The notes beneath the pieces are model-generated. The model searched no databases, had not been told where the DNA came from, and saw only the letters and a program-made list of their open reading frames with translations. A stretch of DNA of 64,000 nucleotides, taken from positions 121,019 through 185,018 of the forward strand of contig CAVUOY010000007.1 of NCBI GenBank assembly GCA_963743215.1, written 5' to 3'. Numbering within the stretch: the stretch's first letter is position 1; every line of letters starts with the position of its first letter. The position numbers were made by a program, and so were the translations under genes. The stretch comes from an uncultured Chloroflexia bacterium (GTDB lineage Bacteria; Chloroflexota; Anaerolineae; Anaerolineales; UBA4823). This document shows, one piece after another, positions 1 through 64,000 of the stretch.

Positions 1-1
1 T

Positions 2-376
2 CTGGAATGCAGTAACTGCCATATGTTTACCAGCCCGCGCACCAATGATCCGATCCAGGGTCTGGTTCCAACAGGCCATACTTTTGCAGTAGGCTCGGAT
101 GCGTGTATCGCCTGTCACCAGGATACCGTTCACACCCGCAATGAAATTGTCAAGTTATCGGGTGAAGTCGCCCAGCTCGAGACGGTGGATACCGCTACGC
201 TTGCACAACAAGTACAGACTCAAGAGCAGCAAATCAGTGACCTCAAAACCCAAAGTACAAATCGTCTTTATATCGGCCTGGTACAGGGAGCAATCGTCGG
301 TTTGATGACCGGTGGTGCAGCTGCATGGGTGGTAAGTCGCGGCATTCGTGTCGTTGAGGTTAAAGAAGATGAGTAA
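2..376 (+). CDS. multihaem cytochrome c, C-terminal part (5' end outside window), C-terminal membrane anchor
   Basis: Frame open from base 2 to window edge; CSNCH (8-22) and CIACH haem motifs; C-terminal hydrophobic helix LYIGLVQGAIVGLMTGGAAAWVV; abuts next gene. Confidence 0.7.
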   Translation: MECSNCHMFTSPRTNDPIQGLVPTGHTFAVGSDACIACHQDTVHTRNEIVKLSGEVAQLETVDTATLAQQVQTQEQQISDLKTQSTNRLYIGLVQGAIVGLMTGGAAAWVVSRGIRVVEVKEDE

Positions 377-1217
377 GAAAAAGACCAAGATCAAGCTTAA
401 GCTTACCCGGCGAGATTTTTTCATCGTTGGCGGTACAGCAGCCGGATCTGTGGTTGCTGCACAGCTGTTGACGACGGGTCCACTTTCGCCTTTTGCCAGT
501 TTCAAGCAGGAACAGGTTGAAGGTATCGAAGAAGCGGGCACCAATGTCGCAGGGCATCACTGGGGGATGGTGATCAACCTGGATAAATGCATTGGCTGCG
601 AATACTGCCTGCGAGCCTGTTCCGCCACCAATGACGTGTGGGTGGACCCAGCTACAAAACAACCCGAGAAACCCTGGAATATCGTTGTGAATGAAAAAAC
701 TTCCACGGGAACACCCTTCTTTTTCAGCCGTCCTTGTTTGCATTGCGGAGATGCACCTTGTGTTGAAGTCTGCCCGGTCCGCGCCACCTATCACCGTGAG
801 GATGGGCTGGTGATAATGAATTATGACCGCTGCATCGGCTGCCGTTATTGTGAGATTGCCTGTCCTTATGATGCCCGAAAATTTAACTGGCAGGCACGCA
901 CAGATGTCAATCCATATATTCCAACTTGGGGGATTGCTGAAATCGACCGTCGCCCGCGAGGTGTGGTTGAAAAATGCACTTTTTGTATCCACCGGATCGA
1001 TGCTGGGTTAAAAGGCGGTTTTATGCCAGGTGAAGATCGTGAAGCCACCCCAGCCTGCGTGAATATCTGCCCGGTCGGCGCCCGTCTATTTGGCGACCTG
1101 AATGACCCTGCCAGCCCAGTGTCTCAAGCCATCTCTACAGAAGCAACTATACGCTTGCGTGAAGAATTGGGCACAGAGCCAAGCGTTTATTACGTCATCC
1201 CCAAGGAGGGCTTGTAA
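369..1217 (+). CDS. NrfC/PsrB/DmsB-type 4Fe-4S cluster subunit with twin-arginine signal
   Basis: LTRRDFF Tat motif; CIGCEYCLRAC, CLHCGDAPCVEVCP, CIGCRYCEIACP, CTFC...CVNICP cysteine groups; GAGG RBS before ATG 369 (ORF track start 348 is possible alternative). Confidence 0.85.
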   Translation: MSKKKTKIKLKLTRRDFFIVGGTAAGSVVAAQLLTTGPLSPFASFKQEQVEGIEEAGTNVAGHHWGMVINLDKCIGCEYCLRACSATNDVWVDPATKQPEKPWNIVVNEKTSTGTPFFFSRPCLHCGDAPCVEVCPVRATYHREDGLVIMNYDRCIGCRYCEIACPYDARKFNWQARTDVNPYIPTWGIAEIDRRPRGVVEKCTFCIHRIDAGLKGGFMPGEDREATPACVNICPVGARLFGDLNDPASPVSQAISTEATIRLREELGTEPSVYYVIPKEGL

Positions 1218-1218
1218 A

Positions 1219-2445
1219 ATGGCCACCCCTGTATTAGGTGAAAGAAAGTTATTCTCATTTAGCCCGGCCTTACTGGCCTGGTTCGGCTTGCTTGCTCTAA
1301 GCATTTTAATCGGCCTCGTTTCGGCATATCAAGTTTTTAGGAATGGCTTATATATCACCAGCATGTCTGATTCTGTCCCCTGGGGCTTATGGATTACCAT
1401 CGATCTATCCTCCATTGCACTCGGGGCGGGTGCATTCACACTATCAGCAGTGGTATATCTTTTTGGATTGAAGCGTTTCCAGCCTATCGTTCGATTGGCA
1501 GTTTTTGTTGGTTTTATCGGCTATACAGCCGCATTACTAACTTTAATTATGGACATTGGTCGGCCGGATCGTTTTTGGCATCCATGGGTATATTGGAATA
1601 TCCATTCGGTCTTGTGGGAAATTACCATGTGCATCACCATTTATTTAGTTGTGATGCTGGTTGAATTTGCCCCGGTCATTGCAGAATCGAAATTATTCAA
1701 TCGCTACTCATGGATCCACACCGCAGCAAGATATCTTCATCGCGCCGCACCCGTGCTTGCCCTAATTGGTTTGGGTATCTCTCTTTTGCACCAGTCCTCT
1801 CTGGGAGCTACCTATGGCATAGTAAAATCCCGCCCGATCTGGTTCAAACCCAGCATGCCGATCATGTTCATTCTCTCGGCTGTGGCGGTTGGACCTGCAT
1901 TAACCATGGCAGTTGCTCATGTAACCGAATGGATAACAGGAAAGCTAACCGTGCCGCATGAAGTATTGCGCGCCATAGCCCGCTTCAGTGGTTTTGCAAT
2001 CATGGTTTATGGCTATCTCCGCTTTTGGGATTTGGCAGCTGTCACATATTATGGTCGCACTCCTTCAGTCAGTGAGGCATTCAACCTGCTCAATCAGCAA
2101 ACTCCCTACAATTTCTCTTTTTGGATCTTTGAGATCATTCTGGGGGTGATATTGCCAGCGATCCTCTTCCTGACCCCCCGCTTCAATCGCAATCCGGCTT
2201 ACCTGGTTATCGGCACTTTTTTCGCAGTCATCGGTATCCTCATCAATCGCTGGAATGTCACCGTCGGAGGTCTGTTCGTCCCATTAAGCTATTCTCCAGG
2301 AACGCTCTATCAGCTTGCTCCGGGTAAATATTTCCCCGGTTTACCAGAATGGGGCATCGCTATCGGTATCATCGGATATGGATTCACTTTGCTCACCCTG
2401 GGCATTCGCTATCTGCCACTATTTGGTAAGGAAGATCATTCGTAA
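1219..2445 (+). CDS. NrfD/PsrC-family integral membrane quinol-interacting subunit
   Basis: About 8-10 hydrophobic helices, NrfD-like sequence (PWGLWITIDLSSIALGAGAF, GRPDRFWHP); AAGGAGGG RBS at 1203-1210, ATG 1 nt after the upstream stop. Confidence 0.8.
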   Translation: MATPVLGERKLFSFSPALLAWFGLLALSILIGLVSAYQVFRNGLYITSMSDSVPWGLWITIDLSSIALGAGAFTLSAVVYLFGLKRFQPIVRLAVFVGFIGYTAALLTLIMDIGRPDRFWHPWVYWNIHSVLWEITMCITIYLVVMLVEFAPVIAESKLFNRYSWIHTAARYLHRAAPVLALIGLGISLLHQSSLGATYGIVKSRPIWFKPSMPIMFILSAVAVGPALTMAVAHVTEWITGKLTVPHEVLRAIARFSGFAIMVYGYLRFWDLAAVTYYGRTPSVSEAFNLLNQQTPYNFSFWIFEIILGVILPAILFLTPRFNRNPAYLVIGTFFAVIGILINRWNVTVGGLFVPLSYSPGTLYQLAPGKYFPGLPEWGIAIGIIGYGFTLLTLGIRYLPLFGKEDHS

Positions 2446-2578
2446 TCTTCCCCGATGGATAGGTTATACTTAATAGTGAAAAATTTCCTTTATAGAACTC
2501 GCTTCTCCCTGCAAATTATCATCCAGACTTGCTTGGGTGGGTCTGCAAGACTATTTACACCAAGCGGAGGACAAAATA

Positions 2579-2752
2579 ATGGGTGACGCAACAGCCAATC
2601 CAATATATATCGCAATGCTTTGTATTCCGCGTTGCCTGGTGCCTTTGTTGATCTTATTCGGGGTTTCTTATCTGCTACGTCGTTTCGGAGTAATCGCAAA
2701 ACCTGCTCCTCCTTCAGACGAATTTCAAAAAAGTGATGAGAATAGTAATTAA
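2579..2752 (+). CDS. small single-pass membrane protein, hypothetical
   Basis: GGAGG RBS 8 nt upstream of ATG 2579; one hydrophobic helix (IYIAMLCIPRCLVPLLILFGVSYLL); its stop sits inside the RBS of the next gene. Confidence 0.35.
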   Translation: MGDATANPIYIAMLCIPRCLVPLLILFGVSYLLRRFGVIAKPAPPSDEFQKSDENSN

Positions 2753-2765
2753 GGAGGATCGGGAA

Positions 2766-4613
2766 ATGTCAAAGTCTTCTATCGTCAATAAAATGCCCGG
2801 TATATTTCTACTATTGGGTTTCCTCGTCCTGCTTAGCTTGATTTGGGTTTCTCCTTCCCAGGCCAGCCAGCCGAAACAGCAAACCGAAGAATATTGTTTA
2901 AGCTGCCATTCCAATTCTGATCTTTCACTTACCCTCCCAAGTGGCGAGACCCTTTCGTTATACATCAATTCTGACGAGTTACAAACCTCCGTCCACAGTC
3001 CGAATGGGATTGAATGCGAAGCCTGCCATACCAACATTACCACCTACCCTCATCCGGCGATTAATTACCAGAACAAGCGCGAATTAACCAGAGTTTATTA
3101 CACCGCCTGCCAGAAATGTCACCCCGATAACTATTCAAGGACTCAGGATAGCATGCACGCTCAGGTCGCTGAAGCAGGCAATCTCAACGCCCCCGTATGC
3201 ACTGATTGCCATGGATCCCATTATATCCACCCACCCAGTGAACCGCGCACCTTGATCCCGGAGACGTGTGGCAACTGTCACACCCAGGAATTTTCCGTCT
3301 ACCAGGCCAGCGTGCATGGGAATGCCTTGATTCAGGAATCAAATCCCGATGTTCCCGTCTGCACTACCTGCCATGGTGTGCACAATATTCACGACCCACG
3401 CACCCAGCAATTCAGGGTGCAGGAACCCGATTTATGCGCTAGCTGTCACGCAAATCAAGAAATGATGGCTAAATACGGCCTATCGGCCGACGTGTACAGC
3501 TTGTACAGCCTATCCTGGCATGGTGTGGATGTATCCATTTACCAGGCCCGCTGGCCAACAATCCAGCATACCTCTGCCGTATGTACCGATTGCCATGGCA
3601 TCCATGACATCCTAAAGCCTGACGATCCGAGCTCATCAGTCAATCCGAAAAACCTGCTGGTCACCTGCCAGAAGTGTCACCCGGGTGTCAGCTCGAATTG
3701 GACCGGCGCGTGGACCGGACATTACAAAGTCAGCCTACAGCGAACCCCAATTCTATTCTACGTCGATTCTTTTTACTCGATTTTTACGCCTGCCATCCTG
3801 TGGATTTGTGGGATATACGTTGCCCTTCAATTCATAAGGTTTATGGTTGATCGAGTAAGGAGGAAGCTTATGACCAACCAACATCCACCCAGCTCTATCT
3901 CACCGAATCATCCCGTCAGGTTGGTACGCACTTTTCCGCGCTTCAGCGTCAGTCAGCGTTCGGAACATGCAGTTTTTCTCCTTTGCATTGCAATCCTCCT
4001 GCTTACCGGTTTACCCCAGAAATTTAACACCTCCACCTGGAGTCAGGCGATCATCTCTTCACCTGACAGGTTGAACCTGATCCAGCAAATACACCATATC
4101 ACTGCATTGGTTCTATCCGCCCTGGTTTTATACCACCTGGGACGGGCGATTTACCTCATCGCCAGGCGGAAACTACCCGGTGATATGCTACCAACATTTC
4201 AGGATGTGAAAGATGCCTGGAATATGCTGCTCTACCTTATTTTCATAAAAAAACAGAAGCCTGCTTTTGGGAAATTCAATTTTGAGCAAAAGGTCACCTA
4301 TTGGTTCCTGTTCTTTTCAGTCGGGATCATGATCGTCTCCGGTTTTATCATGTGGTTTCCAGACGTGGTCACCCGCCTCCTACCTGGTGGAGTTATCCCA
4401 GGTGCGATTATGGCTCACAGTACAGAAGCGATCGTCACGATCATTTTTGTGATCCTCTGGCATTTCTACCATGTGCATCTCGAGCGTCTCAACCTGAGCA
4501 TATTTTCCGGCTGGCTAAATGATGAAGATATGCGCAGCTATCATTCCCTTGAATATGACCGGCTGATCAACAAGTCTCATACCGATCAGGATCCAGGAGA
4601 AATGAAGTCATGA
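2766..4613 (+). CDS. nonahaem cytochrome c fused to FdnI/HydC-type dihaem cytochrome b (CbcL-like)
   Basis: Signal/anchor helix, 9 CXXCH motifs, then a 4-helix domain with RSEHAVFLLCIAILLLTGLPQKF and WHFYHVH typical of formate-dehydrogenase gamma / Ni-Fe hydrogenase b-type cytochromes; AAGGAGG RBS. Confidence 0.85.
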   Translation: MSKSSIVNKMPGIFLLLGFLVLLSLIWVSPSQASQPKQQTEEYCLSCHSNSDLSLTLPSGETLSLYINSDELQTSVHSPNGIECEACHTNITTYPHPAINYQNKRELTRVYYTACQKCHPDNYSRTQDSMHAQVAEAGNLNAPVCTDCHGSHYIHPPSEPRTLIPETCGNCHTQEFSVYQASVHGNALIQESNPDVPVCTTCHGVHNIHDPRTQQFRVQEPDLCASCHANQEMMAKYGLSADVYSLYSLSWHGVDVSIYQARWPTIQHTSAVCTDCHGIHDILKPDDPSSSVNPKNLLVTCQKCHPGVSSNWTGAWTGHYKVSLQRTPILFYVDSFYSIFTPAILWICGIYVALQFIRFMVDRVRRKLMTNQHPPSSISPNHPVRLVRTFPRFSVSQRSEHAVFLLCIAILLLTGLPQKFNTSTWSQAIISSPDRLNLIQQIHHITALVLSALVLYHLGRAIYLIARRKLPGDMLPTFQDVKDAWNMLLYLIFIKKQKPAFGKFNFEQKVTYWFLFFSVGIMIVSGFIMWFPDVVTRLLPGGVIPGAIMAHSTEAIVTIIFVILWHFYHVHLERLNLSIFSGWLNDEDMRSYHSLEYDRLINKSHTDQDPGEMKS

Positions 4614-6058
4614 GGGCTGTAAGAACACACCTGTTTTTATACTTTATTGGTGTAATCCTCATCGGCAGCATTACCATTTTGCACTTTGCAACGGAGGCGA
4701 ATGCGGCACCAATCGAACAAGCCTCCCAAAACAACATTCAACAGCAGGGTTTGCCAAATGTGACTTCGGCTGAACCCATTGTGAGTAACGAAACCTGCTT
4801 GGAATGCCATGACCAGCCAGGGCTAACGATGACCCTTCTGAATGGGGATGTTCTGGATCTTTACGTCAATCCCGACGTTTATTCGGCCTCTATCCATGGT
4901 AAGGATGGGTATGCCTGTGTTCAATGTCATACCAACCTGGGAGAATATCCGCATCCCTTATTTACCGCAACCAGTCTTCGTGACGCTACGCTTCGCTTGA
5001 CTAACTTGTGTGACCGCTGTCATTCGGGCGAATATAACCTGACCATGGATAGTGTCCATTATGATAAGCTGGCTATCGGCATTAAAGAAGCCGCCGTTTG
5101 CACAGATTGCCATGGGTCACATGATGTGCATCAGTGGATCGACCCCAAAACCCAGGAAATACTACCCGAAGCCCGGCTAAGTATTCCTGCCACGTGTTCC
5201 AAGTGCCATAATGCAATCTATCAAAAGTATCGTACCAGCGTACACGGTGCTGCGCTGACCGATGAAGCAAACACGGATGTCCCCACCTGCATCGACTGCC
5301 ATGGGGTTCATAATATCGGGAATCCAACGACTGCAGAGTTCCGCCTAAAATCGCCTGAACTTTGTGCCGGTTGCCATACAAACCCCAATTTAATGGACAA
5401 ATACGGGATTTCTACCAATGTCTTGAATACCTATGTGGCTGATTTCCATGGTACAACGGTCACATTATTCGAGAAGCAATCCCCCGACGCTCAAACGAAT
5501 AAACCGGTTTGTTATGACTGCCATGGTGTGCACGACATCACCCGGGTGGACGACCCGAAAACCGGGATTGATATGCAGCAAAATCTCCTGGTGCGCTGTA
5601 AAGTCTGTCATCCCGATGCCACCAGCAATTTCCCTAGCGCCTGGATGTCTCATTACATCCCCTCGCCAGACCACTACTCCCTGGTTTATTACGTTGATCT
5701 ATTTTATAAATTCTTTATTCCAGCAGTCCTTGGTTTTATGCTAGCCATGGTTGGACTGGATGTAGGTCATACCGCCTTTATTAAAACACGGCGTGGAAAA
5801 CGTCATCTCGAACCCACCTCAACCCAGGCTCAAACAGATACAGCACCCGAATCATCCACGCTAGCTCCCTCGAGTGCAGAGGCTACCGACCAGCCAGTTC
5901 TATCTGAGAATGTTGAGATTAAGGGTGAACATAGTGAGCAAAGTGAGCTGAGTGCGCTCAACATGCCACTAGAAGAAGGCAACCAGGCTGATCAAAAAGA
6001 GGAAACCCAACCAGATAATCAGAGCGAAAATCCTGATGAGGAGGTGACCCATGAGTGA
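4610..6058 (+). CDS. nonahaem cytochrome c, membrane anchored, acidic low-complexity C-terminal tail
   Basis: ATGA start/stop overlap with upstream gene; 9 CXXCH motifs collinear with the c-domain of 2766-4613; C-terminal TM helix then about 100 aa rich in E/Q/S/T. Confidence 0.85.
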   Translation: MRAVRTHLFLYFIGVILIGSITILHFATEANAAPIEQASQNNIQQQGLPNVTSAEPIVSNETCLECHDQPGLTMTLLNGDVLDLYVNPDVYSASIHGKDGYACVQCHTNLGEYPHPLFTATSLRDATLRLTNLCDRCHSGEYNLTMDSVHYDKLAIGIKEAAVCTDCHGSHDVHQWIDPKTQEILPEARLSIPATCSKCHNAIYQKYRTSVHGAALTDEANTDVPTCIDCHGVHNIGNPTTAEFRLKSPELCAGCHTNPNLMDKYGISTNVLNTYVADFHGTTVTLFEKQSPDAQTNKPVCYDCHGVHDITRVDDPKTGIDMQQNLLVRCKVCHPDATSNFPSAWMSHYIPSPDHYSLVYYVDLFYKFFIPAVLGFMLAMVGLDVGHTAFIKTRRGKRHLEPTSTQAQTDTAPESSTLAPSSAEATDQPVLSENVEIKGEHSEQSELSALNMPLEEGNQADQKEETQPDNQSENPDEEVTHE

Positions 6059-7259
6059 CACCACTGTGGATACTCACTCAAGAGTCACCCCCTCCGATGA
6101 CAAGATCACATATTCGCGTTTTGATATTTCGCAGCGTATCGAGCACATTGTCTTTTTATTATCATTTACGATATTAGGCTTTACTGGATTGATCCAAAAA
6201 TTTTCCACCAGCCAGGTCAGCGATACCTTGATTTTTATTCTGGGTGGCATTGAACGGGTGCGCATTATTCACCATTACAGTGCCATCGTCATGATGATCG
6301 TGAGTGGATATCATGTGCTCGCGTTAGCTTATAAAATATTCGTCCTGCGGGTCAGATGGACCATGTTGCCCGTTATCGAGGACCTTCAACATCTCTTCCA
6401 GGATATTCTATTCTTCATCGGTATCCGAAAACATCGCGGCTATTACGGTCGTTATAACTACGCTGAAAAAGTCGAATACCTGGCTGTCGTATGGGGTACG
6501 ATAATCATGGGTCTATCGGGCTTCATGATGTGGAACCCCCTCTCCACCACCCGCCTGTTACCCGGAGATTTCATCCCCGCGGCTAAAGCCGCCCATGGAG
6601 CAGAGGCCATCCTGGCTGTTCTGGCAATCATCATCTGGCATTTCTATCACGTCCATGTCAAGCATTTCAATAAGAGCATGTTCAACGGCAAGATTACTCG
6701 CACAGATATGATACACGAACACCCCGCTGAGCTTGCTCAGTTAGAATCAGGTCAGGGGAATAAACGGATCCCGGTGAAAGTTCTCAGGCGCAGGCAACAG
6801 GTTTTCTTCCCGGCTGCCCTGATTTTCACCCTTGCATTCGGTTTCGGTATTTATAAGTTCGCCAATTTTGAGGTAACTGCAATAACCACAATCCCTCAAG
6901 GGGAAACTGCCCAGGTCTATGTTCCGGTAACACCTACCCCCAGACCATCTCCTACACCTCCACCCACCCTCGAACCCGGTGCTGAAGTAAGTGCCATGAC
7001 CTGGGAAGGCTATTTCTCCGGCTTATTCCGCAATCGATGCGGCTCTTGCCACGGGATAACCAATGTTGGAGGGTTGAGCCTTTCGACCTACCAGGATGCA
7101 CTCGTTGGCGGTAATTCAGGTCCGGCTATCGTTCCTGGCGACTCCGATAACAGTGTTCTGGTCCTAAAGCAATCCGCGGGCAATCATCCCGGGCAGCTGA
7201 CGATCGACGAGCTGGCTCAGGTCATTGCCTGGGTTAAGTCAGGTGCCCCAGAGAAATAA
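6051..7259 (+). CDS. FdnI/HydC-type cytochrome b with Pro-rich linker and C-terminal monohaem cytochrome c (PSCyt1-like) domain
   Basis: 8-nt overlap with upstream gene; FDISQRIEHIVFLLSFTILGFTGLIQKF and WHFYHVHV parallel the b-domain of 2766-4613; extra TM; PTPRPSPTPPPT linker; CGSCHG ... WVKSGAPEK tail. Confidence 0.8.
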   Translation: MSDTTVDTHSRVTPSDDKITYSRFDISQRIEHIVFLLSFTILGFTGLIQKFSTSQVSDTLIFILGGIERVRIIHHYSAIVMMIVSGYHVLALAYKIFVLRVRWTMLPVIEDLQHLFQDILFFIGIRKHRGYYGRYNYAEKVEYLAVVWGTIIMGLSGFMMWNPLSTTRLLPGDFIPAAKAAHGAEAILAVLAIIIWHFYHVHVKHFNKSMFNGKITRTDMIHEHPAELAQLESGQGNKRIPVKVLRRRQQVFFPAALIFTLAFGFGIYKFANFEVTAITTIPQGETAQVYVPVTPTPRPSPTPPPTLEPGAEVSAMTWEGYFSGLFRNRCGSCHGITNVGGLSLSTYQDALVGGNSGPAIVPGDSDNSVLVLKQSAGNHPGQLTIDELAQVIAWVKSGAPEK

Positions 7260-7272
7260 TGGAGTACAACAC

Positions 7273-8928
7273 ATGAGAAATTTTTTCAAACGCCTGGGTA
7301 AAGCATTACGTACTTTCTTTTTCCCGCCCGCTGACTCCAAAATGTGGATTAGAGTGCTACCATACGCCATTTTAGGCGTTCTGACATTGATCGTCTTGAT
7401 TGGGGCAGCATATGGATGGCAATACACCAATAGCCCACAATTTTGTGGGACCTCCTGCCATACCATGCCTCCTGAATACTCTGCTTATCTGGCATCACCG
7501 CATGCCCGGGTGGATTGTGTAGAGTGCCATATCGGTCGTGGTTTCATCGCCACGCAGATTACCCGCAAAGCTGGAGACCTTCGGCATGTTTTTGCGACTG
7601 TGCTGAAAAACTATGATTACCCGATTTTCGCCACGAACATGCGCCCTGCCAGAGACACTTGCGAGAAATGTCACAACCCGGATAAATTTTCAGATGACAG
7701 CCTGCGTGAAGACAAGCGTTACCAAAATGATCTCGATAATACCGCTTATTCTATTTTCCTCAGCCTCAAAACTGGTGGCGGTACCTCCCGCCAGGGACTT
7801 GGAAAGGGTATCCACTGGCATGTGGAAAATCGAGTGCTGTATTATGCCACCGACGAGCTGCAGGAGAATATTCCTTATATCCGTGTTTATAATGCGGATG
7901 GCACCTATACTGAATATACCGATATCGCTTCCAGTTATAACCCGGCAGAACTCAAGGAATCTGACTTGAAAGAGATGGATTGCGTAACCTGTCATAATCG
8001 CGTCACCCACCTCGTGCCTATGCCAGCAGATGAAGTCGATACCGCCCTGGCGCGCGGGCTCATCGATAAAACTATTCCAGATATCCGCTTGAAAGCAGTC
8101 GAGGTTCTCAGCGCTGCTTACACCTCCCAACAAGAAGGGTTGAATGGCATTGCCGGGTTGAATAATTATTACCAGGCCTATTACCCTGATTATTACGCTG
8201 CTAACACTGCTGCTATTCAAAACGCCATCGCGTATATCCAGAGTGTGTATTCCTCATCAGTCAACCTGGATCAAAAATCAGATTGGAATACACATCCTAA
8301 TAACATCGGTCACATGGATTTCCCGGGTTGTTTTCGCTGCCATGATGGCAAACACCTGGATGCTTTGCAGCAGGCGGTTCGGTTGGAATGCAATCTTTGC
8401 CATACGGTGCCCACAGTCGCAGGGCCGTCAAAATTTGTCGCAGATATTGAAATCTCGCGTGGCCCTGAACCCGAAACTCATCTGAATGCCAACTGGATTG
8501 CGATCCACAACCAGGTATTTAACCAGACCTGCAGTGATTGCCACACCACTGAGAATCCCGGTGGAACCGATAACTCCTCTTTTTGCTCGAACAGTGCCTG
8601 CCATGGAATAACCTGGAAGTATGCGGGTCTTTCTGCTCCTGAGCTGCGCCAGACGATCCTGTCTTCACTTCCCCCTACCCCCACCCCATCTCCATTGGAC
8701 CTGTCAGGAGCACTGACTTTTGATGCGTCCATCGGACCATTGTTCCAATCCCGCTGCGGGTCTTGCCATGGTGAGAATGGCATACAGGGGCTAAATCTAA
8801 CCACCTACCAGACGGCAATCCAGGGTGGAACGAATGGCTCTGTGATCATCCCGGGTGACGCAAATGCGAGTCCGCTTATCCAGAAACAATCTGGTGCCCT
8901 GCCTCATTTTGGCCAGCTTAACGCCTGA
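7273..8928 (+). CDS. NapC/NirT(NrfH/CymA)-like membrane-anchored multihaem cytochrome c with C-terminal PSCyt1-like domain (tail frameshifted, continues to 8980 in +1 frame)
   Basis: N-terminal TM helix followed by FCGTSCHTM...CVECHIG...CEKCH arrangement typical of NapC/NirT quinol dehydrogenases; 7 CXXCH plus CX3CH and CX4CH; see findings for frameshift. Confidence 0.7.
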   Translation: MRNFFKRLGKALRTFFFPPADSKMWIRVLPYAILGVLTLIVLIGAAYGWQYTNSPQFCGTSCHTMPPEYSAYLASPHARVDCVECHIGRGFIATQITRKAGDLRHVFATVLKNYDYPIFATNMRPARDTCEKCHNPDKFSDDSLREDKRYQNDLDNTAYSIFLSLKTGGGTSRQGLGKGIHWHVENRVLYYATDELQENIPYIRVYNADGTYTEYTDIASSYNPAELKESDLKEMDCVTCHNRVTHLVPMPADEVDTALARGLIDKTIPDIRLKAVEVLSAAYTSQQEGLNGIAGLNNYYQAYYPDYYAANTAAIQNAIAYIQSVYSSSVNLDQKSDWNTHPNNIGHMDFPGCFRCHDGKHLDALQQAVRLECNLCHTVPTVAGPSKFVADIEISRGPEPETHLNANWIAIHNQVFNQTCSDCHTTENPGGTDNSSFCSNSACHGITWKYAGLSAPELRQTILSSLPPTPTPSPLDLSGALTFDASIGPLFQSRCGSCHGENGIQGLNLTTYQTAIQGGTNGSVIIPGDANASPLIQKQSGALPHFGQLNA

Positions 8929-9012
8929 AGAGTTGAACCTGGTCATTGAGTGGATCAATGCTGGAGCACCGGAAAAATAATTAATCACCACCATTGCCAA
9001 AGGAGGTGAAAT

Positions 9013-9495
9013 ATGGGTGAAACGAAAGAGCTCAGCCGGCGGAATTTTATGCAAGCCGCTATCTGGGGAATTGGGGGGTTAATTGGGATTGGGTTTGGGG
9101 TGCCGGCGGTTGCATATGTCGTCGGTCCTGCATTAAAAAGCTCACAAACACAAACCTGGATGCGTCTGGGTCCAACTTCCAAGGTGGAGCTAGGCACTCC
9201 GACATTGTTTACCTTCACCATCCAAACCCAGACGGGTTGGATCGTGAATGCACAAGAAGTATCGGTATATGTGCTTTCTACTGACGGACGCACCTATATT
9301 GCAATGTCGAATATCTGCACCCACCTTGGCTGTCACATCCGTTGGATTAGTGAGCAGAATCAATTCTTCTGCCCTTGCCATAATGGAGTATTTGACGTTT
9401 CCGGTAATGTCATTTCCGGACCACCTCCTCGCCCGCTGGCGCGCTACGATGTCAAAATTGAAAATGATCAATTGTATGTGTTGGTAGGAGGTTGA
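9013..9495 (+). CDS. Rieske [2Fe-2S] subunit of a cytochrome bc/b6f-type complex
   Basis: SRRNFMQAA Tat motif plus TM; CTHLGCH and CPCHNGVF Rieske boxes; AAGGAGG RBS. Confidence 0.9.
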   Translation: MGETKELSRRNFMQAAIWGIGGLIGIGFGVPAVAYVVGPALKSSQTQTWMRLGPTSKVELGTPTLFTFTIQTQTGWIVNAQEVSVYVLSTDGRTYIAMSNICTHLGCHIRWISEQNQFFCPCHNGVFDVSGNVISGPPPRPLARYDVKIENDQLYVLVGG

Positions 9496-9496
9496 G

Positions 9497-10162
9497 ATGG
9501 CATCAAAAATAAGCCAATGGCTGGATGAACGTACTTCGATCAGCAAGATTTGGGAAGTTATCTTCCTGCGGAAAATACCAAAGGTCAATTGGTTTTATAC
9601 ACTCGGGAGTGCCTCCTTATTCGTTGCCCTCAATCAGGCAATTACCGGCATCTTATTGACCATTTATTACGTCCCCACACCCGATCACGCCTACGACAGT
9701 GTTCAATATATTACCACCCAGGTTCCTTTAGGATGGCTGATCCGTGGGCTGCACCATTGGGGTGCCAGCGCCTTGATCATTCTGGTTGTCTTGCATATGC
9801 TCAGGGTGATCCTGTTCGGAGCTTATAAATTTCCCCGTGAAGTCACCTGGTTTACCGGCGTGATCTTGCTATTGGTGGTAATTGGTTTCGGCTTTACGGG
9901 CTATCTATTACCTTGGGATCAAAAAGCATTCTGGGCAACTACCGTCGGTACACAAATCGCGGGAACTCCACCGCTGATAGGGAATTATCTGCTGCGCATT
10001 ATCCGCGGTGGCAGCGAGATATCTGCAGTCACATTGGTACGCTTCTTCGGTACCCATGTATGGGTACTCCCAGCCATCTTACTCCTGCTCATCGGGATCC
10101 ACCTTTTCCTGGTCATCCGTAACGGCATCAGTGCAGTGCCAAAGAAAGGCGGCGACCAATGA
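9497..10162 (+). CDS. cytochrome b6-like (cytochrome b N-terminal four-helix) subunit
   Basis: WFYTLGSASLF..., GLHHWGASALIILVVLHMLRV, GYLLPWDQKAFWATTV conserved cytochrome b signatures; starts 2 nt after Rieske stop. Confidence 0.9.
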   Translation: MASKISQWLDERTSISKIWEVIFLRKIPKVNWFYTLGSASLFVALNQAITGILLTIYYVPTPDHAYDSVQYITTQVPLGWLIRGLHHWGASALIILVVLHMLRVILFGAYKFPREVTWFTGVILLLVVIGFGFTGYLLPWDQKAFWATTVGTQIAGTPPLIGNYLLRIIRGGSEISAVTLVRFFGTHVWVLPAILLLLIGIHLFLVIRNGISAVPKKGGDQ

Positions 10163-12279
10163 ACGAGAAAGAAAAGCAGGCTTACCTTGAGAAATATCAC
10201 CAGGAAAAAGAGCACGGCGTCCCATTTTTCCCAGATATCATCTTCAAAGACGTCGTAATATCCTTTGTCATATTTTTAATCTTGATCGTGCTCGCATCCC
10301 GTCTCGGGGCTCCCCTGGAAGCCCGTGCAAATCCGGCGGATACGTCTTACACCCCACAACCCGAATGGTATTTCTTATTCCTATACCAACTATTAAAATA
10401 CTTCCCCGGTAAGCTCGAGGTGGTGGGTATTGTGCTCATCCCTATGGTTGCGATCATTGTGCTATTTTTATTACCACTCCTGGACCGGTCCACGAAACGT
10501 CATTTTCTGGATCGTCCGATCGTCTCTGGCGTCACGCTGTTGGTTGTGGCAGGAATAATCACGCTCACCATCCTGTCAGTCCGTGAAGCTCCTCCTCCGG
10601 TTCAGGCGACCCAAGGAGATCCCGTCGCCCTGCTATATACCCAAAACTGCGCGCCCTGCCATGGTTCATCGATCAGTGTTCCAGCCGGGACAAACCTTCA
10701 TAACCTGATTGCCCAAGGTTCACACGCAGGAATGCCCGCCTGGAGTGGAGATTTATCCTCCGATCAGATCGATGAGCTTGCCGGTTTCATTCTTTCACCG
10801 GGGGGAAGTCAGCTTTTCAATACGAATTGTGGATCCTGCCATAAAGTAGAAGATTTGGTCGGTGGAAATCCACTCGACCTAAAAAACGCTATTGATGAAG
10901 GTCTTAACTTTTCCCCGCATGCTCAACTCCAGGCTTCTGACTTGTCTGCAAATTTAACCTCCGACGAGAAAACCACATTACTTAATTTCTTGATTGCGCC
11001 GGATGGTCAGCGTTTATTCACCATCTATTGTTCAGCTTGCCATGGTCAATCCGTTGCCTATTCAGGTGAAGAAGCTCAGCTACGCCAGACAATTATCCAG
11101 GGGGGGCAGCATATTACCATGCCTGCCTGGCAAAACACACTCAGCACAGCTCAGATCGAGACACTGGCAAATTTCGTTGTGATTCCTTCTTCGGAACCTA
11201 CTGGACCAACTTTATTCCGACAGTACTGCTCTACCTGCCATGGAACCCTCATCCCCACCGCCACAGACGTCGATCAAGCTCGTCAGGTTATCGCCACTGG
11301 AGGCGCACATCAAACCATGCCAGACTGGGGAAAGGTACTCACCCAGGCTCAGATCGATGCCCTGGTGAATTTCGTCATATCCTCAACTCAAGGAACTTCT
11401 GTTGAGCGGGGTCAAACCTTGTTTGCCCAGAACTGCGCCATTTGCCACGGTGATTTTGGAGAAGGCGGTCCCAATCCGGCTAATCAAAATCAGATCATTG
11501 CTCCCATAGGATCAGCAGAATTTCTGAATACCCGCGATGATACTACCTTGTTCCAGATCATCTCTCAAGGGCAACCCGACCAGGGTATGTCGCCATTCGG
11601 CTCTGCCAATGGGGGTAATTTAGATGATGATCAGATCAATTCAATCGTGGCGTACATTCGCTCATGGCAGGCAAACCCGCCTGTGACAGCACCACCGCAA
11701 TATACCATTCCTATCCTGTCACTTTCTGCCAGCGATGTGTATAAAACCATCTGTACCCAATGCCATGGGCAAGAAGGTGCAGGAACCATATTGGGACCAA
11801 CATTAAACGACTTGTCTGACGACACCGATGAGGAAATTTCCACGGTGATCGGTCAGGGTATATCGAATACCAACATGCTCTCGTTTGGTTCCTTCTTATC
11901 AGATAGTCAAATCCAGGGATTGGTGGCACTTATTCGCCAGTTCCCTCCATCAGAAACGTCCCCGCTGGGAACTCCCACTGTTGAGCCAATTTCATCCACT
12001 CCTACATTTGAAGCGGATATCTTGCCCATTTTCGAACAAGACTGTAAGGTGTGCCATGGAACATTAGGCGGCTGGGACAGCACTACTTATCAAGCGGTGA
12101 TGACTACGGGTGATCATGCTCCGGTTGTGATCCCTGGAGACACGATCAATAGTCTCTTGGCTCAAAAACTGGTAGGAACTTCTACGACTGGCGGAATTAT
12201 GCCTCCGGGTGGAGAGCTTCCCGATGCGATCATAAAAATTATCCTGGACTGGATCGCGGCAGGTGCACCTGAGAAATAG
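10159..12279 (+). CDS. cytochrome bc subunit IV (cytochrome b C-terminal part) fused to seven monohaem cytochrome c domains
   Basis: ATGA overlap with cytochrome b6 gene; PEWYFLFLYQLLKYFPG motif and 3 TM helices; then CAPCHG, CGSCH, CSACHG, CSTCHG, CAICHG, CTQCHG, CKVCHG each with downstream Met-containing class I-like segment; ends WIAAGAPEK. Confidence 0.85.
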   Translation: MNEKEKQAYLEKYHQEKEHGVPFFPDIIFKDVVISFVIFLILIVLASRLGAPLEARANPADTSYTPQPEWYFLFLYQLLKYFPGKLEVVGIVLIPMVAIIVLFLLPLLDRSTKRHFLDRPIVSGVTLLVVAGIITLTILSVREAPPPVQATQGDPVALLYTQNCAPCHGSSISVPAGTNLHNLIAQGSHAGMPAWSGDLSSDQIDELAGFILSPGGSQLFNTNCGSCHKVEDLVGGNPLDLKNAIDEGLNFSPHAQLQASDLSANLTSDEKTTLLNFLIAPDGQRLFTIYCSACHGQSVAYSGEEAQLRQTIIQGGQHITMPAWQNTLSTAQIETLANFVVIPSSEPTGPTLFRQYCSTCHGTLIPTATDVDQARQVIATGGAHQTMPDWGKVLTQAQIDALVNFVISSTQGTSVERGQTLFAQNCAICHGDFGEGGPNPANQNQIIAPIGSAEFLNTRDDTTLFQIISQGQPDQGMSPFGSANGGNLDDDQINSIVAYIRSWQANPPVTAPPQYTIPILSLSASDVYKTICTQCHGQEGAGTILGPTLNDLSDDTDEEISTVIGQGISNTNMLSFGSFLSDSQIQGLVALIRQFPPSETSPLGTPTVEPISSTPTFEADILPIFEQDCKVCHGTLGGWDSTTYQAVMTTGDHAPVVIPGDTINSLLAQKLVGTSTTGGIMPPGGELPDAIIKIILDWIAAGAPEK

Positions 12280-12281
12280 GC

Positions 12282-13769
12282 GTGATGGCTGAGTTTTTTA
12301 CCAATAACATTATCCTTGTATACTTCTTTTATGGATTGTCCTTCTTTGTGATGGGATTGGCAGTCCTGCTCGAATTTGGACATGCCTCAAAGTTGGATTT
12401 TTCACGTGCCTTACGCCCATTAATTGGTTTCGGTTTAATCCATGGATGCCACGAGTGGTTCGAGATGTTTCTGCTTATTCGCGAGCGCGTTACCGGACCA
12501 TTCGCTGCTCCTTGGATTTTGCCGGTTCGATTAATGGCTTTAGCAACATCATTTCTATTTTTAATCGCCTTTGGAGCTCGGCTGATCAGCGGGGTTGAAA
12601 AACGTCGCTTATACGTTGGAATGCTATCGATAATCACCGCAATCTGGGTGATTGGTCTGCTTGGGGTACTGTTCAACCCCTCCACAAGCCAAAGCCGCGC
12701 CATCGCTGCCGACGTCTATACCCGCTATGCTTTGGCAATTCCAGGCGCAGCTCTCACTGTTTGGGGATTGATCATTCAGCGCCGTAAATTCATCCAGATT
12801 GGCATGTCCAGTTTTGGGTTTGATGTCTTGTTGGCAGCCATTGCTTTTGGTTTGTATGGGGGTATTGGCCAATTATTTGTTAGCAAGAGTATCATCTTTC
12901 CTTCTCAATATTTAAACTCTGCAGAATTCCTAAGCTGGTTTGGGTTTCCGATTCAGGTCTTCCGGGCTGGCACAGCCACCATGGCTGCCATCTTCATCAC
13001 CCGTTCACTACGCGCTTTTGAGGTCGAAAGCAACCGCCGCATCGAAGAGCTTCGTGACGCCCAGTTGGCTGAACAACAGCGACTGGATGACTTACGGGCA
13101 GAATTACTCCATCGGACCGTGATCGCCCAGGAATCTGAACGGCGACGCATCGCCCGTGAGTTACACGATGAAACCGGTCAGACTTTAACCGCTCTCGGAA
13201 TGGGTTTACGAGGAATGTCTGAGACCATCTCCACCAATCGCGACCGGGCGATTGAACAGGCTAGTCAGCTCGAAAAATTAGCCATGGCTGGGGTTGAAGA
13301 GCTGCAGCATATGGTCTCTGGTCTTCATCCTCCTCAGCTGGATGATTTGGGCTTGTTGGCAGCATTGCGTTGGTATACATCTGATATTAGTAATCGCACC
13401 GGTTTGGTCATTAATATAGTCAACCAAGGTGGTAAGCCAAAATTAACTTCAGACATACGGGCTGTGGTATTCCGCATTGCACAGGAAGCGATCAACAATG
13501 TCGTCCGCCACGCCAATGCCAGTCGCATTGATATCCAATTGGTCTATACCCACAATAATATCTATCTTCGGGTTGAAGATAACGGTCAGGGTTTTAATAC
13601 CGAACTGGTCTTGAAAAAAAAGCCAGGCAGACCAACCGCCTGGGGATTGCTTGGAATGGTTGAACGTGCCTCGTTGGTAGGTGGATCTTGTAATATTTTT
13701 TCTCATCCCGGGAAAGGCACACTTATAGAAGTCAATGTACCCATTATCGGAGAGACACAAAATGCATGA
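12282..13769 (+). CDS. sensor histidine kinase, HisKA_3/NarX-LiaS type, multi-pass membrane sensor domain
   Basis: About 6-7 N-terminal TM helices with no large periplasmic loop; ERRRIARELHDETGQTLTAL phospho-acceptor box; HATPase region (NNVVRHANA, DNGQGF, GLLGMVERA). Confidence 0.85.
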   Translation: MMAEFFTNNIILVYFFYGLSFFVMGLAVLLEFGHASKLDFSRALRPLIGFGLIHGCHEWFEMFLLIRERVTGPFAAPWILPVRLMALATSFLFLIAFGARLISGVEKRRLYVGMLSIITAIWVIGLLGVLFNPSTSQSRAIAADVYTRYALAIPGAALTVWGLIIQRRKFIQIGMSSFGFDVLLAAIAFGLYGGIGQLFVSKSIIFPSQYLNSAEFLSWFGFPIQVFRAGTATMAAIFITRSLRAFEVESNRRIEELRDAQLAEQQRLDDLRAELLHRTVIAQESERRRIARELHDETGQTLTALGMGLRGMSETISTNRDRAIEQASQLEKLAMAGVEELQHMVSGLHPPQLDDLGLLAALRWYTSDISNRTGLVINIVNQGGKPKLTSDIRAVVFRIAQEAINNVVRHANASRIDIQLVYTHNNIYLRVEDNGQGFNTELVLKKKPGRPTAWGLLGMVERASLVGGSCNIFSHPGKGTLIEVNVPIIGETQNA

Positions 13770-14415
13770 TATTAATTTATTACTCGTTGATGATCATCAA
13801 GTGGTACGTACCGGATTAAGAATGCTTTTGGAAGGTCAGCCAGATATGAAAATTGTTGGTGAAGCTGATAGCGGTCTACAAGCACTCGAAAAAGCCAAAG
13901 AATTATCGCCCGATGTAATCGTGATGGATATTACCCTGCCAGATATCTCCGGGATTGAGGCTACAAAACGGATCAAGGAAGAGCTGCCAAATACGGCAGT
14001 GGTTGCTCTGACAATCCATGAGGATGAGCAATATTTCTTTGAGATGTTGCAAGCGGGTGCCTCAGGTTACGTTCCAAAACGTGCCGCTCCAGAAGACCTG
14101 ATCACCTCTATTCGGGCTGCCTATGCAGGGGAAATTTATATATATCCTTCCTTGGCTAAAGCCCTGGTAGCTGACTTCCTGGGTCGTTCATCCCAAGGGA
14201 ACGAGAAGTCATCCATCGATGGGTTGACGACCCGTGAACAAGAAGTGTTGGGCCTTTTAGCTGAGGGGTTGAGCAATGACGAAATTGGAGAATCATTACA
14301 AATCAGCAAACACACGGTTGCCCGCCATCGCGAAAACCTGATGCGCAAGCTGGAACTGCACTCACGCAGCGAATTGGTAAAATACGCCATACGGAAGGGA
14401 TTAATCTCAGCTTGA
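13762..14415 (+). CDS. NarL/FixJ-family response regulator (REC + LuxR-type HTH)
   Basis: LLVDDHQVVR...DVIVMDITLPD receiver motifs; C-terminal LTTREQEVLGLLAEGLSNDEIGESLQISKHTV; GGAGAG RBS; overlaps kinase stop by 8 nt. Confidence 0.9.
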   Translation: MHDINLLLVDDHQVVRTGLRMLLEGQPDMKIVGEADSGLQALEKAKELSPDVIVMDITLPDISGIEATKRIKEELPNTAVVALTIHEDEQYFFEMLQAGASGYVPKRAAPEDLITSIRAAYAGEIYIYPSLAKALVADFLGRSSQGNEKSSIDGLTTREQEVLGLLAEGLSNDEIGESLQISKHTVARHRENLMRKLELHSRSELVKYAIRKGLISA

Positions 14416-14533
14416 TTTAGGTTAGTTTCCCTATTCATAAATCGGGTGCCAACACTATTGACGTAAGCCTTCCAATTCTTTATGATATAACCAGATAAGA
14501 AAATTGTCGGTATTGTATTCTTGGGAGGTAGAT

Positions 14534-14824
14534 ATGCGTAAAGTACAATTTCATGCCACTTTTTGGACGTTTTTGATCGCCATCCCGTTCACCGCCCTGG
14601 CCTTGATTGGTGTGGCTTTTCTGACGGAAAATCTTACCCTTATTGTTAATGCCATCAGTAAATTCAGCCGTAGTATTTCTGTGGGCGGGCGTGGCTTGCT
14701 TTTGGAGTTTTCTGCCCGCTGGCCAGAGATTGCAGGCATGGTGATTGGCATGATCGTGATCCTTACTATCTACCTGTTTGCCCAGAATGCTAATAAAGCC
14801 GAAGAAAATAAAAAAGTAAATTAA
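14534..14824 (+). CDS. hypothetical two-pass membrane protein
   Basis: GGGAGG RBS before ATG 14534; two hydrophobic helices; no recognisable family. Confidence 0.4.
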   Translation: MRKVQFHATFWTFLIAIPFTALALIGVAFLTENLTLIVNAISKFSRSISVGGRGLLLEFSARWPEIAGMVIGMIVILTIYLFAQNANKAEENKKVN

Positions 14825-14852
14825 CTATCCTGATCAAAATAACCTACTCTAG

Positions 14853-14900
14853 CTTGCGTCAGGTCGAGTAACTCGGTTTCCCTGGCGCAAGTTGTATTTA
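14853..14900 (+). terminator. putative stem-loop terminator
   Basis: CTTGCGTCAGG (14853-14863) pairs with CCTGGCGCAAG (14881-14891, one G-U), followed by TTGTATTTATAT. Confidence 0.4.
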
Positions 14901-15174
14901 TATAACCTGCCGATCAAACTTTATTCATCCCAGAATTCGTTTGTAAATTTTCATACAAACTACTCATCTCACCCTAATTTTGTGGTAGAATTATATAGGG
15001 TGTTTAGCCTATGTTTAATGGTGCGTTCAACTATATTAATGTTTGAATAAACGAACCCCAATGTCATTGCTTTATGATCTTCGCCGAAGGAGGAACAATA
15101 TCCAAAATATATACAATATCCAATACTCATCTGGTTCGTTGTAATGTTTTCTATTCCCTCATGAGGAGAGATCT

Positions 15175-17397
15175 ATGAATTACAAGAAATATCTTATTGT
15201 CGGTTTGCTGCTGATTGGCCTGGCTCTGGCCATAGCGGCCTGTTCGAGTCCACCTGCAACTACCGCTGTGGTACCACCCACTCAGGCATGCCCGACATGC
15301 CCTGCAGCTCCAGCTTGCCCGACAGCAGAGCCTTGCCCTGTTCCTGTGGTCGCAGATGTGCCATTTCAAGAAGCCTGGGTGAATTCTCCCCACGCTGATG
15401 CGACCGCTGAGGCATTCCGCCATTGGGATGAGGATGATCCGAAAGAAGTCCCCACCAGTTGTGCCAAATGCCACACCCCCACCGGTTATATGGATTTCCT
15501 GGGTGCCGATGGTTCCGCAGCTGGTGTTGTGGATGCCGCCCAACCAGTCAGCAATGGTATCACCTGTGTTGCCTGCCATAACGATACTGCCGCTGCCCTT
15601 TCTGAAGTGACCTTCCCTTCCGGAGCAGTTGTCTCAGATCTGGGTCCTTCAGCACGCTGCATGGTTTGCCATCAGGGTCGTGCATCTGGTGCCGATATTA
15701 ACGCCCAAATCGCTACCAATGTCCTGACTGACACGCTTGACACTGTCAGCACCGAGCTAAAATTCACCAACATCCACTATTTCGCAGCAGCCTCAACATT
15801 ATATGGTAGTGTGGTGAGTGGTGGTTACCAATATGCCGGCAACGAATACGATGGCAAGTTCCAACATGCTGGTGGGTTAGATTCCTGCATAAATTGCCAT
15901 AATCAGCATACACTGGAAATCAGAGTCGAAACTTGCCAGGAATGCCATACCAACGTCTCTTCTAAAGCAGATTTGGTAAACATCCGTATGAATGGCTCCC
16001 TTGAAGACTATAATGGAAACGGAGATGTCACCGAAGGGATTTCAGCTGAAGTTTCCGGTCTCCAGAGTATGCTTCTGCAGGCTATCCAGGCTTATGGAAA
16101 AGAGGTCGCCGGCACACCCATTGGATATGACGCAGCCACTAACCCGTACTTCTTCATCGATACCAATGACAATGGAACCATTGATGCTGACGAAGCCAAC
16201 TCGGATAACCGCTATGCTTCCTGGACCGGTCGGCTGTTGAAGGCTGCATTTAACTACCAGCTTTCAATCAAAGACCCCGGCGCTTTCGCTCACAATGCCA
16301 AGTATGTCATTGAGCTGGTGTATGACTCAATCGCTGACCTGAACACTAAACTGGCTTCACCGGTCGATCTCACCAAGGCTCATCGCACAGATGCAGGGCA
16401 CTTCGCAGCCACAGAGATGGCTTTCCGTGATTGGGATGGTGAAGGTGCTGTACCAGCCACCTGCTCCAAATGCCACTCGGCCACAGGATTGCCTCTATTC
16501 ATACATGAAGCAGCTGCTTCCAGTGACGGCGTTACCGGTGTGACGATTAGCCAACCCGTCTCACAGGGTTTCGCCTGCACAACCTGCCATGATGGCTCCA
16601 ACTTCCCCGCCACTTACGCGGTAGAAGCGGTGAAGTTCCCAAGTGGATCCATCCTTACCTTTGGAGATGAAGCTCCAGCTAACATATGTATTGAATGCCA
16701 TCAGGGTCGCGAATCCACCGTTAGCGTCAATAAAGCGATTGGTGATAAACCTGCTGACACCGTCGATGCCACCTTGCGCTTCAGAAATCCGCACTATTTT
16801 GGTGCTGGTGCCACGTTATTTGGAACCGAAGCTCAAGGAGCCTATGAATATACTGGTAAAACATACCTGGGACATCATGCTCACGTAGATGCTGGTCAAT
16901 CATGCGTAACCTGCCACAATGTACATGATTTATCAATCAACACTCAGCTTTGTGCAGGCTGCCATGGTGGTGCTACCGAACCGGAAAAAATCCGCATGGG
17001 AACCACCGACTATGACGGTGATGCCAATACCACCGAAGGCATGTACGATGAAGTTGCCACCGTGGAAGAACTGCTCCTGGCCGCAATTCAGAAGTATGCT
17101 ACTGATAAAGCAGGCTCTCCGGTTGTATACGATGCCGCATCCTACCCGTATTTCTTCATCGATACGAATGCAAATGGTGTTGGCGATCCAGACGAATTAG
17201 TCAGAGCTAATGGTTATGCTTCCTGGACGCCTCGCATGCTCCGCGCATCCTACAATTACCAGTGGGTCCAGAAGGATCCGGGTGCCTTTACTCACAATGG
17301 CAAGTACATCTTGCAAGTCCTATATGACAGCCTCCAGGATGTCGGCGGTGATGTTACGAAGCTGACCCGCCCAGTAATCCCTGCTGTTACCCCATAA
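15175..17397 (+). CDS. decahaem cytochrome c lipoprotein with internal two-fold (2 x 5 haem) repeat
   Basis: Signal peptide with lipobox LAIAAC; Cys/Pro-rich tether; 10 CXXCH (5 per half); halves aa 70-390 and 407-725 align motif by motif; GAGGAGAG RBS. Confidence 0.85.
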   Translation: MNYKKYLIVGLLLIGLALAIAACSSPPATTAVVPPTQACPTCPAAPACPTAEPCPVPVVADVPFQEAWVNSPHADATAEAFRHWDEDDPKEVPTSCAKCHTPTGYMDFLGADGSAAGVVDAAQPVSNGITCVACHNDTAAALSEVTFPSGAVVSDLGPSARCMVCHQGRASGADINAQIATNVLTDTLDTVSTELKFTNIHYFAAASTLYGSVVSGGYQYAGNEYDGKFQHAGGLDSCINCHNQHTLEIRVETCQECHTNVSSKADLVNIRMNGSLEDYNGNGDVTEGISAEVSGLQSMLLQAIQAYGKEVAGTPIGYDAATNPYFFIDTNDNGTIDADEANSDNRYASWTGRLLKAAFNYQLSIKDPGAFAHNAKYVIELVYDSIADLNTKLASPVDLTKAHRTDAGHFAATEMAFRDWDGEGAVPATCSKCHSATGLPLFIHEAAASSDGVTGVTISQPVSQGFACTTCHDGSNFPATYAVEAVKFPSGSILTFGDEAPANICIECHQGRESTVSVNKAIGDKPADTVDATLRFRNPHYFGAGATLFGTEAQGAYEYTGKTYLGHHAHVDAGQSCVTCHNVHDLSINTQLCAGCHGGATEPEKIRMGTTDYDGDANTTEGMYDEVATVEELLLAAIQKYATDKAGSPVVYDAASYPYFFIDTNANGVGDPDELVRANGYASWTPRMLRASYNYQWVQKDPGAFTHNGKYILQVLYDSLQDVGGDVTKLTRPVIPAVTP

Positions 17398-17420
17398 ATC
17401 CTTAAAGGATCAGATAATAA

Positions 17421-17456
17421 AGACCGGATGCACGGTGCATCCGGTCTTTATTGTTT
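17421..17456 (+). terminator. rho-independent terminator
   Basis: AGACCGGATGCAC / GTGCATCCGGTCT inverted repeat (17421-17447) followed by TTATTGTTT. Confidence 0.7.
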
Positions 17457-17467
17457 ATTAATCACAT

Positions 17468-18163
17468 GTGTTAGAATCCATTGGATTAATCGGAACAAAT
17501 CAACCCGAATGCGTATTTACCCCTATGACTTCACATGAGTTCACTCCTGGCGTCTATATCACGCGTGTGATGAATACCTGGTGGCTGGTCCTGCTTGCCA
17601 CCTTCCTGGGCGGTCTTTTCGGGTTCATCTTCTTTCACCTGCACCCGCCGGTCTATGAAGCCACTGCCTCTTATTTCGTCACGCTTGACTTAAGCCGGTT
17701 CCCCATCCAGGGTGTCAGGGAAGATTTGATTCAATACAACGAAGATATGGCTTTGAACACTACCGAGGGTGCCTTGGTTTCGATGGAAGTACTTAATCGT
17801 GTCATCCTCCAGGTAAAGGATATCGGGCAAACTCTAACCGTCAAGGATTTGCTGGATGACAGCACGATCGAGCGCAAACATGATATCTGGGAGCTTCGCT
17901 ATCGCAACCAGGATCCAGTAATTGCCCAGTCGATCGTCAACATCTGGGCGCAGGTTGGCTATCAGGCGATGCTCTCCTGGCAAATCACAGGTTTGGCTCC
18001 TGAATATGTAGTCTTTCAATCCCCCACACTGGCACTCGTCCCACAACAACCCGTGCTATATGGGCGCAACAACCTGATGCTTGCAGGAGCATTGATTGGC
18101 TTCATCATTGGTATCATCTTCTCCAGCCTGATTCGCCGTAAAACAATAGAACCAGTTCAGTAG
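17468..18163 (+). CDS. Wzz-like polysaccharide chain-length determinant family protein (start uncertain)
   Basis: N-terminal TM followed by PPVYEATASYFV, C-terminal TM LMLAGALIGFIIGIIFSSLIRRK, the two-TM layout of Wzz-type proteins; alternative starts at 17525 or 17570. Confidence 0.45.
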   Translation: MLESIGLIGTNQPECVFTPMTSHEFTPGVYITRVMNTWWLVLLATFLGGLFGFIFFHLHPPVYEATASYFVTLDLSRFPIQGVREDLIQYNEDMALNTTEGALVSMEVLNRVILQVKDIGQTLTVKDLLDDSTIERKHDIWELRYRNQDPVIAQSIVNIWAQVGYQAMLSWQITGLAPEYVVFQSPTLALVPQQPVLYGRNNLMLAGALIGFIIGIIFSSLIRRKTIEPVQ

Positions 18164-18221
18164 CAATCAATTGTAATTTGATGATAAGCGAACTCTCGGT
18201 AATGCGTTCTAGGATGGATAT

Positions 18222-19766
18222 GTGATGTCTAGCACTTCAAGTAGATTCTCCATGCGCCTGGAACGGGTAGGCGAGATCATTTGGGCAATAGCTTTGATCT
18301 GCCTGCCATTAACCTCCTTTCCAATCTTTTCGTCAATTTCAGGGGCTATCGTTGCGCCTTTCTCCATTCTGCCTATCTTCATTCTGCTCATAATCTGGTC
18401 GATACCGCTGGTTATCCGCAAAGGTGAGCTCCCGAAGGAAACCATTCCTCTGGTTATCTTTACCTTTGCAATCATCATTTCATGCGCGTCTGCATATTTC
18501 TTCTTCATCCCTGGCTTTAAAGGCAAAACAGTCCCAGGGCAGGAATTGAGAGCCCTGTTCACCCTCGCAGTCGGACTCTCCTTTTATCTCACCACAATCA
18601 CCTGGGTAAAAACAACCGGTAAATTACATAACACCTGGAAATACATCACCATTGGTGGCATCCTTTCGCTCCTCTGGACTGGCCTCCAGGTTTTTTATAT
18701 CCTCAGAGGTGCGGAGCAATACCCCTCCTGGATGAACCTGATCCAATCCTGGTTGGCTGTCCTCTCGCCTCAATATTCTCCTCGCTATGGCAGAGTCAAC
18801 GGGTTGACTTACGAAGCTTCATGGTTTGCCCACCAGATGGTCATGTTGTATCTGCCTCTGTGGCTGGCAGCCTCCTACCATAAAACCTCTGCCTTTGCGT
18901 TTAGGGTTTTCCATATCTCTGTTGAAAATATCTTGCTTGTTTTTGGTTTAACCGCTTTTTTCCTTAGTTCACCCCGCATCGGATTGGTTTCCTTGCTCTT
19001 GATGATCATTTTTCTCTTCTTCAGGTTAAACCTATCCATTCACCGCAAATTCGTGGAGTATGTGGCCAGAAAGCAAAGTGTCCTCCTACGCAGGTCATCG
19101 CCGGTACGCAAGACCTCTATTCGAGTATTTGCCAGCTTGTCCATTGGATTAATTTATGCCCTTGTGTTGGCAGGGGTATTCTTCTTCGCGGTTCAGCGTG
19201 ATTGGCGCCTCAACATCCTGGTCAACGATCCTCCTACGCTGAAGGAAATCGTTGGCGTTCTGACCCTGGATCAAAACACCATTTTGACCCTCAGTCACCG
19301 CTTTATCTTTTTAGAGCGCACAGTCTATTGGTTCAGCGGGTGGAATGTCTTCAACCAATACCCCTGGCTGGGAGTTGGACTGGGAAATGCAGGATTTTTC
19401 TTCCCCAAACTGGCTCCTGCCATTGGTTGGGCAAGCTTCGAAATCCGTAATGTGCTTTTTTACCTCACCCAGCTACCTAATGTAAAAAGCTTTTGGTTTC
19501 GTCTACTGGCAGAGACGGGTCTGGTCGGTTTTTCAATTTTTATCACGTGGCTTTATGTCTTGTTTCAGTCTTCTAAGTTTTCACAGCATAATCCAAGTCG
19601 CACGATCAAGACCTTTGCGCTTGCTGGGCAGCTTGCATTGCTGGCGTTCATTGGGGAGGGTTTAAGTATCGACTCTTTTGCCATGCCGTATTTGTGGGTG
19701 ATTACTGGCTTGATTGCTGCGATTGCCATGATTCATCGGCATGAAAATACCTCATTAATCGATTAA
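18222..19766 (+). CDS. O-antigen ligase/polymerase-like (Wzy_C-type) polytopic membrane protein
   Basis: About 12 TM helices; WFSGWNVFNQYPWLGVGLGNAGFF loop typical of O-antigen ligase family. Confidence 0.6.
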   Translation: MMSSTSSRFSMRLERVGEIIWAIALICLPLTSFPIFSSISGAIVAPFSILPIFILLIIWSIPLVIRKGELPKETIPLVIFTFAIIISCASAYFFFIPGFKGKTVPGQELRALFTLAVGLSFYLTTITWVKTTGKLHNTWKYITIGGILSLLWTGLQVFYILRGAEQYPSWMNLIQSWLAVLSPQYSPRYGRVNGLTYEASWFAHQMVMLYLPLWLAASYHKTSAFAFRVFHISVENILLVFGLTAFFLSSPRIGLVSLLLMIIFLFFRLNLSIHRKFVEYVARKQSVLLRRSSPVRKTSIRVFASLSIGLIYALVLAGVFFFAVQRDWRLNILVNDPPTLKEIVGVLTLDQNTILTLSHRFIFLERTVYWFSGWNVFNQYPWLGVGLGNAGFFFPKLAPAIGWASFEIRNVLFYLTQLPNVKSFWFRLLAETGLVGFSIFITWLYVLFQSSKFSQHNPSRTIKTFALAGQLALLAFIGEGLSIDSFAMPYLWVITGLIAAIAMIHRHENTSLID

Positions 19767-19830
19767 ATATACTCCCTATTTTTATTCCCCAATCTAGCTC
19801 GCAGGTTTATTTATCATCTGCCCATCCTTC

Positions 19831-19858
19831 TTGACAATTTGAGAAAAATCTATATACT
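19831..19858 (+). promoter_or_regulatory. putative sigma-70-type promoter of the LacI-family gene
   Basis: TTGACA (19831-19836), 16-nt spacer, TATACT (19853-19858); ATG at 19875. Confidence 0.4.
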
Positions 19859-19874
19859 CTATGTAAGCGCTTTC

Positions 19875-20924
19875 ATGCGATCCACAACGAATTTAATCCG
19901 CCAGACAAGAAATTATCGTCATCCAGCCACGATCTCAGATGTCGCCGCGTTGGCTGGTGTTTCGATTGCGACCGTCAGCCGAGTAATTAATGGCACCACG
20001 CCTGTCGCAGAAATTACCGCCAGCAAGGTCAGGCAGGCGGTTAAATCGCTTAACTTCACCCCTCATTCTGCTGCCCGCATCCTCGCCAGCCGAAAAACGA
20101 ATACCATCGGTCTGATCCTTCCCGAAATCAGCGGTTTCTTTTTTACCCCTTTGCTGCGTGGAATCGAAGAAGGTCTCCGTCGGACTGGCTATGAGCTATT
20201 GGTCCATTCCGCTGTATTTCGTCATGAGCAAGGCGATCCTGTGACAATCAAGCTGGGCGAATACAACACCGATGGATTGCTTATATTTACTGACAGTCTT
20301 GAGGAATCTGAGATATCCCGCTTATATAACCTCGGCTTTCCAATGGTTCTTCTGCACCAAACCCCTCCCGATGGCTTTGATATCCCGTGTGTCACCATTG
20401 AAAATAAAGCGGGTGCAAAAAAACTGGTGGACCATCTTATTGAAGTCCACGGATTTCGAAAGATCGCTTTCCTTACCGGCCCATCGACAGAAGAGGATTC
20501 CAAATGGCGAGAGATGGGCTATCGTGAAGCATTATTCTCCCATAATATACCATTTGACCCTGGATTAATATCCTTGGGGGCTTTCGACGCTGAAATTGCA
20601 CACAGTTCTATCGTCCAATGGCTGAAAAATGGCGTTAATTTCGAAGCATTATTTGCTGGCGATGATGAGGCCGCAACTGGGGCAATAACCGCTTTTACGC
20701 ACGCAGGTATGCATATCCCCGAAGACATCGCCGTGGTCGGATTTGATGATATCTATATCGCCCAATACCTGTCTCCTCCGTTGACAACCATCCATGCACC
20801 CACCGAACAAGTGGGATTTGAGGCCGCCCAGCAATTGCTGCGTCTTATTCGTCAAGAACCAACAGAACCTTTGGTATTGTTACCCACTGAATTAATCATC
20901 CGCCGGTCATGTGGATGCGCATGA
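19875..20924 (+). CDS. LacI-family transcriptional regulator
   Basis: ATISDVAALAGVSIATVSRVINGT HTH, periplasmic-binding-fold C-terminal domain; ORF-track start 19839 lies inside the promoter, so ATG 19875 preferred. Confidence 0.9.
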   Translation: MRSTTNLIRQTRNYRHPATISDVAALAGVSIATVSRVINGTTPVAEITASKVRQAVKSLNFTPHSAARILASRKTNTIGLILPEISGFFFTPLLRGIEEGLRRTGYELLVHSAVFRHEQGDPVTIKLGEYNTDGLLIFTDSLEESEISRLYNLGFPMVLLHQTPPDGFDIPCVTIENKAGAKKLVDHLIEVHGFRKIAFLTGPSTEEDSKWREMGYREALFSHNIPFDPGLISLGAFDAEIAHSSIVQWLKNGVNFEALFAGDDEAATGAITAFTHAGMHIPEDIAVVGFDDIYIAQYLSPPLTTIHAPTEQVGFEAAQQLLRLIRQEPTEPLVLLPTELIIRRSCGCA

Positions 20925-21045
20925 TCTTAAGAGAAGGAGGTGCACGCGCTGAAGAAGACAAATCCCCAAATCGCCATTAAATCTTGCTGTTTTGGGAAAT
21001 CGGATAAATACATAAAACTAACTTTAAAATCAAAGGAGAAATAGG

Positions 21046-22548
21046 ATGAAACGATTGCTTCTTATAATCAATCTGGTATTGATAGGCTCGATGGTAATTG
21101 CTGCCTGTGGAACCCCGACTGCCGAAGTATCCAGCCCGGAAGCTCCAGTAACAACCGCGGAGGTTCCTGCTGCTCCTACAGAACCTGCTGCAGTGGTCAC
21201 CGAAGCCCCGGTACCAACTGAGCCAGTGGTTGAATCAACTGCGTTACCAACAGACCTGCCGCCTGTTGCTGCCGGGAAGGTCCGTGTGACGATCTTCGTC
21301 GGAATGGGTACCGGCACCGACCCTGGACAAATTGATGCAGAGAAAGCTCTGGCAGAAAAATTCAATACAACCCATGAGAAAATCGAAGTCATTTTTCTCA
21401 TCGTTCCGTATGAACAATCTCGAGAAAAACTTCTTGCCATGCTTTCTGGTGGGACTGCACCTCAATTGGTGGGTCCACTTGGAATCGAGAGCACCGGTCA
21501 GTTCCTGGATTCTTGGGAGGATCTTACCCCTTATATCCAACGCGACAGCTATGATACATCCGACTTCTATGGTCCAGCTGCATCCCTCAATACCTATGAG
21601 GGCAAGAATATCGGCCTGCCATTCGGCTTATACCCATCCTTTATTTATTACAACCAGGATGCCTTTGATGCAGCTGGGGTGGATTACCCAACCCATGACT
21701 ACAATGATAAAACTTGGACGATAGACAAACTGCGCGAAATTGCCATGCAGGTGACACTTGATGCTGATGCAAATAATGCCACCTCGCCAGATTTCGACCC
21801 AACCAATATCACCCAATACGGTTTAGACAATTCATGGGATTCTCTCCGTGGATGGGAAGTCCTCTGGAGTCCTGTAAATATGGGTCGCCCGACTAATGCG
21901 GAGTACAAAACTGCTATTGTCAATGATGCAGATTGGGTCGCTGGTCTTCAATGGTATAGCGACGCCATCTGGAAAGATTACTTCATGCCAGATAACTCTG
22001 CCCTAGAAGCACAAGGGGGTGACCTGTTTGCAACTGTGATTGACGCCATGTGGATGAGCAATTCCTGGTACTTGGGACTGGTCCCACCGGATACTTTTAA
22101 ATGGGATATCGCACCCGTGCCTTTCAATGCCAAGGGTGAACGTATCGCCCAGGTTGATGCAGACGTCTTCAGTATGCCAAAAGATGCAAAGAACAAAGAC
22201 GAGGCCTGGGAGGTAATGAAGTGGCTGCTTGAGCCAGAAAACAACCTTGAGCTGTGCAAGGTATATGGATGTATGCCCGCCCGGAAATCCACTGAGACCG
22301 ATTACAAGGCCTATCTGGCAGAAGCATACCCAAATCTCGACCTGGATGTCATGTTCAATGCTACCAATTACCTGGATATTCCCAATCATGAATCCTGGGT
22401 GCCTGAATATGGCAAGGTTAATGATGCCTTGTCTAACGCTCAACAACAAATCCTCACCATCGATCAAGATCACGATGCCGCCTCTGTTTTGAATGCAACC
22501 AACGCGGAGGTCCAGAAGATCCTGGATGAGTATTGGGCGAATCATTAA
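21046..22548 (+). CDS. ABC transporter extracellular solute-binding lipoprotein (carbohydrate type, family 1)
   Basis: Lipobox VIAAC, Ala/Pro/Thr/Glu-rich linker, family-1 SBP-like body; followed by two MalF/MalG-type permeases. Confidence 0.85.
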   Translation: MKRLLLIINLVLIGSMVIAACGTPTAEVSSPEAPVTTAEVPAAPTEPAAVVTEAPVPTEPVVESTALPTDLPPVAAGKVRVTIFVGMGTGTDPGQIDAEKALAEKFNTTHEKIEVIFLIVPYEQSREKLLAMLSGGTAPQLVGPLGIESTGQFLDSWEDLTPYIQRDSYDTSDFYGPAASLNTYEGKNIGLPFGLYPSFIYYNQDAFDAAGVDYPTHDYNDKTWTIDKLREIAMQVTLDADANNATSPDFDPTNITQYGLDNSWDSLRGWEVLWSPVNMGRPTNAEYKTAIVNDADWVAGLQWYSDAIWKDYFMPDNSALEAQGGDLFATVIDAMWMSNSWYLGLVPPDTFKWDIAPVPFNAKGERIAQVDADVFSMPKDAKNKDEAWEVMKWLLEPENNLELCKVYGCMPARKSTETDYKAYLAEAYPNLDLDVMFNATNYLDIPNHESWVPEYGKVNDALSNAQQQILTIDQDHDAASVLNATNAEVQKILDEYWANH

Positions 22549-22566
22549 ATACAAATCAATGTTGCA

Positions 22567-22600
22567 GGGGATAGGGTGTGAGTACCCTATCCCCGCTTTA
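22567..22600 (+). terminator. intercistronic stem-loop after the binding-protein gene (weak U tract)
   Basis: GGGGATAGGGT (22567-22577) / ACCCTATCCCC (22584-22594), then GCTTTATAT. Confidence 0.4.
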
Positions 22601-22628
22601 TATAAATATTCAGTAGGAGAACCCACAT

Positions 22629-23591
22629 ATGAAACCTAATCGCTTTAGCCTCCGCCGGCGGGAAGCACTGACTGGATATTTATTTATCAGCCCATGGATT
22701 CTAGGTTTTCTGATCTTTACCATCGGGCCAATGTTCGCCTCACTATATTATTCATTTACAGATTTTGACATCATAAACCCACCCGTATGGAACAATTTCG
22801 CAAATTATAAAAAGATTTTCTCCGGTATTTTCGAGGCGATAGTTACCCATGACTCAACGAAATTAGGGGATCCGATATTCTGGCAGTCATTAAAAGTAAC
22901 CCTGACGTACGCAGTCATGGCCTTACCTCTTGGGTTGATTGTGGGTTTCTTCCTGGCAGTTTTACTTAACCAGAAAATTGCAGGTGTGAACTTATGGCGA
23001 ACCATCTACTTTCTTCCTTCGGTAATCGCTGGTGTGGCCGTGGCATTATTATGGCAGCGTATCTTTAACCCGCGCACAGGAATTCTGAATGCTATTATTC
23101 TAGAAATTTTTCACGTCAAAGGGCCTGGATGGCTCTCAGATCCACAATGGGCTGTTCCTGCCCTGGTGATCATGGGACTGTGGGGCGTTGGCGGGGGCAT
23201 GATCATCTACCTGGCCGGGTTACAAGGCGTCCCCACCGATTTCTATGATGCTGCCAAAGTGGACGGGGCTAATCTCTACCATAGGTTCATTCATATCACC
23301 TTACCCATGATGACTCCGGTCATTTTCTACAACCTGGTCTTGGGGATGATTGGGACATTCCAGTATTTTACCGAGGTATACGTCATCACCAGCGGAGAGG
23401 GTGGTCCTGTGCGCTCGACGCTGTTCTATAACTTATACCTTTATCAGAATGCCTTCAGATATAACCATATGGGTTACGCTGCCACCATGGCCTGGATTCT
23501 GTTCGTCATTGTCCTTGTTCTCACTCTTCTGGTATTTCGCTCCTCCGATTTATGGGTTTATTATGAAGGAGAATTGAGAGGCAGGGAATAA
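22629..23591 (+). CDS. ABC sugar transporter permease (MalF/UgpA type)
   Basis: Six TM helices, EAA-like loop AAKVDGANLYHRFIHITLPMM. Confidence 0.85.
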   Translation: MKPNRFSLRRREALTGYLFISPWILGFLIFTIGPMFASLYYSFTDFDIINPPVWNNFANYKKIFSGIFEAIVTHDSTKLGDPIFWQSLKVTLTYAVMALPLGLIVGFFLAVLLNQKIAGVNLWRTIYFLPSVIAGVAVALLWQRIFNPRTGILNAIILEIFHVKGPGWLSDPQWAVPALVIMGLWGVGGGMIIYLAGLQGVPTDFYDAAKVDGANLYHRFIHITLPMMTPVIFYNLVLGMIGTFQYFTEVYVITSGEGGPVRSTLFYNLYLYQNAFRYNHMGYAATMAWILFVIVLVLTLLVFRSSDLWVYYEGELRGRE

Positions 23592-23592
23592 T

Positions 23593-24657
23593 ATGGCTGC
23601 CAGAACTCGATCCATATCTATCCGACCATTCGTCATCGGTAACCGGGCTGAAGAATTCGTGATGAAATTGTTTACCAATCTTCTCCTCGCTGTCGGTGCA
23701 ATTGTGATCCTGATCCCCTTTATATCCATGTTATCCACAGCACTAAAAAGCACCAAACAGGCAACCAGTGATCCCCTCTATCTAATTCCACGGACACCAA
23801 TTACCACGGATGTCGACGGGGAGAAATTGCCCCTGTATAAAGTAAATATCGATGGCACTGAACACCAAATGGCGTTATTCAAGAAAGCCCCAGGCAAGAA
23901 GGGCATCTTTATTGATCCTGCAGATCCCGCTCAATCTTACACTCTGCTCCTGGCAGATCAAAAACCCCTTTATAAAATAGAAATTCATTTGGAAAACTTT
24001 CGTGAAGCGCTTACCAGCCAGCCCTTCGGTACCTACTTCCTGAACACAATGATAATTACCCTCCTGGGTGGGTTTGGTATGCTATTATCCTGTACATTCG
24101 TGGCTTACGGCTTTTCACGTTTCCGTGCGCCCGGACTGAATGTGCTTTTCCTGTTACTGCTCTCTACGATCATGCTTCCCAGCCAGGTACGTTTGATCCC
24201 AATCTACGTCCTCTTCCAGAAAATTGGCTGGATCGACACCCTCCTACCGCTGATCGTGCCTGCCTTTTTTGCCAACGCTTATGATGTTTTCATGCTACGT
24301 CAGTTTTTTATGACCATCCCTTTTGAGCTTGATGATCAAGCAAAAATTGATGGGGCTAATCCACTTCAAACCATGTTTTATGTCATGCTGCCTCAGGCAA
24401 GGCCGGCCCTCATTGCTGTGGCAATTTTCCATTTCCTATATGCCTGGAATGATTTCTATGAGCCGCTCATCTTCCTGCATACGCAGGAACATTGGACGAT
24501 GGCAGTCGGTTTGCAGACCTTCAACGCCCTTTACACGAATAACACAAACTTGATCATGGCTGCTTCCATTGTGATGATCATTCCACCCATCCTCCTGTTC
24601 TTCATGGCGCAAAAAGTATTCACCCAGGGTGTGGTATTTCGAGGGTTCAAAGGATAA
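23593..24657 (+). CDS. ABC sugar transporter permease (MalG/UgpE type)
   Basis: QAKIDGANPLQTMFYVMLPQARPAL EAA loop; large first extracytoplasmic loop; alternative start at 23662. Confidence 0.85.
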   Translation: MAARTRSISIRPFVIGNRAEEFVMKLFTNLLLAVGAIVILIPFISMLSTALKSTKQATSDPLYLIPRTPITTDVDGEKLPLYKVNIDGTEHQMALFKKAPGKKGIFIDPADPAQSYTLLLADQKPLYKIEIHLENFREALTSQPFGTYFLNTMIITLLGGFGMLLSCTFVAYGFSRFRAPGLNVLFLLLLSTIMLPSQVRLIPIYVLFQKIGWIDTLLPLIVPAFFANAYDVFMLRQFFMTIPFELDDQAKIDGANPLQTMFYVMLPQARPALIAVAIFHFLYAWNDFYEPLIFLHTQEHWTMAVGLQTFNALYTNNTNLIMAASIVMIIPPILLFFMAQKVFTQGVVFRGFKG

Positions 24658-24784
24658 ACGGGCAAATAAATTGATCTGTTGGGCAAAAGCAATATAATAT
24701 CATTGTCATAACCATGAAGTCCAAGCAATCTGGTAGCTTCTGGCCGCGATTGGTAAAACGACATATGGTTACACCAGAGGAAAA

Positions 24785-25773
24785 ATGAAGATTGCGTTTA
24801 CAGGTGCAGGCTATATTATCAACATCCATGCCCAGGCTGCTGCCCAGCAGCAGGATGTGGAGCTTTTTGCTATTGTTAACCGATCTTCAGAAAAAACTCG
24901 CGGTTTAATGCGAAAGTTCAACATCCAGCATCAGTTCGAGACCGTTGAACAGCTGCTTGCCGCAGGTGGGGTGGATGTGCTGGTGGTTGGCACGCCCAAC
25001 TATTTACACGCTTCGCAGGCTATCACTGCGCTAAAAGCCGGTGTGCATGTGATGGTCGAGAAACCTATGGCGATGAATGCCCAAGAAGCCTGCCAAATGT
25101 TGGCAGCCAGCCGAGAGTCCGGATCTCTTTAATGGTCGCGCATTGCTGGCGCTTCGACCCGGAGGTCTTATGGTTACGCCAGCAAGTTGATACAGGCCGC
25201 CTGGGTAAGATTATCCGCACCAAAGGCTATGGCGTGCATACCCATTGGGGACCCTCGGGTTGGTTCACCGAGAAGAAATACGCCGGTGGTGGAGCCATGG
25301 CCGACGTGGGCATTCATGCATTGGATACCGCCCGGTTTCTGCTTGATGATCCCCAGCCGGAATCCGTATATGCGCGTATCGGCACATATTACACATCTCA
25401 GGATGTGGATGATACCGGCATATTGATCGTCAATTGGGATATTGGTGCGGTATCGTACATTGAGTCGGGCTGGTGGCAGCCTCACGCCGATGGTCCTGAA
25501 GCTGCTACCCAGCTGTATGGGACTGCAGGGTTTGGGCAGATATATCCCACCTATTTACAACAGCAGTCGGAAAAAATCGATCCTGGGTTTCCCTACCCTC
25601 GTACTGACCATGCTCCGCAAAGCCTATACAACGATCAGATGAATTACTTTATCCAATGCATACGCCAAAATCACCAGCCAAACCCAGGTGGACTTGAAGG
25701 GTGGATTAACATGAAGATCATTGATGCAGCCTATAAAAGCTCAACCACAGGTCAGGTCGTTACGGTGGAGTGA
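24785..25773 (+). pseudogene. Gfo/Idh/MocA-family oxidoreductase, split by a 1-nt frameshift at 25128-25132 (pseudogene or sequencing error)
   Basis: ORF 24785-25132 is the NAD-binding Rossmann half (KIAFTGAGYI...VMVEKPMA), ORF 25132-25773 the C-terminal half (VAHCWRFDPE); span is 3n+2. Confidence 0.75.
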
Positions 25774-25776
25774 ACT

Positions 25777-26757
25777 ATGACACCTTTTTATCTGGGTGTT
25801 GATATTGGAGGTACAAAATCGCATGCACTGATTGCTGATGGTGAAGGGAATGCGGTCGGTTTCGGCACTTATGGTCCAGGTAACCACGAAGAAGTAGGGT
25901 ATGAGGGATTGCGCATAGCTCTTCAAACCGTAACCAAAAAAGCCCTGGAGATGGCTGGACTTAATATCGAGCAAATCTCAGCCGCTGGGTTTGGAGTTGC
26001 TGGCTATGATTGGCCTTCCGAACGCCAACCCACGCTGGACGCGATCGAAACGATCGGTCTAAAAGCACCGGTGGAAGCGGTCAATGATACGATCATTGGA
26101 TTATTAGCCGGAGCATCTGAGGATTGGGGAGTTGCCGTTGTGGCGGGCACCGGCACGAATTGTTGGGGCTGGGATAAGGAGCATAACGTCGGCCGGGTGA
26201 CCGGGGTGGGCTATGGCGAACATGGGGGTGCAGGTTCCCTGATTGAGCGTGCATTGTGTTCCATTGCGTATGAATGGACCAAACGCGGGCCTCAAACGCT
26301 GCTCACACCAGAATTCCTCCGCTTGACGGGTGCAAAGGATATTCCGTCACTGATTGAAGGCCTCGAGATGGGCGAGTACCACCTCAATTCCGATTACGCT
26401 CCCGTGGTATTTAAAATCGCCTCTCAGGGAGACCCTGTGGCAATCTCCATCATCGAGTGGGCAGGCAATGAGCTCGGTTCCACCGCACTTGCGGTCATCC
26501 GTCAGCTCGGCATTGAACACTTGGAGTTTGAGGTTGTCCTCGTTGGCAGTCTCTACGAGATGGGTGAAATGCTCATCGCTCCCATGCGCCATGTCATTAT
26601 GTCTGAAGCACCTAATGCCCGCCTGGTACGCCTCTCTTCCCCTCCCGTTGTGGGTGGTGTCTTGTTGGCCATGGAACAGGTTGGAGTAAACCCCTCCCAT
26701 TTTCGTGAGCATTTGATCAAGTCAACCCGAGGGTATATCGACAAATTAATGTCCTAA
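25777..26757 (+). CDS. BadF/BadG/BcrA/BcrD-type ATPase, N-acetylglucosamine-kinase-like sugar kinase
   Basis: FYLGVDIGGTKSHALIAD phosphate-1 motif, AGTGTNCWG, ASKHA-fold layout; last gene of the sugar locus. Confidence 0.7.
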   Translation: MTPFYLGVDIGGTKSHALIADGEGNAVGFGTYGPGNHEEVGYEGLRIALQTVTKKALEMAGLNIEQISAAGFGVAGYDWPSERQPTLDAIETIGLKAPVEAVNDTIIGLLAGASEDWGVAVVAGTGTNCWGWDKEHNVGRVTGVGYGEHGGAGSLIERALCSIAYEWTKRGPQTLLTPEFLRLTGAKDIPSLIEGLEMGEYHLNSDYAPVVFKIASQGDPVAISIIEWAGNELGSTALAVIRQLGIEHLEFEVVLVGSLYEMGEMLIAPMRHVIMSEAPNARLVRLSSPPVVGGVLLAMEQVGVNPSHFREHLIKSTRGYIDKLMS

Positions 26758-26911
26758 TTTATACCCATACTTTTTACACCCCGCTAATAACAACAGTCTC
26801 TTCGGGTGCATTTGGAACCAGGCAAGGGGGTGATGAAGCCATATTAAACAGCATTTCTGTGGCTAAATTGTACACAAGCTTAATTTTTGATGAACATATC
26901 GAATATCATAA

Positions 26912-26940
26912 TTGACAAGCTTGAGTATTGTGAGTATATT
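26912..26940 (+). promoter_or_regulatory. putative sigma-70-type promoter upstream of the duplicated binding-protein gene
   Basis: TTGACA (26912-26917), 17-nt spacer, TATATT (26935-26940); implies a leader of roughly 310 nt. Confidence 0.4.
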
Positions 26941-27259
26941 AACAAGTGAATCCCTTGTCTCTCGGGGTGAATCATATTTAACCAGATTGCACAATAATGT
27001 AAGGAACAAGTCACCACTATTACGATCAAATCACAAGGGCATGTTTCACACAGACGTAAAGGTGTAATGGTGGTGGTCAATGATTCCTAGTTTTTTTAGT
27101 CTGGTCTGAATATCCATAATTAGAAGGTCTGCTACCTGGAGATTCATTGGTACCTTTGAAAGGAGGGAAGTTGAGGGAAATTGATAATCGTAGTAAAGTT
27201 GTAAAGAACCAAATAAAATCTACTAACAAGCTTGTATTAAGATACTAGGAGGAGTAATC

Positions 27260-29446
27260 GTGTTAAAGAATAGTAAGTTAAACGCCATATTATCCATCTT
27301 GTTTGTGGCTGCGATGGTCCTGTCAGCCTGTGCGACAGCAACTACAGCTCCCACCACTGCCCCGCAAGAAACCGCCGTTCCCCAGGCAACTCAGCCTCCT
27401 GCGGCTAAGTTGTCTGTCGGCGTAGTTCTCCCTACCAAGGATGAACCCCGCTGGATCCAGGACGAGACTCGCTTCAATGATGCCTTCAAGGCTGCCGGAT
27501 ACGACGTTCAGATCCTCTTCAGCCAGGGTGATTCCGCCAAGGAAAAAGCCAACGTTGAAGCGCTGATCGCTCAGGGTATCAAAGTCCTCATCATCTGCCC
27601 ACAGGATGCCACTGCGGCTGCTGCTACTGCTGATGAAGCTAGAGCGGCAGGCGTCAAGGTCATCTCTTACGACCGCCTGATCCGCGACACTGAAGCCGTC
27701 GATTACTATGTCACCTTCGACAGCGTCTCGGTCGGCAAGGCACAGGGCCAGTACCTGATCGATAAGGCTACCGGTACCGGCAACCCACTCTACCTGTATG
27801 CTGGCGCTGCCTCTGACAACAATGCCTTCCTGTTCTTCCAGGGTGCCTGGGAAGTATTACAACCCAAGATCGTCGACGGCACCTTTGTCATCAAGAACTC
27901 CAGCGAAGCCATTGCACTGCAAGACAAGGCCACCCTTACCCGTGATGAGATGGGCAAGATCATCGGCCAGGTTACCACCGACTGGAAGTTCGATGTTGCC
28001 AAGAACCTCGCTGAAGCCAACCTGACCGCTGCTGCTGCTACCGACAAGGGCAATGTCTTCATCCTCGCCCCCAACGATGGCACAGCCCGCTCCATTGCCG
28101 ATGTTTTTGCTGCTGACAAGGATGTCACCAGCTACGTCGTCACCGGGCAGGATGCTGAGGAACCTTCCGTCCAGTACATCATCGATGGCAAGCAATCCAT
28201 GACCGTCCTGAAGGACGTCCGCACGCTCGTTAGTGATGCCATCGCCGCTGCGGTTGCTTACCTGAAGGGTGGTGCTCCTGAGCAGACCACAACCTACAAC
28301 AACGGCAAGATCGATGTCCCTGCCAAGCCGTCTGTAGTAGTCAGCGTCGATCAGAGCAATGTCGTTGCTGCTGTGATCGACTCTGGTTATTGGCCAGCTG
28401 CTGACTTCAAAAACATAGATCAGATTGGCAAGATTGCTGTTGGCGTTATTCTCCCGACCAAGGATGAACCTCGCTGGATCCAGGACGAGACTCGCTTCAA
28501 GGCTGCCTTCAAGGCTGCCGGATACAGCGTCCAGATCCTCTTCAGCCAGGGTGATTCCGCCAAGGAAAAAGCCAACGTTGAAGCTCTGATCTCTCAGGGC
28601 GTCAAAGTCATCATCATCTGCCCACAGGATGCCACCGCGGCTGCTGCTACTGCTGATGAAGCTAGAGCGGCAGGCGTCAAGGTCATCTCTTACGACCGCC
28701 TGATCCGCGACACCGAAGCCGTCGATTACTATGTCACCTTCGACAGCGTCTCGGTTGGCAAGGCACAGGGCCAGTACCTGATCGACAAGGCTACCGGTAC
28801 CGGCAACCCACTCTACCTGTATGCTGGCGCTGCCTCTGACAACAATGCCTTCCTGTTCTTCGAGGGTGCCTGGGATGTACTACAACCCAAGATCGTCGAC
28901 GGCACCTTTGTCATCAAGAACTCCAGCGAAGCCATTGCACTGCAAGACAAGGCCACCCTGACCCGTGATGAGATGGGCAAGATCATCGGCCAGGTTACCA
29001 CCGACTGGAAGTTCGATGTGGCCAAGAACCTCGCTGAAGCCAACCTGACCGCTGCTGCTGCTACCGACAAGGGCAATGTCTTCATCCTCGCCCCCAACGA
29101 TGGCACAGCCCGCTCCATTGCCGATGTTTTTGCTGCTGACAAGGATGTCACCAGCTATGTCGTCACCGGGCAGGATGCTGAGGAACCTTCCGTCCAGTAC
29201 ATCATCGATGGCAAGCAGTCCATGACCGTCCTGAAGGACGTCCGCACGCTCGTTAGTGATGCCATCGCCGCTGCGGTTGCTTATCTGAAGGGTGGTACTC
29301 CTGAGCAGACCACAACCTACAACAACGGCAAGATCGATGTCCCTGCCAAGCCGTCTGTAGTAGTCACGGTTGACAAGTCCAATGTCAAAGCCGCTGTGAT
29401 CGACTCCGGTTATTGGCCGGCTAGCGACTTTACTGGATTACCATAA
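27260..29446 (+). CDS. tandem-duplicated (two-domain) ChvE/xylose-type periplasmic sugar-binding lipoprotein
   Basis: GTG start after AGGAGG; lipobox LSAC; two complete type-I sugar-binding domains (aa 50-390 and 391-728) about 95% identical. Confidence 0.85.
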   Translation: MLKNSKLNAILSILFVAAMVLSACATATTAPTTAPQETAVPQATQPPAAKLSVGVVLPTKDEPRWIQDETRFNDAFKAAGYDVQILFSQGDSAKEKANVEALIAQGIKVLIICPQDATAAAATADEARAAGVKVISYDRLIRDTEAVDYYVTFDSVSVGKAQGQYLIDKATGTGNPLYLYAGAASDNNAFLFFQGAWEVLQPKIVDGTFVIKNSSEAIALQDKATLTRDEMGKIIGQVTTDWKFDVAKNLAEANLTAAAATDKGNVFILAPNDGTARSIADVFAADKDVTSYVVTGQDAEEPSVQYIIDGKQSMTVLKDVRTLVSDAIAAAVAYLKGGAPEQTTTYNNGKIDVPAKPSVVVSVDQSNVVAAVIDSGYWPAADFKNIDQIGKIAVGVILPTKDEPRWIQDETRFKAAFKAAGYSVQILFSQGDSAKEKANVEALISQGVKVIIICPQDATAAAATADEARAAGVKVISYDRLIRDTEAVDYYVTFDSVSVGKAQGQYLIDKATGTGNPLYLYAGAASDNNAFLFFEGAWDVLQPKIVDGTFVIKNSSEAIALQDKATLTRDEMGKIIGQVTTDWKFDVAKNLAEANLTAAAATDKGNVFILAPNDGTARSIADVFAADKDVTSYVVTGQDAEEPSVQYIIDGKQSMTVLKDVRTLVSDAIAAAVAYLKGGTPEQTTTYNNGKIDVPAKPSVVVTVDKSNVKAAVIDSGYWPASDFTGLP
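27407..29446 (+). repeat. in-frame tandem direct repeat, period 1023 bp (unit A 27407-28429, unit B 28430-29446)
   Basis: Offset of 1023 nt seen between matching DNA blocks and between the twin antisense shadow ORFs 27790-28128 / 28813-29151; scattered synonymous differences. Confidence 0.9.
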
Positions 29447-29466
29447 GATTACTTTTTTCAACAACG

Positions 29467-29502
29467 CAGGAATAGTGGTGCATTTCCACCACTATTCCTG
29501 CA
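29467..29502 (+). other. perfect 15-bp stem-loop without U tract
   Basis: GCAGGAATAGTGGTG (29467-29481), loop CATTTC, CACCACTATTCCTGC (29488-29502). Confidence 0.6.
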
Positions 29503-29533
29503 GTTATCCTGAAATTTGCACTTTGACATACGA

Positions 29534-29570
29534 AAAAGGTCAGGTTGATCAAATCTGACCTTTTTGTTAA
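29534..29570 (+). terminator. rho-independent terminator between binding-protein and ATPase genes
   Basis: AAAAAGGTCAG (29534-29544) / CTGACCTTTTT (29556-29566) followed by GTT; A-run upstream gives bidirectional potential. Confidence 0.7.
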
Positions 29571-29633
29571 ACAAACAGCATGACACTGTTTTCCGAGTGT
29601 CGTCCTATCTTAGAAAACTTCAAAGAGAAAAAT

Positions 29634-30438
29634 ATGGAAACCACAAAAGATACCACACCAGTCGTGGAAATGCGGAACATCAAGAAGAACTTTCGGTGCC
29701 GTCCAGGCATTGAAGGGTATTGACCTGACCTTGCAGCACGGTGAAGTCTTGGGTCTGGTCGGCGACAACGCAGCTGGCAAGTCCACCTTGATGAAGGTGC
29801 TCAGTGGTGCCTACATCCCTGAAGAAGGAGAGATCCTTATCGAGGGTAAGAAGCAACATCTGACAGATCCCCTGCATGCGCGTCGCTTGGGCATTGAGAT
29901 GGTATACCAGGATCTGGCGCTTGCCAACAACCTTGATGTCACCTCCAACGTTTTCCTTGGACGGGAATCGGTCAGCACCCAACTCGGATCATTTAGTGTT
30001 CTGAATACCCGGCGCATGGAGCAGGAGGCGAAACGCCTGCTCGATCGTCTCAAGATTGATATCCCTTCTGTGCGTTTGTTGGTGGAGAGGCTGTCCGGTG
30101 GTCAGCGCCAGGCCGTCGCCATTGCACGTGCCATGGCATTCAATTCCAAGGTGATCATTATGGACGAGCCCACTGCGGCTTTGAGTGTGGCAGCCATCAG
30201 CAAGGTCCTTGAACTGGTGCGCGAGCTCAAAGCGCAGGGTGCTTCCATCATTATCATCAGTCACCGCTTGGAAGATATCTATAGCGTGAGCGACCGCTTG
30301 ATGGTGATGCGTAATGGCCGTAAGGTCCGCGACTGCCAGATCAATGAAAACATCGATGAATTTCGCGAGCGTGTAGTCGCCTATATGATTGGCGCTCGTG
30401 ATGATTTTGCACGTGAAGCCGACGTCGCTGCTGTTTAA
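29634..30438 (+). pseudogene. ABC sugar transporter ATP-binding protein (single NBD), N-terminal 20 codons out of frame (1-nt insertion at 29694; pseudogene or sequencing error)
   Basis: ATG 29634 gives [20 protein letters not shown]; skipping C at 29694 continues [31 protein letters not shown] (Walker A), LSGGQRQ signature, Walker B IIIMDEPT. Confidence 0.8.
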
Positions 30439-30458
30439 CCTCTACTGGGAGGATCGAA

Positions 30459-31640
30459 ATGTCTTTCAAAGATGTAATTAAAAAACAACAACATAATATC
30501 CGTGACTATGGCATGTATATCGCCTTTGTCGCCATCGTTATCTTCTTTGCCATTACGACGAAAGGCCTCTTTGTCTCATCCAGAAACATCGGTAATCTGG
30601 TGAATGCGATGAGCTACATTGCCGTATTAGCCGTTGGCATGACTCTGGTGATCGTTATTCGCCACATCGATCTCTCGGTTGGTTATTTGGCTGGTTTTCT
30701 TGGAGCGATCACAGCTATTGCTTTAAAGTATTGGCATCTGCCATTATTTTTGACCATGCTGCTCGTTCTGGTAGTCGGGCTTTGCGCAGGATTGTTGACC
30801 GCTTTTTTAGTAGCACAAATGAGGATTCCAGCCTTTGTTGCCACACTTGCAGGATGGTTGGGTTACCGGGGAGCTTTGCAGCTGGCAACCCGTAGCACGG
30901 GTACGATCATCATCGAGAACGATACTTTCAATAAGCTGGGCAATGGATTTATCCCCGACATTCAAGGCATCACTATATTGCCAGGCATACACAAGGTCAC
31001 ACTACTCCTGGGAATAATCGCAATTATTCTGTTTATCGTGGGCGAAATTAACAACCGCAGGAAGACCCAAGCCTACAACTTTGCTGTACCGCATATAAAT
31101 ATGTTCATTCTGAAGCTGGTATTTTTGTCGGCTATCATCGGGGTCATCACCTGGGTGTTGGCAGGTTACCAGGGTCTCTCCTGGGCTGCTGTTATCCTGA
31201 TATTTATTGTTCTTTTATATGATTACATCACCACCAAAACCGTTGTAGGAAGGCATATTTACGCCGTCGGGGGAAATCCAGAGGCAGCTCAGCTGAATGG
31301 CATCAGTGTAAAGAGGATCACCTATATCGTTTTTGGCTCGATGGGTTTACTCACTGCCTTGTCGGGTATGTTGTATGCTTCCTGGTTGCGGTCTGCTACA
31401 ACCATTGCAGGGCAAGGGATGGAATTCGATGCCATCGCAGCTGCCTTTGTGGGTGGTGTGGCTGTGGCGGGCGGCGTGGGCAAGGTTACTGGCTCGATCC
31501 TCGGTGCTCTCGTCATGGCCTCCCTGACCAACGGAATGAACCTGCTTGGCTGGGGTATCGAGATCCAGTATATCGTCAGAGCCCTGGTACTTGCCCTTGC
31601 AGTCATCTTTGATGTTCAAACCCGCAGAGCAGCCAAATAA
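30459..31640 (+). CDS. ABC monosaccharide transporter permease (XylH/GguB, BPD_transp_2 type)
   Basis: About 10-12 TM helices, GRHIYAVGGNPEAAQLNGISV motif typical of CUT2 permeases. Confidence 0.85.
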   Translation: MSFKDVIKKQQHNIRDYGMYIAFVAIVIFFAITTKGLFVSSRNIGNLVNAMSYIAVLAVGMTLVIVIRHIDLSVGYLAGFLGAITAIALKYWHLPLFLTMLLVLVVGLCAGLLTAFLVAQMRIPAFVATLAGWLGYRGALQLATRSTGTIIIENDTFNKLGNGFIPDIQGITILPGIHKVTLLLGIIAIILFIVGEINNRRKTQAYNFAVPHINMFILKLVFLSAIIGVITWVLAGYQGLSWAAVILIFIVLLYDYITTKTVVGRHIYAVGGNPEAAQLNGISVKRITYIVFGSMGLLTALSGMLYASWLRSATTIAGQGMEFDAIAAAFVGGVAVAGGVGKVTGSILGALVMASLTNGMNLLGWGIEIQYIVRALVLALAVIFDVQTRRAAK

Positions 31641-31696
31641 TCGAAGGATCTTTCACCAAAAATCCCTGTGCATTAATCATCACATCTAGAAATAAT

Positions 31697-31733
31697 CACT
31701 CCCCCTGCTTAACCGCAGAGGGAGTGTTATTTA
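31697..31733. terminator. stem-loop between convergent genes (bidirectional terminator candidate)
   Basis: CACTCCCCCTGC (31697-31708) / GCAGAGGGAGTG (31715-31726, one mismatch) then TTATTT. Confidence 0.5.
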
Positions 31734-32036
31734 ACTGCCTTGCAGTTTTTCCTGCACGCTTTTAATTTTATCTTCCATGGTTTGCACTCGATCCGTGCGT
31801 GTGCCGAATCTTAACGTAGAAGAAATGCGCGGCACTCCCATCTCATGCACTCGTTCATGGCAGCGTTTGATGGCCGCGAATACGTCCTCCCACTCTCCCT
31901 CAATATTAGTCCCGTATGCATGCATTTGAGATTTAAGACCTGCTTCGGTAATGATTTTTTCGCACTCCACGATGTATTTTGAAACCGAAACACCCACCCC
32001 AATGGGTACCAGGCAGAAATCTACGATTACTTTCAT
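31731..32036 (-). CDS. MTH1187/YkoF-family (UPF0045) thiamine-binding protein
   Basis: MKVIVDFCLVPIGVGVSVSKYI...YGTNIEGEWEDV...C.. pattern characteristic of the MTH1187 family; 101 aa. Confidence 0.75.
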   Translation of the reverse strand: MKVIVDFCLVPIGVGVSVSKYIVECEKIITEAGLKSQMHAYGTNIEGEWEDVFAAIKRCHERVHEMGVPRISSTLRFGTRTDRVQTMEDKIKSVQEKLQGS

Positions 32037-32058
32037 CCTTACACCTCAATCTTCAAGA

Positions 32059-33072
32059 TTACTCATTGACCAGCTTGGTTGCGGCATCCACAATCCGCTC
32101 AACATTTGGTAGGGTTTGGTATTCCAGCGCCCGTGAAAATGGGATAGTATCGGTGGTACATACCCTTGCAAATTTCAGTGCAATACCAGCCTCCAGCGCA
32201 ACGGCTGCCAGTTCCCCCGACAGACCAAACCCCTCATAATCCTCGTCCACAACCAGCATTCGTCCGGTTTTCGAAACACACCCGACAATAAGTTGCTTAT
32301 CCAGTGGCGTTACAGTGCGTAGATCAACCACCTGAGTCGATATCCCCTTTTGCTCGAGTATCTGGGCAGCCTCGATTGCCCGGTGTACCGACACCCCCAC
32401 AGAAAGTATTGTTAGGTCCTCCCCATCTCTGCGGATCACTCCCTGCCCTATGGGGATTGGTTCCCAAATTTTCGGCACCTCTCCCCGTGCACCATCAGCA
32501 GGCACGTCGAACTTCACATTTTTCCGGCTGCCCCCTCCCATCATATCCAACCAATATTCAGCCAGCATTTTATGCTCCAGATAAATGACCGGTCCATCCT
32601 GAGCTAACGCTGATGTCATCAGACCACCCGCATCCGAAGGTGTGGATGGAACAAGCACAATCAATCCCGGGATCTGGGACAACCAGCCCCAAAGGCTTTG
32701 CTCATGTTGACCCCCATCTCCATATCCCCCACCACAAGCCGCCCGGATCACAATGGGTACTTTCCATTTCCCATTAGAGAACCTTTCGATTTTTGCAGCA
32801 TGGTTTAGGATGGCATCCATGGTCACGCCAATAAAATCTACCAGCATCACTTCGACCACCGGGTGCAAGCCACCCATGGCTGCTGCAACTGCCGCTCCCA
32901 CAAATGCCGACTCGCTGATCGGAGTAGGCAGCACCCTATCGCGTCCAAAACGAACCCGCAGGTTCAGGCGCATTCCCTGGATATCCTCTCCCAAGATGAT
33001 GATGCGGTCATCTTTGGACATGGCTTGCATCAATGCATCTTCGATTGCATCCGCAAAACTCATCGTTCTCAT
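32059..33072 (-). CDS. 2-oxoacid dehydrogenase E1 component beta subunit (transketolase-like)
   Basis: MSFADAIEDALMQAM...ILGEDI, PISESAFVGAAVAAAMGG, SQIPGLIVLVPS typical E1-beta blocks. Confidence 0.9.
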   Translation of the reverse strand: MRTMSFADAIEDALMQAMSKDDRIIILGEDIQGMRLNLRVRFGRDRVLPTPISESAFVGAAVAAAMGGLHPVVEVMLVDFIGVTMDAILNHAAKIERFSNGKWKVPIVIRAACGGGYGDGGQHEQSLWGWLSQIPGLIVLVPSTPSDAGGLMTSALAQDGPVIYLEHKMLAEYWLDMMGGGSRKNVKFDVPADGARGEVPKIWEPIPIGQGVIRRDGEDLTILSVGVSVHRAIEAAQILEQKGISTQVVDLRTVTPLDKQLIVGCVSKTGRMLVVDEDYEGFGLSGELAAVALEAGIALKFARVCTTDTIPFSRALEYQTLPNVERIVDAATKLVNE

Positions 33073-34136
33073 GCTCCCTGGTCTCCTATCTGCCCGAGGG
33101 GCTGGGTTGCTTGTTCGATGACATTCTCGATTTCATTTTGTACTTGGGACTCAATCTCCATCAGCCTTTCAGAGTCCTGGTTGACCAGTTTTTTACGCAA
33201 TAGCGGGATTGGATCTCCTTCCTTTGATCGATGTTTACGGCCAGTCTCCCGAATAACCCCAAGCATTTCCTTCAATGCGGCAGTTCGTTCTCTCAATGGA
33301 GCTCCCTTGGATTGTGTATGGGCTTTTATCAATGGTAATGCCAGCTTAATCGTATCGCTTATGGATGGGTGGGCAAAACGCAGTAACTGGTCACCAAGGA
33401 AATGCCCTTCCAGGTGCTCACAATGCGCATTCAAAAATACTGGACCTTCACCATTACGTAAGCGCCTGATTTCTGTTTGCGCTACCTTCCAGACTGCTTC
33501 AACATCTCTTCCATCCACATCGATCCCACGCAATCCGAACCCTTTGGCTCGTTCGATAAGATTTCCACCGGTCACATTGGAGCTCTGGGTCACGATTGCC
33601 AAGTCATTGTTTTTACACACGAACATGACCGGTAGCTTCCATGCGGCTGCCAGGTTGAACGATTCCAGCATCATTCCCTCGTTGGTTGCTCCCTCCCCCA
33701 AAAATGCCACTGAGATTTTCCCAGGATGCAACCTCTGGTTCGCTAGTGCAAAACCTATCGCAGCTGGACCCGATGCTCCCACGATCCCGGACGAGGCTGC
33801 CATGTGCTCAGGTGAAAACAAATGCATATGCCCGCCCAACCCCCCATCCAATCCATCCGGTCTGCCCATAAATTCCTTCAATAATAAGATCGGGTCTACT
33901 CCCCTGACGAGCATTGGTGCAGTTGCTCGGTGATCTAGCGCTAGTGCATCCCCTTCCACGAGCTGGCTGACGATGCCAACCACGATAGCTTCCTCCCCCA
34001 TGCTCAGATGCATCTCTCCTGGGATGGATCCTTCGTGCCAGAGACGTTTTACCCCTTCTTCAAACAAGCGACAGCGAAACATGAGTGCATAAAGGAGCCA
34101 ATGATCTGCATTTGGTTGTTCTATAGGATTATCCAC
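33069..34136 (-). CDS. 2-oxoacid dehydrogenase E1 component alpha subunit (TPP-binding)
   Basis: FLGEGATNEGMMLESFNLAAAWKLPVMFVCKNN TPP motif; GTG at 34136 preceded by GAAGGAAGG (ORF-track TTG 34169 alternative); ATGA overlap with beta gene. Confidence 0.85.
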   Translation of the reverse strand: MDNPIEQPNADHWLLYALMFRCRLFEEGVKRLWHEGSIPGEMHLSMGEEAIVVGIVSQLVEGDALALDHRATAPMLVRGVDPILLLKEFMGRPDGLDGGLGGHMHLFSPEHMAASSGIVGASGPAAIGFALANQRLHPGKISVAFLGEGATNEGMMLESFNLAAAWKLPVMFVCKNNDLAIVTQSSNVTGGNLIERAKGFGLRGIDVDGRDVEAVWKVAQTEIRRLRNGEGPVFLNAHCEHLEGHFLGDQLLRFAHPSISDTIKLALPLIKAHTQSKGAPLRERTAALKEMLGVIRETGRKHRSKEGDPIPLLRKKLVNQDSERLMEIESQVQNEIENVIEQATQPLGQIGDQGA

Positions 34137-34249
34137 GACTACCTTCCTTCTACCCCATAATTGGCACAATCTATTTTAAACCAAAAAGACACAAAATACA
34201 CTCTTAATTGTATATTTTATGTCTTTAATGGCGAGTTCGCTGATCTTAT

Positions 34250-35773
34250 CTAGTCAAATTTACCGATAACTTTTTCCACCTCATCCAGAATTTCTCCTGA
34301 TTTGATCAATTCCTTCATCCGGTTGTGGTCAGTATGCAAAGGTCTATCCACATCTAGATGGGCAACGTACTTTCTGATCACATCATGCGCAGCCTGTACT
34401 CCTCTCCCAGGAGTAAATTCCCGAAAGTCCAATGCCTGGGCAGCTGCCATAAATTCGATCCCCAGGATACCGTAGGCATTATCCAGGATTTGACCATTCT
34501 TAATCGCTGTATTCATACCCATCGAAACAAAATCCTCCTGGTCAGCCGCAGCCGGTATCGATTGAATGCTGGCTGGCATAGAAAGGATGCGTTGCTCGAC
34601 GATCAACGTATCCGCCGTATATTGGCTGAGCATCATTCCCGAGAACATCCCCGCCCCTTTCGTCAGGAATTCGGGCAATCCCACACTGAGTGCTGAGTTG
34701 GTCAAGCGGTTCAACCTGCGCTCGGATAACACGCATACCATCGTGATGGCTGCGCCTGCCATGTCCATTGGCAGGCTCACCGGGGAACCTTGGAAATTCG
34801 CTCCGGTTAATGTCAGGCGGTAATCGGGCAGGAATATTGGGTTATCCCCCACACCGTTCAATTCAATCTCCACCTGGCTTTGGGCATAGTTGATCGCATC
34901 CAGGGCTGCTCCAATCACCTGGGGTGATGAGCGCATTGAATAGGCATCCTGCACCTTGGTTTTCATCTTACCGGTTGTAAGGTCGCTTCCTTCAACACAC
35001 TTCAAGATCGCCTTTGCCGTCCAGATGGCTCCATTAAATCCTCTCGCCTGGTGTAAACGCACATCGTATGGTTTCAAGTTCGCCAGCAGTGCTTCAAGGC
35101 TCATCGCGCATGCAATTACCGCTTGTTTAAGCCAGCGATTCATGTCATAAAGGTGCAATGCGCTCATCGCAGTCAATAAGTTTGAGCCATTAATGGTTGC
35201 TAACCCATCGCGTGCCTGTAAACCAGGGATGGGAATTCCAGCTCTTTCCAAGGCTACCCGCCCGGGTAACCGCTCCCCCTGAAAATAAGCCTCTCCTTCA
35301 CCCATCAGCAACAATGCAATCTGAGACATGGGAGCCAGGTCTCCACACGCGCCCACTGAGCCTTTCTGACACACGACCGGTGTCACGCCTTTATTCAACA
35401 TCTCCACCAAAGTCATCGTGATCTCAGGCCGGCAGCCAGAATTGCCATGGGCATGCACATTCACCCTGCCTGCCATTGCACCTCGGATGTGTTCTATCGG
35501 ACAGGGTTCCCCAATCCCGGCTGCATGGTTATAGATCAGGTATTTCTGAAATTGCTGCACCTGCTCATCGTTCAACACACGCTCAGAGAATTCACCGATC
35601 CCGGTATTCACCCCATACATGATCTCATGCGCTTTGAGCTTTTCTTCCACCATCGCCCGGCAGGCTTTGATTCTTTCAAGCGCTTCCGCGTGTAGCTCAA
35701 CTTTCTCCCCATGACGGGCAATCTGCATCAATTTTTGTGTGGTTAAACCCGTTCCATCGATGGTGATCGTCAT
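34250..35773 (-). CDS. MIO-dependent aromatic amino-acid/histidine ammonia-lyase family enzyme (lyase or aminomutase), Ala-Cys-Gly variant
   Basis: YGVNTGIG, NHAAGIG, GSVGACGDLAPMS (MIO loop), NGSNL..., QEDFVSMG family blocks; AAGGAGAAG RBS. Confidence 0.85.
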   Translation of the reverse strand: MTITIDGTGLTTQKLMQIARHGEKVELHAEALERIKACRAMVEEKLKAHEIMYGVNTGIGEFSERVLNDEQVQQFQKYLIYNHAAGIGEPCPIEHIRGAMAGRVNVHAHGNSGCRPEITMTLVEMLNKGVTPVVCQKGSVGACGDLAPMSQIALLLMGEGEAYFQGERLPGRVALERAGIPIPGLQARDGLATINGSNLLTAMSALHLYDMNRWLKQAVIACAMSLEALLANLKPYDVRLHQARGFNGAIWTAKAILKCVEGSDLTTGKMKTKVQDAYSMRSSPQVIGAALDAINYAQSQVEIELNGVGDNPIFLPDYRLTLTGANFQGSPVSLPMDMAGAAITMVCVLSERRLNRLTNSALSVGLPEFLTKGAGMFSGMMLSQYTADTLIVEQRILSMPASIQSIPAAADQEDFVSMGMNTAIKNGQILDNAYGILGIEFMAAAQALDFREFTPGRGVQAAHDVIRKYVAHLDVDRPLHTDHNRMKELIKSGEILDEVEKVIGKFD

Positions 35774-36056
35774 AAACTTCTCCTTTGCTGTGTTTCTGGT
35801 AACAAACCTGTTATACCGGATAGTGGAAATATGGACAAGTGATATTTGTCAGAATCTGACTGATAGAATCTGTCTGATGCTAGCTTATACGAAGATCAAG
35901 AATAGGAAACCTTTCCTATGACACATAGGACATCTGTCTCTACCAGCAATCCTTAACTTGATATAATCTATAGGCACTCGTTCGATCAGTTATCTTTTAT
36001 CACACTTTTTGTTAACTCTATCCTAATTTCCGAATGGTTTTAATAGGAGGTTCGCT

Positions 36057-36446
36057 ATGCGGCTATATGTCGATAGTGCCAAATGCTCTGGGTGCCGAGC
36101 GTGCATGGTAGCTTGTTCACTCAATCTGTTTCAAGAAAGTAATCCCAAAAAAGCTGCGCTAAATCTCATTCCTCATTTTCCCGCTCCTGGTGTGTATGAG
36201 ATGAAAGTGTGCACACAATGCGGTGATTGCGCTGCAGTTTGTCCGACGGAGGCTATCAAACTAAATGACCGCGGCGCTTACTACGTCAAATTCGACGAGT
36301 GTGACTTGTGCGAAGCCTGTGTGCCCGAGTGCCCTGAAGATGTGATGTTCGTCCGCACTGAGCTGGCTAATAATGCCTGGAAATGTGACCTGTGCGGTGA
36401 TTGCGTCAGCGTATGCGGTACCAGCGCACTGTGGATTGCAGATTAG
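36057..36446 (+). CDS. polyferredoxin-like protein with four 4Fe-4S cysteine motifs (AOR electron-transfer subunit candidate)
   Basis: CSGCRACMVAC, CTQCGDCAAVCP, CDLCEACVPECP, CDLCGDCVSVCG; AGGAGG RBS; 9 nt before AOR gene. Confidence 0.8.
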   Translation: MRLYVDSAKCSGCRACMVACSLNLFQESNPKKAALNLIPHFPAPGVYEMKVCTQCGDCAAVCPTEAIKLNDRGAYYVKFDECDLCEACVPECPEDVMFVRTELANNAWKCDLCGDCVSVCGTSALWIAD

Positions 36447-36455
36447 GAGGTACAT

Positions 36456-38282
36456 ATGAATGGTTATGGTGGAACAATTCTACGCGTAAATCTTACTGAG
36501 GGGAAAGTCTCCAAAGAACCCACACCGGCTCAGCTGGCCCGCGATTTTATCGGTGGTCGTGGTTTTGGCATTTATTTCTTGTTCAAGGAAGTTCCCAAGA
36601 ACGCTGATCCGCTCGGACCAGAAAACAAGCTGATCATTTCCACGGGTCCCCTGTCTGGCATGATGGTTCCTGGAGCCGGGAAATGCGACTGGACTACCAA
36701 GTCTCCCCTCACTGGGGGATATGCAGATGCCTCCATGGGCGGTCACTTTACCGCAGAGATGAAATATGCCGGTTTGGATACCATTATTCTCGAAGGGATT
36801 AGTCCGAAGCCAGTGTATTTGCTTATTAATGATGATAAGATCCAGCTCCTGGATGCCGCCTCAATCTGGGGAAAAGGTGCTATAGATCTGGAAGTTGAGC
36901 TTAAGCACAAATATGGCGAGGAGTATCAGATCGCAGCCATTGGGCCTGGAGGAGAAAATCAAGTCCTATATGCCAGCATTAACCATGACTTTGGACGCCA
37001 GGCTGGGCGAGGTGGCGTTGGAGCTGTCATGGGTAGTAAAAAAGTAAAAGCCATCGTTATTCACGGCACCAAGTCAGTTCCTGTGGCAGACGTGGAAGGC
37101 TACCGCAAGGCAGGTATGGCACTCTACAAAGCCTGCAAGGATGCCGAAGGATTGGCAGAATGGTCCAGGTATGGCACTACGGTGGTGACTAGCTGGTGCA
37201 ATGAAGTTGGTGCTCTCCCTACGCGCAACTTCAGTGCTGGCTCATTCGAAGGGATCGACAAGATTAGTGGCCAGACGATGCGTAAGGAAATCGTTATCAC
37301 CGACAAAGGCTGTTTCGGCTGCCCCTCCCCATGCGGCAAGTATTCAAATATGAAGCGCTATAACACCCAGGTGGAAGGTCCGGAATATGAGACCATCGGT
37401 TTGATGGGCTCCAACTTGGGCATTGCTGATATCCAGGCCGTGGCAGAGGCCAACCGCCTGGCAGACGACCTGGGGATTGACACGATCAGTGCTGGCAGCT
37501 GCATCGCCTGGGCAATGGAATGCTACGAGAAGGGTATTTTCACCAAAGCTGATACCGATGGTCTCGAGCTGAAATTTGGAAATATCGACGCCGTATTTGC
37601 CATGATTAAGAAGATTGCCTATCGTGAGGGCAAGATTGGTGATTTGCTGGCCTTGGGAGTAAAACAGGCAGCCCAAGAAGTTGGTAAAGGCAGCGAAAAA
37701 TTCGCCATCCAGGTTAAGGGCATGGAGCAATCTGCTTATGCCACACACAACGCCACTGCCATGTTGCTGGCATACATGACCTGCGATGTGGGTGCTCATC
37801 ACAACCGTTCCTGGGCTATTACCTATGACCTGCAGGTCGGTCGTGACAAGGTTGTCCCAGAAAAAGTTGCCCGGGTTATCTGGCTGCAAAACTTCCGCCC
37901 GATGTTTGATGTGATGGGTGGCTGCCGTCTCCAGTGGGTGGAGCTGGGTATCGACCGTGATTTATATTGCCCTGTGCTGGAAGCTATTACGGGTGTCAAG
38001 CGTTCCTGGGAAGACTTGGAAGCCGTCGGCAACCGTATTTGGAACCTCACCCGCATGTATTGGGTGCGCGAGAATGATGGGTTTGGTCGTGTGTGGGATC
38101 TGCCTGCCCAGCGTTTCTACACCGAGCCACCCAAAACAGGCGTAACGGCTGGTCAGATCACGAAGCTCGAAGATGTCCAACGCTTGTTGGATATGTATTA
38201 TGAGCAGCGTGGCTGGGATGATAATGGTCTACCCACCCCGGATACCTTGGAATCTCTCAACCTGACCACCTTGGTCGCCTAG
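36456..38282 (+). CDS. aor: tungsten-type aldehyde:ferredoxin oxidoreductase (AOR family)
   Basis: MNGYGGTILRVNLTEGKV N-terminus, GGRGFGIY, GPLSG..VPGAG, GRGGVGAVMGSK, DKGCFGCPSPC, full-length AOR family architecture. Confidence 0.9.
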   Translation: MNGYGGTILRVNLTEGKVSKEPTPAQLARDFIGGRGFGIYFLFKEVPKNADPLGPENKLIISTGPLSGMMVPGAGKCDWTTKSPLTGGYADASMGGHFTAEMKYAGLDTIILEGISPKPVYLLINDDKIQLLDAASIWGKGAIDLEVELKHKYGEEYQIAAIGPGGENQVLYASINHDFGRQAGRGGVGAVMGSKKVKAIVIHGTKSVPVADVEGYRKAGMALYKACKDAEGLAEWSRYGTTVVTSWCNEVGALPTRNFSAGSFEGIDKISGQTMRKEIVITDKGCFGCPSPCGKYSNMKRYNTQVEGPEYETIGLMGSNLGIADIQAVAEANRLADDLGIDTISAGSCIAWAMECYEKGIFTKADTDGLELKFGNIDAVFAMIKKIAYREGKIGDLLALGVKQAAQEVGKGSEKFAIQVKGMEQSAYATHNATAMLLAYMTCDVGAHHNRSWAITYDLQVGRDKVVPEKVARVIWLQNFRPMFDVMGGCRLQWVELGIDRDLYCPVLEAITGVKRSWEDLEAVGNRIWNLTRMYWVRENDGFGRVWDLPAQRFYTEPPKTGVTAGQITKLEDVQRLLDMYYEQRGWDDNGLPTPDTLESLNLTTLVA

Positions 38283-38297
38283 GCTGTTGATTTCGAA

Positions 38298-38337
38298 GAG
38301 GTTCGAGATTCATCCTGGATCTCGAACCTCATTTTTA
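38298..38337 (+). terminator. rho-independent terminator after AOR
   Basis: GAGGTTCGAGAT (38298-38309) / ATCTCGAACCTC (38319-38330) followed by ATTTTTAT. Confidence 0.6.
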
Positions 38338-38342
38338 TCCTT

Positions 38343-38567
38343 ATGAGCGCCACAATACGACCTCTCGGAATGCTGAAAGATTACCTCGGTGAGTTTAAAG
38401 AAGCCACGGTTGATTCCGGCGGCTCGGTTCTTGAGGCAATTCGTTTAATTGGCATTAATCCCGACCTGGTTGCAGGCGTGTTCGTCAACGGGGATCAGCA
38501 ATCCAAGGACTATATTTTACAGGATGGGGATATTGTCAGGCTGTTGGCAGTCATTGGCGGTGGCTAA
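38343..38567 (+). CDS. MoaD/ThiS-family ubiquitin-like sulfur-carrier protein
   Basis: 74 aa, beta-grasp-like sequence ending in ...LLAVIGGG (C-terminal Gly-Gly). Confidence 0.65.
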   Translation: MSATIRPLGMLKDYLGEFKEATVDSGGSVLEAIRLIGINPDLVAGVFVNGDQQSKDYILQDGDIVRLLAVIGGG

Positions 38568-38585
38568 AGCATACCCAATCCCCGA

Positions 38586-39941
38586 TCAACTTGCTTTCCC
38601 ACAAAACTCAGTCACTACATCCCATAAAGCAGGTAGACCCGATTCGATAAATGATATTGGCATGCGCTCATCATGCCCATGCATCATTTTCATCAGTGGA
38701 AGCTCAGCTGGCAGAACACCCGGTGTAAATCCATACATCTTAATCCCGGCATTTTGATACTGGCAGGCATCCGTCGCGCCCGGCATCAGCATTGGGATGA
38801 CCAGCCCTCCCGGATCCATTTGATGTGTCCTGCGTTCCATTAATTTGTATAATGGGGTTTCCGTTGAAAATTCTGCTCCACAGGTCGTATAAACTGGCTT
38901 CAGCTCAATCCCTGTCCCAACAATTTCATGGATTTCTCGGATCACATCCTGCGGAGTTTGCCCGGGTACCAGCCGGCAATCAATATCTAGCTCTGCTACC
39001 GAAGGGATGACATTTACCTTACTCCCGGCTTGCAGCATGGTGGGTGTAACGGTGTTTGTAACCAGCGCCCTGAGGAGATTATGGGTTTCCCCTTTTAACC
39101 GATCGAGAACAAAACTCATCAGCATGGGTGAATGCAACAACCTGGTAAGGGAGTTAAGCGGAAATCCCGCCTGCGCACCGGCTCCGTCCAGCATCTTCAG
39201 GAATGTGGGAGAGAGATGCACCGGCAAATGACCGGCTCTGCGCAACCTTTCGATCGCCTGCGCGAGATAAGCCACGGCATTGTCTGAATGCGGGATCGCT
39301 CCGTGACCCGGCATCCCTTTTGCTCGTGCGTGCAACCAGCATACCATTTTCTCCGCTACCTGGATTGGGTATACTCTCGCCTTGCCAAAATAAATCGTGG
39401 TCGCACCTCCCTCAGTGAACCCATACTCTGCATCAATCAGCTCACGATGCTGCTCAACCAGGAATTGCGAGCCGTGCGTGAAACCAGCCTCCTCATCTGC
39501 GATGGCTGCCAGGATGATATCCCTTTTGAGAGGTACTTTCTGCCGGTATACGTCCAGGAAGATTTGTAAGTACATCGCCAGGAAACCCTTCATATCCAGG
39601 GCACCCCGCCCCCACACGCTGCCATCAATCACTTCCCCACCAAATGGATCATGACTCCAATGTTCCCGCTCAACGGGTACCACATCCACATGCCCGCTCA
39701 TTAAAAACGGTCGCTCCGTACCGTCCCCTTTGATGCGCGCTACTAAATTGACCCGCTTGGGTGCTGATTCGAGAATCTTGAAATCTGCCCCTGGGAAGCC
39801 TGCTCCTTCAAGGATATCTTTCACGATCATGATTGCGGGCAGCTCATTTCCGGGCGGGTTGGTCGTCTCAGCCTGGATCAGCCTCACCAGGTGCTTCACC
39901 GTTTCTTCTGTTTCTATCCGCCAGTTCAAGGGATCAGGCAT
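38586..39941 (-). CDS. M20-family metallopeptidase (ArgE/DapE/ACY1/CPG2 type)
   Basis: MSGHVDVVPV...W..DPF, ADEEAG, dimerisation-domain insert, HGHDE metal ligands. Confidence 0.85.
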   Translation of the reverse strand: MPDPLNWRIETEETVKHLVRLIQAETTNPPGNELPAIMIVKDILEGAGFPGADFKILESAPKRVNLVARIKGDGTERPFLMSGHVDVVPVEREHWSHDPFGGEVIDGSVWGRGALDMKGFLAMYLQIFLDVYRQKVPLKRDIILAAIADEEAGFTHGSQFLVEQHRELIDAEYGFTEGGATTIYFGKARVYPIQVAEKMVCWLHARAKGMPGHGAIPHSDNAVAYLAQAIERLRRAGHLPVHLSPTFLKMLDGAGAQAGFPLNSLTRLLHSPMLMSFVLDRLKGETHNLLRALVTNTVTPTMLQAGSKVNVIPSVAELDIDCRLVPGQTPQDVIREIHEIVGTGIELKPVYTTCGAEFSTETPLYKLMERRTHQMDPGGLVIPMLMPGATDACQYQNAGIKMYGFTPGVLPAELPLMKMMHGHDERMPISFIESGLPALWDVVTEFCGKAS

Positions 39942-39990
39942 GGGATTACCTCCAGTTCATGCATACTTTTCTATAAAACCATCAACAAGC

Positions 39991-40921
39991 TCATAATGCA
40001 GCTGTCTTTGCCCCAATCAATTTCAATTGGCTCACCACAACAGCAATCAGGATCATGCCACATCCTATCAGCTGTACCAGCTGCATGCCTTCGCCCAGAA
40101 AAATAGATCCCGTCAAAGCTGCAAACACTGCCTCCATGCTGAGCAAGATGGTCGCATCGGTGGGCGGGGCATACTTTTGCCCCAACACCTGTAAGGTATA
40201 CCCCACAGCAGTCGAGAGCAGTCCGATATAAAGGATCGTCCACCAACCGGAGGCCAGTCCATTGATCGGCATCCCCGCTCCAAGGCTGACCAATAGATTA
40301 AGCACTCCCGCCACGATATATTGCCCTGCCGAAAAGGTCAGAACATCCATGTGTCTCACCGCCCGGCTGACTAGTATAACGTGGAGGGCCCATAACACCG
40401 ACCCCGCCATCTCGAGTGCATCGCCAGAAGTGAGGTGAAGGCTGCCGCCTGTGCTCAGCAACAGGCTACCGATGATGGCGATGCCTGCCCCCAGCCAGGA
40501 TAGCCAGTGGATTTTTTCCCTCCAAAATATAACCAGGATGATGGGTACCAGCACAACATACAGCGTGGTGATGAAACCGGCATTTCCCGCGGTCGTAGTT
40601 TCCAACCCCGCCTGTTGCAGCCCAGCCGCTCCAAACAATATGCCTCCTGCCAGGAGGATAAAAATCAGTGATTTGCGGTCTAAGCCTTGAGGCGATTTTG
40701 GATTTTGAAGGCTGGCTGCGAACCCTAGCTTGAGCGCGGTTGGTTTTCGTAAATAGATTCAGTTTAGTGAACGGCAACAGCACCAATCCACCCAGCAAAA
40801 ACCTTAAACCGTTAAATGTGAACAGATCGAAATATTGGGCAGCCACACGCTGAACCGCAAACGCGCTCCCCCAGATCAGTGCCACCAGGAGCAAAATCAG
40901 GTCTGCTCTAAAGCGGTTCAT
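39991..40921 (-). pseudogene. EamA/DMT-family transporter, frameshifted (about 40744-40747)
   Basis: ORF 40466-40921 gives a genuine N-terminus only to ...LPFTKLNLFTK; frame of ORF 39991-40638 is open back to 40757 and reads PTALKLGFAASLQNPKSPQGLDRKSLIFILLAGG...; span is 3n+1. Confidence 0.75.
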
Positions 40922-40958
40922 GGTCTGTATAGCTCACAAAGAATTTCCCTACTCGAAT

Positions 40959-42689
40959 TCATCCCCGGCTTTTCAGCCATTTCAATAACTTTGCGACGCT
41001 CCAGGTATTGATCACTTCATCTGCTTCCACCCATGCCCGGCGGGCTGTGGAAACCCCAAAATGCATCAGGTCCATATCGGTATCACTGTGGGCATCGGTA
41101 TCGATGCTCAGTTTAATCCCCATCTCGATCGCCCGTCTGGCATGCACGTCATCCAGGTCTAGGCGCGCCGGGTGGGCATTGATTTCCAATACGACGCCCG
41201 TCTCAACGGCTGCCTTCAAGACTGCATCCATATCCAGGTCCGCCCCTTCCCGCTCTGGCATCAACCTGCCGGTTGGGTGCCCGATGATATCCACGTGCGG
41301 GTTATGCATGGCTTTGATCAACCGCTCGGTTACTTTCTCACGCGGCTGCCGCAGGCTGGAATGCAGGGAAGCGATTACGATATCCAGCTTTGCCAATACT
41401 TCATCCGAATAATCCAGGCTTCCGTCAGATTTTATCTCCACCTCCGCTCCCTGGATGATGTGAATGCTGTCTCCAAGCTCCTTGCTGACCTTGTCGATCT
41501 CTTTGCGCTGCTCGCTAACATCCTCCGGGCTCATTCCCTGCACGATACCCAGGCTGTTGGTATGGTCCGTGATCGCTAGCAGCTTGTACCCGTGCTTTTG
41601 GGCTGCCTCCGCCATCTCACGGATCGAAAGCTTGCCATCACTCCACGTGGAATGAGAATGCAACTCCGCTTTGATATCCTTGAGCTCGATTAAGTTGGGG
41701 AGTTCACCCTTAATGGCTGCCTGAACTTCCCCACGGTCTTCTCGAAGTTCCGGTGGGATCCAGGGTAATCCCAGTGTCCTATACACCTGCTCCTCGGTAT
41801 CACAAAAGACCTCACTCCCATCTTTGCGCTGCAGTGAGTGCTCGGATAGCGAGAAACCTTTCTTCAGCGCATATTCACGCAAACGTACATTATGGTCTTT
41901 CGATCCGGTTGCGTACACCAGCGCTGTGCCCCAATGCTCGGGTGGGTGCACCCAAAGTTGGGCTTGCAATCCATGCGTGAATTCGACGCTTGACTTGGTC
42001 TCACCCTTTCCCAAAACCCTCGCCACGTCTTTGCGGCTCACGAATGCATCCATCACTGCCTGTGAATCATTCGCTGCAGCCAGGATATCTATGTCACCCA
42101 CGGTTGCCCTCATCCGGCGTAAACTGCCGCCCAGCTCCACCGCCTCCACCCCAGAGGCTTTTCTCAAGAAAGCCATCAGCTCCTGAGCGAATGGCCAGGC
42201 TCTCCCGAGGGGAATACGGGTTGAACGCCTGCTAAGGGCTTCAATCCCGGCAATGATCTTCGCTTCCGATTTGTCCCCCATTCCTGGGAGCGTGCGTATT
42301 TTTCCTGATCTCGCTGCGCGCTCTAATTCATTCAAGCTGGTGATACCCAGCTCCTTCCAGAATAATGCCACTTTCTTAGGACCCAGGTCTGGCACCTTTA
42401 ATTCCTCTGCCAGGCCGGGTGGCACCTCTGCTTCCAGCTTTTCCAGGAACCCCAGATGTCCCGTTGAGAGTAGCTCATCGATTTTTTCTGCGATCGCCTT
42501 ACCTACCCCATCCACCTCGGTCAATTTTCCTTGTTTCCATATCTCATTCACATCCTGGCCCAGATTGCTCAAGCTATCTGCGGCTTTGCGATATGCCAGG
42601 ATTTTGTAGATATTTTCTCCCTTGATCTCCAGTAAATCGGCGATCGTTCGGAAGATATTCGCCAGTTGTTGGTTTGTCATCGTCGCCAT
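40959..42689 (-). CDS. polX: family X DNA polymerase with C-terminal PHP domain (PolX)
   Basis: HhH N-terminus (LANIFRTIADLLEIKGEN), GSLRR...TVGDIDIL Pol-beta catalytic motif, PHP histidines (ELHSHSTWSDG, AITDH). Confidence 0.9.
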   Translation of the reverse strand: MATMTNQQLANIFRTIADLLEIKGENIYKILAYRKAADSLSNLGQDVNEIWKQGKLTEVDGVGKAIAEKIDELLSTGHLGFLEKLEAEVPPGLAEELKVPDLGPKKVALFWKELGITSLNELERAARSGKIRTLPGMGDKSEAKIIAGIEALSRRSTRIPLGRAWPFAQELMAFLRKASGVEAVELGGSLRRMRATVGDIDILAAANDSQAVMDAFVSRKDVARVLGKGETKSSVEFTHGLQAQLWVHPPEHWGTALVYATGSKDHNVRLREYALKKGFSLSEHSLQRKDGSEVFCDTEEQVYRTLGLPWIPPELREDRGEVQAAIKGELPNLIELKDIKAELHSHSTWSDGKLSIREMAEAAQKHGYKLLAITDHTNSLGIVQGMSPEDVSEQRKEIDKVSKELGDSIHIIQGAEVEIKSDGSLDYSDEVLAKLDIVIASLHSSLRQPREKVTERLIKAMHNPHVDIIGHPTGRLMPEREGADLDMDAVLKAAVETGVVLEINAHPARLDLDDVHARRAIEMGIKLSIDTDAHSDTDMDLMHFGVSTARRAWVEADEVINTWSVAKLLKWLKSRG

Positions 42690-42839
42690 GGAAAAAGTTT
42701 ACCACGAGATGGTGTGAATGTATTAATAAAATGGAACCCTGATGTAATTAATCGAGCCCCACTAGGATATATACATAATCCATCCCTTCTGTTAAAATCT
42801 TGGAGCATCAAAACAGCCTGGCTACGAAAAAATTCATCT

Positions 42840-43467
42840 ATGGATATAACTTATTTATATAAAGGTCTGATCATTGGCTTCTCAATTGCTGCACCTGTCG
42901 GCCCGATCGGAATACTATGCATCAAACGGACTTTATCCTCCGGCAGAGTATTCGGCTTGTTCTCTGGCTTGGGTGCTGCCACTGCAGATTCCCTGTATGG
43001 CTTTGTCGCAGCATTTGGGCTGACCTTTATCTCCAACTTCCTGCTCCAGGAGCAAGATCTGGCTGCGCCTGATTGGGGGAATATTTCTATGTTTCCTCGG
43101 TATTAAAACATTCCTGTCTCACCCACCCACTTCACTTTCTTCAACCAAACAAAGTGGCTTACTCAATGCATATGGGTCAACCTTCTTCCTCACCCTTACC
43201 AATCCGCTGACGATCCTCTCTTTTACCGCCATATTTGCCGGGTTTGGCCTGGCCAACGCAAGTCGTGGCTATTCCTCCGCTGGGATGACCGTTCTGGGTG
43301 TTTTCCTGGGTTCTTCCTGCTGGTGGGTCATCTTGAGTGGGGTCACCAGCTTGGTACGCAATCGGATTAACCTCTCCGGGCTCACCTGGATAAACCGCAT
43401 CTCTGGAGTGATCATCCTCGGGTTCGGAATTGTCGCCATTACCAGTGTTTTATTCCTATTACGTTAA
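42840..43467 (+). pseudogene. LysE/RhtB-family amino-acid exporter, frameshifted near 43056
   Basis: MDITYLYKGLIIGFSIAAPVGPIGILCI... runs to ...FLLQEQ then continues in +1 frame as IWLRLIGGIFLCFLGIKTFL...TNPLTILSF...; span is 3n+1. Confidence 0.75.
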
Positions 43468-43521
43468 AATATGTGATACCCCGGTGCTTACTCGATATAT
43501 CCTTATGCCAATGAGAAAATA

Positions 43522-43959
43522 ATGACCAAACCCCACCTCTCTCCTGACAAGGAAATCCGCAGTCTCTAGATGACGGTAGGTTTTAATGCCGTCATTATCA
43601 TCATCAAGTTGATTGCTTATTTTTCATCCCACGTCATGGCACTCCTGGCAGAGTCTTTTCACACCTTGAGTGACTTATTCATCTCGGGCTTTCTCTTGAT
43701 TGCTATATTGTGGTCACGCAAGAGTGCCGATAAGGAGCACATGTTCGGTCATGAGCGGGCTCAAAACGTCGCCGCGTTATCAAGGGTTGTGTGACCTTGG
43801 GCTGAGTATATCGGCCCCAATTCAATCCACGTGGATTTGCAAGTGAAGGTTGTTACCAGCATCAGCATCGATGATGCCAATACCATCGCCCGCACCGTCC
43901 GCCAGCGCGTCTAAAAGGAGTTGAACTGTCTCTACTGCTCAGTTCATCCCGAACCATAG
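43522..43959 (+). pseudogene. cation diffusion facilitator (CDF) transporter remnant: three in-frame stops and a large internal deletion
   Basis: One frame reads MTKPHLSPDKEIRSL*MTVGFNAVIIIIKLIAYFSSHVMALLAESFHTLSDL...FGHERAQNVAAL...*...IHVDLQVKVVTSISIDDANTIARTVRQRV*KELNCLYCSVHPEP; only about 145 of about 300 expected codons remain. Confidence 0.7.
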
Positions 43960-43975
43960 ATCAACAACAAGCAGG

Positions 43976-45436
43976 CTAACCCTGTAATAGATTTTCAGCG
44001 GTACCGATGATTTGCGGGCTTTTCAACGGTCCAAAAGAGACATTAACCATTCGTTCGTAGAATAACTTATTATCATCAAACCGACAGGTGATGGTGGTGA
44101 TGAATGGCGTCTCGTACTGGCACAAAGTCAACCTAAAGGTATCCGTGCTTATCCACACCCCGCTCGTTACCACATGTTGAGGTGCGAGCACTCCCAGTAC
44201 AGTGGTCCCTTCCCGCCAGGTCCCATAACCGCAAATCAGGCTGTGCTTTCCCCGGCGTAGGCCTCCCCCTAACAATTGGTAGGTGATTGTGCAAGTTTCT
44301 TCACCGAAATCGAAGTGCAAGCTTTTAAGGGATTCAAAATTTGTTTCAAAAATGTAAGTTTTACCCGAAAAATGTTCAACCCTCGGGGACGAAGTTGCTC
44401 CTTGGGGAGGGTTTATCGCCAGCTTCTTCAAAGAATGTGCCAGGTTTTTCGATGTTGTTTCATTGTTTGATAATTTCTCATTACCCATCGCTGGTAGCAG
44501 CTTTTCCCATACCAGGTTTAAAACCGCTTGCATATCATCCACGCCTGCCGTGATCGCCAGAACTGCATCTTGGTCTGGCATGACAATGCAAAATTGTCCG
44601 AAGGCCCCATCACCTCGGTAGATATTATATCGGCAGCGCCAAAACTGGTATCCATACCCCTGAGCCCAGTCGATTTTGAGGTCATTTTCATTCGATACTT
44701 GTTTCCGAGTAGCCGCATCCACCCATGCTTCTGGCAAGATTCGCCGGCCTTTCCATACGCCTTTTTGCAGGTAAAGCTGTCCAAAGCTGGCGATATCTTC
44801 AGTTTTGATATTCAATCCCCATCCGCCAAAATTGGTTCCGTTGGGATGGCTTTCCCATGTGGCCCCTTCAATTCCCAATGGGTTGAATAGTCGCGGGATC
44901 AGGTACTCGATCAGTGTCTGTTCGCTGAGTCTTTGCACGATGCCTGCCAGCATGAAGCTGGCAGCGGTATTGTAGACGAAGTGCGTGCCTGGGGCATGCT
45001 CCACCGGCAGTCCTAAAAATGCCTTGAATGGGTTCCGTTGTCTAAAGACGCGCTCCGTCGTATCCAGGTCATGCCCGGTGGACATCGAGAGCAGGTGATG
45101 CACTTTCATGGCTGCCAGGTTTTCGCTGACCCTTTTCGGCGCAACATCCGGGAAAAAGGAAAGCACCGTGTCGTCAACGCTCAGTCGTCCCTCGCCGATT
45201 GCCAATCCAACGGCTGTGGCGGTAAAGCTTTTACTAAGCGAGTAGAGCTCATGCGGTGTTTCCGGTCGCCACGGATACCACCAACCCTCAGCTAATACGT
45301 TTCCATGTCGCAGCAGCATAAAGCTGTGCAAATTGAAGATGGTTTTATCGGCCGCCTCAATAAATTCGGATATTGCCGCCGATGAGATGCCTTGCTTCTC
45401 AGGTGTGCTGCGTGGAAGATATACTGAAGCCCGCAT
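43976..45436 (-). CDS. serine hydrolase of the beta-lactamase/DD-peptidase (class C-like) family with extra C-terminal domain
   Basis: SLSKSFTA (SxxK), YNT (YxN), beta-lactamase-fold length plus about 130 aa C-terminal extension. Confidence 0.8.
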   Translation of the reverse strand: MRASVYLPRSTPEKQGISSAAISEFIEAADKTIFNLHSFMLLRHGNVLAEGWWYPWRPETPHELYSLSKSFTATAVGLAIGEGRLSVDDTVLSFFPDVAPKRVSENLAAMKVHHLLSMSTGHDLDTTERVFRQRNPFKAFLGLPVEHAPGTHFVYNTAASFMLAGIVQRLSEQTLIEYLIPRLFNPLGIEGATWESHPNGTNFGGWGLNIKTEDIASFGQLYLQKGVWKGRRILPEAWVDAATRKQVSNENDLKIDWAQGYGYQFWRCRYNIYRGDGAFGQFCIVMPDQDAVLAITAGVDDMQAVLNLVWEKLLPAMGNEKLSNNETTSKNLAHSLKKLAINPPQGATSSPRVEHFSGKTYIFETNFESLKSLHFDFGEETCTITYQLLGGGLRRGKHSLICGYGTWREGTTVLGVLAPQHVVTSGVWISTDTFRLTLCQYETPFITTITCRFDDNKLFYERMVNVSFGPLKSPQIIGTAENLLQG

Positions 45437-45889
45437 GAAGATATACCCTTCTTTTACGATCGTACCAAAACCGGATTTTCTTCGTATCGTGCTGACCGAC
45501 CTAGTTTACTATATTTACTTCGCTCCTGGGTATAATTTTTTCCGCACTTACCCTGATAAATTTTTCAGATGCCTCTGCATGAGTCATGCTGTGGCGGGAA
45601 TCAACTCCCTAGGAGCCAGGTGGCTTACTTGATCCTGCGCCTTATTCATCCTTTTGTGATAAATGATTAATCTGTAGACAAAAAGTGATTCGCAATGAGT
45701 GAAATCTCCGAAAGGCTTGCTAAAAACCAAATGAGAAATCATTCTTTAGCCTGAACAATACCCTAAATTTTCGTTTATAATTCCGGAACTTATTTTCTGT
45801 TTACTGCGAAAAATATCATCAAAGATAAACCTATTCGGATGAACACCGGGATTTAGTTTTATGTCCATTCCCGGTTGAGATGAAGGAAA

Positions 45890-48882
45890 ATGTTAATAGA
45901 AACAAACGAAGCCATCCAGGGGCAGCGGCAAAGCTGGAACCTGATTAAGAAATTAGGCGAAGGTGATGCCGGTGAAGTCTACCTGGTTCAGTCCTTTTCG
46001 GATAACCAGGCTGCAATCGTAAAGCGCCCCCGCAAAAGTTCCTTCTTCAGTGATATCCTGCGCCAGGCCAGCCAGATAAGGACAGAGGGTAGCATACTGC
46101 GAGGGCTGACAAGAGCTGTATTCCCAAATCAATATCTGCGTCTAAATATCCCTGCCCTGATAGATCAGAATAAATCGGATAAAGACCTGGGTGAGCAGAC
46201 CTTTATCATCATTGAGCAAGCCAGAGGGCTAGACTTAAAGCAGCTTAGTCAGGTGATTCACTTCGGTCCAGCCAGCCTCCAATCTCTCCCTGAAAACCCG
46301 GAATCGGCATTATTGATCCAACAATGGTCTCAGTTTAATGAATTTCCAGAGCAGTTATTGGTTCGCATCTTGCTGGGTGTGCTTGATCTCCTTGAGACGA
46401 TCCATACCACCGAAATCCGGAATGAAAAAGGCACCCAGTCCGGTGTGATCTGGAATGATGTCAAACCGGAACATCTCTACTGGGATCCCATCGGCGTCCG
46501 ACTGACGGTCATAGATTGGGGCAACAGCCAACTTCTGGGGAGCGATCGTGTTACCAAGGACCGCCAGTACTCCCCCCTGGATGATTTCCGCCAGTTTATC
46601 CAGGAAATGGGCAGTTTTATTGCCGAAGCTAATCCGGCTTTGTATTCTCGCCTTGACTGGCCTGAATATACGGCCAACAGTGACATCCATGAGCTTGCGA
46701 TCCAGCCGCTGAAAGAAAAATTAGCCGCCTTTTACGAGATTGATTCTGAACGACTTCGAATCTTGCGCCAGCAGGAAGAGGAGCTATACAGCCTGTCCAG
46801 GCCGGAGCTGGAGCAGATCACGCAATATGAAGATCTACGCCAGCAACTGGCAGCATACGGCGAAATGCCCGATCATTCTGGGGCCAGCAATTTTATGTTT
46901 AAAGCCGCCTATCAAATGGCAGCCGAGAATAGATTGGCTGATTTTCAAAAAGTTTGTGAAAATGCTTCCAGTTTGTCCGCCACTTCAGCCGATAAATGGA
47001 AACTATTGAATGAGCTTGCAGCCGTGGCCATTCGAACTACGGATACGAGCGAGCTGACGCAAACCATGTTCTCAAATGCCCTGGCGGCTGGTGTGGCTGG
47101 AGATTGGCCTGCGGCACTGTGGGAATTGTTTACCCACCTGGGTGACCTACCTCGACCAGATTGGTGGGAAAAAATCAGCCAGGAATTGCGGAAAGTATGC
47201 TTGGGGCTCGAGCCAGATGCCATATCTCCGTACACCATGTTTGCGCGTCTATATTACACGCTACAGGCTGAGGTCTCCAAAAAAGGTGACCAACGCTTGC
47301 GTGTGACTGCCGAAGGGAAGGGCAGCAAAGGTAAAGAGCTGGAAGGCTTTCACTGGCAGGCTAGCGAAGATCTGATTGTGAATGTCCGCGAAGAAATCAT
47401 TAAAAAGTGGAAAGAGATCGAACCAAGCCCACCTAATTCCAGCCTCGGTTATACCGCGGTGGACAGCCTGATGGATCCAATCGAAGACCTGCTGCCTGGT
47501 ACGCGTGAGAAACTTGAAAAATCATTGGCCCAACCAAAAGCGCAGGTCGATCTGGTTTTGAATGCCTGGGAGCAGAAGGATTTCGAGCTGGCTCGCCGTG
47601 GTCTGCGCTCTATCCTGGTGTGGGACCCTGACCGTCTCCGCCTGCTCACCGCAGAGAAAGCAATCGGGTCTGCACCGCAGTGGCTGGCACGTGTCCGCAG
47701 AGGCGCTGGCAAGGATGAGCCGTTCTATGATTATTTGACCTCGGTTGAGCTGGCTGGACGCACCTTACGCAACCAGGTTGGGCCATCAAAATGGTTGGAT
47801 GGAACTTTAGAAGCATTCAAACGCTTACGCAAGGGCACACGTTCGGTCGATTTAATGATCGAGTATCCCGAGATCATGCAAGAGCTTCCCTGGTTGAACG
47901 AATACCAAACCCGCGAGATTTTGTCCCTACCCCACACACGCCCCCTCACCCTGGAACGAGATAATTCCAGCTATTTCCCAATCGCTACGACGGAAGGAGT
48001 CCTGGAAGGCAAGTTCGGCTCCAACCAGAGTATGATCCTGGCTGAACCACTCGATACCTGGATGCCCGAAGCGCGTGGCTCTTCTGCCCGTGTTTTTGCC
48101 GGAAATCTGCGTAACTCGACTAAAAAGCCACAGTCATTCGCCTTCAAGATCATGCGGCCGGATCAAATGGAATATGCCCTTCCATTATTCATTGAAGAAA
48201 TCCAAATCCTCACCATGCTGCGCGACATCCCAGGTATTACACCCCTCGTGGAATGTGGCTACATCAAGATCGATGAGGGCAGGCACTACCAAGTGACGAA
48301 AGCCATGCTTCCGCGGCGCAGCTATCGGGGCAGGTCATCCATTATGGAGTCGAACAAGTCCAAAATTTCCTGGCATCTATGGATAGGCAGTTAGCGGTTG
48401 GCTGGCTGCCTTACCTGGTACTAGTGAGACGCAACCCGGAGTACAATTTGCTCCGTTATTGCGACGCCAGCTACACCCACGGCTGGTTTCTGTCGCTGCG
48501 AGATAGCCTGACCCTTTCATTGCAGATATGTGATATCTTGCAGTTTGCTCACGATCGAAATATTGTCTACCGCGACCATAAGATTTTGCATTATTACTGG
48601 GACCCTGATACCCACGGAGTCGTATTGATCGATTGGAACATCGCCAAGCGTCACCCACAAGGATTGTCAGATGCAGACAAACAGTTCGACCTTGTCCAAT
48701 TGGGTGCCAGAGGGCTGCACCATATTTTCACCGGGCGTCCCGCCCAGGGCAGCTTACCGCTAGGACCCAACCGGCCAGAGGATATCGAGAAAGCTTCCAC
48801 CCATTACCCCGTGAACTGGACCTATGATGACGAACGCTTGCCCAACCAGCTGCGTACTATTCTGGAGCAGTCATTGAATTAA
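45890..48882 (+). pseudogene. large protein with two atypical protein-kinase-like domains, frameshifted at 48277-48279 (pseudogene or sequencing error)
   Basis: N-domain: LGEGDAGEVYLV, AIVKRP, WNDVKPEHLYWDP, VIDWGNS; C-domain: FAFKIMRPD, IVYRDHKILHYYWDP, LIDWNIAK; second frame is open and protein-like from 48277; span 3n+2. Confidence 0.6.
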
Positions 48883-49151
48883 GGGTATACTCAGGTTCGT
48901 GATATCCGGCAGGACTTGCTGGACATCTATCAACAGCTTCCTGTAACCGATAAGAATTAGAGAACATTCTGGGATATAAACTTTCAAAATTATATGAATT
49001 CATTTGATTTACTAGAAAAACAGTATCAAGAGCTCCAAGATTCTCCCTCAGTCAGTGTGGTTGATCTACGCCACCTTCTGCTCGATATTGAAGAGCTGGT
49101 CAGCTCAGACGAATACCAGAATCTAGCCCCGACCAACGCAGTACTCTCCAG

Positions 49152-50780
49152 GTGGCGCGTAAAGAATTACTGCGCCGTATCCAGGAGCAGGAGAATGGAG
49201 GCACGGATCAAGCTGATAAGCCAAATGGACAAGGCCAGGAATCTACCTTCCAGCCAGAAAAAATATCCGAGGCAACCGCAACCCGTCTGGAGCCAGAGCG
49301 AGAACACAACCCTGCCGCTGAATTGCAAATGGAAATGGCCGAAAAGCTTTTTTACAGCGGTCGTTATGCTGAAGCTGTGCAGATCTTTGACCGTATCTTA
49401 CAGGTGGAGCCAAATTGGGAACGTGCCCGCCAGCATCGCACCGAAGCTGAAAACTACTTGCGCACCGGTTATATCCCGGTGGTAGCTCTACCAGCTGACG
49501 CGGCTTCAGCTTACGGTAAAGCCCAATCTGCTGCTCGGGTAGGGCGTTTCGCTGATGCATTAGCCCTCCTGGAGAGCGCTCAGAATTCCTTGCATGAATT
49601 AGGTATACAACGTTGGCAGGAAGGCCAGGACTTTGCCCAAAAGCTCCAGGAAAACATCGACGCTGAAAAAGCCTTTGAAGAAGGGCTCACTCTATTTCAG
49701 CAAGGCAATATTGACGATGCCATTGAAAGAATTCAAGCTGCAGTGGGTGCGACTGGCATGCCGAAATATTCAGAGCGTGCCCAAAGTCTTCGCAAAGTTA
49801 AAGACAGCTTACGTTCGATTTATGATAATTTAAACCAGGCTGAGCTTGAGCCACAAGCCGCCTCACAAGCGAAGGCCAACCTTGATGCCTTGGTGGTCGA
49901 ATATGGAGAAAACCCTGCTTTCGAGCGCCTGATTGAGCGCTTTAAAGCCATCACGCCGCGCGTAGTTGAACCACTGAAAGAGCAAACACGCACACTTAAG
50001 AACCAGGCAGAACACGCTACCACGCTTGAGGAAGGGTTATACCTTAATAAGCAAGCTCGCCAGAGCCTGGCACAAATTCATAACCTGGAAGGTGTAGACG
50101 AAAGCCTCGATCGCTTGCAGAGTGAAATCGAGCGCCAGCAACGCGCATATCAAAAATTTGATAACGATTTATTGGCTGCAAACCAGGCTTACGAAAAGAA
50201 TCCAACCTGGCCGGCTGAAGCATCGCGCCTGAGTGCCGAAGTGGTAAAGCGTTTTCCAGTCGACCCAGGCGTGAAAGAGCTAAGGCGAAAACTAAGCAAC
50301 TTCCGATTAAAGGTGCTGGGGATCAAAGCTGGGCTCATTCTGATAGGGATTCTCATCCTGGTTGGCTTGATTGCATTTGGTAATAATAAATATAAAGCTT
50401 ACTTGCTTGCCCAAACCCCCACCATGACCTCGACTGCCACTGCAACAGCCACATTCACCCCTTCACCAACCAACACACCCACGCAAACCTCCACCCCACT
50501 GCCCACCTTAACCCCCTCGCTGACTCCCACTCCAATCTTCGCTTTTATCCAAAGGGATGTGTTTGCTCGCAATGGGTGTTACGAGAAATTTACTGCTGTA
50601 GGCAGAATTCCTTCTGGGGTGAGTGTGCGTTTTCTGCCAACCGAACGGCGCTTCGATGAATTCAGCCGGGAGTGTGTGCTGGTGGAGTACCTGACTGCGG
50701 ACGGCGGAGCAGTCAATGGCTGGGTGCTGACCTTGGATGTGGGCGTGGCACCCCCACCTACGGAGACCAGCTCACCATAA
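49152..50780 (+). CDS. membrane-anchored TPR/coiled-coil protein with Thr/Pro linker and C-terminal SH3-like domain (N-terminus may extend to 48994 via a frameshift)
   Basis: TPR-like AEKLFYSGRYAEAVQIFDRILQVEPNWERA; TM helix GLILIGILILVGLIAF; TMTSTATATATFTPSPTNTPTQTSTPLPTLTP linker; beta-rich tail. Confidence 0.5.
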   Translation: MARKELLRRIQEQENGGTDQADKPNGQGQESTFQPEKISEATATRLEPEREHNPAAELQMEMAEKLFYSGRYAEAVQIFDRILQVEPNWERARQHRTEAENYLRTGYIPVVALPADAASAYGKAQSAARVGRFADALALLESAQNSLHELGIQRWQEGQDFAQKLQENIDAEKAFEEGLTLFQQGNIDDAIERIQAAVGATGMPKYSERAQSLRKVKDSLRSIYDNLNQAELEPQAASQAKANLDALVVEYGENPAFERLIERFKAITPRVVEPLKEQTRTLKNQAEHATTLEEGLYLNKQARQSLAQIHNLEGVDESLDRLQSEIERQQRAYQKFDNDLLAANQAYEKNPTWPAEASRLSAEVVKRFPVDPGVKELRRKLSNFRLKVLGIKAGLILIGILILVGLIAFGNNKYKAYLLAQTPTMTSTATATATFTPSPTNTPTQTSTPLPTLTPSLTPTPIFAFIQRDVFARNGCYEKFTAVGRIPSGVSVRFLPTERRFDEFSRECVLVEYLTADGGAVNGWVLTLDVGVAPPPTETSSP

Positions 50781-50845
50781 GATACGGATGGATAATAAAT
50801 AAAATTCTATAGAAAGTACAGATGCGTTTATCAGAAGAAGGAGCC

Positions 50846-51400
50846 TTACTGAAGTTCCTTCTTGATCAAGTTATTATCGGCTTCGTCTTCACCTTGTTTA
50901 ATAAACTGATAAGTTAACCCCCATAACCAATCTTGAAGGTACTGCTCAATATTTTCTAACAGCTGGATTTTTCCACTCAAAGTGTTGATCAGTTCTCGGC
51001 TGTCTTTCATCACCTGCAGGCTGCTCGAACGTGTTTCTGCTTCACTGATGTTCTGTGCATCCATCAAGACCACCAATTGGTCCTCAGTCATGGATTGGAG
51101 CACCTGATTGCCTCCGTATGCATCCAGATTGATCCCATATCCAACCAGGATAATGGAAAGCTGGTTTATCACCTGGTTCAAGTCATCATACACCTGCGTC
51201 TTCCTTTTCATGGCTTCGCCCAGTATTTCCCGCAATGCTTCCAGGCTTTGCGGACCTGCCACTACCATCTCCTGGATCATTTCATGGATTGGATCAGTCG
51301 TCCCGGCTTCCATACAGTGGGATAACACATCTCCAGCTTGCAGGTGGTAATATGCCTTCTCTACGATTGAGTAGATCGCTGAATTTGGTTTATTGACCAT
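50846..51400 (-). CDS. hypothetical protein
   Basis: 184-aa ORF, helical, 11-nt overlap with upstream DUF971 gene suggests co-translation; no family recognised. Confidence 0.45.
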   Translation of the reverse strand: MVNKPNSAIYSIVEKAYYHLQAGDVLSHCMEAGTTDPIHEMIQEMVVAGPQSLEALREILGEAMKRKTQVYDDLNQVINQLSIILVGYGINLDAYGGNQVLQSMTEDQLVVLMDAQNISEAETRSSSLQVMKDSRELINTLSGKIQLLENIEQYLQDWLWGLTYQFIKQGEDEADNNLIKKELQ

Positions 51401-51746
51401 AGATCATCATCTCCTGGCAGATCGGGCACGGGCATAATGCCCTCAGGTAATGCCAGTTATAAATCCCGTCCTGGTGGCCATCCTCCCAATGGATAGTTAT
51501 CCCGTAGGATCCAACCATTTCTACGGAAAGCAGGCGTGTCGCAGGTTTATCTTCGAGCGGTATGTAGAATACTTCGGGGGCAGGCACATTACCCATCTGG
51601 TCATGCCCTCCTCGGCAGCTTTCACATGGGCAGGCATTCCGTACTAGCGCCAACGGATACACGCTCGTGTGCCTGTCATTCCATGCGACGCTGAGCTCTT
51701 TGGTCTTTTTATTAACCGTGATTTCAACCGGAGATAGGTTGGTCAT
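51390..51746 (-). CDS. DUF971 (gamma-butyrobetaine hydroxylase N-terminal-like) zinc-ribbon protein
   Basis: L.V.W.D.H.S.Y....LR..CPCE.CRG and second CPCPIC pair, typical DUF971 layout. Confidence 0.65.
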   Translation of the reverse strand: MTNLSPVEITVNKKTKELSVAWNDRHTSVYPLALVRNACPCESCRGGHDQMGNVPAPEVFYIPLEDKPATRLLSVEMVGSYGITIHWEDGHQDGIYNWHYLRALCPCPICQEMMIYGQ

Positions 51747-51825
51747 AATTAGCTTTTATGAGGATTACTATATACTGAAATTTCTAAACGTGCAAACCGG
51801 AGAGCTTAGATTTTGTTAATCATCT

Positions 51826-52317
51826 TTATGGGTTATTTACTATTACCAGGTAATTCCCCACTCCCCAGCCAACCGCATTTTCCGTATATGGATCCTCCAA
51901 TCGCCACCAGGTATATCCGTCGGCTACAATGGGTCCATCTTTAACCAAAAAAACTTGAGCCTCAATGGCAATATATTGCACATCAGTCGATACTCCAGCT
52001 TTCAAGTGCAATCGCAAGCCATCTCCACCGGTCCCGCTGACTTGCACATAATCACCTATCGCAATATCGCCACTTGGCAATGGAACTTGTTCTGCTGAAG
52101 TTGGGGTTGGCACAAGTGTTTGGGTTGCGCTGGGGGCAAGCGGGGTTTCTGTAGGAGCCTCGATGACATGCAGAATTGCAGTGGCAGGAACCTGTGTTAT
52201 ACTTTCCGCCTTTGCCGACCATAAAATAATCACTAAAACAGCAAATATTCCCACGGCAAAGATGATTGCCCCAAGAATGACCTTGATGTTGAGCAAATTC
52301 CTTATAATTCTAAGCAT
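51826..52317 (-). CDS. membrane-anchored protein with bacterial SH3-like domain
   Basis: N-terminal TM, Thr/Pro-rich linker, C-terminal GDYVQVSGTGGDGLRLH...DGYTWWRL SH3_3-like segment. Confidence 0.45.
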   Translation of the reverse strand: MLRIIRNLLNIKVILGAIIFAVGIFAVLVIILWSAKAESITQVPATAILHVIEAPTETPLAPSATQTLVPTPTSAEQVPLPSGDIAIGDYVQVSGTGGDGLRLHLKAGVSTDVQYIAIEAQVFLVKDGPIVADGYTWWRLEDPYTENAVGWGVGNYLVIVNNP

Positions 52318-52324
52318 GATTGAC

Positions 52325-53414
52325 CTATACCGGCATTAAAAAGAATGTTAATCCCAGGATGATATAAATCGCCAGTAACTCAGCTCCTTCAAGCCAATTG
52401 GACTCTCCATCTGCAGATACCAGGGCTGCGATCAACACACCCGCAATCAAAGCAATCAGCTCCAGGGGGTTAAAAACCAGCGTCAATGGGTGGCCTATCA
52501 CCAGGCTGATGAAAACCAGCAGAGGTGCAACGAACAATGCGATCTGCAGGCTAGAAGCGATAGCAATCTCTACACTTAATGTCATCTTGTTTTTCATCGC
52601 CACCTGGACGGCTACAATATGCTCAGCTACATTTCCAATGATCGGAATGAAAATCAGCCCAATGAAAAATTCAGATAATCCAAGCGTACTGACCACGGTC
52701 TCGACTGTGCCAACCAGCACTTCTGAAAGGTATGCCACACCCACGGTCGATAGCAGCAGTACGATGATGGCAATCTGCATGGACCAGCTCTTGGAAGTGG
52801 TTTTATCATTTTCTTCTTCTGCCACCACGGGTCCACCGATCACCTTGTAGCTATAGATCAAGTCCCAGGATATATAAAAGGATCATCACCGCTGCCACCC
52901 CGATGCTGAGTGATTCAACCCTCGGTTCAGGTGTCTCAATGTTGCCAATATAATGACTCAGCAGTGATGGGATTAATAAGATCACCACCGTCAAGACTAG
53001 CATGACGGAATTGTTACTGGCTTGTCTGCGATTAAAAGTCTGCGTGCCGTGCTTGATTCCTCCCAGCAAGAACGACATCCCTAGCACCAATAATAGATTA
53101 CCGAGGATTGACCCAGTAATGGAAGCCTTCACCAGCTCGAGGTAACCAGCTCGAATGGCGGTGATTGTAATGATCAACTCAGCAGCATTTCCCAAAGTCG
53201 CATTCAGCAAGCCACCAATCCGCGGATTGGTATATGCGGCCAATACTTCGGTCGCTACGCCAATGAAACCAGCCAATGGAATGATCGCAATCGCTGATAG
53301 GCTAAATACAACGATTGGCGACCAATGCAGTATCTCTCCCAGAATAGCAAACGGGAGTACTACCAGGAGGATCCCAATTGGATTTTTTCGAGCAAAGGAT
53401 ATTATTTTCTTCAT
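52325..53414 (-). pseudogene. Ca2+/H+ (cation/proton) antiporter of the CaCA/CAX family, split by a frameshift at 52851-52861
   Basis: N half has alpha-1 repeat GNAAELIITITAIRAG, C half alpha-2 repeat GNVAEHIVAVQVAMKNK; ...ILLYILGL | IYSYKV junction in different frames; span 3n+1. Confidence 0.8.
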
Positions 53415-53426
53415 GCTATCATCCCA

Positions 53427-54380
53427 TTAAAGAGTGTCTTTCTTGCTAAAAAGTTCCCTCGGGGTTTGACTGGGTACCAGTAATCGTAGACCCCGGGAGA
53501 CAACATTGATTTCAATCGAATGAGCATCACAAGGTAGGGGTTCTGCATCCACCTGCACATACAGGGTCGAATCTGATTCCAGCCTCAGGTGTTTGAAGGG
53601 TACATAGCGTACTCGATCTGAATCCACGTGCCTGCCGCCATACAAATCCCATGCCATCTGGATGGTATCTCCTAAAGTATCCCCTTCGAACAACCACAGG
53701 TCCATCGACCCATCATCTAATAACGCATATGGTGAGATCTGCGCTAGCCCTCCAGCATACAGGTGGATATTGCTGATCAAGGCTAATAAATAATGTCCGC
53801 TGATCTGTAAATTATCCGAGGTGAGCTTTAGATTGATCCCGTGCCATAGACTGGCTTGCCAGGCGGTTGATGCAGCATAAGCAACATTCGCAAACAGCTT
53901 CTCTCCCCTTGGTCGTGGCTCAATGTGATGAATAGCAAAAGCATCCAAGCCCACTCCAGCCCACATCAAAAAAGGGACGCCTCCACAATTCCCGATGTCG
54001 ACATCTCGTGGGGTCGATTCTGCCAGCCTGCGTGCACTTTCTTCCAGTGCCATCCAGCGAGTCCAGGTTAACCCTGGTAAACCAAGCTCCTGAGCCAACA
54101 CATTTGCCGTCCCCCCTGGTAGCACGCCCAGTGCAGTTGCGCTGCCGGCTAATCCTCGCACCGCAAGGTTGATCGTGCCATCCCCACCGACAACAAACAG
54201 GGCTTCTTTGCCAGCTTCTGCTGATCGACGTGCTAATTGGGTAACGTGTTCTGCGTCATGCGTCCTGATCAAACGGATGGACCAGCCGTTAGTTCGCAAT
54301 ACATCTGCAGCTCGTTCAGCCAGTATGCCAGATGGAAATCTTCCGGCATTTGGGTTATAGATCATATCGGCAGCACGCAT
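53427..54380 (-). CDS. diacylglycerol/lipid kinase family protein (YegS/DagK type)
   Basis: IYNPNAG..., VVGGDGTINLAVRGL signature, two-domain length. Confidence 0.85.
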   Translation of the reverse strand: MRAADMIYNPNAGRFPSGILAERAADVLRTNGWSIRLIRTHDAEHVTQLARRSAEAGKEALFVVGGDGTINLAVRGLAGSATALGVLPGGTANVLAQELGLPGLTWTRWMALEESARRLAESTPRDVDIGNCGGVPFLMWAGVGLDAFAIHHIEPRPRGEKLFANVAYAASTAWQASLWHGINLKLTSDNLQISGHYLLALISNIHLYAGGLAQISPYALLDDGSMDLWLFEGDTLGDTIQMAWDLYGGRHVDSDRVRYVPFKHLRLESDSTLYVQVDAEPLPCDAHSIEINVVSRGLRLLVPSQTPRELFSKKDTL

Positions 54381-54439
54381 TTAATCATTTTACTCGAATT
54401 TTCAAAACCTTCCATATTCGTGCTAGAATTATCGATAGT

Positions 54440-55585
54440 ATGAGCAGCCCAGACCTTTTAAATAATCGCTATCGCATCGAAGGACGAATTGGTTCAGGCG
54501 GAATGGCAGATGTATACCGAGCCCGCGATCTGATGCTTGAGCGGACAGTGGCGATCAAGCTGCTCCGTGAAAACTTCTCTCAAGATCCAACGTTCCGCGA
54601 GCGTTTCAGACAGGAAGCAAAAGCCGCAGCTAATCTCTCCCATCCCAATATAGTCACCATCCATGATTTTGGATTTGATGACCAGCAGATATTTATCGTC
54701 ATGGAGTATGTTCCTGGCACCGACCTGAAAACAATTTTGGAGAGTCGTGGCAGCTTGAATGTGGATGAAGCTCTTCCCCTTATCATTCAGGCTTGTGCTG
54801 GAGTAGGTTACGCCCATCGCGCCGGTCTTGTTCATTGTGATGTTAAACCCCACAACATGATCGTTACACCCGACCAGCACCTGAAAGTCACTGATTTCGG
54901 GATCGCCCGTGCTCTGGCTTCCATTCCTACTCAGGAAGTAAATAATGTGGTCTGGGGATCACCTCAATACTTCTCTCCTGAACAGGCCGCAGGTCACCCC
55001 CCTTCACCAGCCTCTGATGTTTATAGCTTAGGCGTTGTCTTGTACGAAATGCTAACTGGGAGGCTGCCTTTTATTGCCAGCACAGCCGCCGAGCTTTCGC
55101 ACATGCATCGTTCTGTAGCGCCTACACCCCCATCCCAACAAAACCCGCTTATTCCTCCCGTCTTGGAACAGGCTTGCCTGAAGGTTCTTTCCAAGGAACC
55201 GTCCTCACGCTACCGCACTGCAGATCAATTCGGCCGGGTGCTGATATCATTGAGCCACTCACTCAAAGTCGCTCCAGCACCGGTTGCCTCCACCATCTCC
55301 CCCACCCGGGGTGTGCTCACTAAGCACCCCTCACCAGCTATCGGCAAACCTCCTCAGATCCAGCCGAGTATTTCGACGAATACTCGACCTGCTACTCCAG
55401 AGCCTGCCTCCGTGATCTCAACCAAACACACAACCCGGCTTAAACCCACCTCTCCACGCAGTAAAAATCCCTTGGATATCGATTGGGGTACCTGGGCGCT
55501 GGTCCTATTAATGGTGATCACCCTGGGTGGATTGATACCATTCTGGGTGTGGATTTACCTCCTTTACAATCCTCCAGGAAGGTGA
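54440..55585 (+). CDS. Hanks-type serine/threonine protein kinase with C-terminal membrane anchor
   Basis: GSGGMADVYRA, VAIKLL, HRAGLVHCDVKPHNMIV, VTDFGIAR, SPEQ; Pro/Ser-rich linker and terminal TM; ORF-track start 54332 overlaps the divergent gene so ATG 54440 preferred. Confidence 0.9.
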   Translation: MSSPDLLNNRYRIEGRIGSGGMADVYRARDLMLERTVAIKLLRENFSQDPTFRERFRQEAKAAANLSHPNIVTIHDFGFDDQQIFIVMEYVPGTDLKTILESRGSLNVDEALPLIIQACAGVGYAHRAGLVHCDVKPHNMIVTPDQHLKVTDFGIARALASIPTQEVNNVVWGSPQYFSPEQAAGHPPSPASDVYSLGVVLYEMLTGRLPFIASTAAELSHMHRSVAPTPPSQQNPLIPPVLEQACLKVLSKEPSSRYRTADQFGRVLISLSHSLKVAPAPVASTISPTRGVLTKHPSPAIGKPPQIQPSISTNTRPATPEPASVISTKHTTRLKPTSPRSKNPLDIDWGTWALVLLMVITLGGLIPFWVWIYLLYNPPGR

Positions 55586-55590
55586 TTCCT

Positions 55591-56262
55591 ATGACCGCTA
55601 CTTATTTGCTATCTGTATCGATCCTGTCAGCAGATCTTACGCATCTCGGAGAACAAATCAGCATAGCTGAGCAGGCGGGTGCGGATTGGATCCATGTGGA
55701 TGTGATGGATGGTCATTTTGTCCCTAATTTAACCTTTGGACCGGTAATTGTCAAAGCCTGCCGGCAGGTGACACAACTACCATTGGATGTACACCTGATG
55801 ATTGAATCACCTGAGAACCTATTGGAAGCATTTGCTCAGGCAGGCTCAAGCATTATCAGTGTCCATGTAGAGACCTGTCCCAACCTGCACCGTACATTAC
55901 AAACTATTCATGAATTGGGATGCAAAGCTGGTGTTGTGATTAACCCTGCCACGCCAGTAGATCTTGTGGAACCTGTGTTGCATATGGTGGACCTGGTTTT
56001 GGTCATGAGTGTCAACCCAGGTTTTTCAGGGCAGTCTTTTTTGCCTGAGGTGCTACCAAAATTGACCGTCCTTCGCAATCATCTGGAGAAAGTAAATCCT
56101 GCCGTCCACCTCGAAATTGACGGTGGCATCAATGCAAAAACCCTTCCTCTGGCTTTGAATGCAGGCGCCAACGTATTCGTCGCCTCCTCAGCCATCTTCG
56201 ATTACTCCGCAGGCATCGCGGCAGGCATCCAACAATTACGTACTCATTTCCCGGTTAAATAA
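55591..56262 (+). CDS. rpe: ribulose-phosphate 3-epimerase
   Basis: SILSADL..L...I......GADWIHVDVMDGHFVPNLTFGP, DVHLM, MSVNPGFSGQSF, IDGGI conserved blocks; RBS AGGAAGGTGA. Confidence 0.9.
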   Translation: MTATYLLSVSILSADLTHLGEQISIAEQAGADWIHVDVMDGHFVPNLTFGPVIVKACRQVTQLPLDVHLMIESPENLLEAFAQAGSSIISVHVETCPNLHRTLQTIHELGCKAGVVINPATPVDLVEPVLHMVDLVLVMSVNPGFSGQSFLPEVLPKLTVLRNHLEKVNPAVHLEIDGGINAKTLPLALNAGANVFVASSAIFDYSAGIAAGIQQLRTHFPVK

Positions 56263-56264
56263 AA

Positions 56265-56286
56265 AGTCACGGGATGAACCGTGACT
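56265..56286. terminator. short stem-loop between convergent rpe and rpmB
   Basis: AGTCACGG (56265-56272) / CCGTGACT (56279-56286), A-run upstream, AT-rich downstream. Confidence 0.4.
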
Positions 56287-56312
56287 ATATAAATCATTCC
56301 ATTATTCGTTAT

Positions 56313-56495
56313 CTAGGATGTCTTTACCATCGTACGTAAGCACTTTGCACATAATACCTTGCGAATTTTCCTGCCATTCTCATACACTGTTACAGCCTGT
56401 AAGTTTGGTCGAAAAGTCCGCCGGGTGCTTTTATTTGACCATGGACGGTTACGTCCAAAACTAGTTGTCTTACCGCAATGTGCACACTTAGCCAT
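56313..56495 (-). CDS. rpmB: 50S ribosomal protein L28
   Basis: MAKCAHCGKTTSFGRNRPWSNKSTRRTFRPNLQAV...CAKCLR matches L28 pattern; an upstream in-frame ATG at 56504 is the alternative start. Confidence 0.85.
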   Translation of the reverse strand: MAKCAHCGKTTSFGRNRPWSNKSTRRTFRPNLQAVTVYENGRKIRKVLCAKCLRTMVKTS

Positions 56496-56561
56496 AATCC
56501 ACATCCTTTTCCAATACTCCTGCTTCAGTTGTTTGCAAGAGTACTATGCTAAAAATCTGCT

Positions 56562-56590
56562 TTCAAATATATCAAAAATCAAGCTATAAT
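56562..56590 (+). promoter_or_regulatory. possible promoter for the asp23-DAK2 operon
   Basis: TTCAAA (56562-56567), 17-nt spacer, TATAAT (56585-56590). Confidence 0.3.
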
Positions 56591-56707
56591 TACGTCTCGA
56601 TTACGTTGGGCTGCTATTCGATTAAGCCCGCCAATGTTACCACAGAATGGATTTGATTACAAGCCATCGTACATACGATGGACATAAATTATTATTGTGG
56701 AGACGTT

Positions 56708-57067
56708 ATGAGCAATACTGAAAACACCCCGCTTGGCCGTGTCACAATTTCTCCCCGCGCCATTGCTACGATTGCCTATCAGGCAGCCCGACAATCTTAT
56801 GGGGTTGTTGGTTTGACCTCCAAAAACCTGATGGAAGGGATTACGCAGGTCATTGTGAAAGACCCCACCCACGGGATTGAAGTCAAGTATGATGAACAAA
56901 AAATCGCCATTGATATCTATGTGATCATCGAATACGGCACACGCATCAAATCCGTCGCCTCCAGTGTCAGTAACACCATCAAATTCAACGTCCAAAAAGC
57001 CCTGGGGATGCCTGTTGAGCATGTAAATGTCCACGTCCGTGGACTGCGCGTCAGCAACCCTGACTAA
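56708..57067 (+). CDS. Asp23/Gls24-family (alkaline shock protein, YloU-like) protein
   Basis: GRVTISPRAIATIAYQAARQSYGVVGL..., V.V.V.GL.V family pattern. Confidence 0.85.
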   Translation: MSNTENTPLGRVTISPRAIATIAYQAARQSYGVVGLTSKNLMEGITQVIVKDPTHGIEVKYDEQKIAIDIYVIIEYGTRIKSVASSVSNTIKFNVQKALGMPVEHVNVHVRGLRVSNPD

Positions 57068-57112
57068 GATCTTATCTCATTATTATTGGTGCCTTTCCCA
57101 GGAGTATTTTTT

Positions 57113-58798
57113 ATGGATTTAGCAGAACAAGACGTTCAGGACCCGCATTCCCATTTTCCTAATCAAAAATACCCTGTCGATGGTCAGGTTTTTAAAACCC
57201 TAATAGAATCAAGTTTGACCTGGCTCCGAACCAATCAGCAAGCTGTAAACATCCTGAATGTCTTCCCAGTGCCAGATGGTGACACTGGGACGAATATGGT
57301 GCTCACGATGCAAGCTGCTTGGGATGAAATAGCCAATTCTGCTGAACATAACATCGGCAAGCTTACCCGTATGGTGGCTCATGGGGCACTGATGGGAGCA
57401 CGCGGTAATTCAGGCGTGATCCTTTCACAGCTTTGGCGTGGTTTTGCGCGTGCATTGGATAATTACGAAACGATGGATGGTCAATTAATGGTTGATGCCC
57501 TCCATCAAGGTCGCAACACGGCTTACAAGGGGGTTGTTCGCCCGGTTGAGGGGACGATCCTTACCGTAGCCAAAGATATTACTACCGAAGGTGAAAGGTC
57601 ATTAGCTGAGACACAAGACCCGTATGAAATCCTTGAGCGGATTGTCCTCGCTGCTGATGCTTCAGTCCAGAGAACTCCTGAGCTCTTGGCAGTGCTGAAG
57701 GAAGCTGGGGTTGTGGATGCCGGTGGCAAAGGACTGTTCATCATCCTCGAAGGGATGTCCCGTTATGTCAAGGGGCTGCCATTGGATGTCGCCTTAGCTA
57801 CTGTCCAACCGCTGTCAGCCATGAAAATGGAAAACTCCCTGGACAGTATTGAGCCAGGTCAGGATTTTGAAGTTGTCGTAGATTTTCACCCCAATCAGGA
57901 GCTCAATCTTCCTCAATTTTTCGAAGATCTCCAGCAGATGGGTACCTCGATCCAGATTGGTGAGGGTGATGGAATCTACCGTATGCACATTCATGTCGCT
58001 GCCGAAAAAGTTTATGAGCCGATTCAATACACAAAATCTCTGGGCGTGGTCACCAAAGCAGCCATTGAGAACCTGAGAGAACAGGTGGAGAATATTCAGC
58101 ATCAGCGCAGCAGTGCACTCCAGTTCACACCTGTCGAACCGGGGCAGATAGCCACAGTCGCCGTTGCCCCGGGTCCGGGTATCGCCCGGGTCTTTGCCAG
58201 CCTGGGAGTCTCCGCTATCGTCGAAGGTGGGCAGACTATGAATCCCTCCACCCAGGAAATTCTTAATGCCTTTGAAAATTTACCCACCGACCACGTCGTC
58301 ATCCTGCCCAATAACAAGAATATCATTCTCACTGCTCAGGCTGCTTCCCAGCTGACCGTAAAACATGTCACTGTTATACCCAGCCGTTCTGTCCCCCAGG
58401 GGATGGCTGCCATGATGCGCCTGATCGCTACTGGAAAGGTGAGTGAAGTCGTTGCTGATATGAACTCTGCCATGAACGATGTGGAAACCGGTGAAATCAC
58501 AACCGCAACACGCAGTGTGGAAATTGATGGTGTAAATGTCAAGGAAGGTCAGATTATTTGTCTATTGAATGGGAAATTAGTCATGGCTTGCGAGAACCTC
58601 AGGGATGCCATCATTGGATTGCTGAAGAAAGCCCACGCGGATCATTTTGAGCTGATCACCCTGTTTTATGGCGCTGATGTCTCCCGGATGGAAGTAGATG
58701 CGATCGCAGATCGTATTCGCAAGAAATTTCCCCAACAAGAGATCGAAGTTCAAGACGGGGGTCAACCGCATTATCAATTTATTATCTCAATTGAATAA
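57113..58798 (+). CDS. DAK2-domain protein (YloV / fatty-acid kinase FakA-like)
   Basis: N-terminal Dak2 domain (NVFPVPDGDTGTNM, GARGNSGVILSQ), middle and C-terminal DegV-interacting-type domains; AGGAG RBS 8 nt upstream. Confidence 0.85.
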   Translation: MDLAEQDVQDPHSHFPNQKYPVDGQVFKTLIESSLTWLRTNQQAVNILNVFPVPDGDTGTNMVLTMQAAWDEIANSAEHNIGKLTRMVAHGALMGARGNSGVILSQLWRGFARALDNYETMDGQLMVDALHQGRNTAYKGVVRPVEGTILTVAKDITTEGERSLAETQDPYEILERIVLAADASVQRTPELLAVLKEAGVVDAGGKGLFIILEGMSRYVKGLPLDVALATVQPLSAMKMENSLDSIEPGQDFEVVVDFHPNQELNLPQFFEDLQQMGTSIQIGEGDGIYRMHIHVAAEKVYEPIQYTKSLGVVTKAAIENLREQVENIQHQRSSALQFTPVEPGQIATVAVAPGPGIARVFASLGVSAIVEGGQTMNPSTQEILNAFENLPTDHVVILPNNKNIILTAQAASQLTVKHVTVIPSRSVPQGMAAMMRLIATGKVSEVVADMNSAMNDVETGEITTATRSVEIDGVNVKEGQIICLLNGKLVMACENLRDAIIGLLKKAHADHFELITLFYGADVSRMEVDAIADRIRKKFPQQEIEVQDGGQPHYQFIISIE

Positions 58799-58819
58799 GA
58801 TCCAGCCATCAACCATTCT

Positions 58820-59675
58820 ATGCCGAGAACTTGCATCATAACCGATAGCACCGCCTATTTCACCAAGCCTACATTTGCCGGTCAAGAAAATGTCACTATT
58901 CTCGCCCATCAAATCCAGGTCGATGATAAACTTCTCCCCGACAATAAAGATCTATCTATCTATTATTCCTCATTCCCATAATAATCATGCTCCACTAACC
59001 TTACCGCCATCCGTGGACGCGTTTCATTCCGCCTATATAACCCTCGGGATGAAGTATAAAGATATCGTTGTCATCCTGCTCACTTCTCACCTCAGTCAGG
59101 CGATCGCAAACGCCCTCCTTGCAACCCAAGCTGGAAAGTGTCCCGCGAATATCTTTATTATTGATTCACTTAATACCGCTATCGGTTTGGGTTTACTGGT
59201 CCAGGCAGCTGCTGAATTCTCTCACCGCGGTTATTCAGGTGTGGAAATCAATCGCCTCATCCGTGGAATGATCAATCATATCTACTCTGTCTTCTGTCTG
59301 CCTGATCTTTCTCACCTGTATCGCTCGGGTCAGATTGACCCCGCTCAGGCAATCGTCGGAGAAATGCTCGGTGTTATCCCCTTCTTCACCCTTGAAAATG
59401 GCCGGCTTGTTCACACTCAGAAGATCCGCAGCCCTCGCCACCTTGTGGATATCATGTACGAATTCGTAGCGGAGTTTGAAAATCTCAAGTATCTTGCCCT
59501 GCTTCAAGGGATTACCACCTATGAGCAGGAAAGCCGTAATCTACGCGACCGTATCAGCCAAAATGTGCGCACCACGCCCTTGTGTGAACATAGCCTGGGT
59601 TTGGCTCTGGCTACCATCCTGGGTCCGCACAGTATTGGCCTGGTTGCCATGGAGAATTCACCCAGGGAGGGCTGA
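58820..59675 (+). pseudogene. DegV-family (FakB-like) fatty-acid-binding protein, divergent, N-terminal 53 codons out of frame (indel near 58975-58977)
   Basis: ATG 58820 gives MPRTCIITDSTAYF...(DegV N-terminus) and stops at 58979; ORF 58875-59675 carries the rest; span 3n+1. Confidence 0.7.
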
Positions 59676-59676
59676 C

Positions 59677-60507
59677 TTGAACATAGCCATCGTGACCGAT
59701 AGCACATCTGATATCACCCCCGACCTTGCTTGTGAGTATGGTATCCATGTCGTCCCAGCCATCCTGGTGGTGAACGGTCAGAGCCTTGAAGATGGGAATC
59801 AAATTTCCAGGGAGGAGTTATATCGTCAGTTACCCTCCATGAAAGTTTCTCCCACCACTGCAGCACCCTCCAGTGGTACTTTCCAGCGGGCATATGAAGC
59901 CTTGCTAAAAAAAGGCGCAGATCAAATTATCTCCATCCATGTCTCAAGTGTATTGAGCGGTATGTATAACAGCGCTGTGGTTGCCGCTAAGGCAATTGGC
60001 AAACAGGTCCATGTCATTGATTCTCACCACGTAACCCTTGGGTTGGGTTTTCAGGTCATCGCGGCTGCTCAAGCTGCCCAAGCTAGTAAGACTTTGGCGG
60101 AAGTTCAAAAGATTATTACTGACATTTACAGGCGGACTCACTTGGTTGCCATGCTTGACACCCTCGAATATGCTCATCGCAGTGGACGGATCTCTTGGGC
60201 GAAGTCAAACATCAGTGCATTTCTTCAGATCAAGCCGTTTCTCGGGATCGAGGATGGCAAAGTGATCCGCATGGGCGAGACCCGCATTCGCAAAAAAGGC
60301 ATTGAACGGTTATATAAGATGCTTGCTGAGTTTGGTTCCCTCGAGCATCTGGCAGTTTTACATACCAATGCTGAAGCGGATGCTTCCCAGCTCGCAGAAC
60401 ACTTCAAGGCAATTGTCAAGAATAACCCACTTATTATTAATGTGACATCGATTATTGGAATCCATGTGGGACCGAACGGGCTTGGATTTGTCGCTGTAAC
60501 TCAATAA
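59677..60507 (+). CDS. DegV-family (FakB-like) fatty-acid-binding protein
   Basis: TTG 59677 after AGGGAGGG; LNIAIVTDSTSDI, PTTAAPSSGTF, SIHVSSVLSGMYNSA canonical DegV blocks. Confidence 0.85.
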   Translation: MNIAIVTDSTSDITPDLACEYGIHVVPAILVVNGQSLEDGNQISREELYRQLPSMKVSPTTAAPSSGTFQRAYEALLKKGADQIISIHVSSVLSGMYNSAVVAAKAIGKQVHVIDSHHVTLGLGFQVIAAAQAAQASKTLAEVQKIITDIYRRTHLVAMLDTLEYAHRSGRISWAKSNISAFLQIKPFLGIEDGKVIRMGETRIRKKGIERLYKMLAEFGSLEHLAVLHTNAEADASQLAEHFKAIVKNNPLIINVTSIIGIHVGPNGLGFVAVTQ

Positions 60508-60589
60508 TTCAGCTCAACAAGATAATTTGCATGATTTTTCCCGCTCGTTGTTCGTGTTTCCGCGCTCGCTGATGGTAAAATAACCATCA

Positions 60590-63100
60590 ATGAGACCATC
60601 TCTACAGAAATTAAAAAAATTCATTCAATTGGAAGCTCAGCATAACTACGATAACCGTTCGGTTATCGGGGGTTTTGAGCGCATGGTGGATCCTTGGTTG
60701 GCGGAGGCACAGGCGGATGCTTTACCTCCCGACTTTATTTCGGCTGTCCATAATCGTTTGCATGATTACGCCAGTCTTTCTCCCAAATCACGTTACGATA
60801 CTTTAACTGGCCTTTGGAACCGTATCCAGCGGGAAACGGATGAGACTTTTCCTCCCCTATCCCTTCCGGCTGAAGCTGCTACGAAACCAGCAGAACCCGC
60901 ACCGGTTTCCCAGCAGTCATCCACTTACCCTAGAAAGCCATCCCCTCCAGCCACTCAACCTTCAGAATATAAAGCTGCGCCTTCGAAGCCAGCCTCACAG
61001 CCTGCAGCGTTGGCAGCCCCAACCACGGTCTTGCCAGGAGTCGGTCCCAAGCATGCACAGACGTTAACCCGTTTGGGGTTGAATACCTTGGGAGATATGC
61101 TTTATAACTTCCCACGTCGGTACGATGACTACACCCAGCTAAAGCCAATCCGCCGTTTGGTATATGGTGAAGATGTAACAGTAATTGGGACCGTAGAATC
61201 TATCAACACTCGCCAGATTCGTGGTGGGCACCGTCAGATTACTGAAGCTATCCTGACGGATGGGTCGGGTACCTTACGCATTTCCTGGTTCAACCAACCA
61301 TGGATCGGAAAACGACTGCTCGAAGGTACTCAAATCGTCCTGTCAGGCAAAATTGATCAGTATCTGGGTCGTTTGACCATGAATGGTCCTGAGTGGGAAC
61401 CCTTGGAATCCCAGAATCTGCATACGAATCGCATTGTTCCTGTCTACCCGCTTACATCCAATATTACTCAGCGTTGGCTCCGCCGCTTGATGTTTGACGT
61501 GATTACCTACTGGTCCCCCCGCGTGGCAGATCCACTACCTGAATCCATGCGGCACTCCGCAGAGCTGATGGATCTCCCAACTGCCTTGTTCCAGGCCCAT
61601 TTTCCGACCACTGCCGATCAGCTCAGGGCAGCCCGCCATCGCCTTGCATTTGATGAGATCCTTATGCTTCAGTTGGGTGTCATGAGCCAAAAACGCAATT
61701 GGCAGAATCGTTCTGCCAACGTCTATGACACTCCAGATGATTGGTTGGCATCTCAGGTAGCCCGGTTGCCATTCCAGCTAACTGCTGCCCAGCAAAACGC
61801 CCTCAAGGATGTGCAATCCGACCTTACCTCCGGGCGTCCGATGAACCGGTTGTTGCAAGGAGATGTCGGTTCAGGTAAAACAGTCATCGCTGCCCTGGCG
61901 ATCGCTATGTTGGCGCGTCATGCTGCTCAATCAGCCTTGCTGGCTCCGACTGGCATCTTGGCCGAACAGCATTATCGCAGCATGCTCGCTTTGCTGGCAG
62001 GCAATGGATCAGATCACAATGATGGCACCGATAATGCCTACCCACTCAAGCCCGAACAGATTCGCTTGTTGGTCGGCTCGACTCCTGAATTTGAAAAACA
62101 GGAAATTCGACAGGCTCTGGCAAGTGGGTCAATTAAGCTGGTGGTTGGCACACATGCCCTCTTGGAAGATCCAGTGGTCTTTGCCAACCTGCAGCTGGCA
62201 GTGATTGATGAGCAGCATCGCTTTGGGGTTGATCAGCGCTCCATTTTACGGTCCAAGGGTGAAAATCCTCACCTGCTGATCATGACCGCCACGCCCATCC
62301 CGCGCTCTCTTGCTCTCACCGTTTATGGTGACCTTGACCTTTCCGTGATGGATGAAATGCCCCCCGGTCGCCAGCCAATCCAAACGCAGGTTTTCTATCC
62401 CCGCGAACGCGAACGGGCATATGTCTTTATTCGCAGCCAGGTCGAACAAGGCCGTCAATGCTTCATAATATATCCGTTAGTTGAAGAGAGTGAAACCAGC
62501 GAAGCGTTGGCGGCTGTTGAAGAGCAGTCGCGCTTGCAAAAAGAAGTATTTTCCAATTATTCAGTGGGCTTGCTTCATGGTCGCCTCAAACCAGACGAAA
62601 AGGATGCCACCATGGCAAAATTCTGTAATGGGGAGATCCAAATCCTGGTTTCCACTTCCGTCGTTGAAGTCGGTGTTGATGTGCCTAATGCCACCGTAAT
62701 GTTGATTGAAGGTGCCAACCGCTTCGGATTGTCCCAATTACACCAGTTCCGTGGCCGTGTAGGACGCAGCCAATATCAATCCTACTGCATTCTCATCCCC
62801 GATACACCCGATGCAGCTGAAAATGAGCGTTTGGCTGCCATGGTTGAGACCAACAATGGATTTGTTCTCGCCCAGCGCGACCTTGAGCAGCGCGGTCCTG
62901 GAGAATTTCTGGGTACACGCCAATCCGGTTATTCTGAGTTGCGCCTGGCTAACCTGACTGATATCCACCTGATCGAAAAAGCCAGGCACCACGCTCAATC
63001 TATTTTTGAATCCGACCCTGATCTTACCTCCCCCGACCATCGGTTGCTTGCTGAATCCCTCCGTCACTTCTGGAGACTCGGACAGGGTGACATCAGTTAA
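60590..63100 (+). CDS. recG: ATP-dependent DNA helicase RecG (with Pro/Ala/Ser-rich insert in the N-terminal region)
   Basis: Wedge domain, FQLTAAQQNAL, GDVGSGKT Walker A, DEQHRFG, TATPIPR, QLHQFRGRVGR motifs. Confidence 0.9.
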   Translation: MRPSLQKLKKFIQLEAQHNYDNRSVIGGFERMVDPWLAEAQADALPPDFISAVHNRLHDYASLSPKSRYDTLTGLWNRIQRETDETFPPLSLPAEAATKPAEPAPVSQQSSTYPRKPSPPATQPSEYKAAPSKPASQPAALAAPTTVLPGVGPKHAQTLTRLGLNTLGDMLYNFPRRYDDYTQLKPIRRLVYGEDVTVIGTVESINTRQIRGGHRQITEAILTDGSGTLRISWFNQPWIGKRLLEGTQIVLSGKIDQYLGRLTMNGPEWEPLESQNLHTNRIVPVYPLTSNITQRWLRRLMFDVITYWSPRVADPLPESMRHSAELMDLPTALFQAHFPTTADQLRAARHRLAFDEILMLQLGVMSQKRNWQNRSANVYDTPDDWLASQVARLPFQLTAAQQNALKDVQSDLTSGRPMNRLLQGDVGSGKTVIAALAIAMLARHAAQSALLAPTGILAEQHYRSMLALLAGNGSDHNDGTDNAYPLKPEQIRLLVGSTPEFEKQEIRQALASGSIKLVVGTHALLEDPVVFANLQLAVIDEQHRFGVDQRSILRSKGENPHLLIMTATPIPRSLALTVYGDLDLSVMDEMPPGRQPIQTQVFYPRERERAYVFIRSQVEQGRQCFIIYPLVEESETSEALAAVEEQSRLQKEVFSNYSVGLLHGRLKPDEKDATMAKFCNGEIQILVSTSVVEVGVDVPNATVMLIEGANRFGLSQLHQFRGRVGRSQYQSYCILIPDTPDAAENERLAAMVETNNGFVLAQRDLEQRGPGEFLGTRQSGYSELRLANLTDIHLIEKARHHAQSIFESDPDLTSPDHRLLAESLRHFWRLGQGDIS

Positions 63101-63142
63101 TCCAGGTGGGTAAATAACATATCAAGGAGAATGTATAACCAG

Positions 63143-63670
63143 ATGACAGTCAAAGCATGTTTCCCTGGAACTTTCGACCCGATCCACTATGGCCATTTAG
63201 ATATAGCCCGGCGTGCCGCTTGTCTTTTTGATGAAGTGGTCATTGCTGTCTACGATCGGCCAATGAAATCCCTTATTTTTCCTCCAGAAGATCGAATCAA
63301 CCTGGCACGTGAAGCCATCGCAGATGACCCAAAGATTTCCGTGGTTGGATATAGTGGCTTGACCGTCGATTTTTGCCATCAGATCAGCGCTAAGGTGATT
63401 GTGCGTGGCTTGCGCGTATTTTCCGATTTTGAATATGAATTCCGCATGGCTTTGGCAAATCATCGCCTGGCACCAGATATTGAGGTTGTCTCACTGATCA
63501 CGAATGAAGAGCATACCTTCCTGTCTTCATCGACTGTCCGTGAGATTGCCGCATTAAATGGCGATATCAGCAGCATGGTACCGCTACATGTAGAACTGGC
63601 ACTTAAGCGCCGCTTCCAAGAATTAGGCGAAAGTCAACAGATTGTGCCACCTACTTCGATGCGCGATTAA
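63143..63670 (+). CDS. coaD: phosphopantetheine adenylyltransferase
   Basis: CFPGTFDPIHYGHLDIARRA (T/HxGH), ISSSTVREI; AAGGAGA RBS fits ATG 63143 better than 63131. Confidence 0.9.
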   Translation: MTVKACFPGTFDPIHYGHLDIARRAACLFDEVVIAVYDRPMKSLIFPPEDRINLAREAIADDPKISVVGYSGLTVDFCHQISAKVIVRGLRVFSDFEYEFRMALANHRLAPDIEVVSLITNEEHTFLSSSTVREIAALNGDISSMVPLHVELALKRRFQELGESQQIVPPTSMRD

Positions 63671-63698
63671 TGCCAAAAGCAATGCATGCGTGAAAGAG

Positions 63699-63727
63699 TT
63701 GACGTTTTTTTGATTTCGTTGTAATCT
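63699..63727 (+). promoter_or_regulatory. possible sigma-70-type promoter
   Basis: TTGACG (63699-63704), 17-nt spacer, TAATCT (63722-63727), upstream of ORF starting 63830. Confidence 0.3.
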
Positions 63728-63829
63728 TGTGCATGAAACTTGCACCAAATGTATTACCAATGAGATATTATTTGTTATCGGCATTTATAATCGAAGTGCC
63801 TGATTAGTCGGGTAAACAGGAGCAAACCT

Positions 63830-64000
63830 ATGGATATCTTACAAATGATTGACCGTCTCGAGGAACTTTTAAACGAAAGTCGCCCCCTCCCTTTTACCCA
63901 CAACGTGATCGTCGATGAAGACCGTATGCTAGACTTGATCGACCAGATGCGGGTTTCAATTCCCGAAGAAGTAAAAAAAGCGCAACAATTATTAGCCCAA
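63830..64000 (+). CDS. hypothetical protein, N-terminal 57 codons (3' end outside window)
   Basis: AGGAG RBS at 63818-63822; open frame MDILQMIDRLEELLNESRPLPFTHNVIVDEDRMLDLIDQMRVSIPEEVKKAQQLLAQ to window edge; helical/coiled character. Confidence 0.5.
   Translation, partial: MDILQMIDRLEELLNESRPLPFTHNVIVDEDRMLDLIDQMRVSIPEEVKKAQQLLAQ

Follow-up and report, generated by a model that had tools for sequence, protein, structure and literature searches.

The DNA analysed here (the window, 64 kb of an uncultured member of the Anaerolineales) holds two paralogous modules in tandem, in the order c1-b1-c2-b2, each made up of a nonahaem cytochrome c and a dihaem cytochrome b. Each would constitute a two-subunit bc-type quinol:cytochrome c oxidoreductase, and on sequence grounds the locus belongs to the already known CbcL/MtoC/MtrH family. 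In the window as assembled the first pair reads as one polypeptide and the second as two. This fused/split contrast is probably a sequencing error, because it hangs on a single extra A set against about 20 related loci, in a sequence that contains several other single-base frameshifts; the organism most likely has separate c1 (368 aa) and b1 (247 aa) proteins, like its relatives.

The three open reading frames of the locus are present, with their overlaps, as the initial annotation described them:

2766-4613, + strand: ORF A, 615 aa; nine CXXCH, signal peptide, TM anchor, FdnI-type cytochrome b
4610-6058, + strand: ORF B, 482 aa; nine CXXCH, TM anchor, acidic tail
6051-7259, + strand: ORF C, 402 aa; cytochrome b, TM helix, monohaem c

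ORF A starts at the ATG at 2766, with AGGAGG 8 nt upstream, and overlaps ORF B by ATGA; ORF B overlaps ORF C by 8 nt. In ORF A the TM anchor (~aa 336-361) is followed by four further TM helices. ORF B has a signal peptide and one TM anchor, and the acidic tail ascribed to it was found (90 aa, 23% D+E); ORF C has four TM helices plus a fifth one, a linker rich in Pro and a single CGSCH. The genes and junction elements are these:

2766..3873, + strand: c1, nonahaem c subunit; signal peptide, C-terminal TM anchor
3858..3872, + strand: Shine-Dalgarno AGGAGG (3858-3863) and ATG (3870-3872) of b1, intact, now internal to the fused ORF
3864..3865, + strand: one-base insertion, AA versus a single A in all relatives
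3870..4613, + strand: b1, FdnI/HydC-type dihaem cytochrome b, 247 aa, 4 TM; PF01292 E 7e-16
4610..6058, + strand: c2, paralogous nonahaem c; signal peptide, TM anchor, 90-aa acidic cytoplasmic tail
6051..7259, + strand: b2, paralogous dihaem b; fifth TM, Pro-rich linker, periplasmic PSCyt1-like monohaem c

Pfam places PF01292 (Ni_hydr_CYTB) at aa 392-570 of ORF A (E 7e-16) and at aa 23-213 of ORF C (E 1e-8), and PSCyt1 (PF07635) at aa 330-371 of ORF C (E 9e-8); multihaem families match the N-terminal part of ORF A and ORF B. That these are two paralogous c+b modules stands: BLASTP aligns the c part of ORF A with ORF B at 41% identity over 337 aa (E 2e-94), with all nine haem motifs collinear as had been noticed, and the b part with ORF C at 39% identity over 222 aa (E 3e-44); the shared b motifs, FSVSQRSEHAVFLL / FDISQRIEHIVFLL and WHFYHVH, are also there. 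Both sequence similarities are far beyond chance. The further supposition, that the two copies are each other's closest relatives, fails: b2 shares 53% identity with the corresponding part of P0121, a fused Anaerolineae protein, as against 39% with b1, and pair 2 groups with the fused proteins P0121/P0125 (bootstrap 78% in the c tree, 97% in the b tree). The extra TM of b2, described in the initial annotation as gained, is probably no gain: a C-terminal TM after the b domain is also present in the Desulfuromonas CbcL orthologue discussed below and in other fused relatives (by hydropathy in P0235, for example), and P0125 has a C-terminal TM together with a c-type tail.

Four His of b1, at positions 33, 75, 183 and 198 (ORF A 401, 443, 551 and 566), are the same in all of 38 sequences, and they line up with the haem-ligand His H18, H57, H155 and H169 of E. 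coli FdnI (PDB 1kqf_C, E 1e-5). The resemblance to FdnI (PDB 1KQF chain C) consists of PF01292 and these four His in register, and it has limits: TIGR01583 (formate dehydrogenase gamma) gives the two b domains 68 and 41 bits against an equivalog cutoff of 116 (b1 region, E 1e-18); no formate dehydrogenase alpha/beta (FdnGH) genes are adjacent, the neighbours being cytochromes, with no molybdopterin/FeS formate dehydrogenase subunits among them; and the partner is a multihaem cytochrome. Across 42 aligned c domains nine His beyond those of the CXXCH motifs are each at least 93% conserved, six of them invariant, which suggests bis-His ligation. In CbcL/MtoC/MtrH proteins all c haems are bis-His, with the distal His conserved and no conserved Met (PMC9129911); in the 42 domains one Met column is 90% conserved, so that the absence of a conserved Met does not hold strictly. 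The c domains also match the MtrA/DmsE-type decahaem cytochromes (TIGR03508, E 2e-11 and 4e-12, far under cutoff; PDB 6r2q chain A, E 5e-6), which would fit a linear haem-wire fold, but they have nine haems, not ten, and are membrane-anchored, not porin-inserted.

The CbcL-like composition proposed for ORF A turns out to be end-to-end homology. BLASTP aligns ORF A, at residues 33-608, with a Desulfuromonas thiophila CbcL orthologue at 25% identity over 610 columns (E 2e-59); the same orthologue matches ORF B at E 6e-23 and ORF C at E 1e-17. (A technical note: the sequence of the orthologue was pieced together across a frameshift in L024, and its identification depends on matches of 86-94% with OCR fragments of the G. 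sulfurreducens protein; CbcL itself is not among the top 150 family representatives, and PDB 28pb_A, considered as a candidate CbcL structure, was rejected as a weak match.) What the locus has in common with CbcL (GSU0274) and its Desulfuromonadales orthologues is the nine-CXXCH periplasmic domain, the distal His, the TM and the FdnI/HydC-type dihaem b. The nine CXXCH of ORF A and ORF B are collinear with those of the D. thiophila orthologue, behind an N-terminal hydrophobic signal with AXA-type sites, and a loop motif, P-x-F-x-D-[IV]-K-D...KP-x-F, is common to both. The differences go beyond the low identity: 1) the c domain has 250 aa in CbcL and ~295 aa here; 2) in every relative c and b are separate and translationally coupled, as is probably the case in this organism too; 3) there are two paralogous tandem copies; 4) b1 lacks the C-terminal sixth TM (by hydropathy), which is present in the D. 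thiophila orthologue, while b2 has one (aa 250-268) and a monohaem c besides.

The survey of CbcL/MtoC/MtrH proteins by Zhong and Shi in 2018 described fused c+b proteins of 416-1034 aa with 3-23 CXXCH from 15 phyla, with no Chloroflexi members (PMC6295460). The fused proteins collected here give the same picture: they account for 84 of the top 150 family representatives, have 439-1005 aa and 5-25 CXXCH, and place c N-terminal to b in all 84. The Anaerolineales members, in contrast, are mostly split into two genes, and for that reason would escape a search aimed at fused proteins. Geobacter CbcBA (Cbc5) is likewise made up of a separate dihaem b and a multihaem c with a C-terminal TM anchor. 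CbcB, however, is reported to be without sequence homology to the CbcL b domain and to have only three b-haem His, the fourth ligand being proposed to come from the CbcA anchor (bioRxiv 10.1101/2021.04.15.440034). Here all four His lie in the b subunit, the c1 anchor (FYSIFTPAILWICGIYVALQFIRFMV) is without His, and there are nine c haems against the seven of CbcA.

What, then, joins c1 to b1? The inserted A (context AGGAGG-A-AGCTTATGA) puts the two genes in one frame and so creates the 615-aa ORF 2766-4613. It sits 6 nt ahead of the c1 stop codon, and its only effect at the protein level is to change RRSL, followed by the stop, to RRKL-M...; without it c1 is a 368-aa protein that ends in ...RRSL at the TGA at 3871-3873. 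An alignment of the junction from 18 loci has AGGAGGAGCTTATGA in the relatives and AGGAGGAAGCTTATGA in the window. In every relative the same Shine-Dalgarno/ATG element stands ahead of b1, which there is a gene of its own.

Both pairs are split in about 20 related loci from Anaerolineales (amino acid identity up to 92%), where c1 (368 aa) shares an ATGA overlap with b1 (247 aa); one split relative is 92.7% identical to the window in nucleotide sequence. Relatives of c1 with 80-83% identity have 368-377 aa and end in ...VDRVRRSL, and 119 of the best 120 of 5402 significant matches are c-only proteins of 351-383 aa. The 247-aa b1 gene is found in L001 (gene map c376-b247-c435-b402) and in L004-L022. 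The tail of c2 varies in length, the protein having 408-512 aa in relatives; b2 is conserved there at 402 aa. The sister of the window, L004 (bootstrap 96% in the c tree, 98% in the b tree), is split: over 10.6 kb the two sequences differ by only three indels. The insertion at 3864/3865 is one of these, and a 9-nt in-frame indel lies in the c2 tail. In L007 pair 2 looks fused (829 aa), but only because a run of N spans the junction. In the window c and b share one polypeptide in ORF A only through the inserted A, pair 2 is split in the window and pair 1 is split in about 20 relatives, and the initial annotation's view of the locus as a snapshot of gene fission or fusion cannot be relied upon. 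Fusion and fission did occur in the CbcL/MtoC/MtrH family, elsewhere in the tree. The L003 lineage, at 61% identity, has a c1-b1 fusion in three independent assemblies, with a different junction (RVRKEQPDMTTKQ); this fusion is genuine, in a more distant lineage and independent of the one in the window. The deep relatives are mostly fused.

At least four other single-base frameshifts break conserved genes in the same 64 kb. One of them falls within this operon, in the gene that follows b2:

7273..8980, + strand: NrfH/NapC-type multihaem quinol dehydrogenase-like protein; TIGR03153 NrfH E 2e-17

This protein carries the same C-terminal monohaem domain as b2. A single-A insertion at 8920/8921, seen against both L004 and L005, cuts it short at 8928; the shifted frame still encodes TPEELNLVIEWINAGAPEK, followed by a stop, which is the tail conserved in all relatives, and correction by one base restores 568 aa. 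Elsewhere, around 25128, 40750 and 52855, three further genes are interrupted, for a Gfo/Idh/MocA protein, a CAX exchanger and an EamA transporter, and a one-base correction returns each to full length. Related MAGs from similar sources (L018, L021, L022) are frameshift-ridden too. The insertions at 3864/3865 and at 8920 both adjoin AGCTTA (at 3865-3870 in the former case), an association noticed post hoc and with n=2.

Error in assembly or base-calling is the probable origin of the extra A, and the contrary reading, a real and very recent mutation that gives this strain a fused CbcL-type protein of 615 aa, we consider unlikely. The topology allows it: the c1 anchor finishes on the cytoplasmic side, and it is there that the N-terminus of an FdnI-type b begins, and the order of the domains is that of every natural fusion collected. 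A fused protein is evidently viable in the L003 lineage and in the fused family representatives; the mutation would be the first step of a fusion already fixed in the former, and free b1 may persist by internal initiation, its Shine-Dalgarno and ATG being intact. Position also speaks for a real event. The extra A falls within a segment of ~22 nt in which a +1 insertion yields a clean fusion, and we estimate the chance of landing there under a uniform error model (4 errors per 55 kb) at ~0.1-0.2%. The two insertions in the operon lie 6 nt and 57 nt before a stop, near the 3' ends of genes, which is where real frameshifts are best tolerated and where uniform errors rarely land (~5% of positions each). 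Indeed, a rough comparison of rates under uniform errors favours the real event, and only the post hoc association with AGCTTA tips it back. Against it stands the company that the allele keeps: it is unique among the ~20 related loci and the best 120 of the significant matches, and other frameshifts in the same sequence knock out conserved genes; one such frameshift lies in the operon itself, is likewise an inserted A and likewise stands beside AGCTTA. Nor was the allele recovered independently: a metagenome scan for the fused junction CGRGTRAGGAGGAAGCTTATGAC gave no second occurrence (two matches proved to be unrelated loci with a chance match at the Shine-Dalgarno and ATG), and exact-protein look-ups of ORF A, b1, the Rieske protein and cytochrome b6 returned no record.

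There is also the notion that the AGGAGGAGCTTATGA junction of the relatives is a programmed -1 frameshift site, at which some fused c1-b1 is made already, so that the insertion merely hard-wires it. It is true that b1 occupies the -1 frame with respect to c1, that the junction is strongly conserved in nucleotides and that an SD-like AGGAGG lies just upstream. The junction has no X XXY YYZ slippery heptamer, however, and programmed frameshifting is set aside on that account. To account for the conservation in full it is enough to invoke the b1 Shine-Dalgarno, the Arg-Arg codons and ATGA, a stop/start overlap typical of translational coupling, and the junctions of L014, L020 and L021 differ and yet keep the ATGA overlap. 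We regard this notion as highly improbable.

Two separate, coupled subunits remain our preferred reading. The genes would be translationally coupled through their overlapping stop/start codons (ATGA; ATGAGTGA). Each FdnI-type dihaem b would exchange electrons with the menaquinone pool, carry them across the membrane and pass them to a periplasm-facing nonahaem bis-His c, held to the membrane by its C-terminal TM helix; module 2 would add a tethered monohaem c domain. Both modules lie inside a conserved respiratory gene cluster of the Anaerolineales, the remainder of which runs as follows in the window:

23..2445, + strand: upstream module of octahaem cytochrome end, 4Fe-4S protein and NrfD-type subunit
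23-376, + strand: octahaem cytochrome, C-terminal end
348-1217, + strand: Tat-signal 4Fe-4S protein (Pfam Fer4)
1219-2445, + strand: NrfD-type membrane subunit (Pfam NrfD)
9013..12279, + strand: downstream Rieske / cytochrome b6 / subunit IV fused to c-type domains (Pfam)

Among NCBIfam models DsrO matches the upstream module above cutoff (212 bits) and QrcC and QrcD match it under cutoff, and relatives have two octahaem genes upstream. The c domains fused to subunit IV comprise seven CXXCH and five PF13442 stretches, and the last protein of this group ends in the same monohaem ...GAPEK domain (tail alignment). The Rieske/b module is present in some relatives and absent from L001, L013, L015, L016 and L021. 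A 10-haem lipoprotein and other multihaem proteins are nearby.

Which way do the electrons go? CbcL, the only experimentally studied member of the family, is a menaquinol oxidase for low-potential acceptors (PMC9129911; bioRxiv 10.1101/2022.08.31.506072); it is needed for acceptors below ~-0.1 V, and its physiology is established in Geobacter only. From Geobacter CbcL, at only 25% identity, we infer that the modules would act as quinol oxidases; the direction of electron flow and the position of the quinol site are likewise presumptive, and sequence alone does not fix the former. The modules might, as has been suggested for the MtoC/MtrH members, run in reverse as quinone reductases that draw electrons from donors in the periplasm or outside the cell (e.g., Fe(II) or a cathode), and this independently of the fusion question. 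Some members of the family do come from Fe(II) oxidizers, proposals for it have covered either direction (PMC6295460), and the Rieske/cytochrome b complex of the cluster, with its several c-type domains, could serve uphill or downhill routes. The precedent of CbcL points the other way, as do the 10-haem lipoprotein and multihaem proteins nearby, which are typical of outward electron transfer, and we hold the reverse direction to be doubtful.

A gene fusion in a MAG at an overlapping stop/start junction needs confirmation at the level of reads, since one indel is enough to create its appearance. Should the A nevertheless be real, which we do not expect, two coupled subunits would have become a CbcL-type fusion by a single nucleotide, with the internal ribosome-binding site kept, and a single mutation at an overlapping stop/start junction would be a way for respiratory bc modules to switch between the split and the fused state. 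Provided that the modules function as CbcL does, Anaerolineales of soil and sediment would possess, in one conserved cluster, several ways out for electrons that are linked to quinol: two CbcL-type modules, an NrfCD-type module, an NrfH-type cytochrome, sometimes a Rieske/b complex, and a 10-haem lipoprotein. Such a cluster would suggest that electron transfer, extracellular or periplasmic, takes place in a phylum for which the 2018 survey listed no CbcL homologues.

Two c+b modules lie in tandem, encoded by three overlapping open reading frames.

Genes of the tandem (positions in the window)
2766-4613, plus strand: A, 615 aa; ATG start with AGGAGG 8 nt upstream
4610-6058, plus strand: B (nonahaem subunit c2), 482 aa; ATGA overlap with A
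6051-7259, plus strand: C (cytochrome b subunit b2), 402 aa; 8-nt overlap with B

A comprises a signal peptide, nine CXXCH motifs and a TM anchor (approximately residues 336-361), then four further TM helices; B a signal peptide, nine CXXCH, a single TM anchor and a 90-aa tail (Asp+Glu = 23%); C has four TM helices plus a fifth, with a Pro-rich linker and a single CGSCH. In Pfam, the FdnI/HydC-family profile PF01292 (Ni_hydr_CYTB) matches A (392-570, E 7e-16) and C (23-213, E 1e-8), PSCyt1 matches C (330-371), and multihaem families match B and the N-terminal part of A. These frames, their haem motifs, the family of their b domains and the reading as two tandem modules, all proposed in the initial annotation, are borne out by sequence, Pfam and alignment: the c parts of A and B (c1, c2) share 41% identity across 337 residues (E 2e-94), every motif collinear, and the b parts of A and C (b1, b2) share 39% across 222 residues (E 3e-44). 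The c2 tail, with a 9-nt in-frame indel at 5951-5959 relative to the nearest related locus, is highly variable in length (c2 measures 408-512 aa across relatives) and is therefore regarded as a fast-evolving, low-complexity cytoplasmic extension.

Is one copy truly fused and the other split? The fused ORF is present as first described, but its state hangs on a single A, and the close relatives are split. A has 5402 significant matches among 5.8 billion proteins; 119 of the best 120 are c-only proteins (351-383 aa, 55-60% query coverage), those at 80-83% identity terminating ...VDRVRRSL, and the one fused protein among these 120 is P0001 (609 aa, 61% identity). The contig encoding another relative, P0006 (locus L001, an Anaerolineales MAG), is syntenic with the window, its order being octahaem, octahaem, FeS, NrfD, c (376 aa), b (247 aa), c (435 aa), b+PSCyt1 (402 aa), NrfH-like (569 aa). 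A one-genome-per-species scan yielded 20 loci, all from Anaerolineales/Chloroflexota MAGs and many from long-read bins with Mb-size contigs; L004 is nearest (92% amino-acid identity). Pair 1 is split at all loci with readable genes, into c1 (~368 aa, counted from its likely start) and a 247-aa b1, with a 4-nt overlap. An apparent pair-2 fusion at L007 (an 829-aa ORF) is spurious: a run of N at about 9080-9190 covers the c2/b2 junction.

The closest relatives' c1/b1 junction reads ...GAT CGA GTR AGG AGG AGC TTA TGA, with the b1 ATG within TTATGA; in more distant relatives it differs slightly, the ATGA overlap being kept. The window reads ...AGG AGG AAG CTT ATG ACC: an extra A at 3864/3865, 6 nt ahead of the stop, merges the frames (RRSL-stop becomes RRKL-MTNQ...), leaving intact the Shine-Dalgarno sequence (3858-3863) and start codon (ATG, 3870) of b1. 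Removing it gives c1 of 368 aa and b1 of 247 aa, as in the relatives. Across 10.6 kb the window and L004 are 92.7% identical in nucleotides, with just three indels: this A, the 9 nt in B's acidic tail, and another A at 8920/8921. The last cuts off the NrfH-like protein (start 7273) at 8928; the frame shifted past 8920 still carries TPEELNLVIEWINAGAPEK and a stop (8915-8980), the C-terminus conserved in all relatives, and without the extra A the protein has its expected size, 568 aa. Comparable damage lies elsewhere in the window.

Further genes restored by a one-base correction
24785-25773: Gfo/Idh/MocA oxidoreductase, split at ~25130; corrected, 329 aa with both domains complete
52325-53414, minus strand: CAX calcium/proton exchanger, split at ~52855; corrected, matches TIGR00378 over 1-349/349 (362 bits, cutoff 211)
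39991-40920, minus strand: EamA transporter, roughly the first 60 residues off-frame; corrected, 309 aa with two EamA domains

The 64 kb thus hold at least five frame-changing single-base indels, and because broken conserved genes regain full length after one-base correction, we regard the window sequence as indel-prone. Similarly sourced relatives (L018, L021, L022) and the Desulfuromonas thiophila CbcL locus also show frameshift trouble. At each of the two operon insertions the added A lies directly beside an AGCTTA hexamer (3865-3870; 8915-8920), a motif that occurs 11 times within the first 10.6 kb and 26 times across the whole window; this post hoc association (n=2) hints at a motif- or methylation-linked systematic base-calling error.

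We take the A at 3864/3865 to be probably an artefact. One can argue instead for a real, strain-level c1-b1 fusion: the insertion falls in a ~22-nt stretch where a +1 insertion fuses the genes cleanly, each operon indel is close to the 3' end of a gene, and c1-b1 fusion is plainly tolerated. That reading is nonetheless doubtful, since the window allele is unique among the about 20 related loci, a metagenome junction scan and exact-protein look-ups did not find it elsewhere, L004, the window's sister, is split, the surrounding sequence is indel-prone to the point of gene-destroying frameshifts, and the two operon insertions are alike in base and context. The contrast of fused and split copies that made the locus attractive is probably an error.

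Fusion has a firmer footing elsewhere. The P0001 cluster also contains two full-length fused proteins (609-610 aa) encoded in other assemblies; the junction is RVRKEQPDMTTKQ in all three, and the DNA there is several indels away from that of split relatives. The P0001 contig (L003, 676-5021; a related Anaerolineae lineage) encodes a fused protein (609 aa), c (451 aa) and b (392 aa); this "fused plus split" arrangement is real, because three independent assemblies share the fused junction. An exhaustive search found 4983 relatives among 1.84 billion cluster representatives; 84 of the best 150 are fused, c N-terminal to b in every case, with 5-25 CXXCH (named examples: Anaerolineae, Candidatus Schekmanbacteria, Deltaproteobacteria).

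Bootstrap support (c tree; b tree) in neighbour-joining trees, 200 bootstraps; distance-based, rooting uncertain
Pair 1 clade: 100; 100
Pair 2 clade: 97; 100
Pair 2 + fused relatives P0121/P0125: 78; 97
Window + L004: 96; 98
Pair 1 + pair 2 + P0121/P0125: 24; 46

The two copies are accordingly not each other's closest paralogues, an outcome that the initial annotation had named as refuting its reading: pair 2 groups with P0121/P0125, and b2 is 53% identical to the P0121 b part vs 39% to b1. From the trees and these identities it follows that the duplication is older than these lineages and that c and b co-evolved in cis. The sampled outgroups are all fused; the sequences suggest, under uncertain rooting, a fused ancestor with at least two state changes plus re-fusion in L003.

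CbcL is described as a periplasmic domain with nine bis-His haems (residues 30-279) fused to a dihaem b domain of six helices (PMC9129911; bioRxiv 10.1101/2022.08.31.506072). Our comparison used the D. thiophila orthologue (L024, 3697-5540; nine CXXCH), identified by 86-94% matches to fragments of G. sulfurreducens CbcL. It is annotated as two ORFs (434 + 179 aa) owing to a frameshift mid b domain, which probably reflects one more assembly error in a public genome. A aligns with it over residues 33-608 (25% identity, E 2e-59), upholding the proposed CbcL-like composition; the E values for B and C are 6e-23 and 1e-17. Unlike b1, b2 has the C-terminal TM helix found in CbcL. Predicted b-haem histidines at A residues 401, 443, 551 and 566 are invariant in 38 sequences and align with the haem ligands of E. 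coli FdnI (PDB 1KQF, chain C), H18, H57, H155 and H169. Nine additional histidines of the c domains are conserved at ≥93%, six of them invariant.

Between the NrfH-like gene and a histidine kinase lies a Rieske/cytochrome b6/subunit IV module (9013-12279; seven CXXCH in its last protein), present in some relatives (e.g. L004-L012) and missing from L001, L013, L015, L016 and L021. The HisKA_3 kinase and a LuxR-type regulator (12282-14415) precede a candidate surface-tethered decahaem cytochrome (15175-17397), whose 740 aa include 10 CXXCH, a linker rich in Pro and Thr, and a lipoprotein-type signal (…LAIAAC).

On the model of FdnI and CbcL, menaquinol would bind to the b subunit, and electrons would cross the membrane via two stacked haems b to enter the wire of nine haems in the c subunit, which its anchor helix would hold at the membrane; the quinol protons would probably be set free towards the cytoplasm, as has been argued for CbcL (bioRxiv 10.1101/2022.08.31.506072). 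Subunit translation would be coupled through the ATGA and ATGAGTGA overlaps. Homologous PSCyt1-like monohaem domains, all finishing GAPEK (pairwise identity 56%, 40% and 33%), end b2 (7000-7259), the NrfH-like protein (8730-8980) and the subunit IV-cytochrome c protein (12010-12279); this suggests a common electron exit, and the domain may serve for shared docking or output. For the CbcL/MtoC/MtrH family, which spans 15 phyla, electron flow has been proposed in both directions, and Chloroflexi are absent from the members listed in a 2018 survey (PMC6295460); b + multihaem c neighbours "reminiscent of CbcL", and Chloroflexi b-c fusions, have already been remarked on (bioRxiv 10.1101/2021.04.15.440034). 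The tandem split modules of the Anaerolineales are new members of this known family.

Follow-up and report, generated by a model that had tools for sequence, protein, structure and literature searches.

In planctomycetes, the PSCyt1 domain (PF07635) is classically the N-terminal part of large PSCyt2/PSD1 proteins. A class I cytochrome c held on a long flexible linker serves as a membrane-anchored shuttle in Rhodobacter cytochrome c_y, the caa3 oxidases and CcoP, while the QcrC protein of the Bacillus-type b6c complex is a subunit IV fused to cytochrome c. In Geobacter, electrons are passed to soluble periplasmic cytochromes. FoxE from Rhodobacter ferrooxidans SW2 is a dihaem Fe(II) oxidoreductase, a soluble periplasmic protein in which both hemes are Met-ligated with a swapped ligand order (PMC10654088). 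Within the Anaerolineales, lineage-specific fusions of cytochrome c to respiratory enzymes have been described, for example a Chloroflexi NirS with an extra 'C1' domain (PMC8756737), and Chloroflexi are reported to be monoderm (PMC7399161, PMC5808234).

The window analysed here, a 64 kb stretch of DNA from an uncultured Chloroflexia bacterium, contains an island of redox genes, lettered A to M and all encoded on the forward strand, in which homologous monohaem modules of ~90 amino acids close three ORFs: gene F (6051-7259), gene G (7273-8980) and gene J (10159-12279). Each finishes with GAPEK and a stop codon. We consider it rather probable that these tails are built-in tethered electron carriers of the island and that they fall into two redox classes.

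Three redox proteins with a PSCyt1-type tail

The original prediction placed the tails at the ends of a cytochrome b, a NapC/NirT-like cytochrome and a subunit IV fusion, and they are indeed present at 6996-7256 (F), 8713-8980 (G) and 12001-12276 (J), in frame with their host ORFs. The predicted similarity was confirmed by pairwise blastp of the last 100 amino acids, with E-values spanning 5e-31 to 9e-17: the F and G tails share 49.5% identity (E 4.7e-31), F and J 33.7% (E 9.5e-17), and G and J 39.8% (E 8.8e-22). At the DNA level, no similarity among the three was found beyond the last ~20-40 nt. Assignment to PSCyt1 also held, as the whole-protein scores of 33.1 (F), 28.1 (G) and 25.9 bits (J) all exceed the PF07635 gathering threshold (22 bits); the G tail additionally matches Cytochrome_CBB3 (PF13442), which belongs to the class I cytochrome c clan together with PF00034, with 41.6 bits. 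One CxxCH motif is found per tail, CGSCH in F and G and CKVCH in J. No fourth copy was detected in the 64 kb by tblastn with the tails, the next matches (E of at least 0.002) being CxxCH stubs. A Pro/Thr-rich linker, originally noted for two of the proteins, precedes the module in all three; these linkers are Pro/Thr/Ser-rich, of low complexity and 27-46 amino acids long, with 17-22% proline and 14-17% threonine.

The hosts are plausibly quinol-interacting, as had been proposed. Gene F encodes an FdnI/HydC-type di-haem cytochrome b, with a PF01292 match over residues 23-213 (35.6 bits against a cut-off of 30.1) as expected for a four-helix di-haem b-type protein. Scores against the formate dehydrogenase gamma equivalogs fall far below cut-off, and F was rejected as an Fdn subunit. 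The PF01292 region is followed by the segment KVLRRRQQ, a fifth transmembrane (TM) helix (residues ~250-268), the Pro/Thr-rich linker (residues ~271-315) and one monohaem PSCyt1-type module, with its haem motif at residues 330-334. Nearly all of the best 120 of 3,509 homologues of F combine PF01292 with PF07635 and most are exactly 402 residues long; PF07635 likewise appears in the precomputed annotation of most metagenomic homologues. Gene E (4610-6058), a multihaem cytochrome with a DmsE/MtrA-like decahaem region and a C-terminal TM helix, shares 8 nt at its stop with the start of F and lies directly upstream of F in 43 of 44 related loci, and is probably its partner subunit. Because E already provides an extracytoplasmic multihaem path, it is not obvious why F should need a further, mobile haem, a point against the tethered-carrier reading.

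Gene G encodes a membrane-anchored, NrfH/NapC-like multihaem cytochrome with an N-terminal anchor and nine haem motifs, that of the tail included. It matches Cytochrom_NNT (PF03264) with 42.2 bits (cut-off 24.1) and NrfH (2j7a) with an E-value of 3e-9; the score against TIGR03153 is 63 bits, under the cut-off of 134, from an alignment restricted to the first ~100 residues. The last part of the tail had been described as out of frame, and this is correct: frame 1 ends in GQLNA and a stop codon, and the remainder, TPEELNLVIEWINAGAPEK and its stop, is read in the +1 frame. The cause is one additional nucleotide near 8918, which is missing in six relatives (L001-L006), and the sequence downstream of it is still conserved. 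A frameshift in one of three genes could conceivably point to chance, low complexity or an artefact of assembly or annotation as the origin of the tails. That reading is refuted by the pairwise E-values and by the recurrence of these fusions in dozens of independent assemblies; the scores of all three tails above the Pfam threshold and the conservation of G beyond the frameshift argue in the same direction, and we regard its probability as negligible.

Gene J belongs to a complex encoded by three adjacent genes. H (9013-9495) is a Rieske iron-sulfur subunit (PF00355, 46 bits), and I (9497-10162) is a cytochrome b6-type subunit, a four-helix split cytochrome b (PF00033, 175.5 bits) with further similarity, under cut-off in each case, to the cytochrome b6 subfamily and to Geobacter ExtP. 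J itself, whose start overlaps the stop of I by 4 nt, comprises a subunit IV with three TM helices, six class I cytochrome c domains and the PSCyt1-type tail, with Pfam matches to PF00032, PF13442 (five stretches) and PF07635. As a small correction, the seven CxxCH motifs of J correspond to the six cytochrome c domains plus the tail. A cytochrome b6 gene is found immediately upstream of J in all 23 related loci. The Rieske protein, four-helix b6 and three-helix subunit IV with C-terminal c-type haem conform to a QcrABC-like complex, and none of the H-I-J proteins reaches an NCBIfam equivalog cut-off. The J tail aligns with profile positions 1-57 of 59; its CKVCH motif occupies residues 629-633 and an invariant Met681 (codon 12199-12201) lies within the segment G-G-I-M-P-P-G.

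The remaining genes of the island are free of tails. A, B and C (23-2445) make up a further quinone-interacting module, which consists of the C-terminal part of a multihaem protein, a 4Fe-4S protein and a membrane subunit of NrfD type and whose order is kept in many loci. D (2733-4613) is a paralogous fusion of a multihaem cytochrome and an FdnI-like cytochrome b (PF01292 and multihaem families) that matches 1kqf_C (E 8e-6) and 6r2q_A (E 5.5e-6), the latter taken by us to be MtrA; a tail on D was never seen across 78 loci. K and L (12282-14415) are a histidine kinase and a LuxR/NarL-type response regulator, found beside the cluster in 25 of 34 fully flanked loci. M (15175-17397) is a decahaem protein (ten CxxCH) with a lipoprotein-like N-terminus, an AIAAC lipobox-like signal and a weak match to GSU1996 (3ov0).

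Recurrence of the fusions and two classes of tail

The three fusions recur across 78 Chloroflexota loci, usually within one gene island, and the complete gene order A to M of the window, with tails on F, G and J, is repeated in three of them (L001, L003 and L004). These loci hold 155 tails, with cytochrome b (57), NrfH-like proteins (58) and subunit IV (24) as hosts. Mean identity is 0.47-0.56 between tails of the same host class and 0.31-0.41 across classes, and the nearest neighbour of a tail belongs to the same host class in 127 of 139 cases. This grouping by host protein indicates, at the level of sequence, that the fusions are old and that the tails are host-specific paralogues which are not interchangeable.

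The classes also differ at the position expected for the sixth haem ligand, which is His in every cytochrome b tail (57/57) and every NrfH-like tail (58/58; 115/115 together), whereas Met-Pro-Pro is kept in all 24 tails of the Rieske/b6-associated subunit IV. In the window, the invariant His is residue 379 of F (codon 7185-7187) and is encoded by CAT at 8905-8907 in G; no Met follows the CxxCH in either tail. In sequence alignments the His is offset from the Met by one or two positions.

Copy number is variable. The module had been claimed always to occupy the extreme C-terminus, which is true of the three window proteins but does not extend to relatives in which two to six tandem copies, separated by Pro/Thr/Ala-rich spacers, are present on the cytochrome b (overall range 1 to 6). 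Where a protein among the 150 best cluster representatives has several copies, these are mostly of a single type, and the cytochrome b arrays are almost all His. The module also exists in stand-alone, TM-anchored versions. A Met-type module is associated with an ACIII operon in Caldilineaceae; in the locus concerned (L063) the genes for ActA, ActB, ActC-D and ActE are followed by a TM-anchored Met-type module that ends in GAPEK.

The original prediction envisaged a single docking or hand-off point, at which the three tails would act as equivalent plugs to one common acceptor, such as the decahaem lipoprotein M, and three quinol oxidases would thereby share a single outlet. A single domain family on all three proteins and the acidic character shared by the tails (mean net charge -3.9 to -5.5) would be compatible with this, as would the finding that 24 of 34 fully flanked loci have M in the island. 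However, about a third of these loci lack M, and it is no more than 5 kb away from the NrfH-like gene in just 13 of 22 fully flanked loci, which speaks against it as the acceptor, and paralogue D and the A-B-C module lack tails despite sharing the island. Since the tails are of two chemically different types, they do not appear to be one shared plug; their host-specific subfamilies and the varying number of copies on cytochrome b argue likewise, and we judge a common acceptor to be unlikely.

The tails might also be fixed internal relay haems that fold back onto their own complex, in F between the cytochrome b and E, with the linker a mere spacer. This arrangement would suit the adjacency and translational coupling of E and F, the co-evolution of tails with hosts and the position of the J tail as the seventh of seven c-type domains. 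It is less easily reconciled with the length and low complexity of the Pro/Thr-rich linkers or with the stand-alone TM-anchored versions, and as many as six modules in tandem, joined by linkers of a similar kind, would be hard to pack as fixed centres. We regard it as possible, though doubtful.

Fold, predicted haem ligation and proposed role of the tails

An AF2 model of the F tail (100 residues, pLDDT 91.7) contains helices at 16-32, 45-50, 67-74 and 83-94. The N-terminal helix ends at the CxxCH motif, and His77 of the model lies in the loop 75-82, after helix 3 and ahead of the C-terminal one. In class I cytochromes c the distal ligand is found in this loop, and the model shows the same layout of CxxCH helix, loop with the predicted sixth ligand and C-terminal helix. 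A Foldseek search of the PDB gave weak matches, the best being 5c2v (E 0.39). The model of full-length F is poor (pLDDT 52.5) and therefore lends no structural support to flexibility of the linker. The proposal of His as an axial ligand is drawn from its invariance and loop position, not from coordinates. On this basis, bis-His ligation and a lower potential are predicted for the F and G tails, and His/Met ligation with a higher potential for the J-type tails and for the module of the Caldilineaceae ACIII operon.

As tethered carriers, the tails would serve a respiratory island, possibly one for extracellular electron transfer, that is conserved across Anaerolineae-type Chloroflexota. Three of its plausibly quinol-interacting membrane modules, namely the multihaem cytochrome and FdnI-like b of E-F, the NrfH/NapC-like quinol dehydrogenase G and the Rieske/b6/subunit IV complex H-I-J, each end in a Pro/Thr-rich linker and a small PSCyt1/FoxE-type, class-I-like cytochrome domain. 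The topology suggested by the fifth helix of F, the anchor of G and the three TM helices of J puts each of the tails on the outside of the cytoplasmic membrane, where each may act as the last, mobile haem of its enzyme. They could thus do the job of the soluble periplasmic cytochromes of diderms, in cells reported to have no outer membrane. Given the two ligand classes, the three tails probably serve different redox ranges or partners, not one acceptor.

Comparison with known systems

The best sequence match of the tails to a solved structure is FoxE (5mab; E 6e-10), in three stretches that run from the CxxCH through a WI.AGAP motif. Each tail has a single haem motif and forms part of a membrane enzyme; FoxE is dihaem, has no fusion of this kind and lacks the His variant. 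Membership of the FoxE family was rejected, as the homology is at the level of the domain and Pfam scans of the window turned up no FoxY- or FoxZ-like genes of a foxEYZ context. That the closest solved homologue is an Fe(II) oxidase (PMC10654088), and that multihaem cytochromes and a Rieske/b complex occur together in the island, as they do with Geobacter ExtOPQ-like genes, raises the question of whether the tails are entry points for electrons from Fe(II) or another extracellular donor, with the Rieske/b6 complex running partly in reverse. We consider this improbable in view of the domain-level homology to a soluble dihaem protein in which both hemes are Met-ligated (PMC10654088) and of the lack of FoxY and FoxZ matches in those scans; sequence, moreover, does not reveal which way the electrons run.

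The tails share with planctomycete PSCyt1 the single CxxCH, the core pattern GG.sGp.i.PGd...S.L and the C-terminal helix with WI..GA, and the J tail retains Met-Pro-Pro near the end of the profile. They differ in their hosts, Chloroflexota as opposed to Planctomycetota, and in their C-terminal position on respiratory membrane enzymes. For the F and G tails, moreover, the match covers no more than positions 1-43 and 1-45 of the 59 in the profile, and His replaces the Met motif. The concept of a tethered carrier is common to cytochrome c_y, caa3 and CcoP, with which we have placed 6xkx from among the solved-structure matches. Here, however, the enzyme itself is the anchor, the domain belongs to another family and tandem arrays occur.

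The H-I-J complex resembles the Bacillus b6c complex in its Rieske protein, split four-helix cytochrome b6 and subunit IV with a C-terminal c-type haem on the outer face, but J carries seven haem domains instead of one, and the last is of PSCyt1 type. In the Geobacter CbcL, CbcBA, ImcH and ExtOPQ systems, FdnI-like b plus multihaem c, NapC/NirT-family and Rieske/b modules likewise stand side by side, although the similarity (matches to ExtP and ExtQ) remains under family cut-offs; no Geobacter protein is known to us to have a PSCyt1 tail. The C1 domain of Chloroflexi NirS concerns other enzymes and is fused N-terminally, but it resembles the tails described here in being an Anaerolineales-specific extra cytochrome c domain placed on different respiratory enzymes.

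The gene island and its three monohaem tails

The first 17.4 kb of the window form a single cluster in which all genes point in the same direction. The cluster opens with A, B and C (23–2445), which encode the end of a multihaem protein, a 4Fe-4S subunit and an NrfD-type subunit, and continues with D (2733–4613), an FdnI-like cytochrome b fused to a multihaem cytochrome; E (4610–6058), a multihaem cytochrome with a C-terminal transmembrane (TM) helix; F (6051–7259), an FdnI-like cytochrome b; and G (7273–8980), an NrfH/NapC-like multihaem cytochrome. These are followed by H (9013–9495), a Rieske subunit; I (9497–10162), a cytochrome b6; J (10159–12279), a subunit IV joined to cytochromes c, with seven rather than six CxxCH motifs; K and L (12282–14415), a histidine kinase and a response regulator; and M (15175–17397), a decahaem protein with a lipoprotein-like N-terminus. 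Overlaps of start and stop codons between D and E (4 nt, 4610–4613), E and F (8 nt, 6051–6058) and I and J (4 nt, 10159–10162) suggest that these pairs may be translationally coupled.

Several further features of the island were observed. The multihaem protein end encoded by A bears a C-terminal TM helix and the 4Fe-4S subunit has a TAT-like N-terminus; A-B-C represents a fifth quinone-interacting module of the island, and its order is kept in many related loci. D appears to be a paralogue of the E+F pair (4610–7259) in which the two parts are fused and the tail is lacking, so that D and E+F stand out as two adjoining CbcL-like modules with a tail on only one. Following its TM helix, E ends in a long acidic low-complexity stretch (5750–6055; …EEGNQADQKEETQPDNQSENPDEEVTHE), which is presumably cytoplasmic. 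Two haem motifs of G are non-canonical, CGTSCH (CX3CH) and CSNSACH (CX4CH), at 7440–7460 and 8580–8605; the former is followed by T-M, similar to the CXXCHXM motif of NrfH haem 1. The window from 20 to 64 kb holds genes for sugar-binding proteins, DNA repair and other functions, together with an aromatic amino acid/histidine ammonia-lyase (34250–35773) and an aldehyde:ferredoxin oxidoreductase (AFOR_N/AFOR_C; 36456–38282) that are unrelated to the tails. The region encodes neither a terminal oxidase nor a reductase that might act as an acceptor.

F, G and J each close with a segment of approximately 90 amino acids that contains one CxxCH and ends in GAPEK-stop. The original prediction that these tails are homologous, belong to the PSCyt1 family and lie at the C-terminus is borne out for all three, as is the Pro/Thr-rich linker that had been noticed ahead of two of them. 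Pairwise blastp of the last 100 residues gave E-values of 4.7e-31 for F and G (49.5% identity), 8.8e-22 for G and J (39.8%) and 9.5e-17 for F and J (33.7%), and each tail passes the cut-off of Pfam PSCyt1 (PF07635; 33.1, 28.1 and 25.9 bits for F, G and J, versus a cut-off of 22). A Pro/Thr/Ser-rich stretch precedes each of them, and a tblastn search across the full 64 kb returned no fourth copy.

The tail is a small class-I-like c-type cytochrome domain. With a profile built from the three tails, the best solved homologue was FoxE (PDB entry 5mab, E 6e-10), a dihaem Fe(II) oxidoreductase from Rhodobacter ferrooxidans, which aligns as far as the WI.AGAP end of the tails. More weakly, the profile also matched actinobacterial QcrC, CcoP and cytochromes c6 in their CxxCH regions. 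AlphaFold2 predicted the F tail confidently as four helices (pLDDT 91.7, from 107 aligned sequences), and a Foldseek search of this model against the PDB gave weak matches only (5c2v E 0.39, cytochrome cz, a dihaem cytochrome c). The model of full-length F (pLDDT 52.5, from a shallow alignment of closely related sequences) was left out of any judgement of linker flexibility or tail position. A role of GAPEK as a C-terminal sorting signal was ruled out: internal copies in tandem arrays of relatives likewise end in ...WI.AGAPE and then run into a linker, so that the motif is part of the domain.

The last part of the G tail is out of frame, as had been noticed at the outset. This results from one extra base near 8918 (8910–8925; CAGCTTAACG versus CAGC-TCAC), which is missing from the six closest relatives (L001–L006). 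The insertion truncates the frame-1 tail. Since the codons downstream are still conserved, the frameshift either is an indel from sequencing or arose by mutation very recently.

Hosts and gene order among related loci

A scan with one genome per species returned 78 loci, labelled nearly all as Anaerolineae, Anaerolineales, Caldilineaceae, Ardenticatenaceae, Promineifilaceae, Thermoflexales or plain Chloroflexota. The same island or module is also present in two loci whose assemblies are labelled Gammaproteobacteria (L030) and Actinomycetota (L077), probably through mis-binning or mislabelling rather than transfer. Well-scoring tails numbered 155: 57 on cytochrome b (F-type) hosts, 58 on NrfH-like (G-type) hosts, 24 on subunit IV–multi-cytochrome c (J-type) hosts and 16 on other hosts. 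The last group takes in fragments, arrays that stand alone and, in three loci of Caldilineaceae type, a TM-anchored protein.

The complete order of the window, ABCDEF*G*HIJ*KLM (asterisks marking hosts with tails), was found again in L001, L003 and L004. Elsewhere, the sub-blocks E-F*, G*, H-I-J*, K-L, M and A-B-C occur in shuffled orders; E lies directly upstream of F* in 43 of 44 cases and cytochrome b6 directly upstream of J* in all 23. The paralogue D never carries a tail in the 78 loci. Full-length homologues of F number 3,509 at E <= 1e-10; almost all of the best 120 combine PF01292 with PF07635, most are exactly 402 amino acids long, and the annotation of these 120 goes no further than 'cytochrome b subunit of formate dehydrogenase' or 'cytochrome b/b6 domain-containing protein'. 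An ORF cluster present in 15 loci includes an ORF of approximately 2.4 kb on the minus strand of L055, near the gene cluster, which by eye resembles a CcmF/ResC-like cytochrome c biogenesis membrane protein.

Further hosts were seen in individual loci. L063, from a Caldilineaceae assembly, holds a complete alternative complex III (ACIII) operon (1986–10306) with ActA, ActB, an ActC-ActD fusion, ActE and a 399-residue gene product without a Pfam match; it is closed by a 228-residue TM-anchored protein whose PSCyt1 module is of Met type, with Met at the predicted sixth haem ligand, and ends in GAPEK. Similar proteins are encoded in L076 and L078. Some cytochrome b hosts bear His-type modules in tandem, two to six of them with P/T/A-rich linkers in between (L027 7922–10243; L026 8756–10678; L016 2–1111; proteins P0121–P0126), and arrays of Met-type modules without cytochrome b are found in other proteins such as P0127 and P0129 (the latter with 1,830 residues and eight matched stretches).

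Host-specific tails and the predicted sixth ligand

The tails group by host. Mean identity is 0.47–0.56 inside a host class and 0.31–0.41 across classes, and the nearest neighbour is of the same class for 127 of the 139 F, G and J tails. DNA-level likeness among the three tails of the window stops at the last 20–40 nt, and on this ground recent duplication or gene conversion was rejected. Together with the grouping by host, this points to fusions that are ancient and maintained by selection on the protein.

The most informative difference concerns the loop ahead of the C-terminal helix, which houses the sixth ligand in class I cytochromes c. In the J tails this loop invariably contains G-x-[IV]-M-P-P (24/24). 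The F and G tails are without this M-P-P insertion and carry an invariant His (57/57 and 58/58, respectively); those of the window have no Met at all after CxxCH. Among the best 150 cluster representatives, proteins with several copies mostly keep to one ligand type, and the arrays of up to six copies on cytochrome b hosts are almost all His-type. Because the J tails and the ACIII-associated protein are both Met-type, Met-type tails go with complex-III-type enzymes and His-type tails with quinol dehydrogenases of the b and NrfH types. Other bis-His c-type cytochromes, PsbV among them, suggest by analogy that the potentials of the His-type tails would be lower.

The proposal that the tails share one docking point, possibly on the decahaem lipoprotein M, is not supported. 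Host-specific tails that differ at the predicted ligand speak against it, as does the distribution of M, whose gene is no more than 5 kb from G* in 13 of 22 loci and is present in the island in 24 of 34. The two ligand classes argue for two redox ranges rather than one outlet. Every tail class is acidic, so that net charge is uninformative on shared versus separate partners. By homology, it is reasonable to describe the hosts as three putatively quinol-oxidising complexes.

Proposed tethered carriers and known systems

By predicted topology, the tails of all three hosts sit on the outer side of the cytoplasmic membrane: in F, a basic stretch comes ahead of a fifth TM helix, G is anchored at its N-terminus, and in b6f/bc complexes the three-helix subunit IV has its C-terminus on the positive side. 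Chloroflexi have been reported to be without an outer membrane (PMC7399161, PMC5808234), and such a cell would lose a soluble carrier. The tail is most likely a tethered carrier that passes electrons from the last fixed haem to its partners: the cytochrome is small and sits on a P/T-rich linker, it comes last in the polypeptide, its copy number varies, and anchored versions exist on their own. The tails of this widely conserved island are concrete candidates for keeping 'periplasmic' carriers without an outer membrane.

That respiratory enzymes can carry a fused or tethered cytochrome c domain is well known (QcrC, caa3, CcoP, cytochrome c_y), and the PSCyt1 domain is already catalogued, with databases tagging these proteins PF07635. 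The papers found to mention PSCyt1 do not deal with Chloroflexota respiratory fusions, and literature searches on Anaerolineae multihaem proteins, bc complexes and Ardenticatena gave no description of the tails. In the literature searched, we found no account of this module recurring on three or four quinol-interacting enzymes of one conserved Anaerolineae island, of a His/Met split correlated with host, or of tandem arrays on cytochrome b. As the split cleanly follows the host enzyme (quinol dehydrogenase versus complex-III type), it may serve as a sequence marker of low- versus high-potential chain branches in metagenomes. PSCyt1, a domain of unknown role, gains a clear bioenergetic context. 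Its family is very large: searches at E <= 1e-3 gave 25,226 cluster representatives, of which 3,423 remain at <= 1e-10 and 88 at <= 1e-30.

We know of no defined extracellular electron transfer pathway for Anaerolineae. Sediments, soils, sludge and anode communities harbour these organisms in abundance. They are suspected of such transfer (PMC7399161, PMC5808234). It is conceivable, though we consider it unlikely, that His-type modules constitute an unrecognised low-potential bis-His branch of this domain family, in which one to six beads on Pro/Thr-rich tethers from menaquinol dehydrogenases would form a flexible 'cord'. In monoderm filamentous Chloroflexota, this cord would lead electrons away from the cytoplasmic membrane and across the cell wall, connecting with acceptors or donors outside or with adjacent cells. 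If true, this would be a design for extracellular electron transfer unlike porin-cytochrome conduits and cytochrome nanowires.

Direction of flow aside, the island resembles the set of inner-membrane quinol oxidoreductases of Geobacter. Cytochrome b6 (9497–10162) scores 219.8 bits against NCBIfam ExtP, below the cut-off of 290, and subunit IV matches ExtQ; by these matches they resemble the Rieske/b genes, ExtOPQ, of the Geobacter ext cluster. The multihaem domains of the island show likeness to DmsE and to a structure chain that we take to be MtrA.

Follow-up and report, generated by a model that had tools for sequence, protein, structure and literature searches.

Why would a free sugar-binding protein carry its complete ligand-binding body twice on one chain? 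To our knowledge, tandem binding domains are textbook matter only for permease-fused amino-acid importers. The question is raised by one gene in a 64,000-nt stretch of DNA (the window), for which a first-pass annotation had described a lipoprotein with two complete sugar-binding domains that arose by an in-frame 1023-bp duplication. We consider it probable that the product is a doubled importer receptor under concerted evolution, whose two bodies bind the same sugar and offer more capture sites per anchor.

An in-frame duplication yields two distinct units

Scripted self-comparison, which also set the unit bounds, returned one sharp optimum offset for an in-frame tandem duplication of 1023 nt, and a repeat search gave the same spacing. 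Tandem Repeats Finder, whose maximum period is 500, was silent on this repeat. Self-comparison and Pfam together confirmed the annotated architecture (Table 1). With the stop codon left out of unit 2 (28430-29443), 957 of 1014 nt are identical (94.4%), and the remaining 57 aligned sites correspond to 44 differing codons (24 synonymous and 20 non-synonymous). The encoded units differ at 20 of 338 residues, not at about 15 as first estimated by eye, and four of these differences occupy the final four positions. Two identical blocks had been reported at about 80 and 136 residues; both exist, but they measure 83 (unit positions 62-144) and 140 residues (150-289). Differences cluster at the unit ends, as had been described, with 9% of sites differing in nt 1-200 and 27% in the last 84 nt, compared to 1.8% in nt 200-930; the longest tract identical between units spans 137 nt (permutation p = 0.015). 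We recovered all peptide pairs (FNDAF/FKAAF, GYDVQ/GYSVQ, IAQGIKVLI/ISQGVKVII, FFQGAWEV/FFEGAWDV) and synonymous differences (gccactgcg/gccaccgcg, gataaggct/gacaaggct, agctacgtc/agctatgtc) that had been listed. The differing sites, the separate ends and the in-frame junction uphold the view that the units are distinct sequences and no trivially duplicated read.

The sequence MLKNSKLNAILSILFVAAMVLSAC fits a signal peptide followed by the L-[AS]-[GA]-C pattern of bacterial lipoproteins, and lipidation is predicted. Leu21 and Cys24 are nearly invariant (at least 90% conserved among 77 homologues). The tether is predicted to be disordered (AlphaFold pLDDT < 50 for residues 17-49). The promoter-like site lies about 320 nt 5' of the start codon, within an AT-rich intergenic region of 500 nt. 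Neither the leader nor the intergenic hairpins matched any Rfam family.

Table 1 Features of the doubled receptor gene and its neighbors, in window coordinates
Feature	Coordinates	Strand	Details
Promoter-like TTGACA-17-TATATT	26912..26940	+	Consensus scan, 11/12 matches; pattern match only
Shine-Dalgarno AGGAGG	27247..27252	+	7 nt ahead of GTG start; read from sequence
Doubled sugar-binding lipoprotein gene	27260..29446	+	GTG start, 728 aa; stop codon 29444-29446
Signal peptide with lipobox L-S-A-C	27260..27331	+	Cys24 = predicted lipidation site; translation
Thr/Ala/Pro-rich tether, residues 25-49	27332..27406	+	Translation; AlphaFold
Repeat unit 1	27407..28429	+	First full ChvE/XylF-type binding body, then short junction KNIDQIG
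Repeat unit 2	28430..29446	+	Second full ChvE/XylF-type binding body; C-terminus ...DFTGLP*
Two strong hairpins between binding-protein and ATPase genes	29463..29567	+	RNA fold -65.2 kcal/mol, z = -7.7 vs shuffles
Single-NBD ABC ATPase gene	29635..30438	+	Pfam ABC_tran; intact ORF as listed 29710-30438
GguB/XylH-like permease (BPD_transp_2), 393 aa	30459..31640	+	Pfam; family profile score

Multi-body receptors are common across Anaerolineae

The best 120 database homologues are all multi-body proteins, with two bodies in 115 and three in 6 (figures as reported). At the species level, 61 of 80 loci encode two tandem bodies and one (L043) encodes three, counts that are blurred inasmuch as some loci with 100%-identical copies and some short-read single-copy loci may be assembly artefacts. 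Doubled loci occur in the isolate Ornatilinea apprima P3M-1 as well as on long-read MAG contigs. Two bodies, or three in certain lineages, are what this protein commonly has across the class Anaerolineae, and this class-wide distribution supersedes the initial plan of dating the duplication through single-domain orthologues. Such single-body orthologues do exist, some of them on long-read contigs (L072, L078), and doubling is therefore dispensable.

Copy number also seems to vary among close relatives. P0054 has three or more bodies and shares 97% identity per body with the two-body proteins P0047 and P0056; L077 has one body compared to two in L003 at 7% nucleotide distance, L077 being a short-read assembly that is possibly collapsed. 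Three contigs (L065, L066, L075) end within the repeat. The junctions between bodies vary even between close relatives, and many of them duplicate the N-terminal tether; one junction, KNIDQIGKIAVGVI, is common to the window, L001, P0009 and P0012. Distant two-body CUT2 proteins contain diverged copies, with 64% (P0122) and 55% (P0173) identity between bodies in domain-by-domain BLAST.

The initial annotation was aware of no characterized free CUT2 binding protein with a doubled body, and none emerged from the PDB or the literature searched. Foldseek returned no PDB chain spanning both bodies (TMq ≤ 0.45), and the architecture was not found in publications on tandem, fused or duplicated binding proteins, on sugar transporters of Anaerolineae or on concerted evolution of binding proteins.

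Sequence patterns of concerted evolution

Median protein identity is 0.964 between the bodies of one protein and 0.81 between proteins, where it is alike for first with first, second with second and first with second bodies. The median third-codon identity is 0.89 within genes versus 0.49 between species. At 49 of 58 loci the first and second bodies of a gene group as sisters; at L011 and L044, first and second bodies stay orthologous, with dS of 0.7-0.8. Paralogues exceed orthologues in likeness, synonymous sites included, and the segments are mosaic, both of which characterize concerted evolution by gene conversion. In the quartet formed by the units of the window and of L001, its closest relative, paralogues agree at 49 sites (unit nt 23-911). 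Orthologues agree at 14, most of which sit towards the ends of the unit (nt 6-18 and 870-1009), with others at nt 73 and 96. Because this quartet combines orthologous unit ends with a homogenized centre, it indicates that gene conversion homogenized the centre and that the ends stayed orthologous. Judged from this mosaic, the duplication is older than the split between the window and L001 and its centre was homogenized afterwards; the near-identity of the units is then no sign of recent duplication but a reflection of concerted evolution. The direction of conversion, read from the L001 allele at homogenized window sites, was an uninformative mixture. Gene conversion could perhaps be a neutral by-product of tandem homology and no selected property. 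The varying junctions and the copy number of 1-3 point to repeated unequal crossing-over, too.

Divergence between the two bodies of a gene ranges from dS = 0, at six loci, to 1.34. Across 41 genomes with dS > 0.05, the median dN/dS is 0.115 and the highest value 0.27; between the units of the window it is 0.25. Old pairs at dS 0.5-1.3 show dN/dS of 0.05-0.14, so both copies must have been kept for long periods. These ratios, along with the invariant motifs described below, agree with the earlier statement that both units are maintained, and by this measure both bodies are under purifying selection.

An unlikely alternative is that the 1-kb unit is neutrally re-duplicated in each lineage and soon lost, without conversion or function, near-identity being a matter of youth. 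Such turnover would explain why relatives differ in having one, two or three copies, as well as the loci with dS = 0 and the junctions that differ in length and sequence between close relatives, the tether-copying ones implying separate breakpoints. It does not explain why two-body forms predominate among the best homologues and the species-level loci, why the window, L001, P0009 and P0012 have one common junction, or why old pairs retain low dN/dS, which requires that both copies were long kept. The orthologous ends and within-genome centre of the window and L001 would, moreover, need conversion after speciation.

Both bodies keep the fold and the ligand motifs

Pfam Peripla_BP_4 (PF13407) matched the protein with E = 5.5e-91 in two stretches that both span positions 1-257 of the 258-position profile. 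Structure prediction of the didomain, which had been proposed as a check, gave two well-folded bodies (AlphaFold pLDDT 80-95) behind the disordered tether, with no fixed packing or orientation between them (pTM 0.57). The best solved match is 4RXU (Caur_1924 of Chloroflexus aurantiacus; TM 0.94, ~77% identity, E = 1e-166), whose ligand is presumably D-glucose. Foldseek gave TM scores of 0.86-0.91 to ChvE and XylF, at 33% identity to ChvE and ~28% to XylF.

Alignment to XylF and ChvE picks out the motifs EPRW, YDR, SDNN, PND, GQDA and TVxK, which 77 family members conserve without exception in each body. These motifs include R64, W65, D138, R139, D186, N187, N188, N272, D273, Q297, D298 and K318 in body 1, and R405, W406, D479, R480, D527, N528, N529, N613, D614, Q638, D639 and K659 in body 2. 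Residues aligned to the sugar contacts of XylF, which we take to be R16/W17, D90/R91, N137, N196, D222 and K242, are present in both units. None of the 20 residue differences between units falls in an invariant column of the 77-member alignment. Disabling changes at the ligand residues of one unit, named at the outset as a finding that would speak against two maintained domains, were looked for, and all motifs proved intact in both.

Profile, bilobed fold, contact residues and the adjacent CUT2-type permease and ABC ATPase place the protein among cluster B (CUT2) sugar-binding proteins. The ChvE profile NF040907 (cut-off 460) gave 491.6 bits only with two stretches added together, each body being well below the cut-off. 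The permease reached 382 against NF040906 (GguB; cut-off 450), and the half-length ATPase 171 against the GguA profile (cut-off 810). The importer of the window is ChvE-like but no ChvE equivalog.

The absence of fixed packing in the AlphaFold model, together with near-identical DNA repeats of variable copy number that recall variable-length repeat surface proteins, would also suit a spacer, in which one body works, the other projects it from the membrane and copy number sets the reach. We regard this as improbable: a pure spacer needs neither ligand motifs invariant in both bodies of 77 proteins nor equally low dN/dS, and a hinged binding protein of 340 residues makes an odd rigid stalk.

Still less probable are two sugar specificities, present or emerging, that feed one translocator, as the first-pass annotation had suggested. 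The tandem domains of GlnPQ, SBD1 and SBD2, offer a precedent by differing in specificity (PMC8025302), and the distant proteins P0122 and P0173 contain diverged copies. The data contradict this suggestion for the present family: copies share a median of 96% identity with identical motifs, no column in 117 two-body proteins tells first and second bodies apart by its residue, and in the interior of the unit differences within a protein amount to only 0.1-0.45 of those between proteins. The bodies of the window are themselves 94% identical and agree in every invariant or motif column.

That an assembler expanded a single 1023-nt unit is barely credible. In its favor, near-repeats of 1 kb pose difficulties for assembly, two probable indel errors are present in the window and three related contigs stop inside the repeat. 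The 57 differing sites, separate ends and in-frame junction speak against expansion, as does the fact that this junction and architecture turn up again in independently made assemblies, in the genome of an isolate and on long-read contigs.

Operon partners

An ATPase gene is present at the same locus in 79 of 80 related loci and a permease gene in 76 of 80. In the window, a gene of its own encodes the permease, 1 kb 3' of the binding-protein gene. In the ATPase gene, one additional C near 29699 relative to L001 interrupts the reading frame (window AACTTTCGGTGCC versus AACTTT-GCTGCT in L001). Since this gene is frameshifted, the operon could be inactive in the source organism; alternatively, the frameshift could be an assembly indel, as a second split gene, with its frameshift near 25120, sits 4.5 kb upstream. 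The second intergenic hairpin (29530-29567) is flanked by an A-run and a U-run and looks like a putative terminator or attenuator.

Some relatives have a circularly permuted copy of the binding unit inside the ATPase. These belong to a widespread ATPase family of ~852 aa, exemplified by P0271, in which a permuted, motif-intact sugar-binding domain lies between two nucleotide-binding domains.

Proposed role of the doubled receptor

In an Anaerolineaceae bacterium, the gene product would serve a monosaccharide ABC importer of the ChvE-GguAB/XylFGH type as its membrane-anchored receptor. Behind the predicted lipid anchor, a flexible tether leads to two complete and equivalent sugar-binding bodies in tandem. 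By homology to Caur_1924, both probably bind the same sugar, a hexose or pentose, and the single translocator would accept docking by either body. Doubling would provide more capture sites per anchored molecule and thus raise the local receptor concentration at the transporter, a gain that may apply in a cell whose binding proteins cannot diffuse freely. Homogenization may additionally keep both bodies fitted to one permease docking surface. By analogy with GlnPQ, more binding sites per anchor are the likely benefit of doubling, and the capture or avidity effect proposed in the initial annotation is a plausible hypothesis.

A broader reading, which we put forward tentatively and hold to be possible but somewhat doubtful, combines two ideas. 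The gene may be a receptor array maintained by recombination, with copy number (1-3) as an evolvable capture dial, in which selection acts alongside the mechanics of tandem homology to keep all bodies identical and fitted to one permease. Permutation by duplication may have followed: an out-of-phase piece of unit length, running from the middle of body 1 across the junction to the middle of body 2, would have been copied into the neighboring ATPase gene, giving rise to the ~852-aa ATPases, with the insert probably acting as a cytoplasmic sugar sensor that regulates the pump.

With this family, the principle of tandem binding domains would extend to free, lipid-anchored sugar receptors, and it would be the rule throughout a class of bacteria that abound in the environment and in wastewater. 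The family would also be a clean bacterial case of intragenic concerted evolution, in which a functional unit of 1 kb is homogenized down to synonymous sites over long periods. Its copy-number variants lend themselves to natural experiments on receptor stoichiometry in ABC import. An intermediate has long been postulated for the circular permutation of binding proteins; the tandem gene would furthermore supply it, with a permuted product in the adjacent gene of relatives. On the practical side, tandem near-identity should not be taken as recent duplication, and short-read assemblies may collapse these genes or break within them.

Comparison with known systems

Each unit shares fold and motifs with the single-body proteins Caur_1924 (4RXU), ChvE (3URM) and E. 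coli XylF (3M9W/3MA0), and the end of unit 2 matches the 4RXU C-terminus (...DFT.LP) exactly. The operon kind is also the same, with a GguB/XylH-like permease and an ABC ATPase. In contrast to these systems, the window protein has two complete bodies on a single lipid-anchored chain, a number that rises to three elsewhere, and the ATPase of the window is half-size with a single NBD.

Long near-identical tandem domain repeats are reportedly known from "periscope proteins", Gram-positive surface proteins of variable length that Whelan et al. are said to have described in PNAS in 2021. The likeness lies in the DNA-level near-identity of long in-frame repeats, recombinational homogenization and apparent copy-number differences among close relatives. 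Periscope proteins have many small structural stalk domains, whereas the repeats described here are ligand-binding receptors of 340 residues in 1-3 copies, carried by the lipid-anchored protein of an ABC importer.

GlnPQ of Lactococcus lactis resembles the window protein in having two binding domains in series on one chain, tethered next to the translocator and both available for delivery. Its domains are permease-fused, of the amino-acid type, and differ in specificity and affinity (PMC8025302, PMC11331510). The window protein, in contrast, is a separate lipoprotein that ends after unit 2 without fusion to a transmembrane domain, and its domains are of the sugar type (Peripla_BP_4) and 94% identical, unlike the amino-acid-type (class F) domains of GlnPQ. 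CdgH of Vibrio cholerae likewise has two periplasmic-binding-protein folds in tandem outside the membrane, but it is a diguanylate cyclase whose tandem PBPb sensor domains are of another class, diverged and devoted to signaling (PMC5431781), whereas the window protein would be a transporter receptor.

TpMglB-2 (Tp0684) of Treponema pallidum is a free extracellular glucose-binding lipoprotein of cluster B that is circularly permuted, with an origin left unexplained (PMC4990184). Its first N-lobe strands (~65 residues) have moved behind the C-terminus, the same kind of breakpoint as in the insert of the Anaerolineae ATPases. The window protein, by comparison, is unpermuted and has the tandem arrangement out of which a domain permuted in this way can be excised.

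A sugar-binding lipoprotein with two complete bodies

The binding-protein ORF starts with GTG and encodes 728 residues. When it was slid along itself, identity peaked sharply at one offset only, 1023 nt, where the entire overlap is 86% identical versus at most 33% elsewhere; the two units so defined match at 957 of 1014 nt. This confirms the core of the first-pass annotation, two complete sugar-binding bodies by in-frame tandem duplication, and every peptide pair and DNA example quoted there was found. Its estimates ran low: 20 codon differences change a residue (about 15 had been given) and 24 are synonymous, while the identical blocks, put at about 80 and 136 residues, measure 83 and 140. 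Differences pile up at the unit ends, affecting 9% of sites in nt 1–200, 1.8% in nt 200–930 and 27% in the last 84 nt.

Features of the window and of two related loci
Feature	Position	Strand	Remarks
Multihaem cytochrome c ORF	15175-17397		740 aa; several matches (Cytochrome_C7, c3, paired CXXCH)
GFO/IDH/MocA oxidoreductase gene	24785-25773		two overlapping ORFs, 115 aa + 213 aa
AT-rich non-coding region, 500 nt	26758-27259		5' of binding-protein gene
AGGAGG	seven bases before GTG start	+	read from sequence
Binding-protein ORF	27260-29446	+	
Signal peptide with lipobox LSAC	N-terminus of binding protein	+	translation
Thr/Ala/Pro tether	directly after lipobox	+	translation; disordered in AlphaFold model
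Repeat unit 1	27407-28429	+	ORF self-comparison
Repeat unit 2	28430-29443	+	ORF self-comparison
Two strong hairpins	29463-29567	+	between binding-protein and ATPase genes; z = -7.7
ATPase gene	29635-30438; ORF remainder 29710-30438	+	downstream of hairpins
GguB/XylH-like permease gene	downstream of ATPase gene	+	
ABC_tran-histidine-kinase gene	L009:4170-5759	+	529 aa
~852-aa ATPase gene	L009:8275-10836	+	
Single-body paralogue	L022:806-1816		
Doubled binding-protein gene	L022:2557-4611		

Pfam recognised two full-length Peripla_BP_4 domains. AlphaFold, with 77 homologues as input, predicted two well-folded bilobed bodies (pLDDT 80–95) whose relative orientation is of low confidence (pTM 0.57). 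The nearest solved structure is 4RXU (E = 1e-166, 77% identity, TM 0.94), Caur_1924 of Chloroflexus aurantiacus, a carbohydrate-binding protein with a single body, followed by ChvE and E. coli XylF; the structure search returned no PDB chain spanning both bodies. Unit 2 ends in ...DFTGLP* exactly as 4RXU does and therefore has the ancestral C-terminus. In an alignment to XylF, the motifs EPRW, YDR, SDNN, PND, GQDA and TVxK, which we take to be the positions aligning with XylF sugar contacts, do not differ between the units. All six are invariant in the first (D1) and second (D2) bodies of 77/77 aligned homologues, and the window's inter-unit differences touch invariant columns of this alignment in 0 of 20 cases. 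Each unit is thus an ordinary ChvE/XylF-type member; NCBIfam places the system near ChvE/GguB, yet each body falls under the equivalog cut-offs.

The doubled architecture is a family trait

Among the best 120 database homologues (74–90% identity), 115 carry two tandem bodies and 6 carry three, with no other arrangement. With each species represented by one genome, a scan gave at least 579 related stretches; of the best 80 loci (L001–L080), 61 are tandem with two bodies and one (L043) with three, 9 have a single body with both flanks present, and 3 lie on contigs that break off within the repeat. The hosts include Anaerolineales, Ardenticatenaceae, Caldilineaceae, Promineifilum, Thermoflexia and others, with one locus coming from the isolate Ornatilinea apprima P3M-1 and some lying on long-read contigs. 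In the closest locus, an Anaerolineaceae MAG (L001, 90% identity), the inter-body junction KNIDQIGKIAVGVI is shared with the window gene. The same locus holds an ATPase gene in 79/80 cases and a permease gene in 76/80. The doubled architecture is a family trait and not an artefact, and a lone duplication event is contradicted by the two or three bodies in all 120 best homologues and by the 61 of 80 loci. Databases name these homologues only 'sugar ABC transporter substrate-binding protein', and we found no description of the architecture in the literature searched.

The related loci fall into three operon types that share the binding protein and permease. A short single-NBD ATPase (~240–265 aa) occurs in the window, L001, L002, L015, L016, L025, L028, L033 and L037; most loci have a canonical double-NBD ATPase (~500–540 aa); L009 and its kin have an 852-aa ATPase with a permuted insert. 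About 0.7 kb upstream of its doubled gene, L022 also bears a stand-alone single-body paralogue of 86% nt identity, a gene-level duplication on top of the domain-level one. Just upstream of the doubled gene of L009 lies a gene whose product combines an ABC_tran ATPase domain with a histidine-kinase core (HisKA_3 + HATPase_c). Elsewhere in the databases the same binding domain is fused to Ser/Thr protein kinases (P0129, P0134), stands in tandem with a different binding-protein fold (Peripla_BP_6 in P0131, PBP_like_2 in P0132), or is fused to LRR repeats (P0173, P0258), in P0258 also with S-layer-homology domains.

Concerted evolution of the two bodies

Bodies within one protein share a median 96% identity; between proteins the value is 81% for D1–D1, D2–D2 and D1–D2 alike, and across the two-body homologues no alignment column has a residue marking first versus second bodies. 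Within-protein differences reach 0.1–0.45 of the between-protein level in the unit interior and near it only at the unit ends. At the DNA level, D1 and D2 of one gene are 0.79 to 1.00 identical (median 0.947). Protein-level constraint cannot explain this similarity, since third-codon identity is 0.89 between same-gene bodies versus 0.49 between species. In a neighbour-joining tree, D1 and D2 of one gene were sisters in 49/58 loci.

A quartet of the window's and L001's bodies separates age from likeness. Orthologues agree at 14 sites, mostly at the unit ends (nt 6–18 and 870–1009, plus 73 and 96), and copies within each genome agree at 49 sites over nt 23–911. The duplication thus predates the split of the two organisms, with later homogenisation of the unit centre, and is not a recent event. 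Read from this alignment, a homogenised centre flanked by orthologous ends is the pattern that gene conversion leaves. Orthologous D1 and D2 pairs persist in L011 and L044 (dS 0.7–0.8), and D1–D2 dS varies continuously between 0 and 1.34. Throughout, dN/dS remains close to 0.1 (median 0.115, maximum 0.27), showing that purifying selection has long acted on both bodies; with the motifs invariant in both, the earlier view that both units are maintained holds.

Junctions of 8–25 residues vary in length and sequence even among close relatives and are often a copy of the N-terminal tether. Three-body forms arose in several lineages, their own copies being most alike in each, and in P0054, which has three or more, each body matches those of two-body proteins at 97% identity. 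These features suggest that unequal crossing-over also took place repeatedly. We read the family as a clear case of concerted evolution, its recombination behaviour resembling that of variable-length repeat surface proteins.

A permuted binding unit inside ATPases of relatives

At least 8 of the 80 loci (L009, L027, L038, L040, L050, L052, L053 and L064), but not the window, carry a gene for an ~852-residue ATPase between the doubled gene and the permease gene, confirmed as a continuous ORF in seven. Its order is NBD1, unit residues ~69 to end, an Ala/Pro/Ser-rich junction, unit residues 1 to ~68, NBD2. By this order, the insert holds the entire binding unit in circularly permuted form. It retains a body-1-to-body-2 junction, and its breakpoints are identical in 7/7 continuous ORFs; it resembles the product of 'permutation by duplication', as expected of one unit length taken out of phase from a tandem gene. 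Such ATPases form at least 120 distinct clusters (P0271–P0389, P0127), nearly all of 851–854 aa, with every sugar-binding motif invariant in the insert. AlphaFold folded the insert confidently between both NBDs (pLDDT 85–97), an architecture found in none of the solved structures. Lacking a signal peptide, the insert should be cytoplasmic, and we conjecture that it may be a sugar sensor with a regulatory role. A permuted cluster B glucose-binding protein of unexplained origin, with a similar breakpoint, is known from Treponema pallidum (PMC4990184).

Operon context in the window

Upstream of the doubled gene lie genes for a LacI regulator, a CUT1 sugar ABC system, the GFO/IDH/MocA oxidoreductase and a NagK-like kinase; the multihaem cytochrome c ORF sits upstream of this sugar-uptake cluster. 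The AT-rich region matched no known RNA family, and its best promoter-like site, a pattern match ~320 nt before the start codon, implies a long leader. The hairpins downstream had no Rfam match, and the second has an A-run and a U-run on its flanks; they may be an attenuator or an mRNA stabiliser boosting binding-protein output over the membrane components.

The window's ATPase is half-size, with a single NBD in the NCBIfam comparison. Where L001 reads AACTTT-GCTGCT, its gene reads AACTTTCGGTGCC, with one additional C near 29699, a 1-nt insertion that cuts the true ATG off from the rest of the ORF. The oxidoreductase gene changes frame near 25118–25132. Two indels at most 5 kb apart suggest assembly indel errors; real pseudogenes are possible.

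Comparison with known systems

Sequence and models show a predicted lipid-anchored chain whose two sugar-binding bodies are equivalent and intact; its ATPase and permease are encoded alongside. The general view of Chloroflexota is that they have a single membrane, so their binding proteins would be tethered and receptors per transporter limited by membrane area. Identical bodies strung on one anchor could place more capture sites beside the translocator, in the manner of GlnPQ's tandem domains, and homogenisation would keep all bodies matched to one permease surface. Two specificities for one translocator, the other option raised by the first-pass annotation, are contradicted in this family by near-uniform bodies bearing the same motifs. 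Functions could be split in more distant two-body CUT2 proteins, whose bodies are 55–64% identical. The doubled receptor makes receptor stoichiometry an experimentally tractable question. Its arrangement is similar to the tandem binding domains of GlnPQ, from which it differs in being unfused to the permease, in belonging to another binding-protein class and in having uniform bodies.

Follow-up and report, generated by a model that had tools for sequence, protein, structure and literature searches.

A natural Ala-Cys-Gly triad at the presumed MIO-forming site of a histidine-ammonia-lyase-like enzyme and its repeated exchange with Ala-Ser-Gly

The locus and its product

The window, meaning the whole 64-kb stretch of DNA analyzed here, carries on its minus strand (34250–35773) a gene for a 507-residue enzyme of the MIO family (PF00221) that resembles histidine ammonia-lyase (HAL), as recognized from the open reading frame, the profile matches and the predicted fold. 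The reading frame opens with ATG, ahead of which stands an AAAGGAG sequence, and closes with TAG. The PF00221 profile is matched over its full length (E = 6.7e-159; residues 10–468 against profile positions 1–466 of 466), which bears out the assignment to the ammonia-lyase family made in the original prediction. The NCBIfam subfamily model PRK09367, which is looser than TIGR01225, is passed narrowly (527.9 vs a cut-off of 524), and the score for the hutH equivalog TIGR01225 lies below its cut-off (493.1 vs 539.15). All aminomutase equivalogs score far below their cut-offs (TIGR03832, 342.8 vs 501; TIGR04475, 332.6 vs 800; TIGR04473, 160.3 vs 1250), and the PAL/TAL models fall far short of theirs (TIGR01226, 197.7 vs 519; FlxA TAL, 313 vs 700).

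The AF2 model of the protein has a pLDDT of 93.4, and a Foldseek search with this model reveals the all-helical HAL/PAL fold. The top PDB match is the HAL of Pseudomonas putida (PpHAL, HutH; 1B8F/1GKM), with a TM score of 0.94, an rmsd of 1.8 Å and an identity of 34% (Foldseek); SgTAM, RsTAL and AvPAL each reach a TM score of at least 0.90. The best PDB match by sequence is the HAL of Thermoplasma acidophilum (7TQR; E = 1.9e-85, full length), which has the same active-site residues but differs in its Ala-Ser-Gly triad and its SH motif, the identity being 32% (Foldseek). The best matches of the protein, by sequence as well as by structure, are all HALs.

Neither hutU nor hutI occurs among the scanned ORFs of the window or in the 10-kb flanks of 81 related loci, in agreement with the earlier observation that the gene is not next to them; in this it is unlike P. 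putida hutH, as it stands outside any hut operon. Furthermore, when the 3,705 flank ORFs were clustered all against all, none of the neighbors was shared by more than 8 loci out of 81. In the window, the neighboring genes encode an E1 alpha/beta TPP enzyme, an MTH1187 thiamine-binding protein and an M20 peptidase, together with a divergent ferredoxin, AOR and a MoaD/ThiS-like gene. Reading a function from these neighbors was rejected, because they are common only to the four nearest relatives (L001, L002, L004 and L016). The window also encodes multihaem cytochromes, and scanning it against Rfam returned no matches.

The triad and the active site

The peptide around the triad reads GSVGACGDLAPMS. 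The presumed MIO precursor is Ala142-Cys143-Gly144, encoded by gcg tgt gga on the minus strand (35342–35350), with Ala142 at 35348–35350, Cys143 (TGT) at 35345–35347 and Gly144 at 35342–35344. Strand reading and codon mapping both return Ala-Cys-Gly, exactly where the original prediction had placed it, and when the protein is aligned to PpHAL (1gkm) with HMMER, A-C-G falls precisely on A142-S143-G144. The protein thus has Ala-Cys-Gly in place of the X-Ser-Gly (Ala-Ser-Gly) precursor, with the GSVG and DLAP flanks intact, so that the GSVGAxGDLAP loop is the same as in PpHAL. Residue 143 is Ser in all characterized MIO enzymes, and the middle Ser of the triad has been described as strictly conserved (PMC3903478, PMC9002059, bioRxiv 10.64898/2026.04.22.720169); our literature search found no mention of a natural Ala-Cys-Gly triad or of Cys at the middle position. 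The MIO tripeptide does vary in nature, as the SSG and TSG forms among family representatives illustrate, but the variation described concerns its first residue, and the middle Ser, the source of the methylidene carbon, is treated as invariant.

The remaining active-site residues correspond closely to those of PpHAL (all coordinates on the minus strand; PpHAL residues in parentheses). Tyr53, the inner-loop catalytic base (Tyr53; 35615–35617), and Asn195 (Asn195; 35189–35191) are invariant in 197 aligned orthologues. The same holds for Gln275, the catalytic Tyr278 and the carboxylate-binding Arg281 (Gln277, Tyr280 and Arg283; 34931–34951), and for the MIO-forming residues Asp145 and Phe327 (Phe329, needed for MIO formation; 34793–34795). 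The HAL imidazole-recognition residues are also kept and invariant, namely His83 and the HAL-specific acidic residue Glu413 (Glu414; 34535–34537), as is Met381 (Met382). The residues that reportedly confer PAL/TAL selectivity, Phe/His-Leu at 82–83 and Gln at the position of Glu414, are absent, since these positions hold Asn-His and Glu. The Asn82-His83 pair (35525–35530) forms an NH motif where HAL has the SH substrate-recognition motif (Ser82 in PpHAL), and NH is found in 301 of 302 clade members. In addition, two HAL histidines near the active site are replaced, by Gln in NFQG and by Phe in QEDF, vs NFH(A/G) and QEDH in HAL (NFHA and QEDH in P. putida). The SH motif and the roles of His83, Glu414 and Met382 are described in PMC11432326.

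Distribution of Cys and Ser among relatives

A survey of the triad across relatives, one of the checks proposed with the original prediction, finds Cys to be widespread. Among 302 distinct orthologous proteins (at least 70% identical), 227 carry ACG and 75 carry ASG, with no other triad. In 82 genome assemblies that span about ten phyla, codon 143 is TGC in 40, TGT in 18, TCC in 9, AGC in 7, TCA and TCG in 3 each, and AGT and TCT in 1 each. A Cys codon is present in 57 of the 81 independently assembled related genomes (TGC 40, TGT 17), and the nearest relative, L001 (96% identity), has TGT as well. Among the hosts are Anaerolineales, Ignavibacteriota, Aminicenantes and Zixibacteria; in the cultured anaerobe Caldithrix abyssi (DSM 13497), the orthologue P0449 has ASG.

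In the wider family, 9 of 150 representatives have ACG, most of them relatives of the NH-motif clade; SSG is found in 10 and TSG in 1, and 4 lack the triad, the MIO-less pattern being GS(V/L)GY--L. An independent lineage of canonical hutH type, typified by P0234, which passes the hutH equivalog cut-off (650 vs 539), has ACG in 57 of its 120 members and has switched at least 8 times. Two of its members, P0307 and P0315, have no adjoining hut genes. The lineage is assigned to Silvanigrellales by one source; Fluviispira and Silvanigrella, the cultured relatives in that group, are aerobic freshwater bacteria. Furthermore, a sister mini-clade with the SH motif has ACG in all four members. One of them, P0390, is encoded immediately upstream of an AMP-binding/PP-binding/KS (PKS) loading module, a context that would require an active lyase or mutase, and another, P0121, precedes an AMP-ligase-like gene that is itself cut by the contig end.

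Proteins with ACG in hut operons were also considered as support for a working ACG triad in HAL. P0172 stands beside urocanase and amidohydrolases, yet both it and P0203 were discounted, as they lack Gln277 and Tyr280 (LRDALS(I/L)RC) and P0172 also adjoins an ASG paralogue.

Cys at the middle of the MIO triad is accordingly widespread in nature, extending over hundreds of species and including the majority of this clade, a canonical hutH lineage and a PKS-linked sister clade. The expectation that a natural Cys would be unusual remains valid relative to the literature, in which Ser is strictly conserved; it does not hold in sequence space, where Cys is the majority state of the clade and recurs in the independent hutH lineage. 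The ACG proteins will be overlooked or wrongly labeled when MIO enzymes are annotated or mined by motif (ASG, TSG, SSG or "didehydroalanine (Ser)" rules).

Evolutionary pattern at residue 143

On a tree of 121 proteins, at least 16 Cys/Ser changes are counted, and the closest Cys/Ser pair differs at 2.8% of the other sites. On the tree of 82 genomes, residue 143 is exchanged 14 times at the amino-acid level, or in 17 single-nucleotide steps. Cys is probably the ancestral state of the orthologous clade, and the switches from Cys to Ser, about 14–17 in number, appear to have been independent of each other.

This mobility is confined to a single position of the loop. Within the run G138–P148 in the 82 genomes, the other ten residues are invariant and their codons show 21–40 synonymous changes. 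The 14 amino-acid changes at residue 143 are close in number to the changes at two-fold synonymous codons nearby, which number 14 at C135, 21 at D145 and 11 at Q151. Ser139, an ordinary invariant serine that serves as an internal control, is encoded by TCN in 81 genomes and by AGC in 1, and is never replaced by Cys. The Ser codons at position 143 belong to both families (TCN 16, AGY 8), each one step from TGY; the site illustrates the passage of Ser codons between TCN and AGY via a tolerated Cys intermediate. In the alignment of 197 orthologues, of which 163 columns are invariant, only weak associations with the Cys/Ser state are found, all compatible with phylogenetic structure, and no column covaries tightly with it; the recurrent switch calls for no change elsewhere in the protein.

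Taken as a whole, the pattern is equivalent to a mutagenesis experiment carried out by nature, in which the precursor residue toggles between Cys and Ser at a roughly synonymous rate with its neighbors frozen. This is the expectation if post-translational chemistry erases the difference between the two residues. Between phyla, the protein as a whole keeps an identity of about 80%, with synonymous sites saturated and GC3 ranging from 0.23 to 0.99. Ordinary HutH is far less conserved, a contrast that hints at another or an extra constraint.

Proposed maturation of Cys143

The most probable reading, in which we place good though not complete confidence, is that of a functional MIO-dependent ammonia-lyase in which the exocyclic methylidene of 4-methylidene-imidazol-5-one (MIO) derives from Cys143 and not from a Ser. 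Upon folding, the amide nitrogen of Gly144 would attack the carbonyl of Ala142, and the backbone would cyclize with loss of water. The β-substituent of residue 143 would then be eliminated, as H2S from Cys vs H2O from Ser. Because this substituent leaves, the mature cofactor would be chemically identical whichever residue is encoded, and the replacement would be "post-translationally synonymous" and subject to near-neutral drift. Since Cys and Ser are swapped almost as freely as in a silent change, both most likely mature to the same cofactor. We infer MIO formation and the loss of H2S from what is directly observed in the sequence, the conservation pattern and the fold. Among the Cys-bearing members, the G-S-V-G-A-x-G-D-L-A-P loop is invariant together with Y53, N195, Q277, Y280, R283, F329 and E414 (PpHAL numbering). 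The earlier suggestion that Cys can act as an alternative dehydroalanine/MIO precursor thus gains support from the evolutionary pattern, of which it appears to be the best explanation. Counting against it, all enzymes characterized in the accessible literature have Ser at this position.

An S143C mutant of P. putida HAL is reported to mature to a fully active enzyme. This mutant has the same Ala-Cys-Gly triad, and its activity would imply that H2S is lost and that the same dehydroalanine/MIO results; it is, however, an engineered single mutant, whereas the Cys described here is natural, in the majority, probably ancestral and spread over hundreds of species. The known mechanism is not overturned, because the mutant already predicted a Cys precursor. 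Cys precursors may mature differently, as thiolate is the better leaving group, and this bears on the engineering of PAL/HAL biocatalysts and therapeutics.

Several other explanations of the Cys codon were weighed. A single substitution would turn TCT or AGT into TGT, so that a sequencing or assembly error masking a true Ser is conceivable in principle; its probability is practically negligible, as Cys recurs in the independent assemblies with both TGC and TGT, in the majority of distinct orthologues from many projects, and as TGT itself in L001. A free Cys143 thiol, in a lyase that has dispensed with MIO for another chemistry or in an inactive relic, would be in line with the existence of MIO-less PF00221 members (ergothionase, 6S7J, and the histidine-betaine lyases) and with the representatives that lack the triad. 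Those MIO-less trimethylammonia-lyases share the fold and act on histidine-like substrates, but in them the triad is gone altogether (GS(V/L)GY--L); they act on trimethylammonium substrates and need no electrophilic cofactor. Here the surroundings of the triad are invariant, as are Phe329 and Asp145, the residues that form MIO. Moreover, a thiol and a hydroxyl would not interchange 14–17 times without compensating changes, and a relic is ruled out by the very strong purifying selection that maintains the invariant columns across such a range of GC3. We regard a free thiol as very unlikely.

It is also conceivable, though rather improbable, that Cys does form MIO without being neutral, either because it is favored through faster or lower-temperature maturation or because it is tolerated only in reducing, anoxic habitats. 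The better leaving group, the ancestral state of Cys and its share of 75% in a clade of mostly anaerobic lineages (the hosts named above among them), its fixation in the sister mini-clade and its rarity in the family outside the relatives of this clade are all compatible with such an effect, as are the multihaem cytochromes and AOR of the window. It is, however, difficult to reconcile an advantage with about 14–17 reversions to Ser, the lack of a covarying site and the near-synonymous rate. Anoxia in particular does not seem to be required for ACG, taking into account that the cultured relatives of the second ACG lineage, if this belongs to Silvanigrellales as the one source states, are aerobic; conversely, the anaerobe C. 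abyssi has ASG.

Substrate and possible role

All eight catalytic residues of PpHAL (Y53, H83, N195, Q277, Y280, R283, F329 and E414) are kept, and the presence of His83 and Glu414 among them makes histidine the likeliest substrate. Together with Met382, these two residues favor histidine over Phe or Tyr, as do the low aminomutase, PAL and TAL scores. Deamination of L-histidine to urocanate is, on this sequence evidence, the reaction toward which we incline, by a modest degree. The original prediction had left the substrate open among His, Phe and Tyr, and the activity between lyase and aminomutase; with the HAL residues kept and the mutase, PAL and TAL models failing, the choice is now narrower. 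Several observations count against histidine, namely the TIGR01225 score (493 < 539), the NH motif, the NFQG/QEDF replacements, the lack of hut neighbors and the extreme conservation.

These same observations speak for an MIO-dependent enzyme other than a catabolic HAL. It would act on a different substrate (a histidine derivative or another arylalanine) or be an aminomutase, and its role would account for both its extreme conservation and its stand-alone position. The missed hutH cut-off, NH in place of SH, NFQG and QEDF in place of NFH(A/G) and QEDH, the 81 loci without hut neighbors and an identity near 80% across phyla at saturated synonymous sites all fit such an enzyme, and the closest sister clade has a member that heads a PKS cluster and not a hut operon. 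On the other hand, His83, Glu414 and Met382, which distinguish HAL from PAL, TAL, PAM and TAM, are invariant, the aminomutase, PAL and TAL models stay far under their cut-offs, and no natural MIO enzyme has been established for a substrate beyond His, Phe and Tyr (PMC11432326). We consider such an enzyme the less likely reading, and deamination of histidine remains the preferred assignment.

The NH-motif clade consists of 507-residue proteins that are about 80% identical over some ten phyla and stand alone in the genome. More speculatively still, this clade might constitute an unrecognized type of MIO enzyme with its own substrate and role, in which Cys would be original and possibly advantageous and H2S would be released on maturation; the position of one sister-clade member immediately upstream of a PKS loading module points in this direction, although we consider the idea doubtful. 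Such an enzyme could, for example, provide an acrylate, urocanate or a different one, to serve as electron sink or building block. The genome paper of Caldithrix abyssi mentions neither histidine nor urocanate. Its complete genome (CM001402.1) is among those that carry the gene, together with CP070764.1 and CP070750.1.

The lyase gene and its active-site triad

The window protein is a 507-aa open reading frame on the minus strand (34250..35773), with its ATG placed 7 bases 3' of an AAAGGAG motif and TAG as the stop codon. In Pfam it gives a full-length match to PF00221 (aromatic amino acid lyase; E 6.7e-159). Among the NCBIfam models, the histidine ammonia-lyase (HAL) subfamily model PRK09367 is narrowly passed (527.9 vs a cut-off of 524) and the hutH equivalog TIGR01225 is missed (493 vs 539); the protein lies far under the cut-offs of the tyrosine/phenylalanine aminomutase, PAL and TAL models. 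The closest solved structures are HALs, namely 7TQR and 1GKM from Pseudomonas putida (PpHAL), with E about 1e-85, and the AlphaFold2 model (pLDDT 93.4) compares with PpHAL at TM 0.94 and rmsd 1.8 Å. All PpHAL active-site residues are kept in the alignment mapping: Y53, H83, N195, Q277, Y280, R283, F329, E414 and M382. The Ala142-Cys143-Gly144 (ACG) triad of the window protein, within GSVGACGDLAPMS, falls on Ala142-Ser143-Gly144 of PpHAL. It is encoded by gcg tgt gga (35350-35342, minus strand), and the coordinates, codons and residue numbers of the original prediction proved exact against the minus-strand sequence and codon mapping.

Cys and Ser at position 143

The triad Cys had been regarded as unusual. 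Within the clade of orthologues that share 70% or more identity with the window protein it is not rare: the pooled distinct sequences comprise 227 ACG and 75 Ala-Ser-Gly (ASG), with no other triad. The nearest 120 database proteins (84-96% identical, mainly from Anaerolineales MAGs) divide into 86 ACG and 34 ASG. A scan of relatives, with one genome per species, gave at least 580 encoding stretches, of which the best 80 loci (79-90% identical) were used; the hosts belong to Chloroflexota, Ignavibacteriota, Acidobacteriota/Aminicenantes, Zixibacteria, Gemmatimonadota, Calditrichota, Marinimicrobia and others. With one separately fetched locus included, ACG is found in 57 of 81 loci (TGC 40, TGT 17) and ASG in 24 (TCC 9, AGC 7, TCA 3, TCG 3, AGT 1, TCT 1). 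Cys is the majority state at position 143 in the clade, and its repetition across independent loci and pooled orthologues excludes a sequencing error.

A neighbour-joining tree computed for 121 proteins with the triad column left out requires at least 16 Cys/Ser changes; change numbers from such trees and parsimony counts are approximate, the qualitative pattern being robust. The closest Cys/Ser pair in this set differs at only 2.8% of the other positions. In step-matrix parsimony on a tree of 82 genomes (TGY to TCN or AGY, 1 step; TCN to AGY, 2), a Cys root is cheapest, at 17 steps. Ten residues of G138-P148 are invariant, yet their codons carry 21-40 synonymous changes; the 14 amino-acid changes at residue 143 are of the same order as those at the two-fold synonymous sites C135 (14), D145 (21) and Q151 (11). 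The ordinary invariant Ser139, taken as internal control, is encoded by TCN in 81 genomes, AGC in one and Cys in none. No alignment column covaries tightly with the Cys/Ser state (best Fisher P about 7e-6, with leaky contingency tables), and the weak associations are compatible with phylogenetic structure. Ser orthologues use both codon families at position 143 (TCN 16, AGY 8), and a tolerated Cys (TGY) appears to be a one-step bridge between them.

Conservation of the clade

Across the loci, the GC content of the lyase gene ranges from 37% to 71% (GC3 0.23 to 0.99) and follows that of the flanking DNA (r = 0.97, 77 loci). Despite this spread, protein identity stays at about 80% across roughly ten phyla, 163 of 507 columns are invariant in 197 sequences, and outside the clade the closest sequences reach only 59% and 54% identity. 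By these sequence comparisons, the clade is an orthologous group with sharp boundaries and under unusual constraint. For a HAL homologue such conservation is unusually strong, and the gene stands alone throughout the related loci L001-L081. A cultured member exists in the anaerobe Caldithrix abyssi DSM 13497 (P0449, 77% identical, ASG, 'NH' at residues 82-83, stand-alone), which offers an experimental entry point. Its gene (L090 10001-11524 = CM001402.1 447595-449118) adjoins two transposase genes, and the C. abyssi genome paper contains no discussion of it.

Proposed cofactor formation from Cys143

In the proposed maturation, the backbone of residues 142-144 would cyclise first, and the side chain of residue 143 would then be eliminated, as H2O from Ser or H2S from Cys, so that both routes would end in the same 4-methylidene-imidazol-5-one (MIO). 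Taking together the strong constraint, the restriction of position 143 to residues with a beta leaving group and their near-neutral interchange, the simplest explanation is that maturation erases both. We infer that the natural, widespread Cys143 serves as MIO precursor; this part of the original prediction gains from the Cys/Ser pattern, whereas the presumed rarity of Cys does not hold within this clade. The inferred route matches a laboratory variant: Langer, Lieber and Retey are said to have obtained, in 1994, an S143C mutant of PpHAL that became fully active. ASG has been described as 'a strictly conserved tripeptide' (PMC3903478), and the accessible literature yielded no paper that mentions both MIO and Ala-Cys-Gly or ACG. 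With respect to the literature, ACG is a new natural variation on a known cofactor-forming motif, anticipated by the 1994 mutant. It corrects motif-based annotation, provides a clean natural experiment at the Cys/Ser site and points to an uncharacterised, very conserved HAL-like clade.

The triad elsewhere in PF00221

In the window protein and the best 150 representatives of clusters at 50% identity, the triad is ASG in 123, SSG in 10, ACG in 9 and TSG in 1. The triad is absent in four (P0174, P0199, P0222 and P0241), which read GS(V/L)GY--L, the MIO-less pattern of ergothionase/histidine-betaine lyases in recent Shewanella preprints. Outside the clade, position 143 is also mixed in the canonical hutH lineage of P0234 (TIGR01225 650 vs 539): of 120 relatives, 57 carry Cys and 63 carry Ser, and the state has switched at least 8 times. 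One source calls a member Silvanigrellales.

Two further ACG proteins, P0172 and P0203, appear to form a divergent paralogue family. In a hut-like cluster (L087 1576-9536), genes for urocanase and a pair of amidohydrolases accompany two PF00221 genes in tandem, of which one is canonical with ASG and the next is P0172, with ACG, LRDALSIRC and DLQALAH. Both paralogues were dropped as functional evidence for ACG, since Gln277 and Tyr280 are missing and P0172 adjoins an ASG paralogue.

Substrate and role

PAL, TAL and the mutases carry Leu at position 83 and Gln at position 414. In the clade, His83, Glu414 and Met382, whose roles in HAL have been described (PMC11432326), are invariant. Since these HAL-distinguishing residues are kept, L-histidine is most likely the substrate of the window enzyme; the choice among His, Phe and Tyr, originally left open, narrows toward His. 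Against a plain HAL, the TIGR01225 cut-off is missed, 'NH' replaces 'SH' at residues 82-83 in 301 of 302 clade members, and in the window protein the HAL motifs NFH(A/G) and QEDH read NFQG and QEDF. Neither hutU nor hutI is present among the ORFs scanned in the 64-kb window, in agreement with the original prediction, and when the 3,705 ORFs flanking 82 loci were clustered, no neighbour was shared by more than 8 of the 81 loci fetched. The clade may have a role other than ordinary histidine catabolism.

Genomic context

A sister mini-clade (P0121, P0390, P0391 and P0392; 56-61% identical to the window protein) has ACG and 'SH' in all four members. Directly downstream of the P0390 gene (L091 8001-9545 and 9567-17545) come a megasynthase of 2,368 aa with AMP-binding, PP-binding and ketosynthase domains and a further giant PKS of 3,903 aa; MacB/FtsX ABC exporter genes are located upstream. 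In this context at least, the product of the predicted enzyme must be made, and the arrangement looks like an MIO enzyme feeding an unusual, possibly urocanate-like, starter unit to a polyketide pathway. Similarly, P0121 (L086 5368-6897) is directly upstream of an AMP-ligase-like gene (6897-8225) that is truncated at the contig edge. The neighbours of P0391 differ, being TonB-receptor and ExbBD genes.

In the window, the lyase is followed directly downstream by genes for the E1 alpha (33069-34169) and E1 beta (32059-33072) subunits of a TPP enzyme, both well under the PDH equivalog cut-offs, and then for an MTH1187-family thiamine-binding protein (31731-32036), all on the minus strand. No E2/E3 gene was identified among the scanned ORFs near them, and the arrangement (31731-34169) occurs only in the closest relatives. 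The plus strand, divergent from the lyase, encodes a poly-ferredoxin (36057-36446) and a protein of the aldehyde:ferredoxin oxidoreductase (AOR) family (36456-38282), which scores far under the cut-off of the AOR equivalog. It also has a 74-aa ORF (38343-38567) whose counterpart in L001 has a weak ThiS match. The E1, thiamine-binding and ferredoxin/AOR genes were dropped as a clue to function, being common only to the four nearest relatives. Further away, a plus-strand series of large genes for multihaem c-type cytochromes (2733-17397), with cytochrome b561/NapC-NirT-like, c3/c7, MtrC/MtrF-like and cbb3-type c domain matches, suggests that this Anaerolineales-like genome has a module for extracellular or anaerobic respiratory electron transfer.
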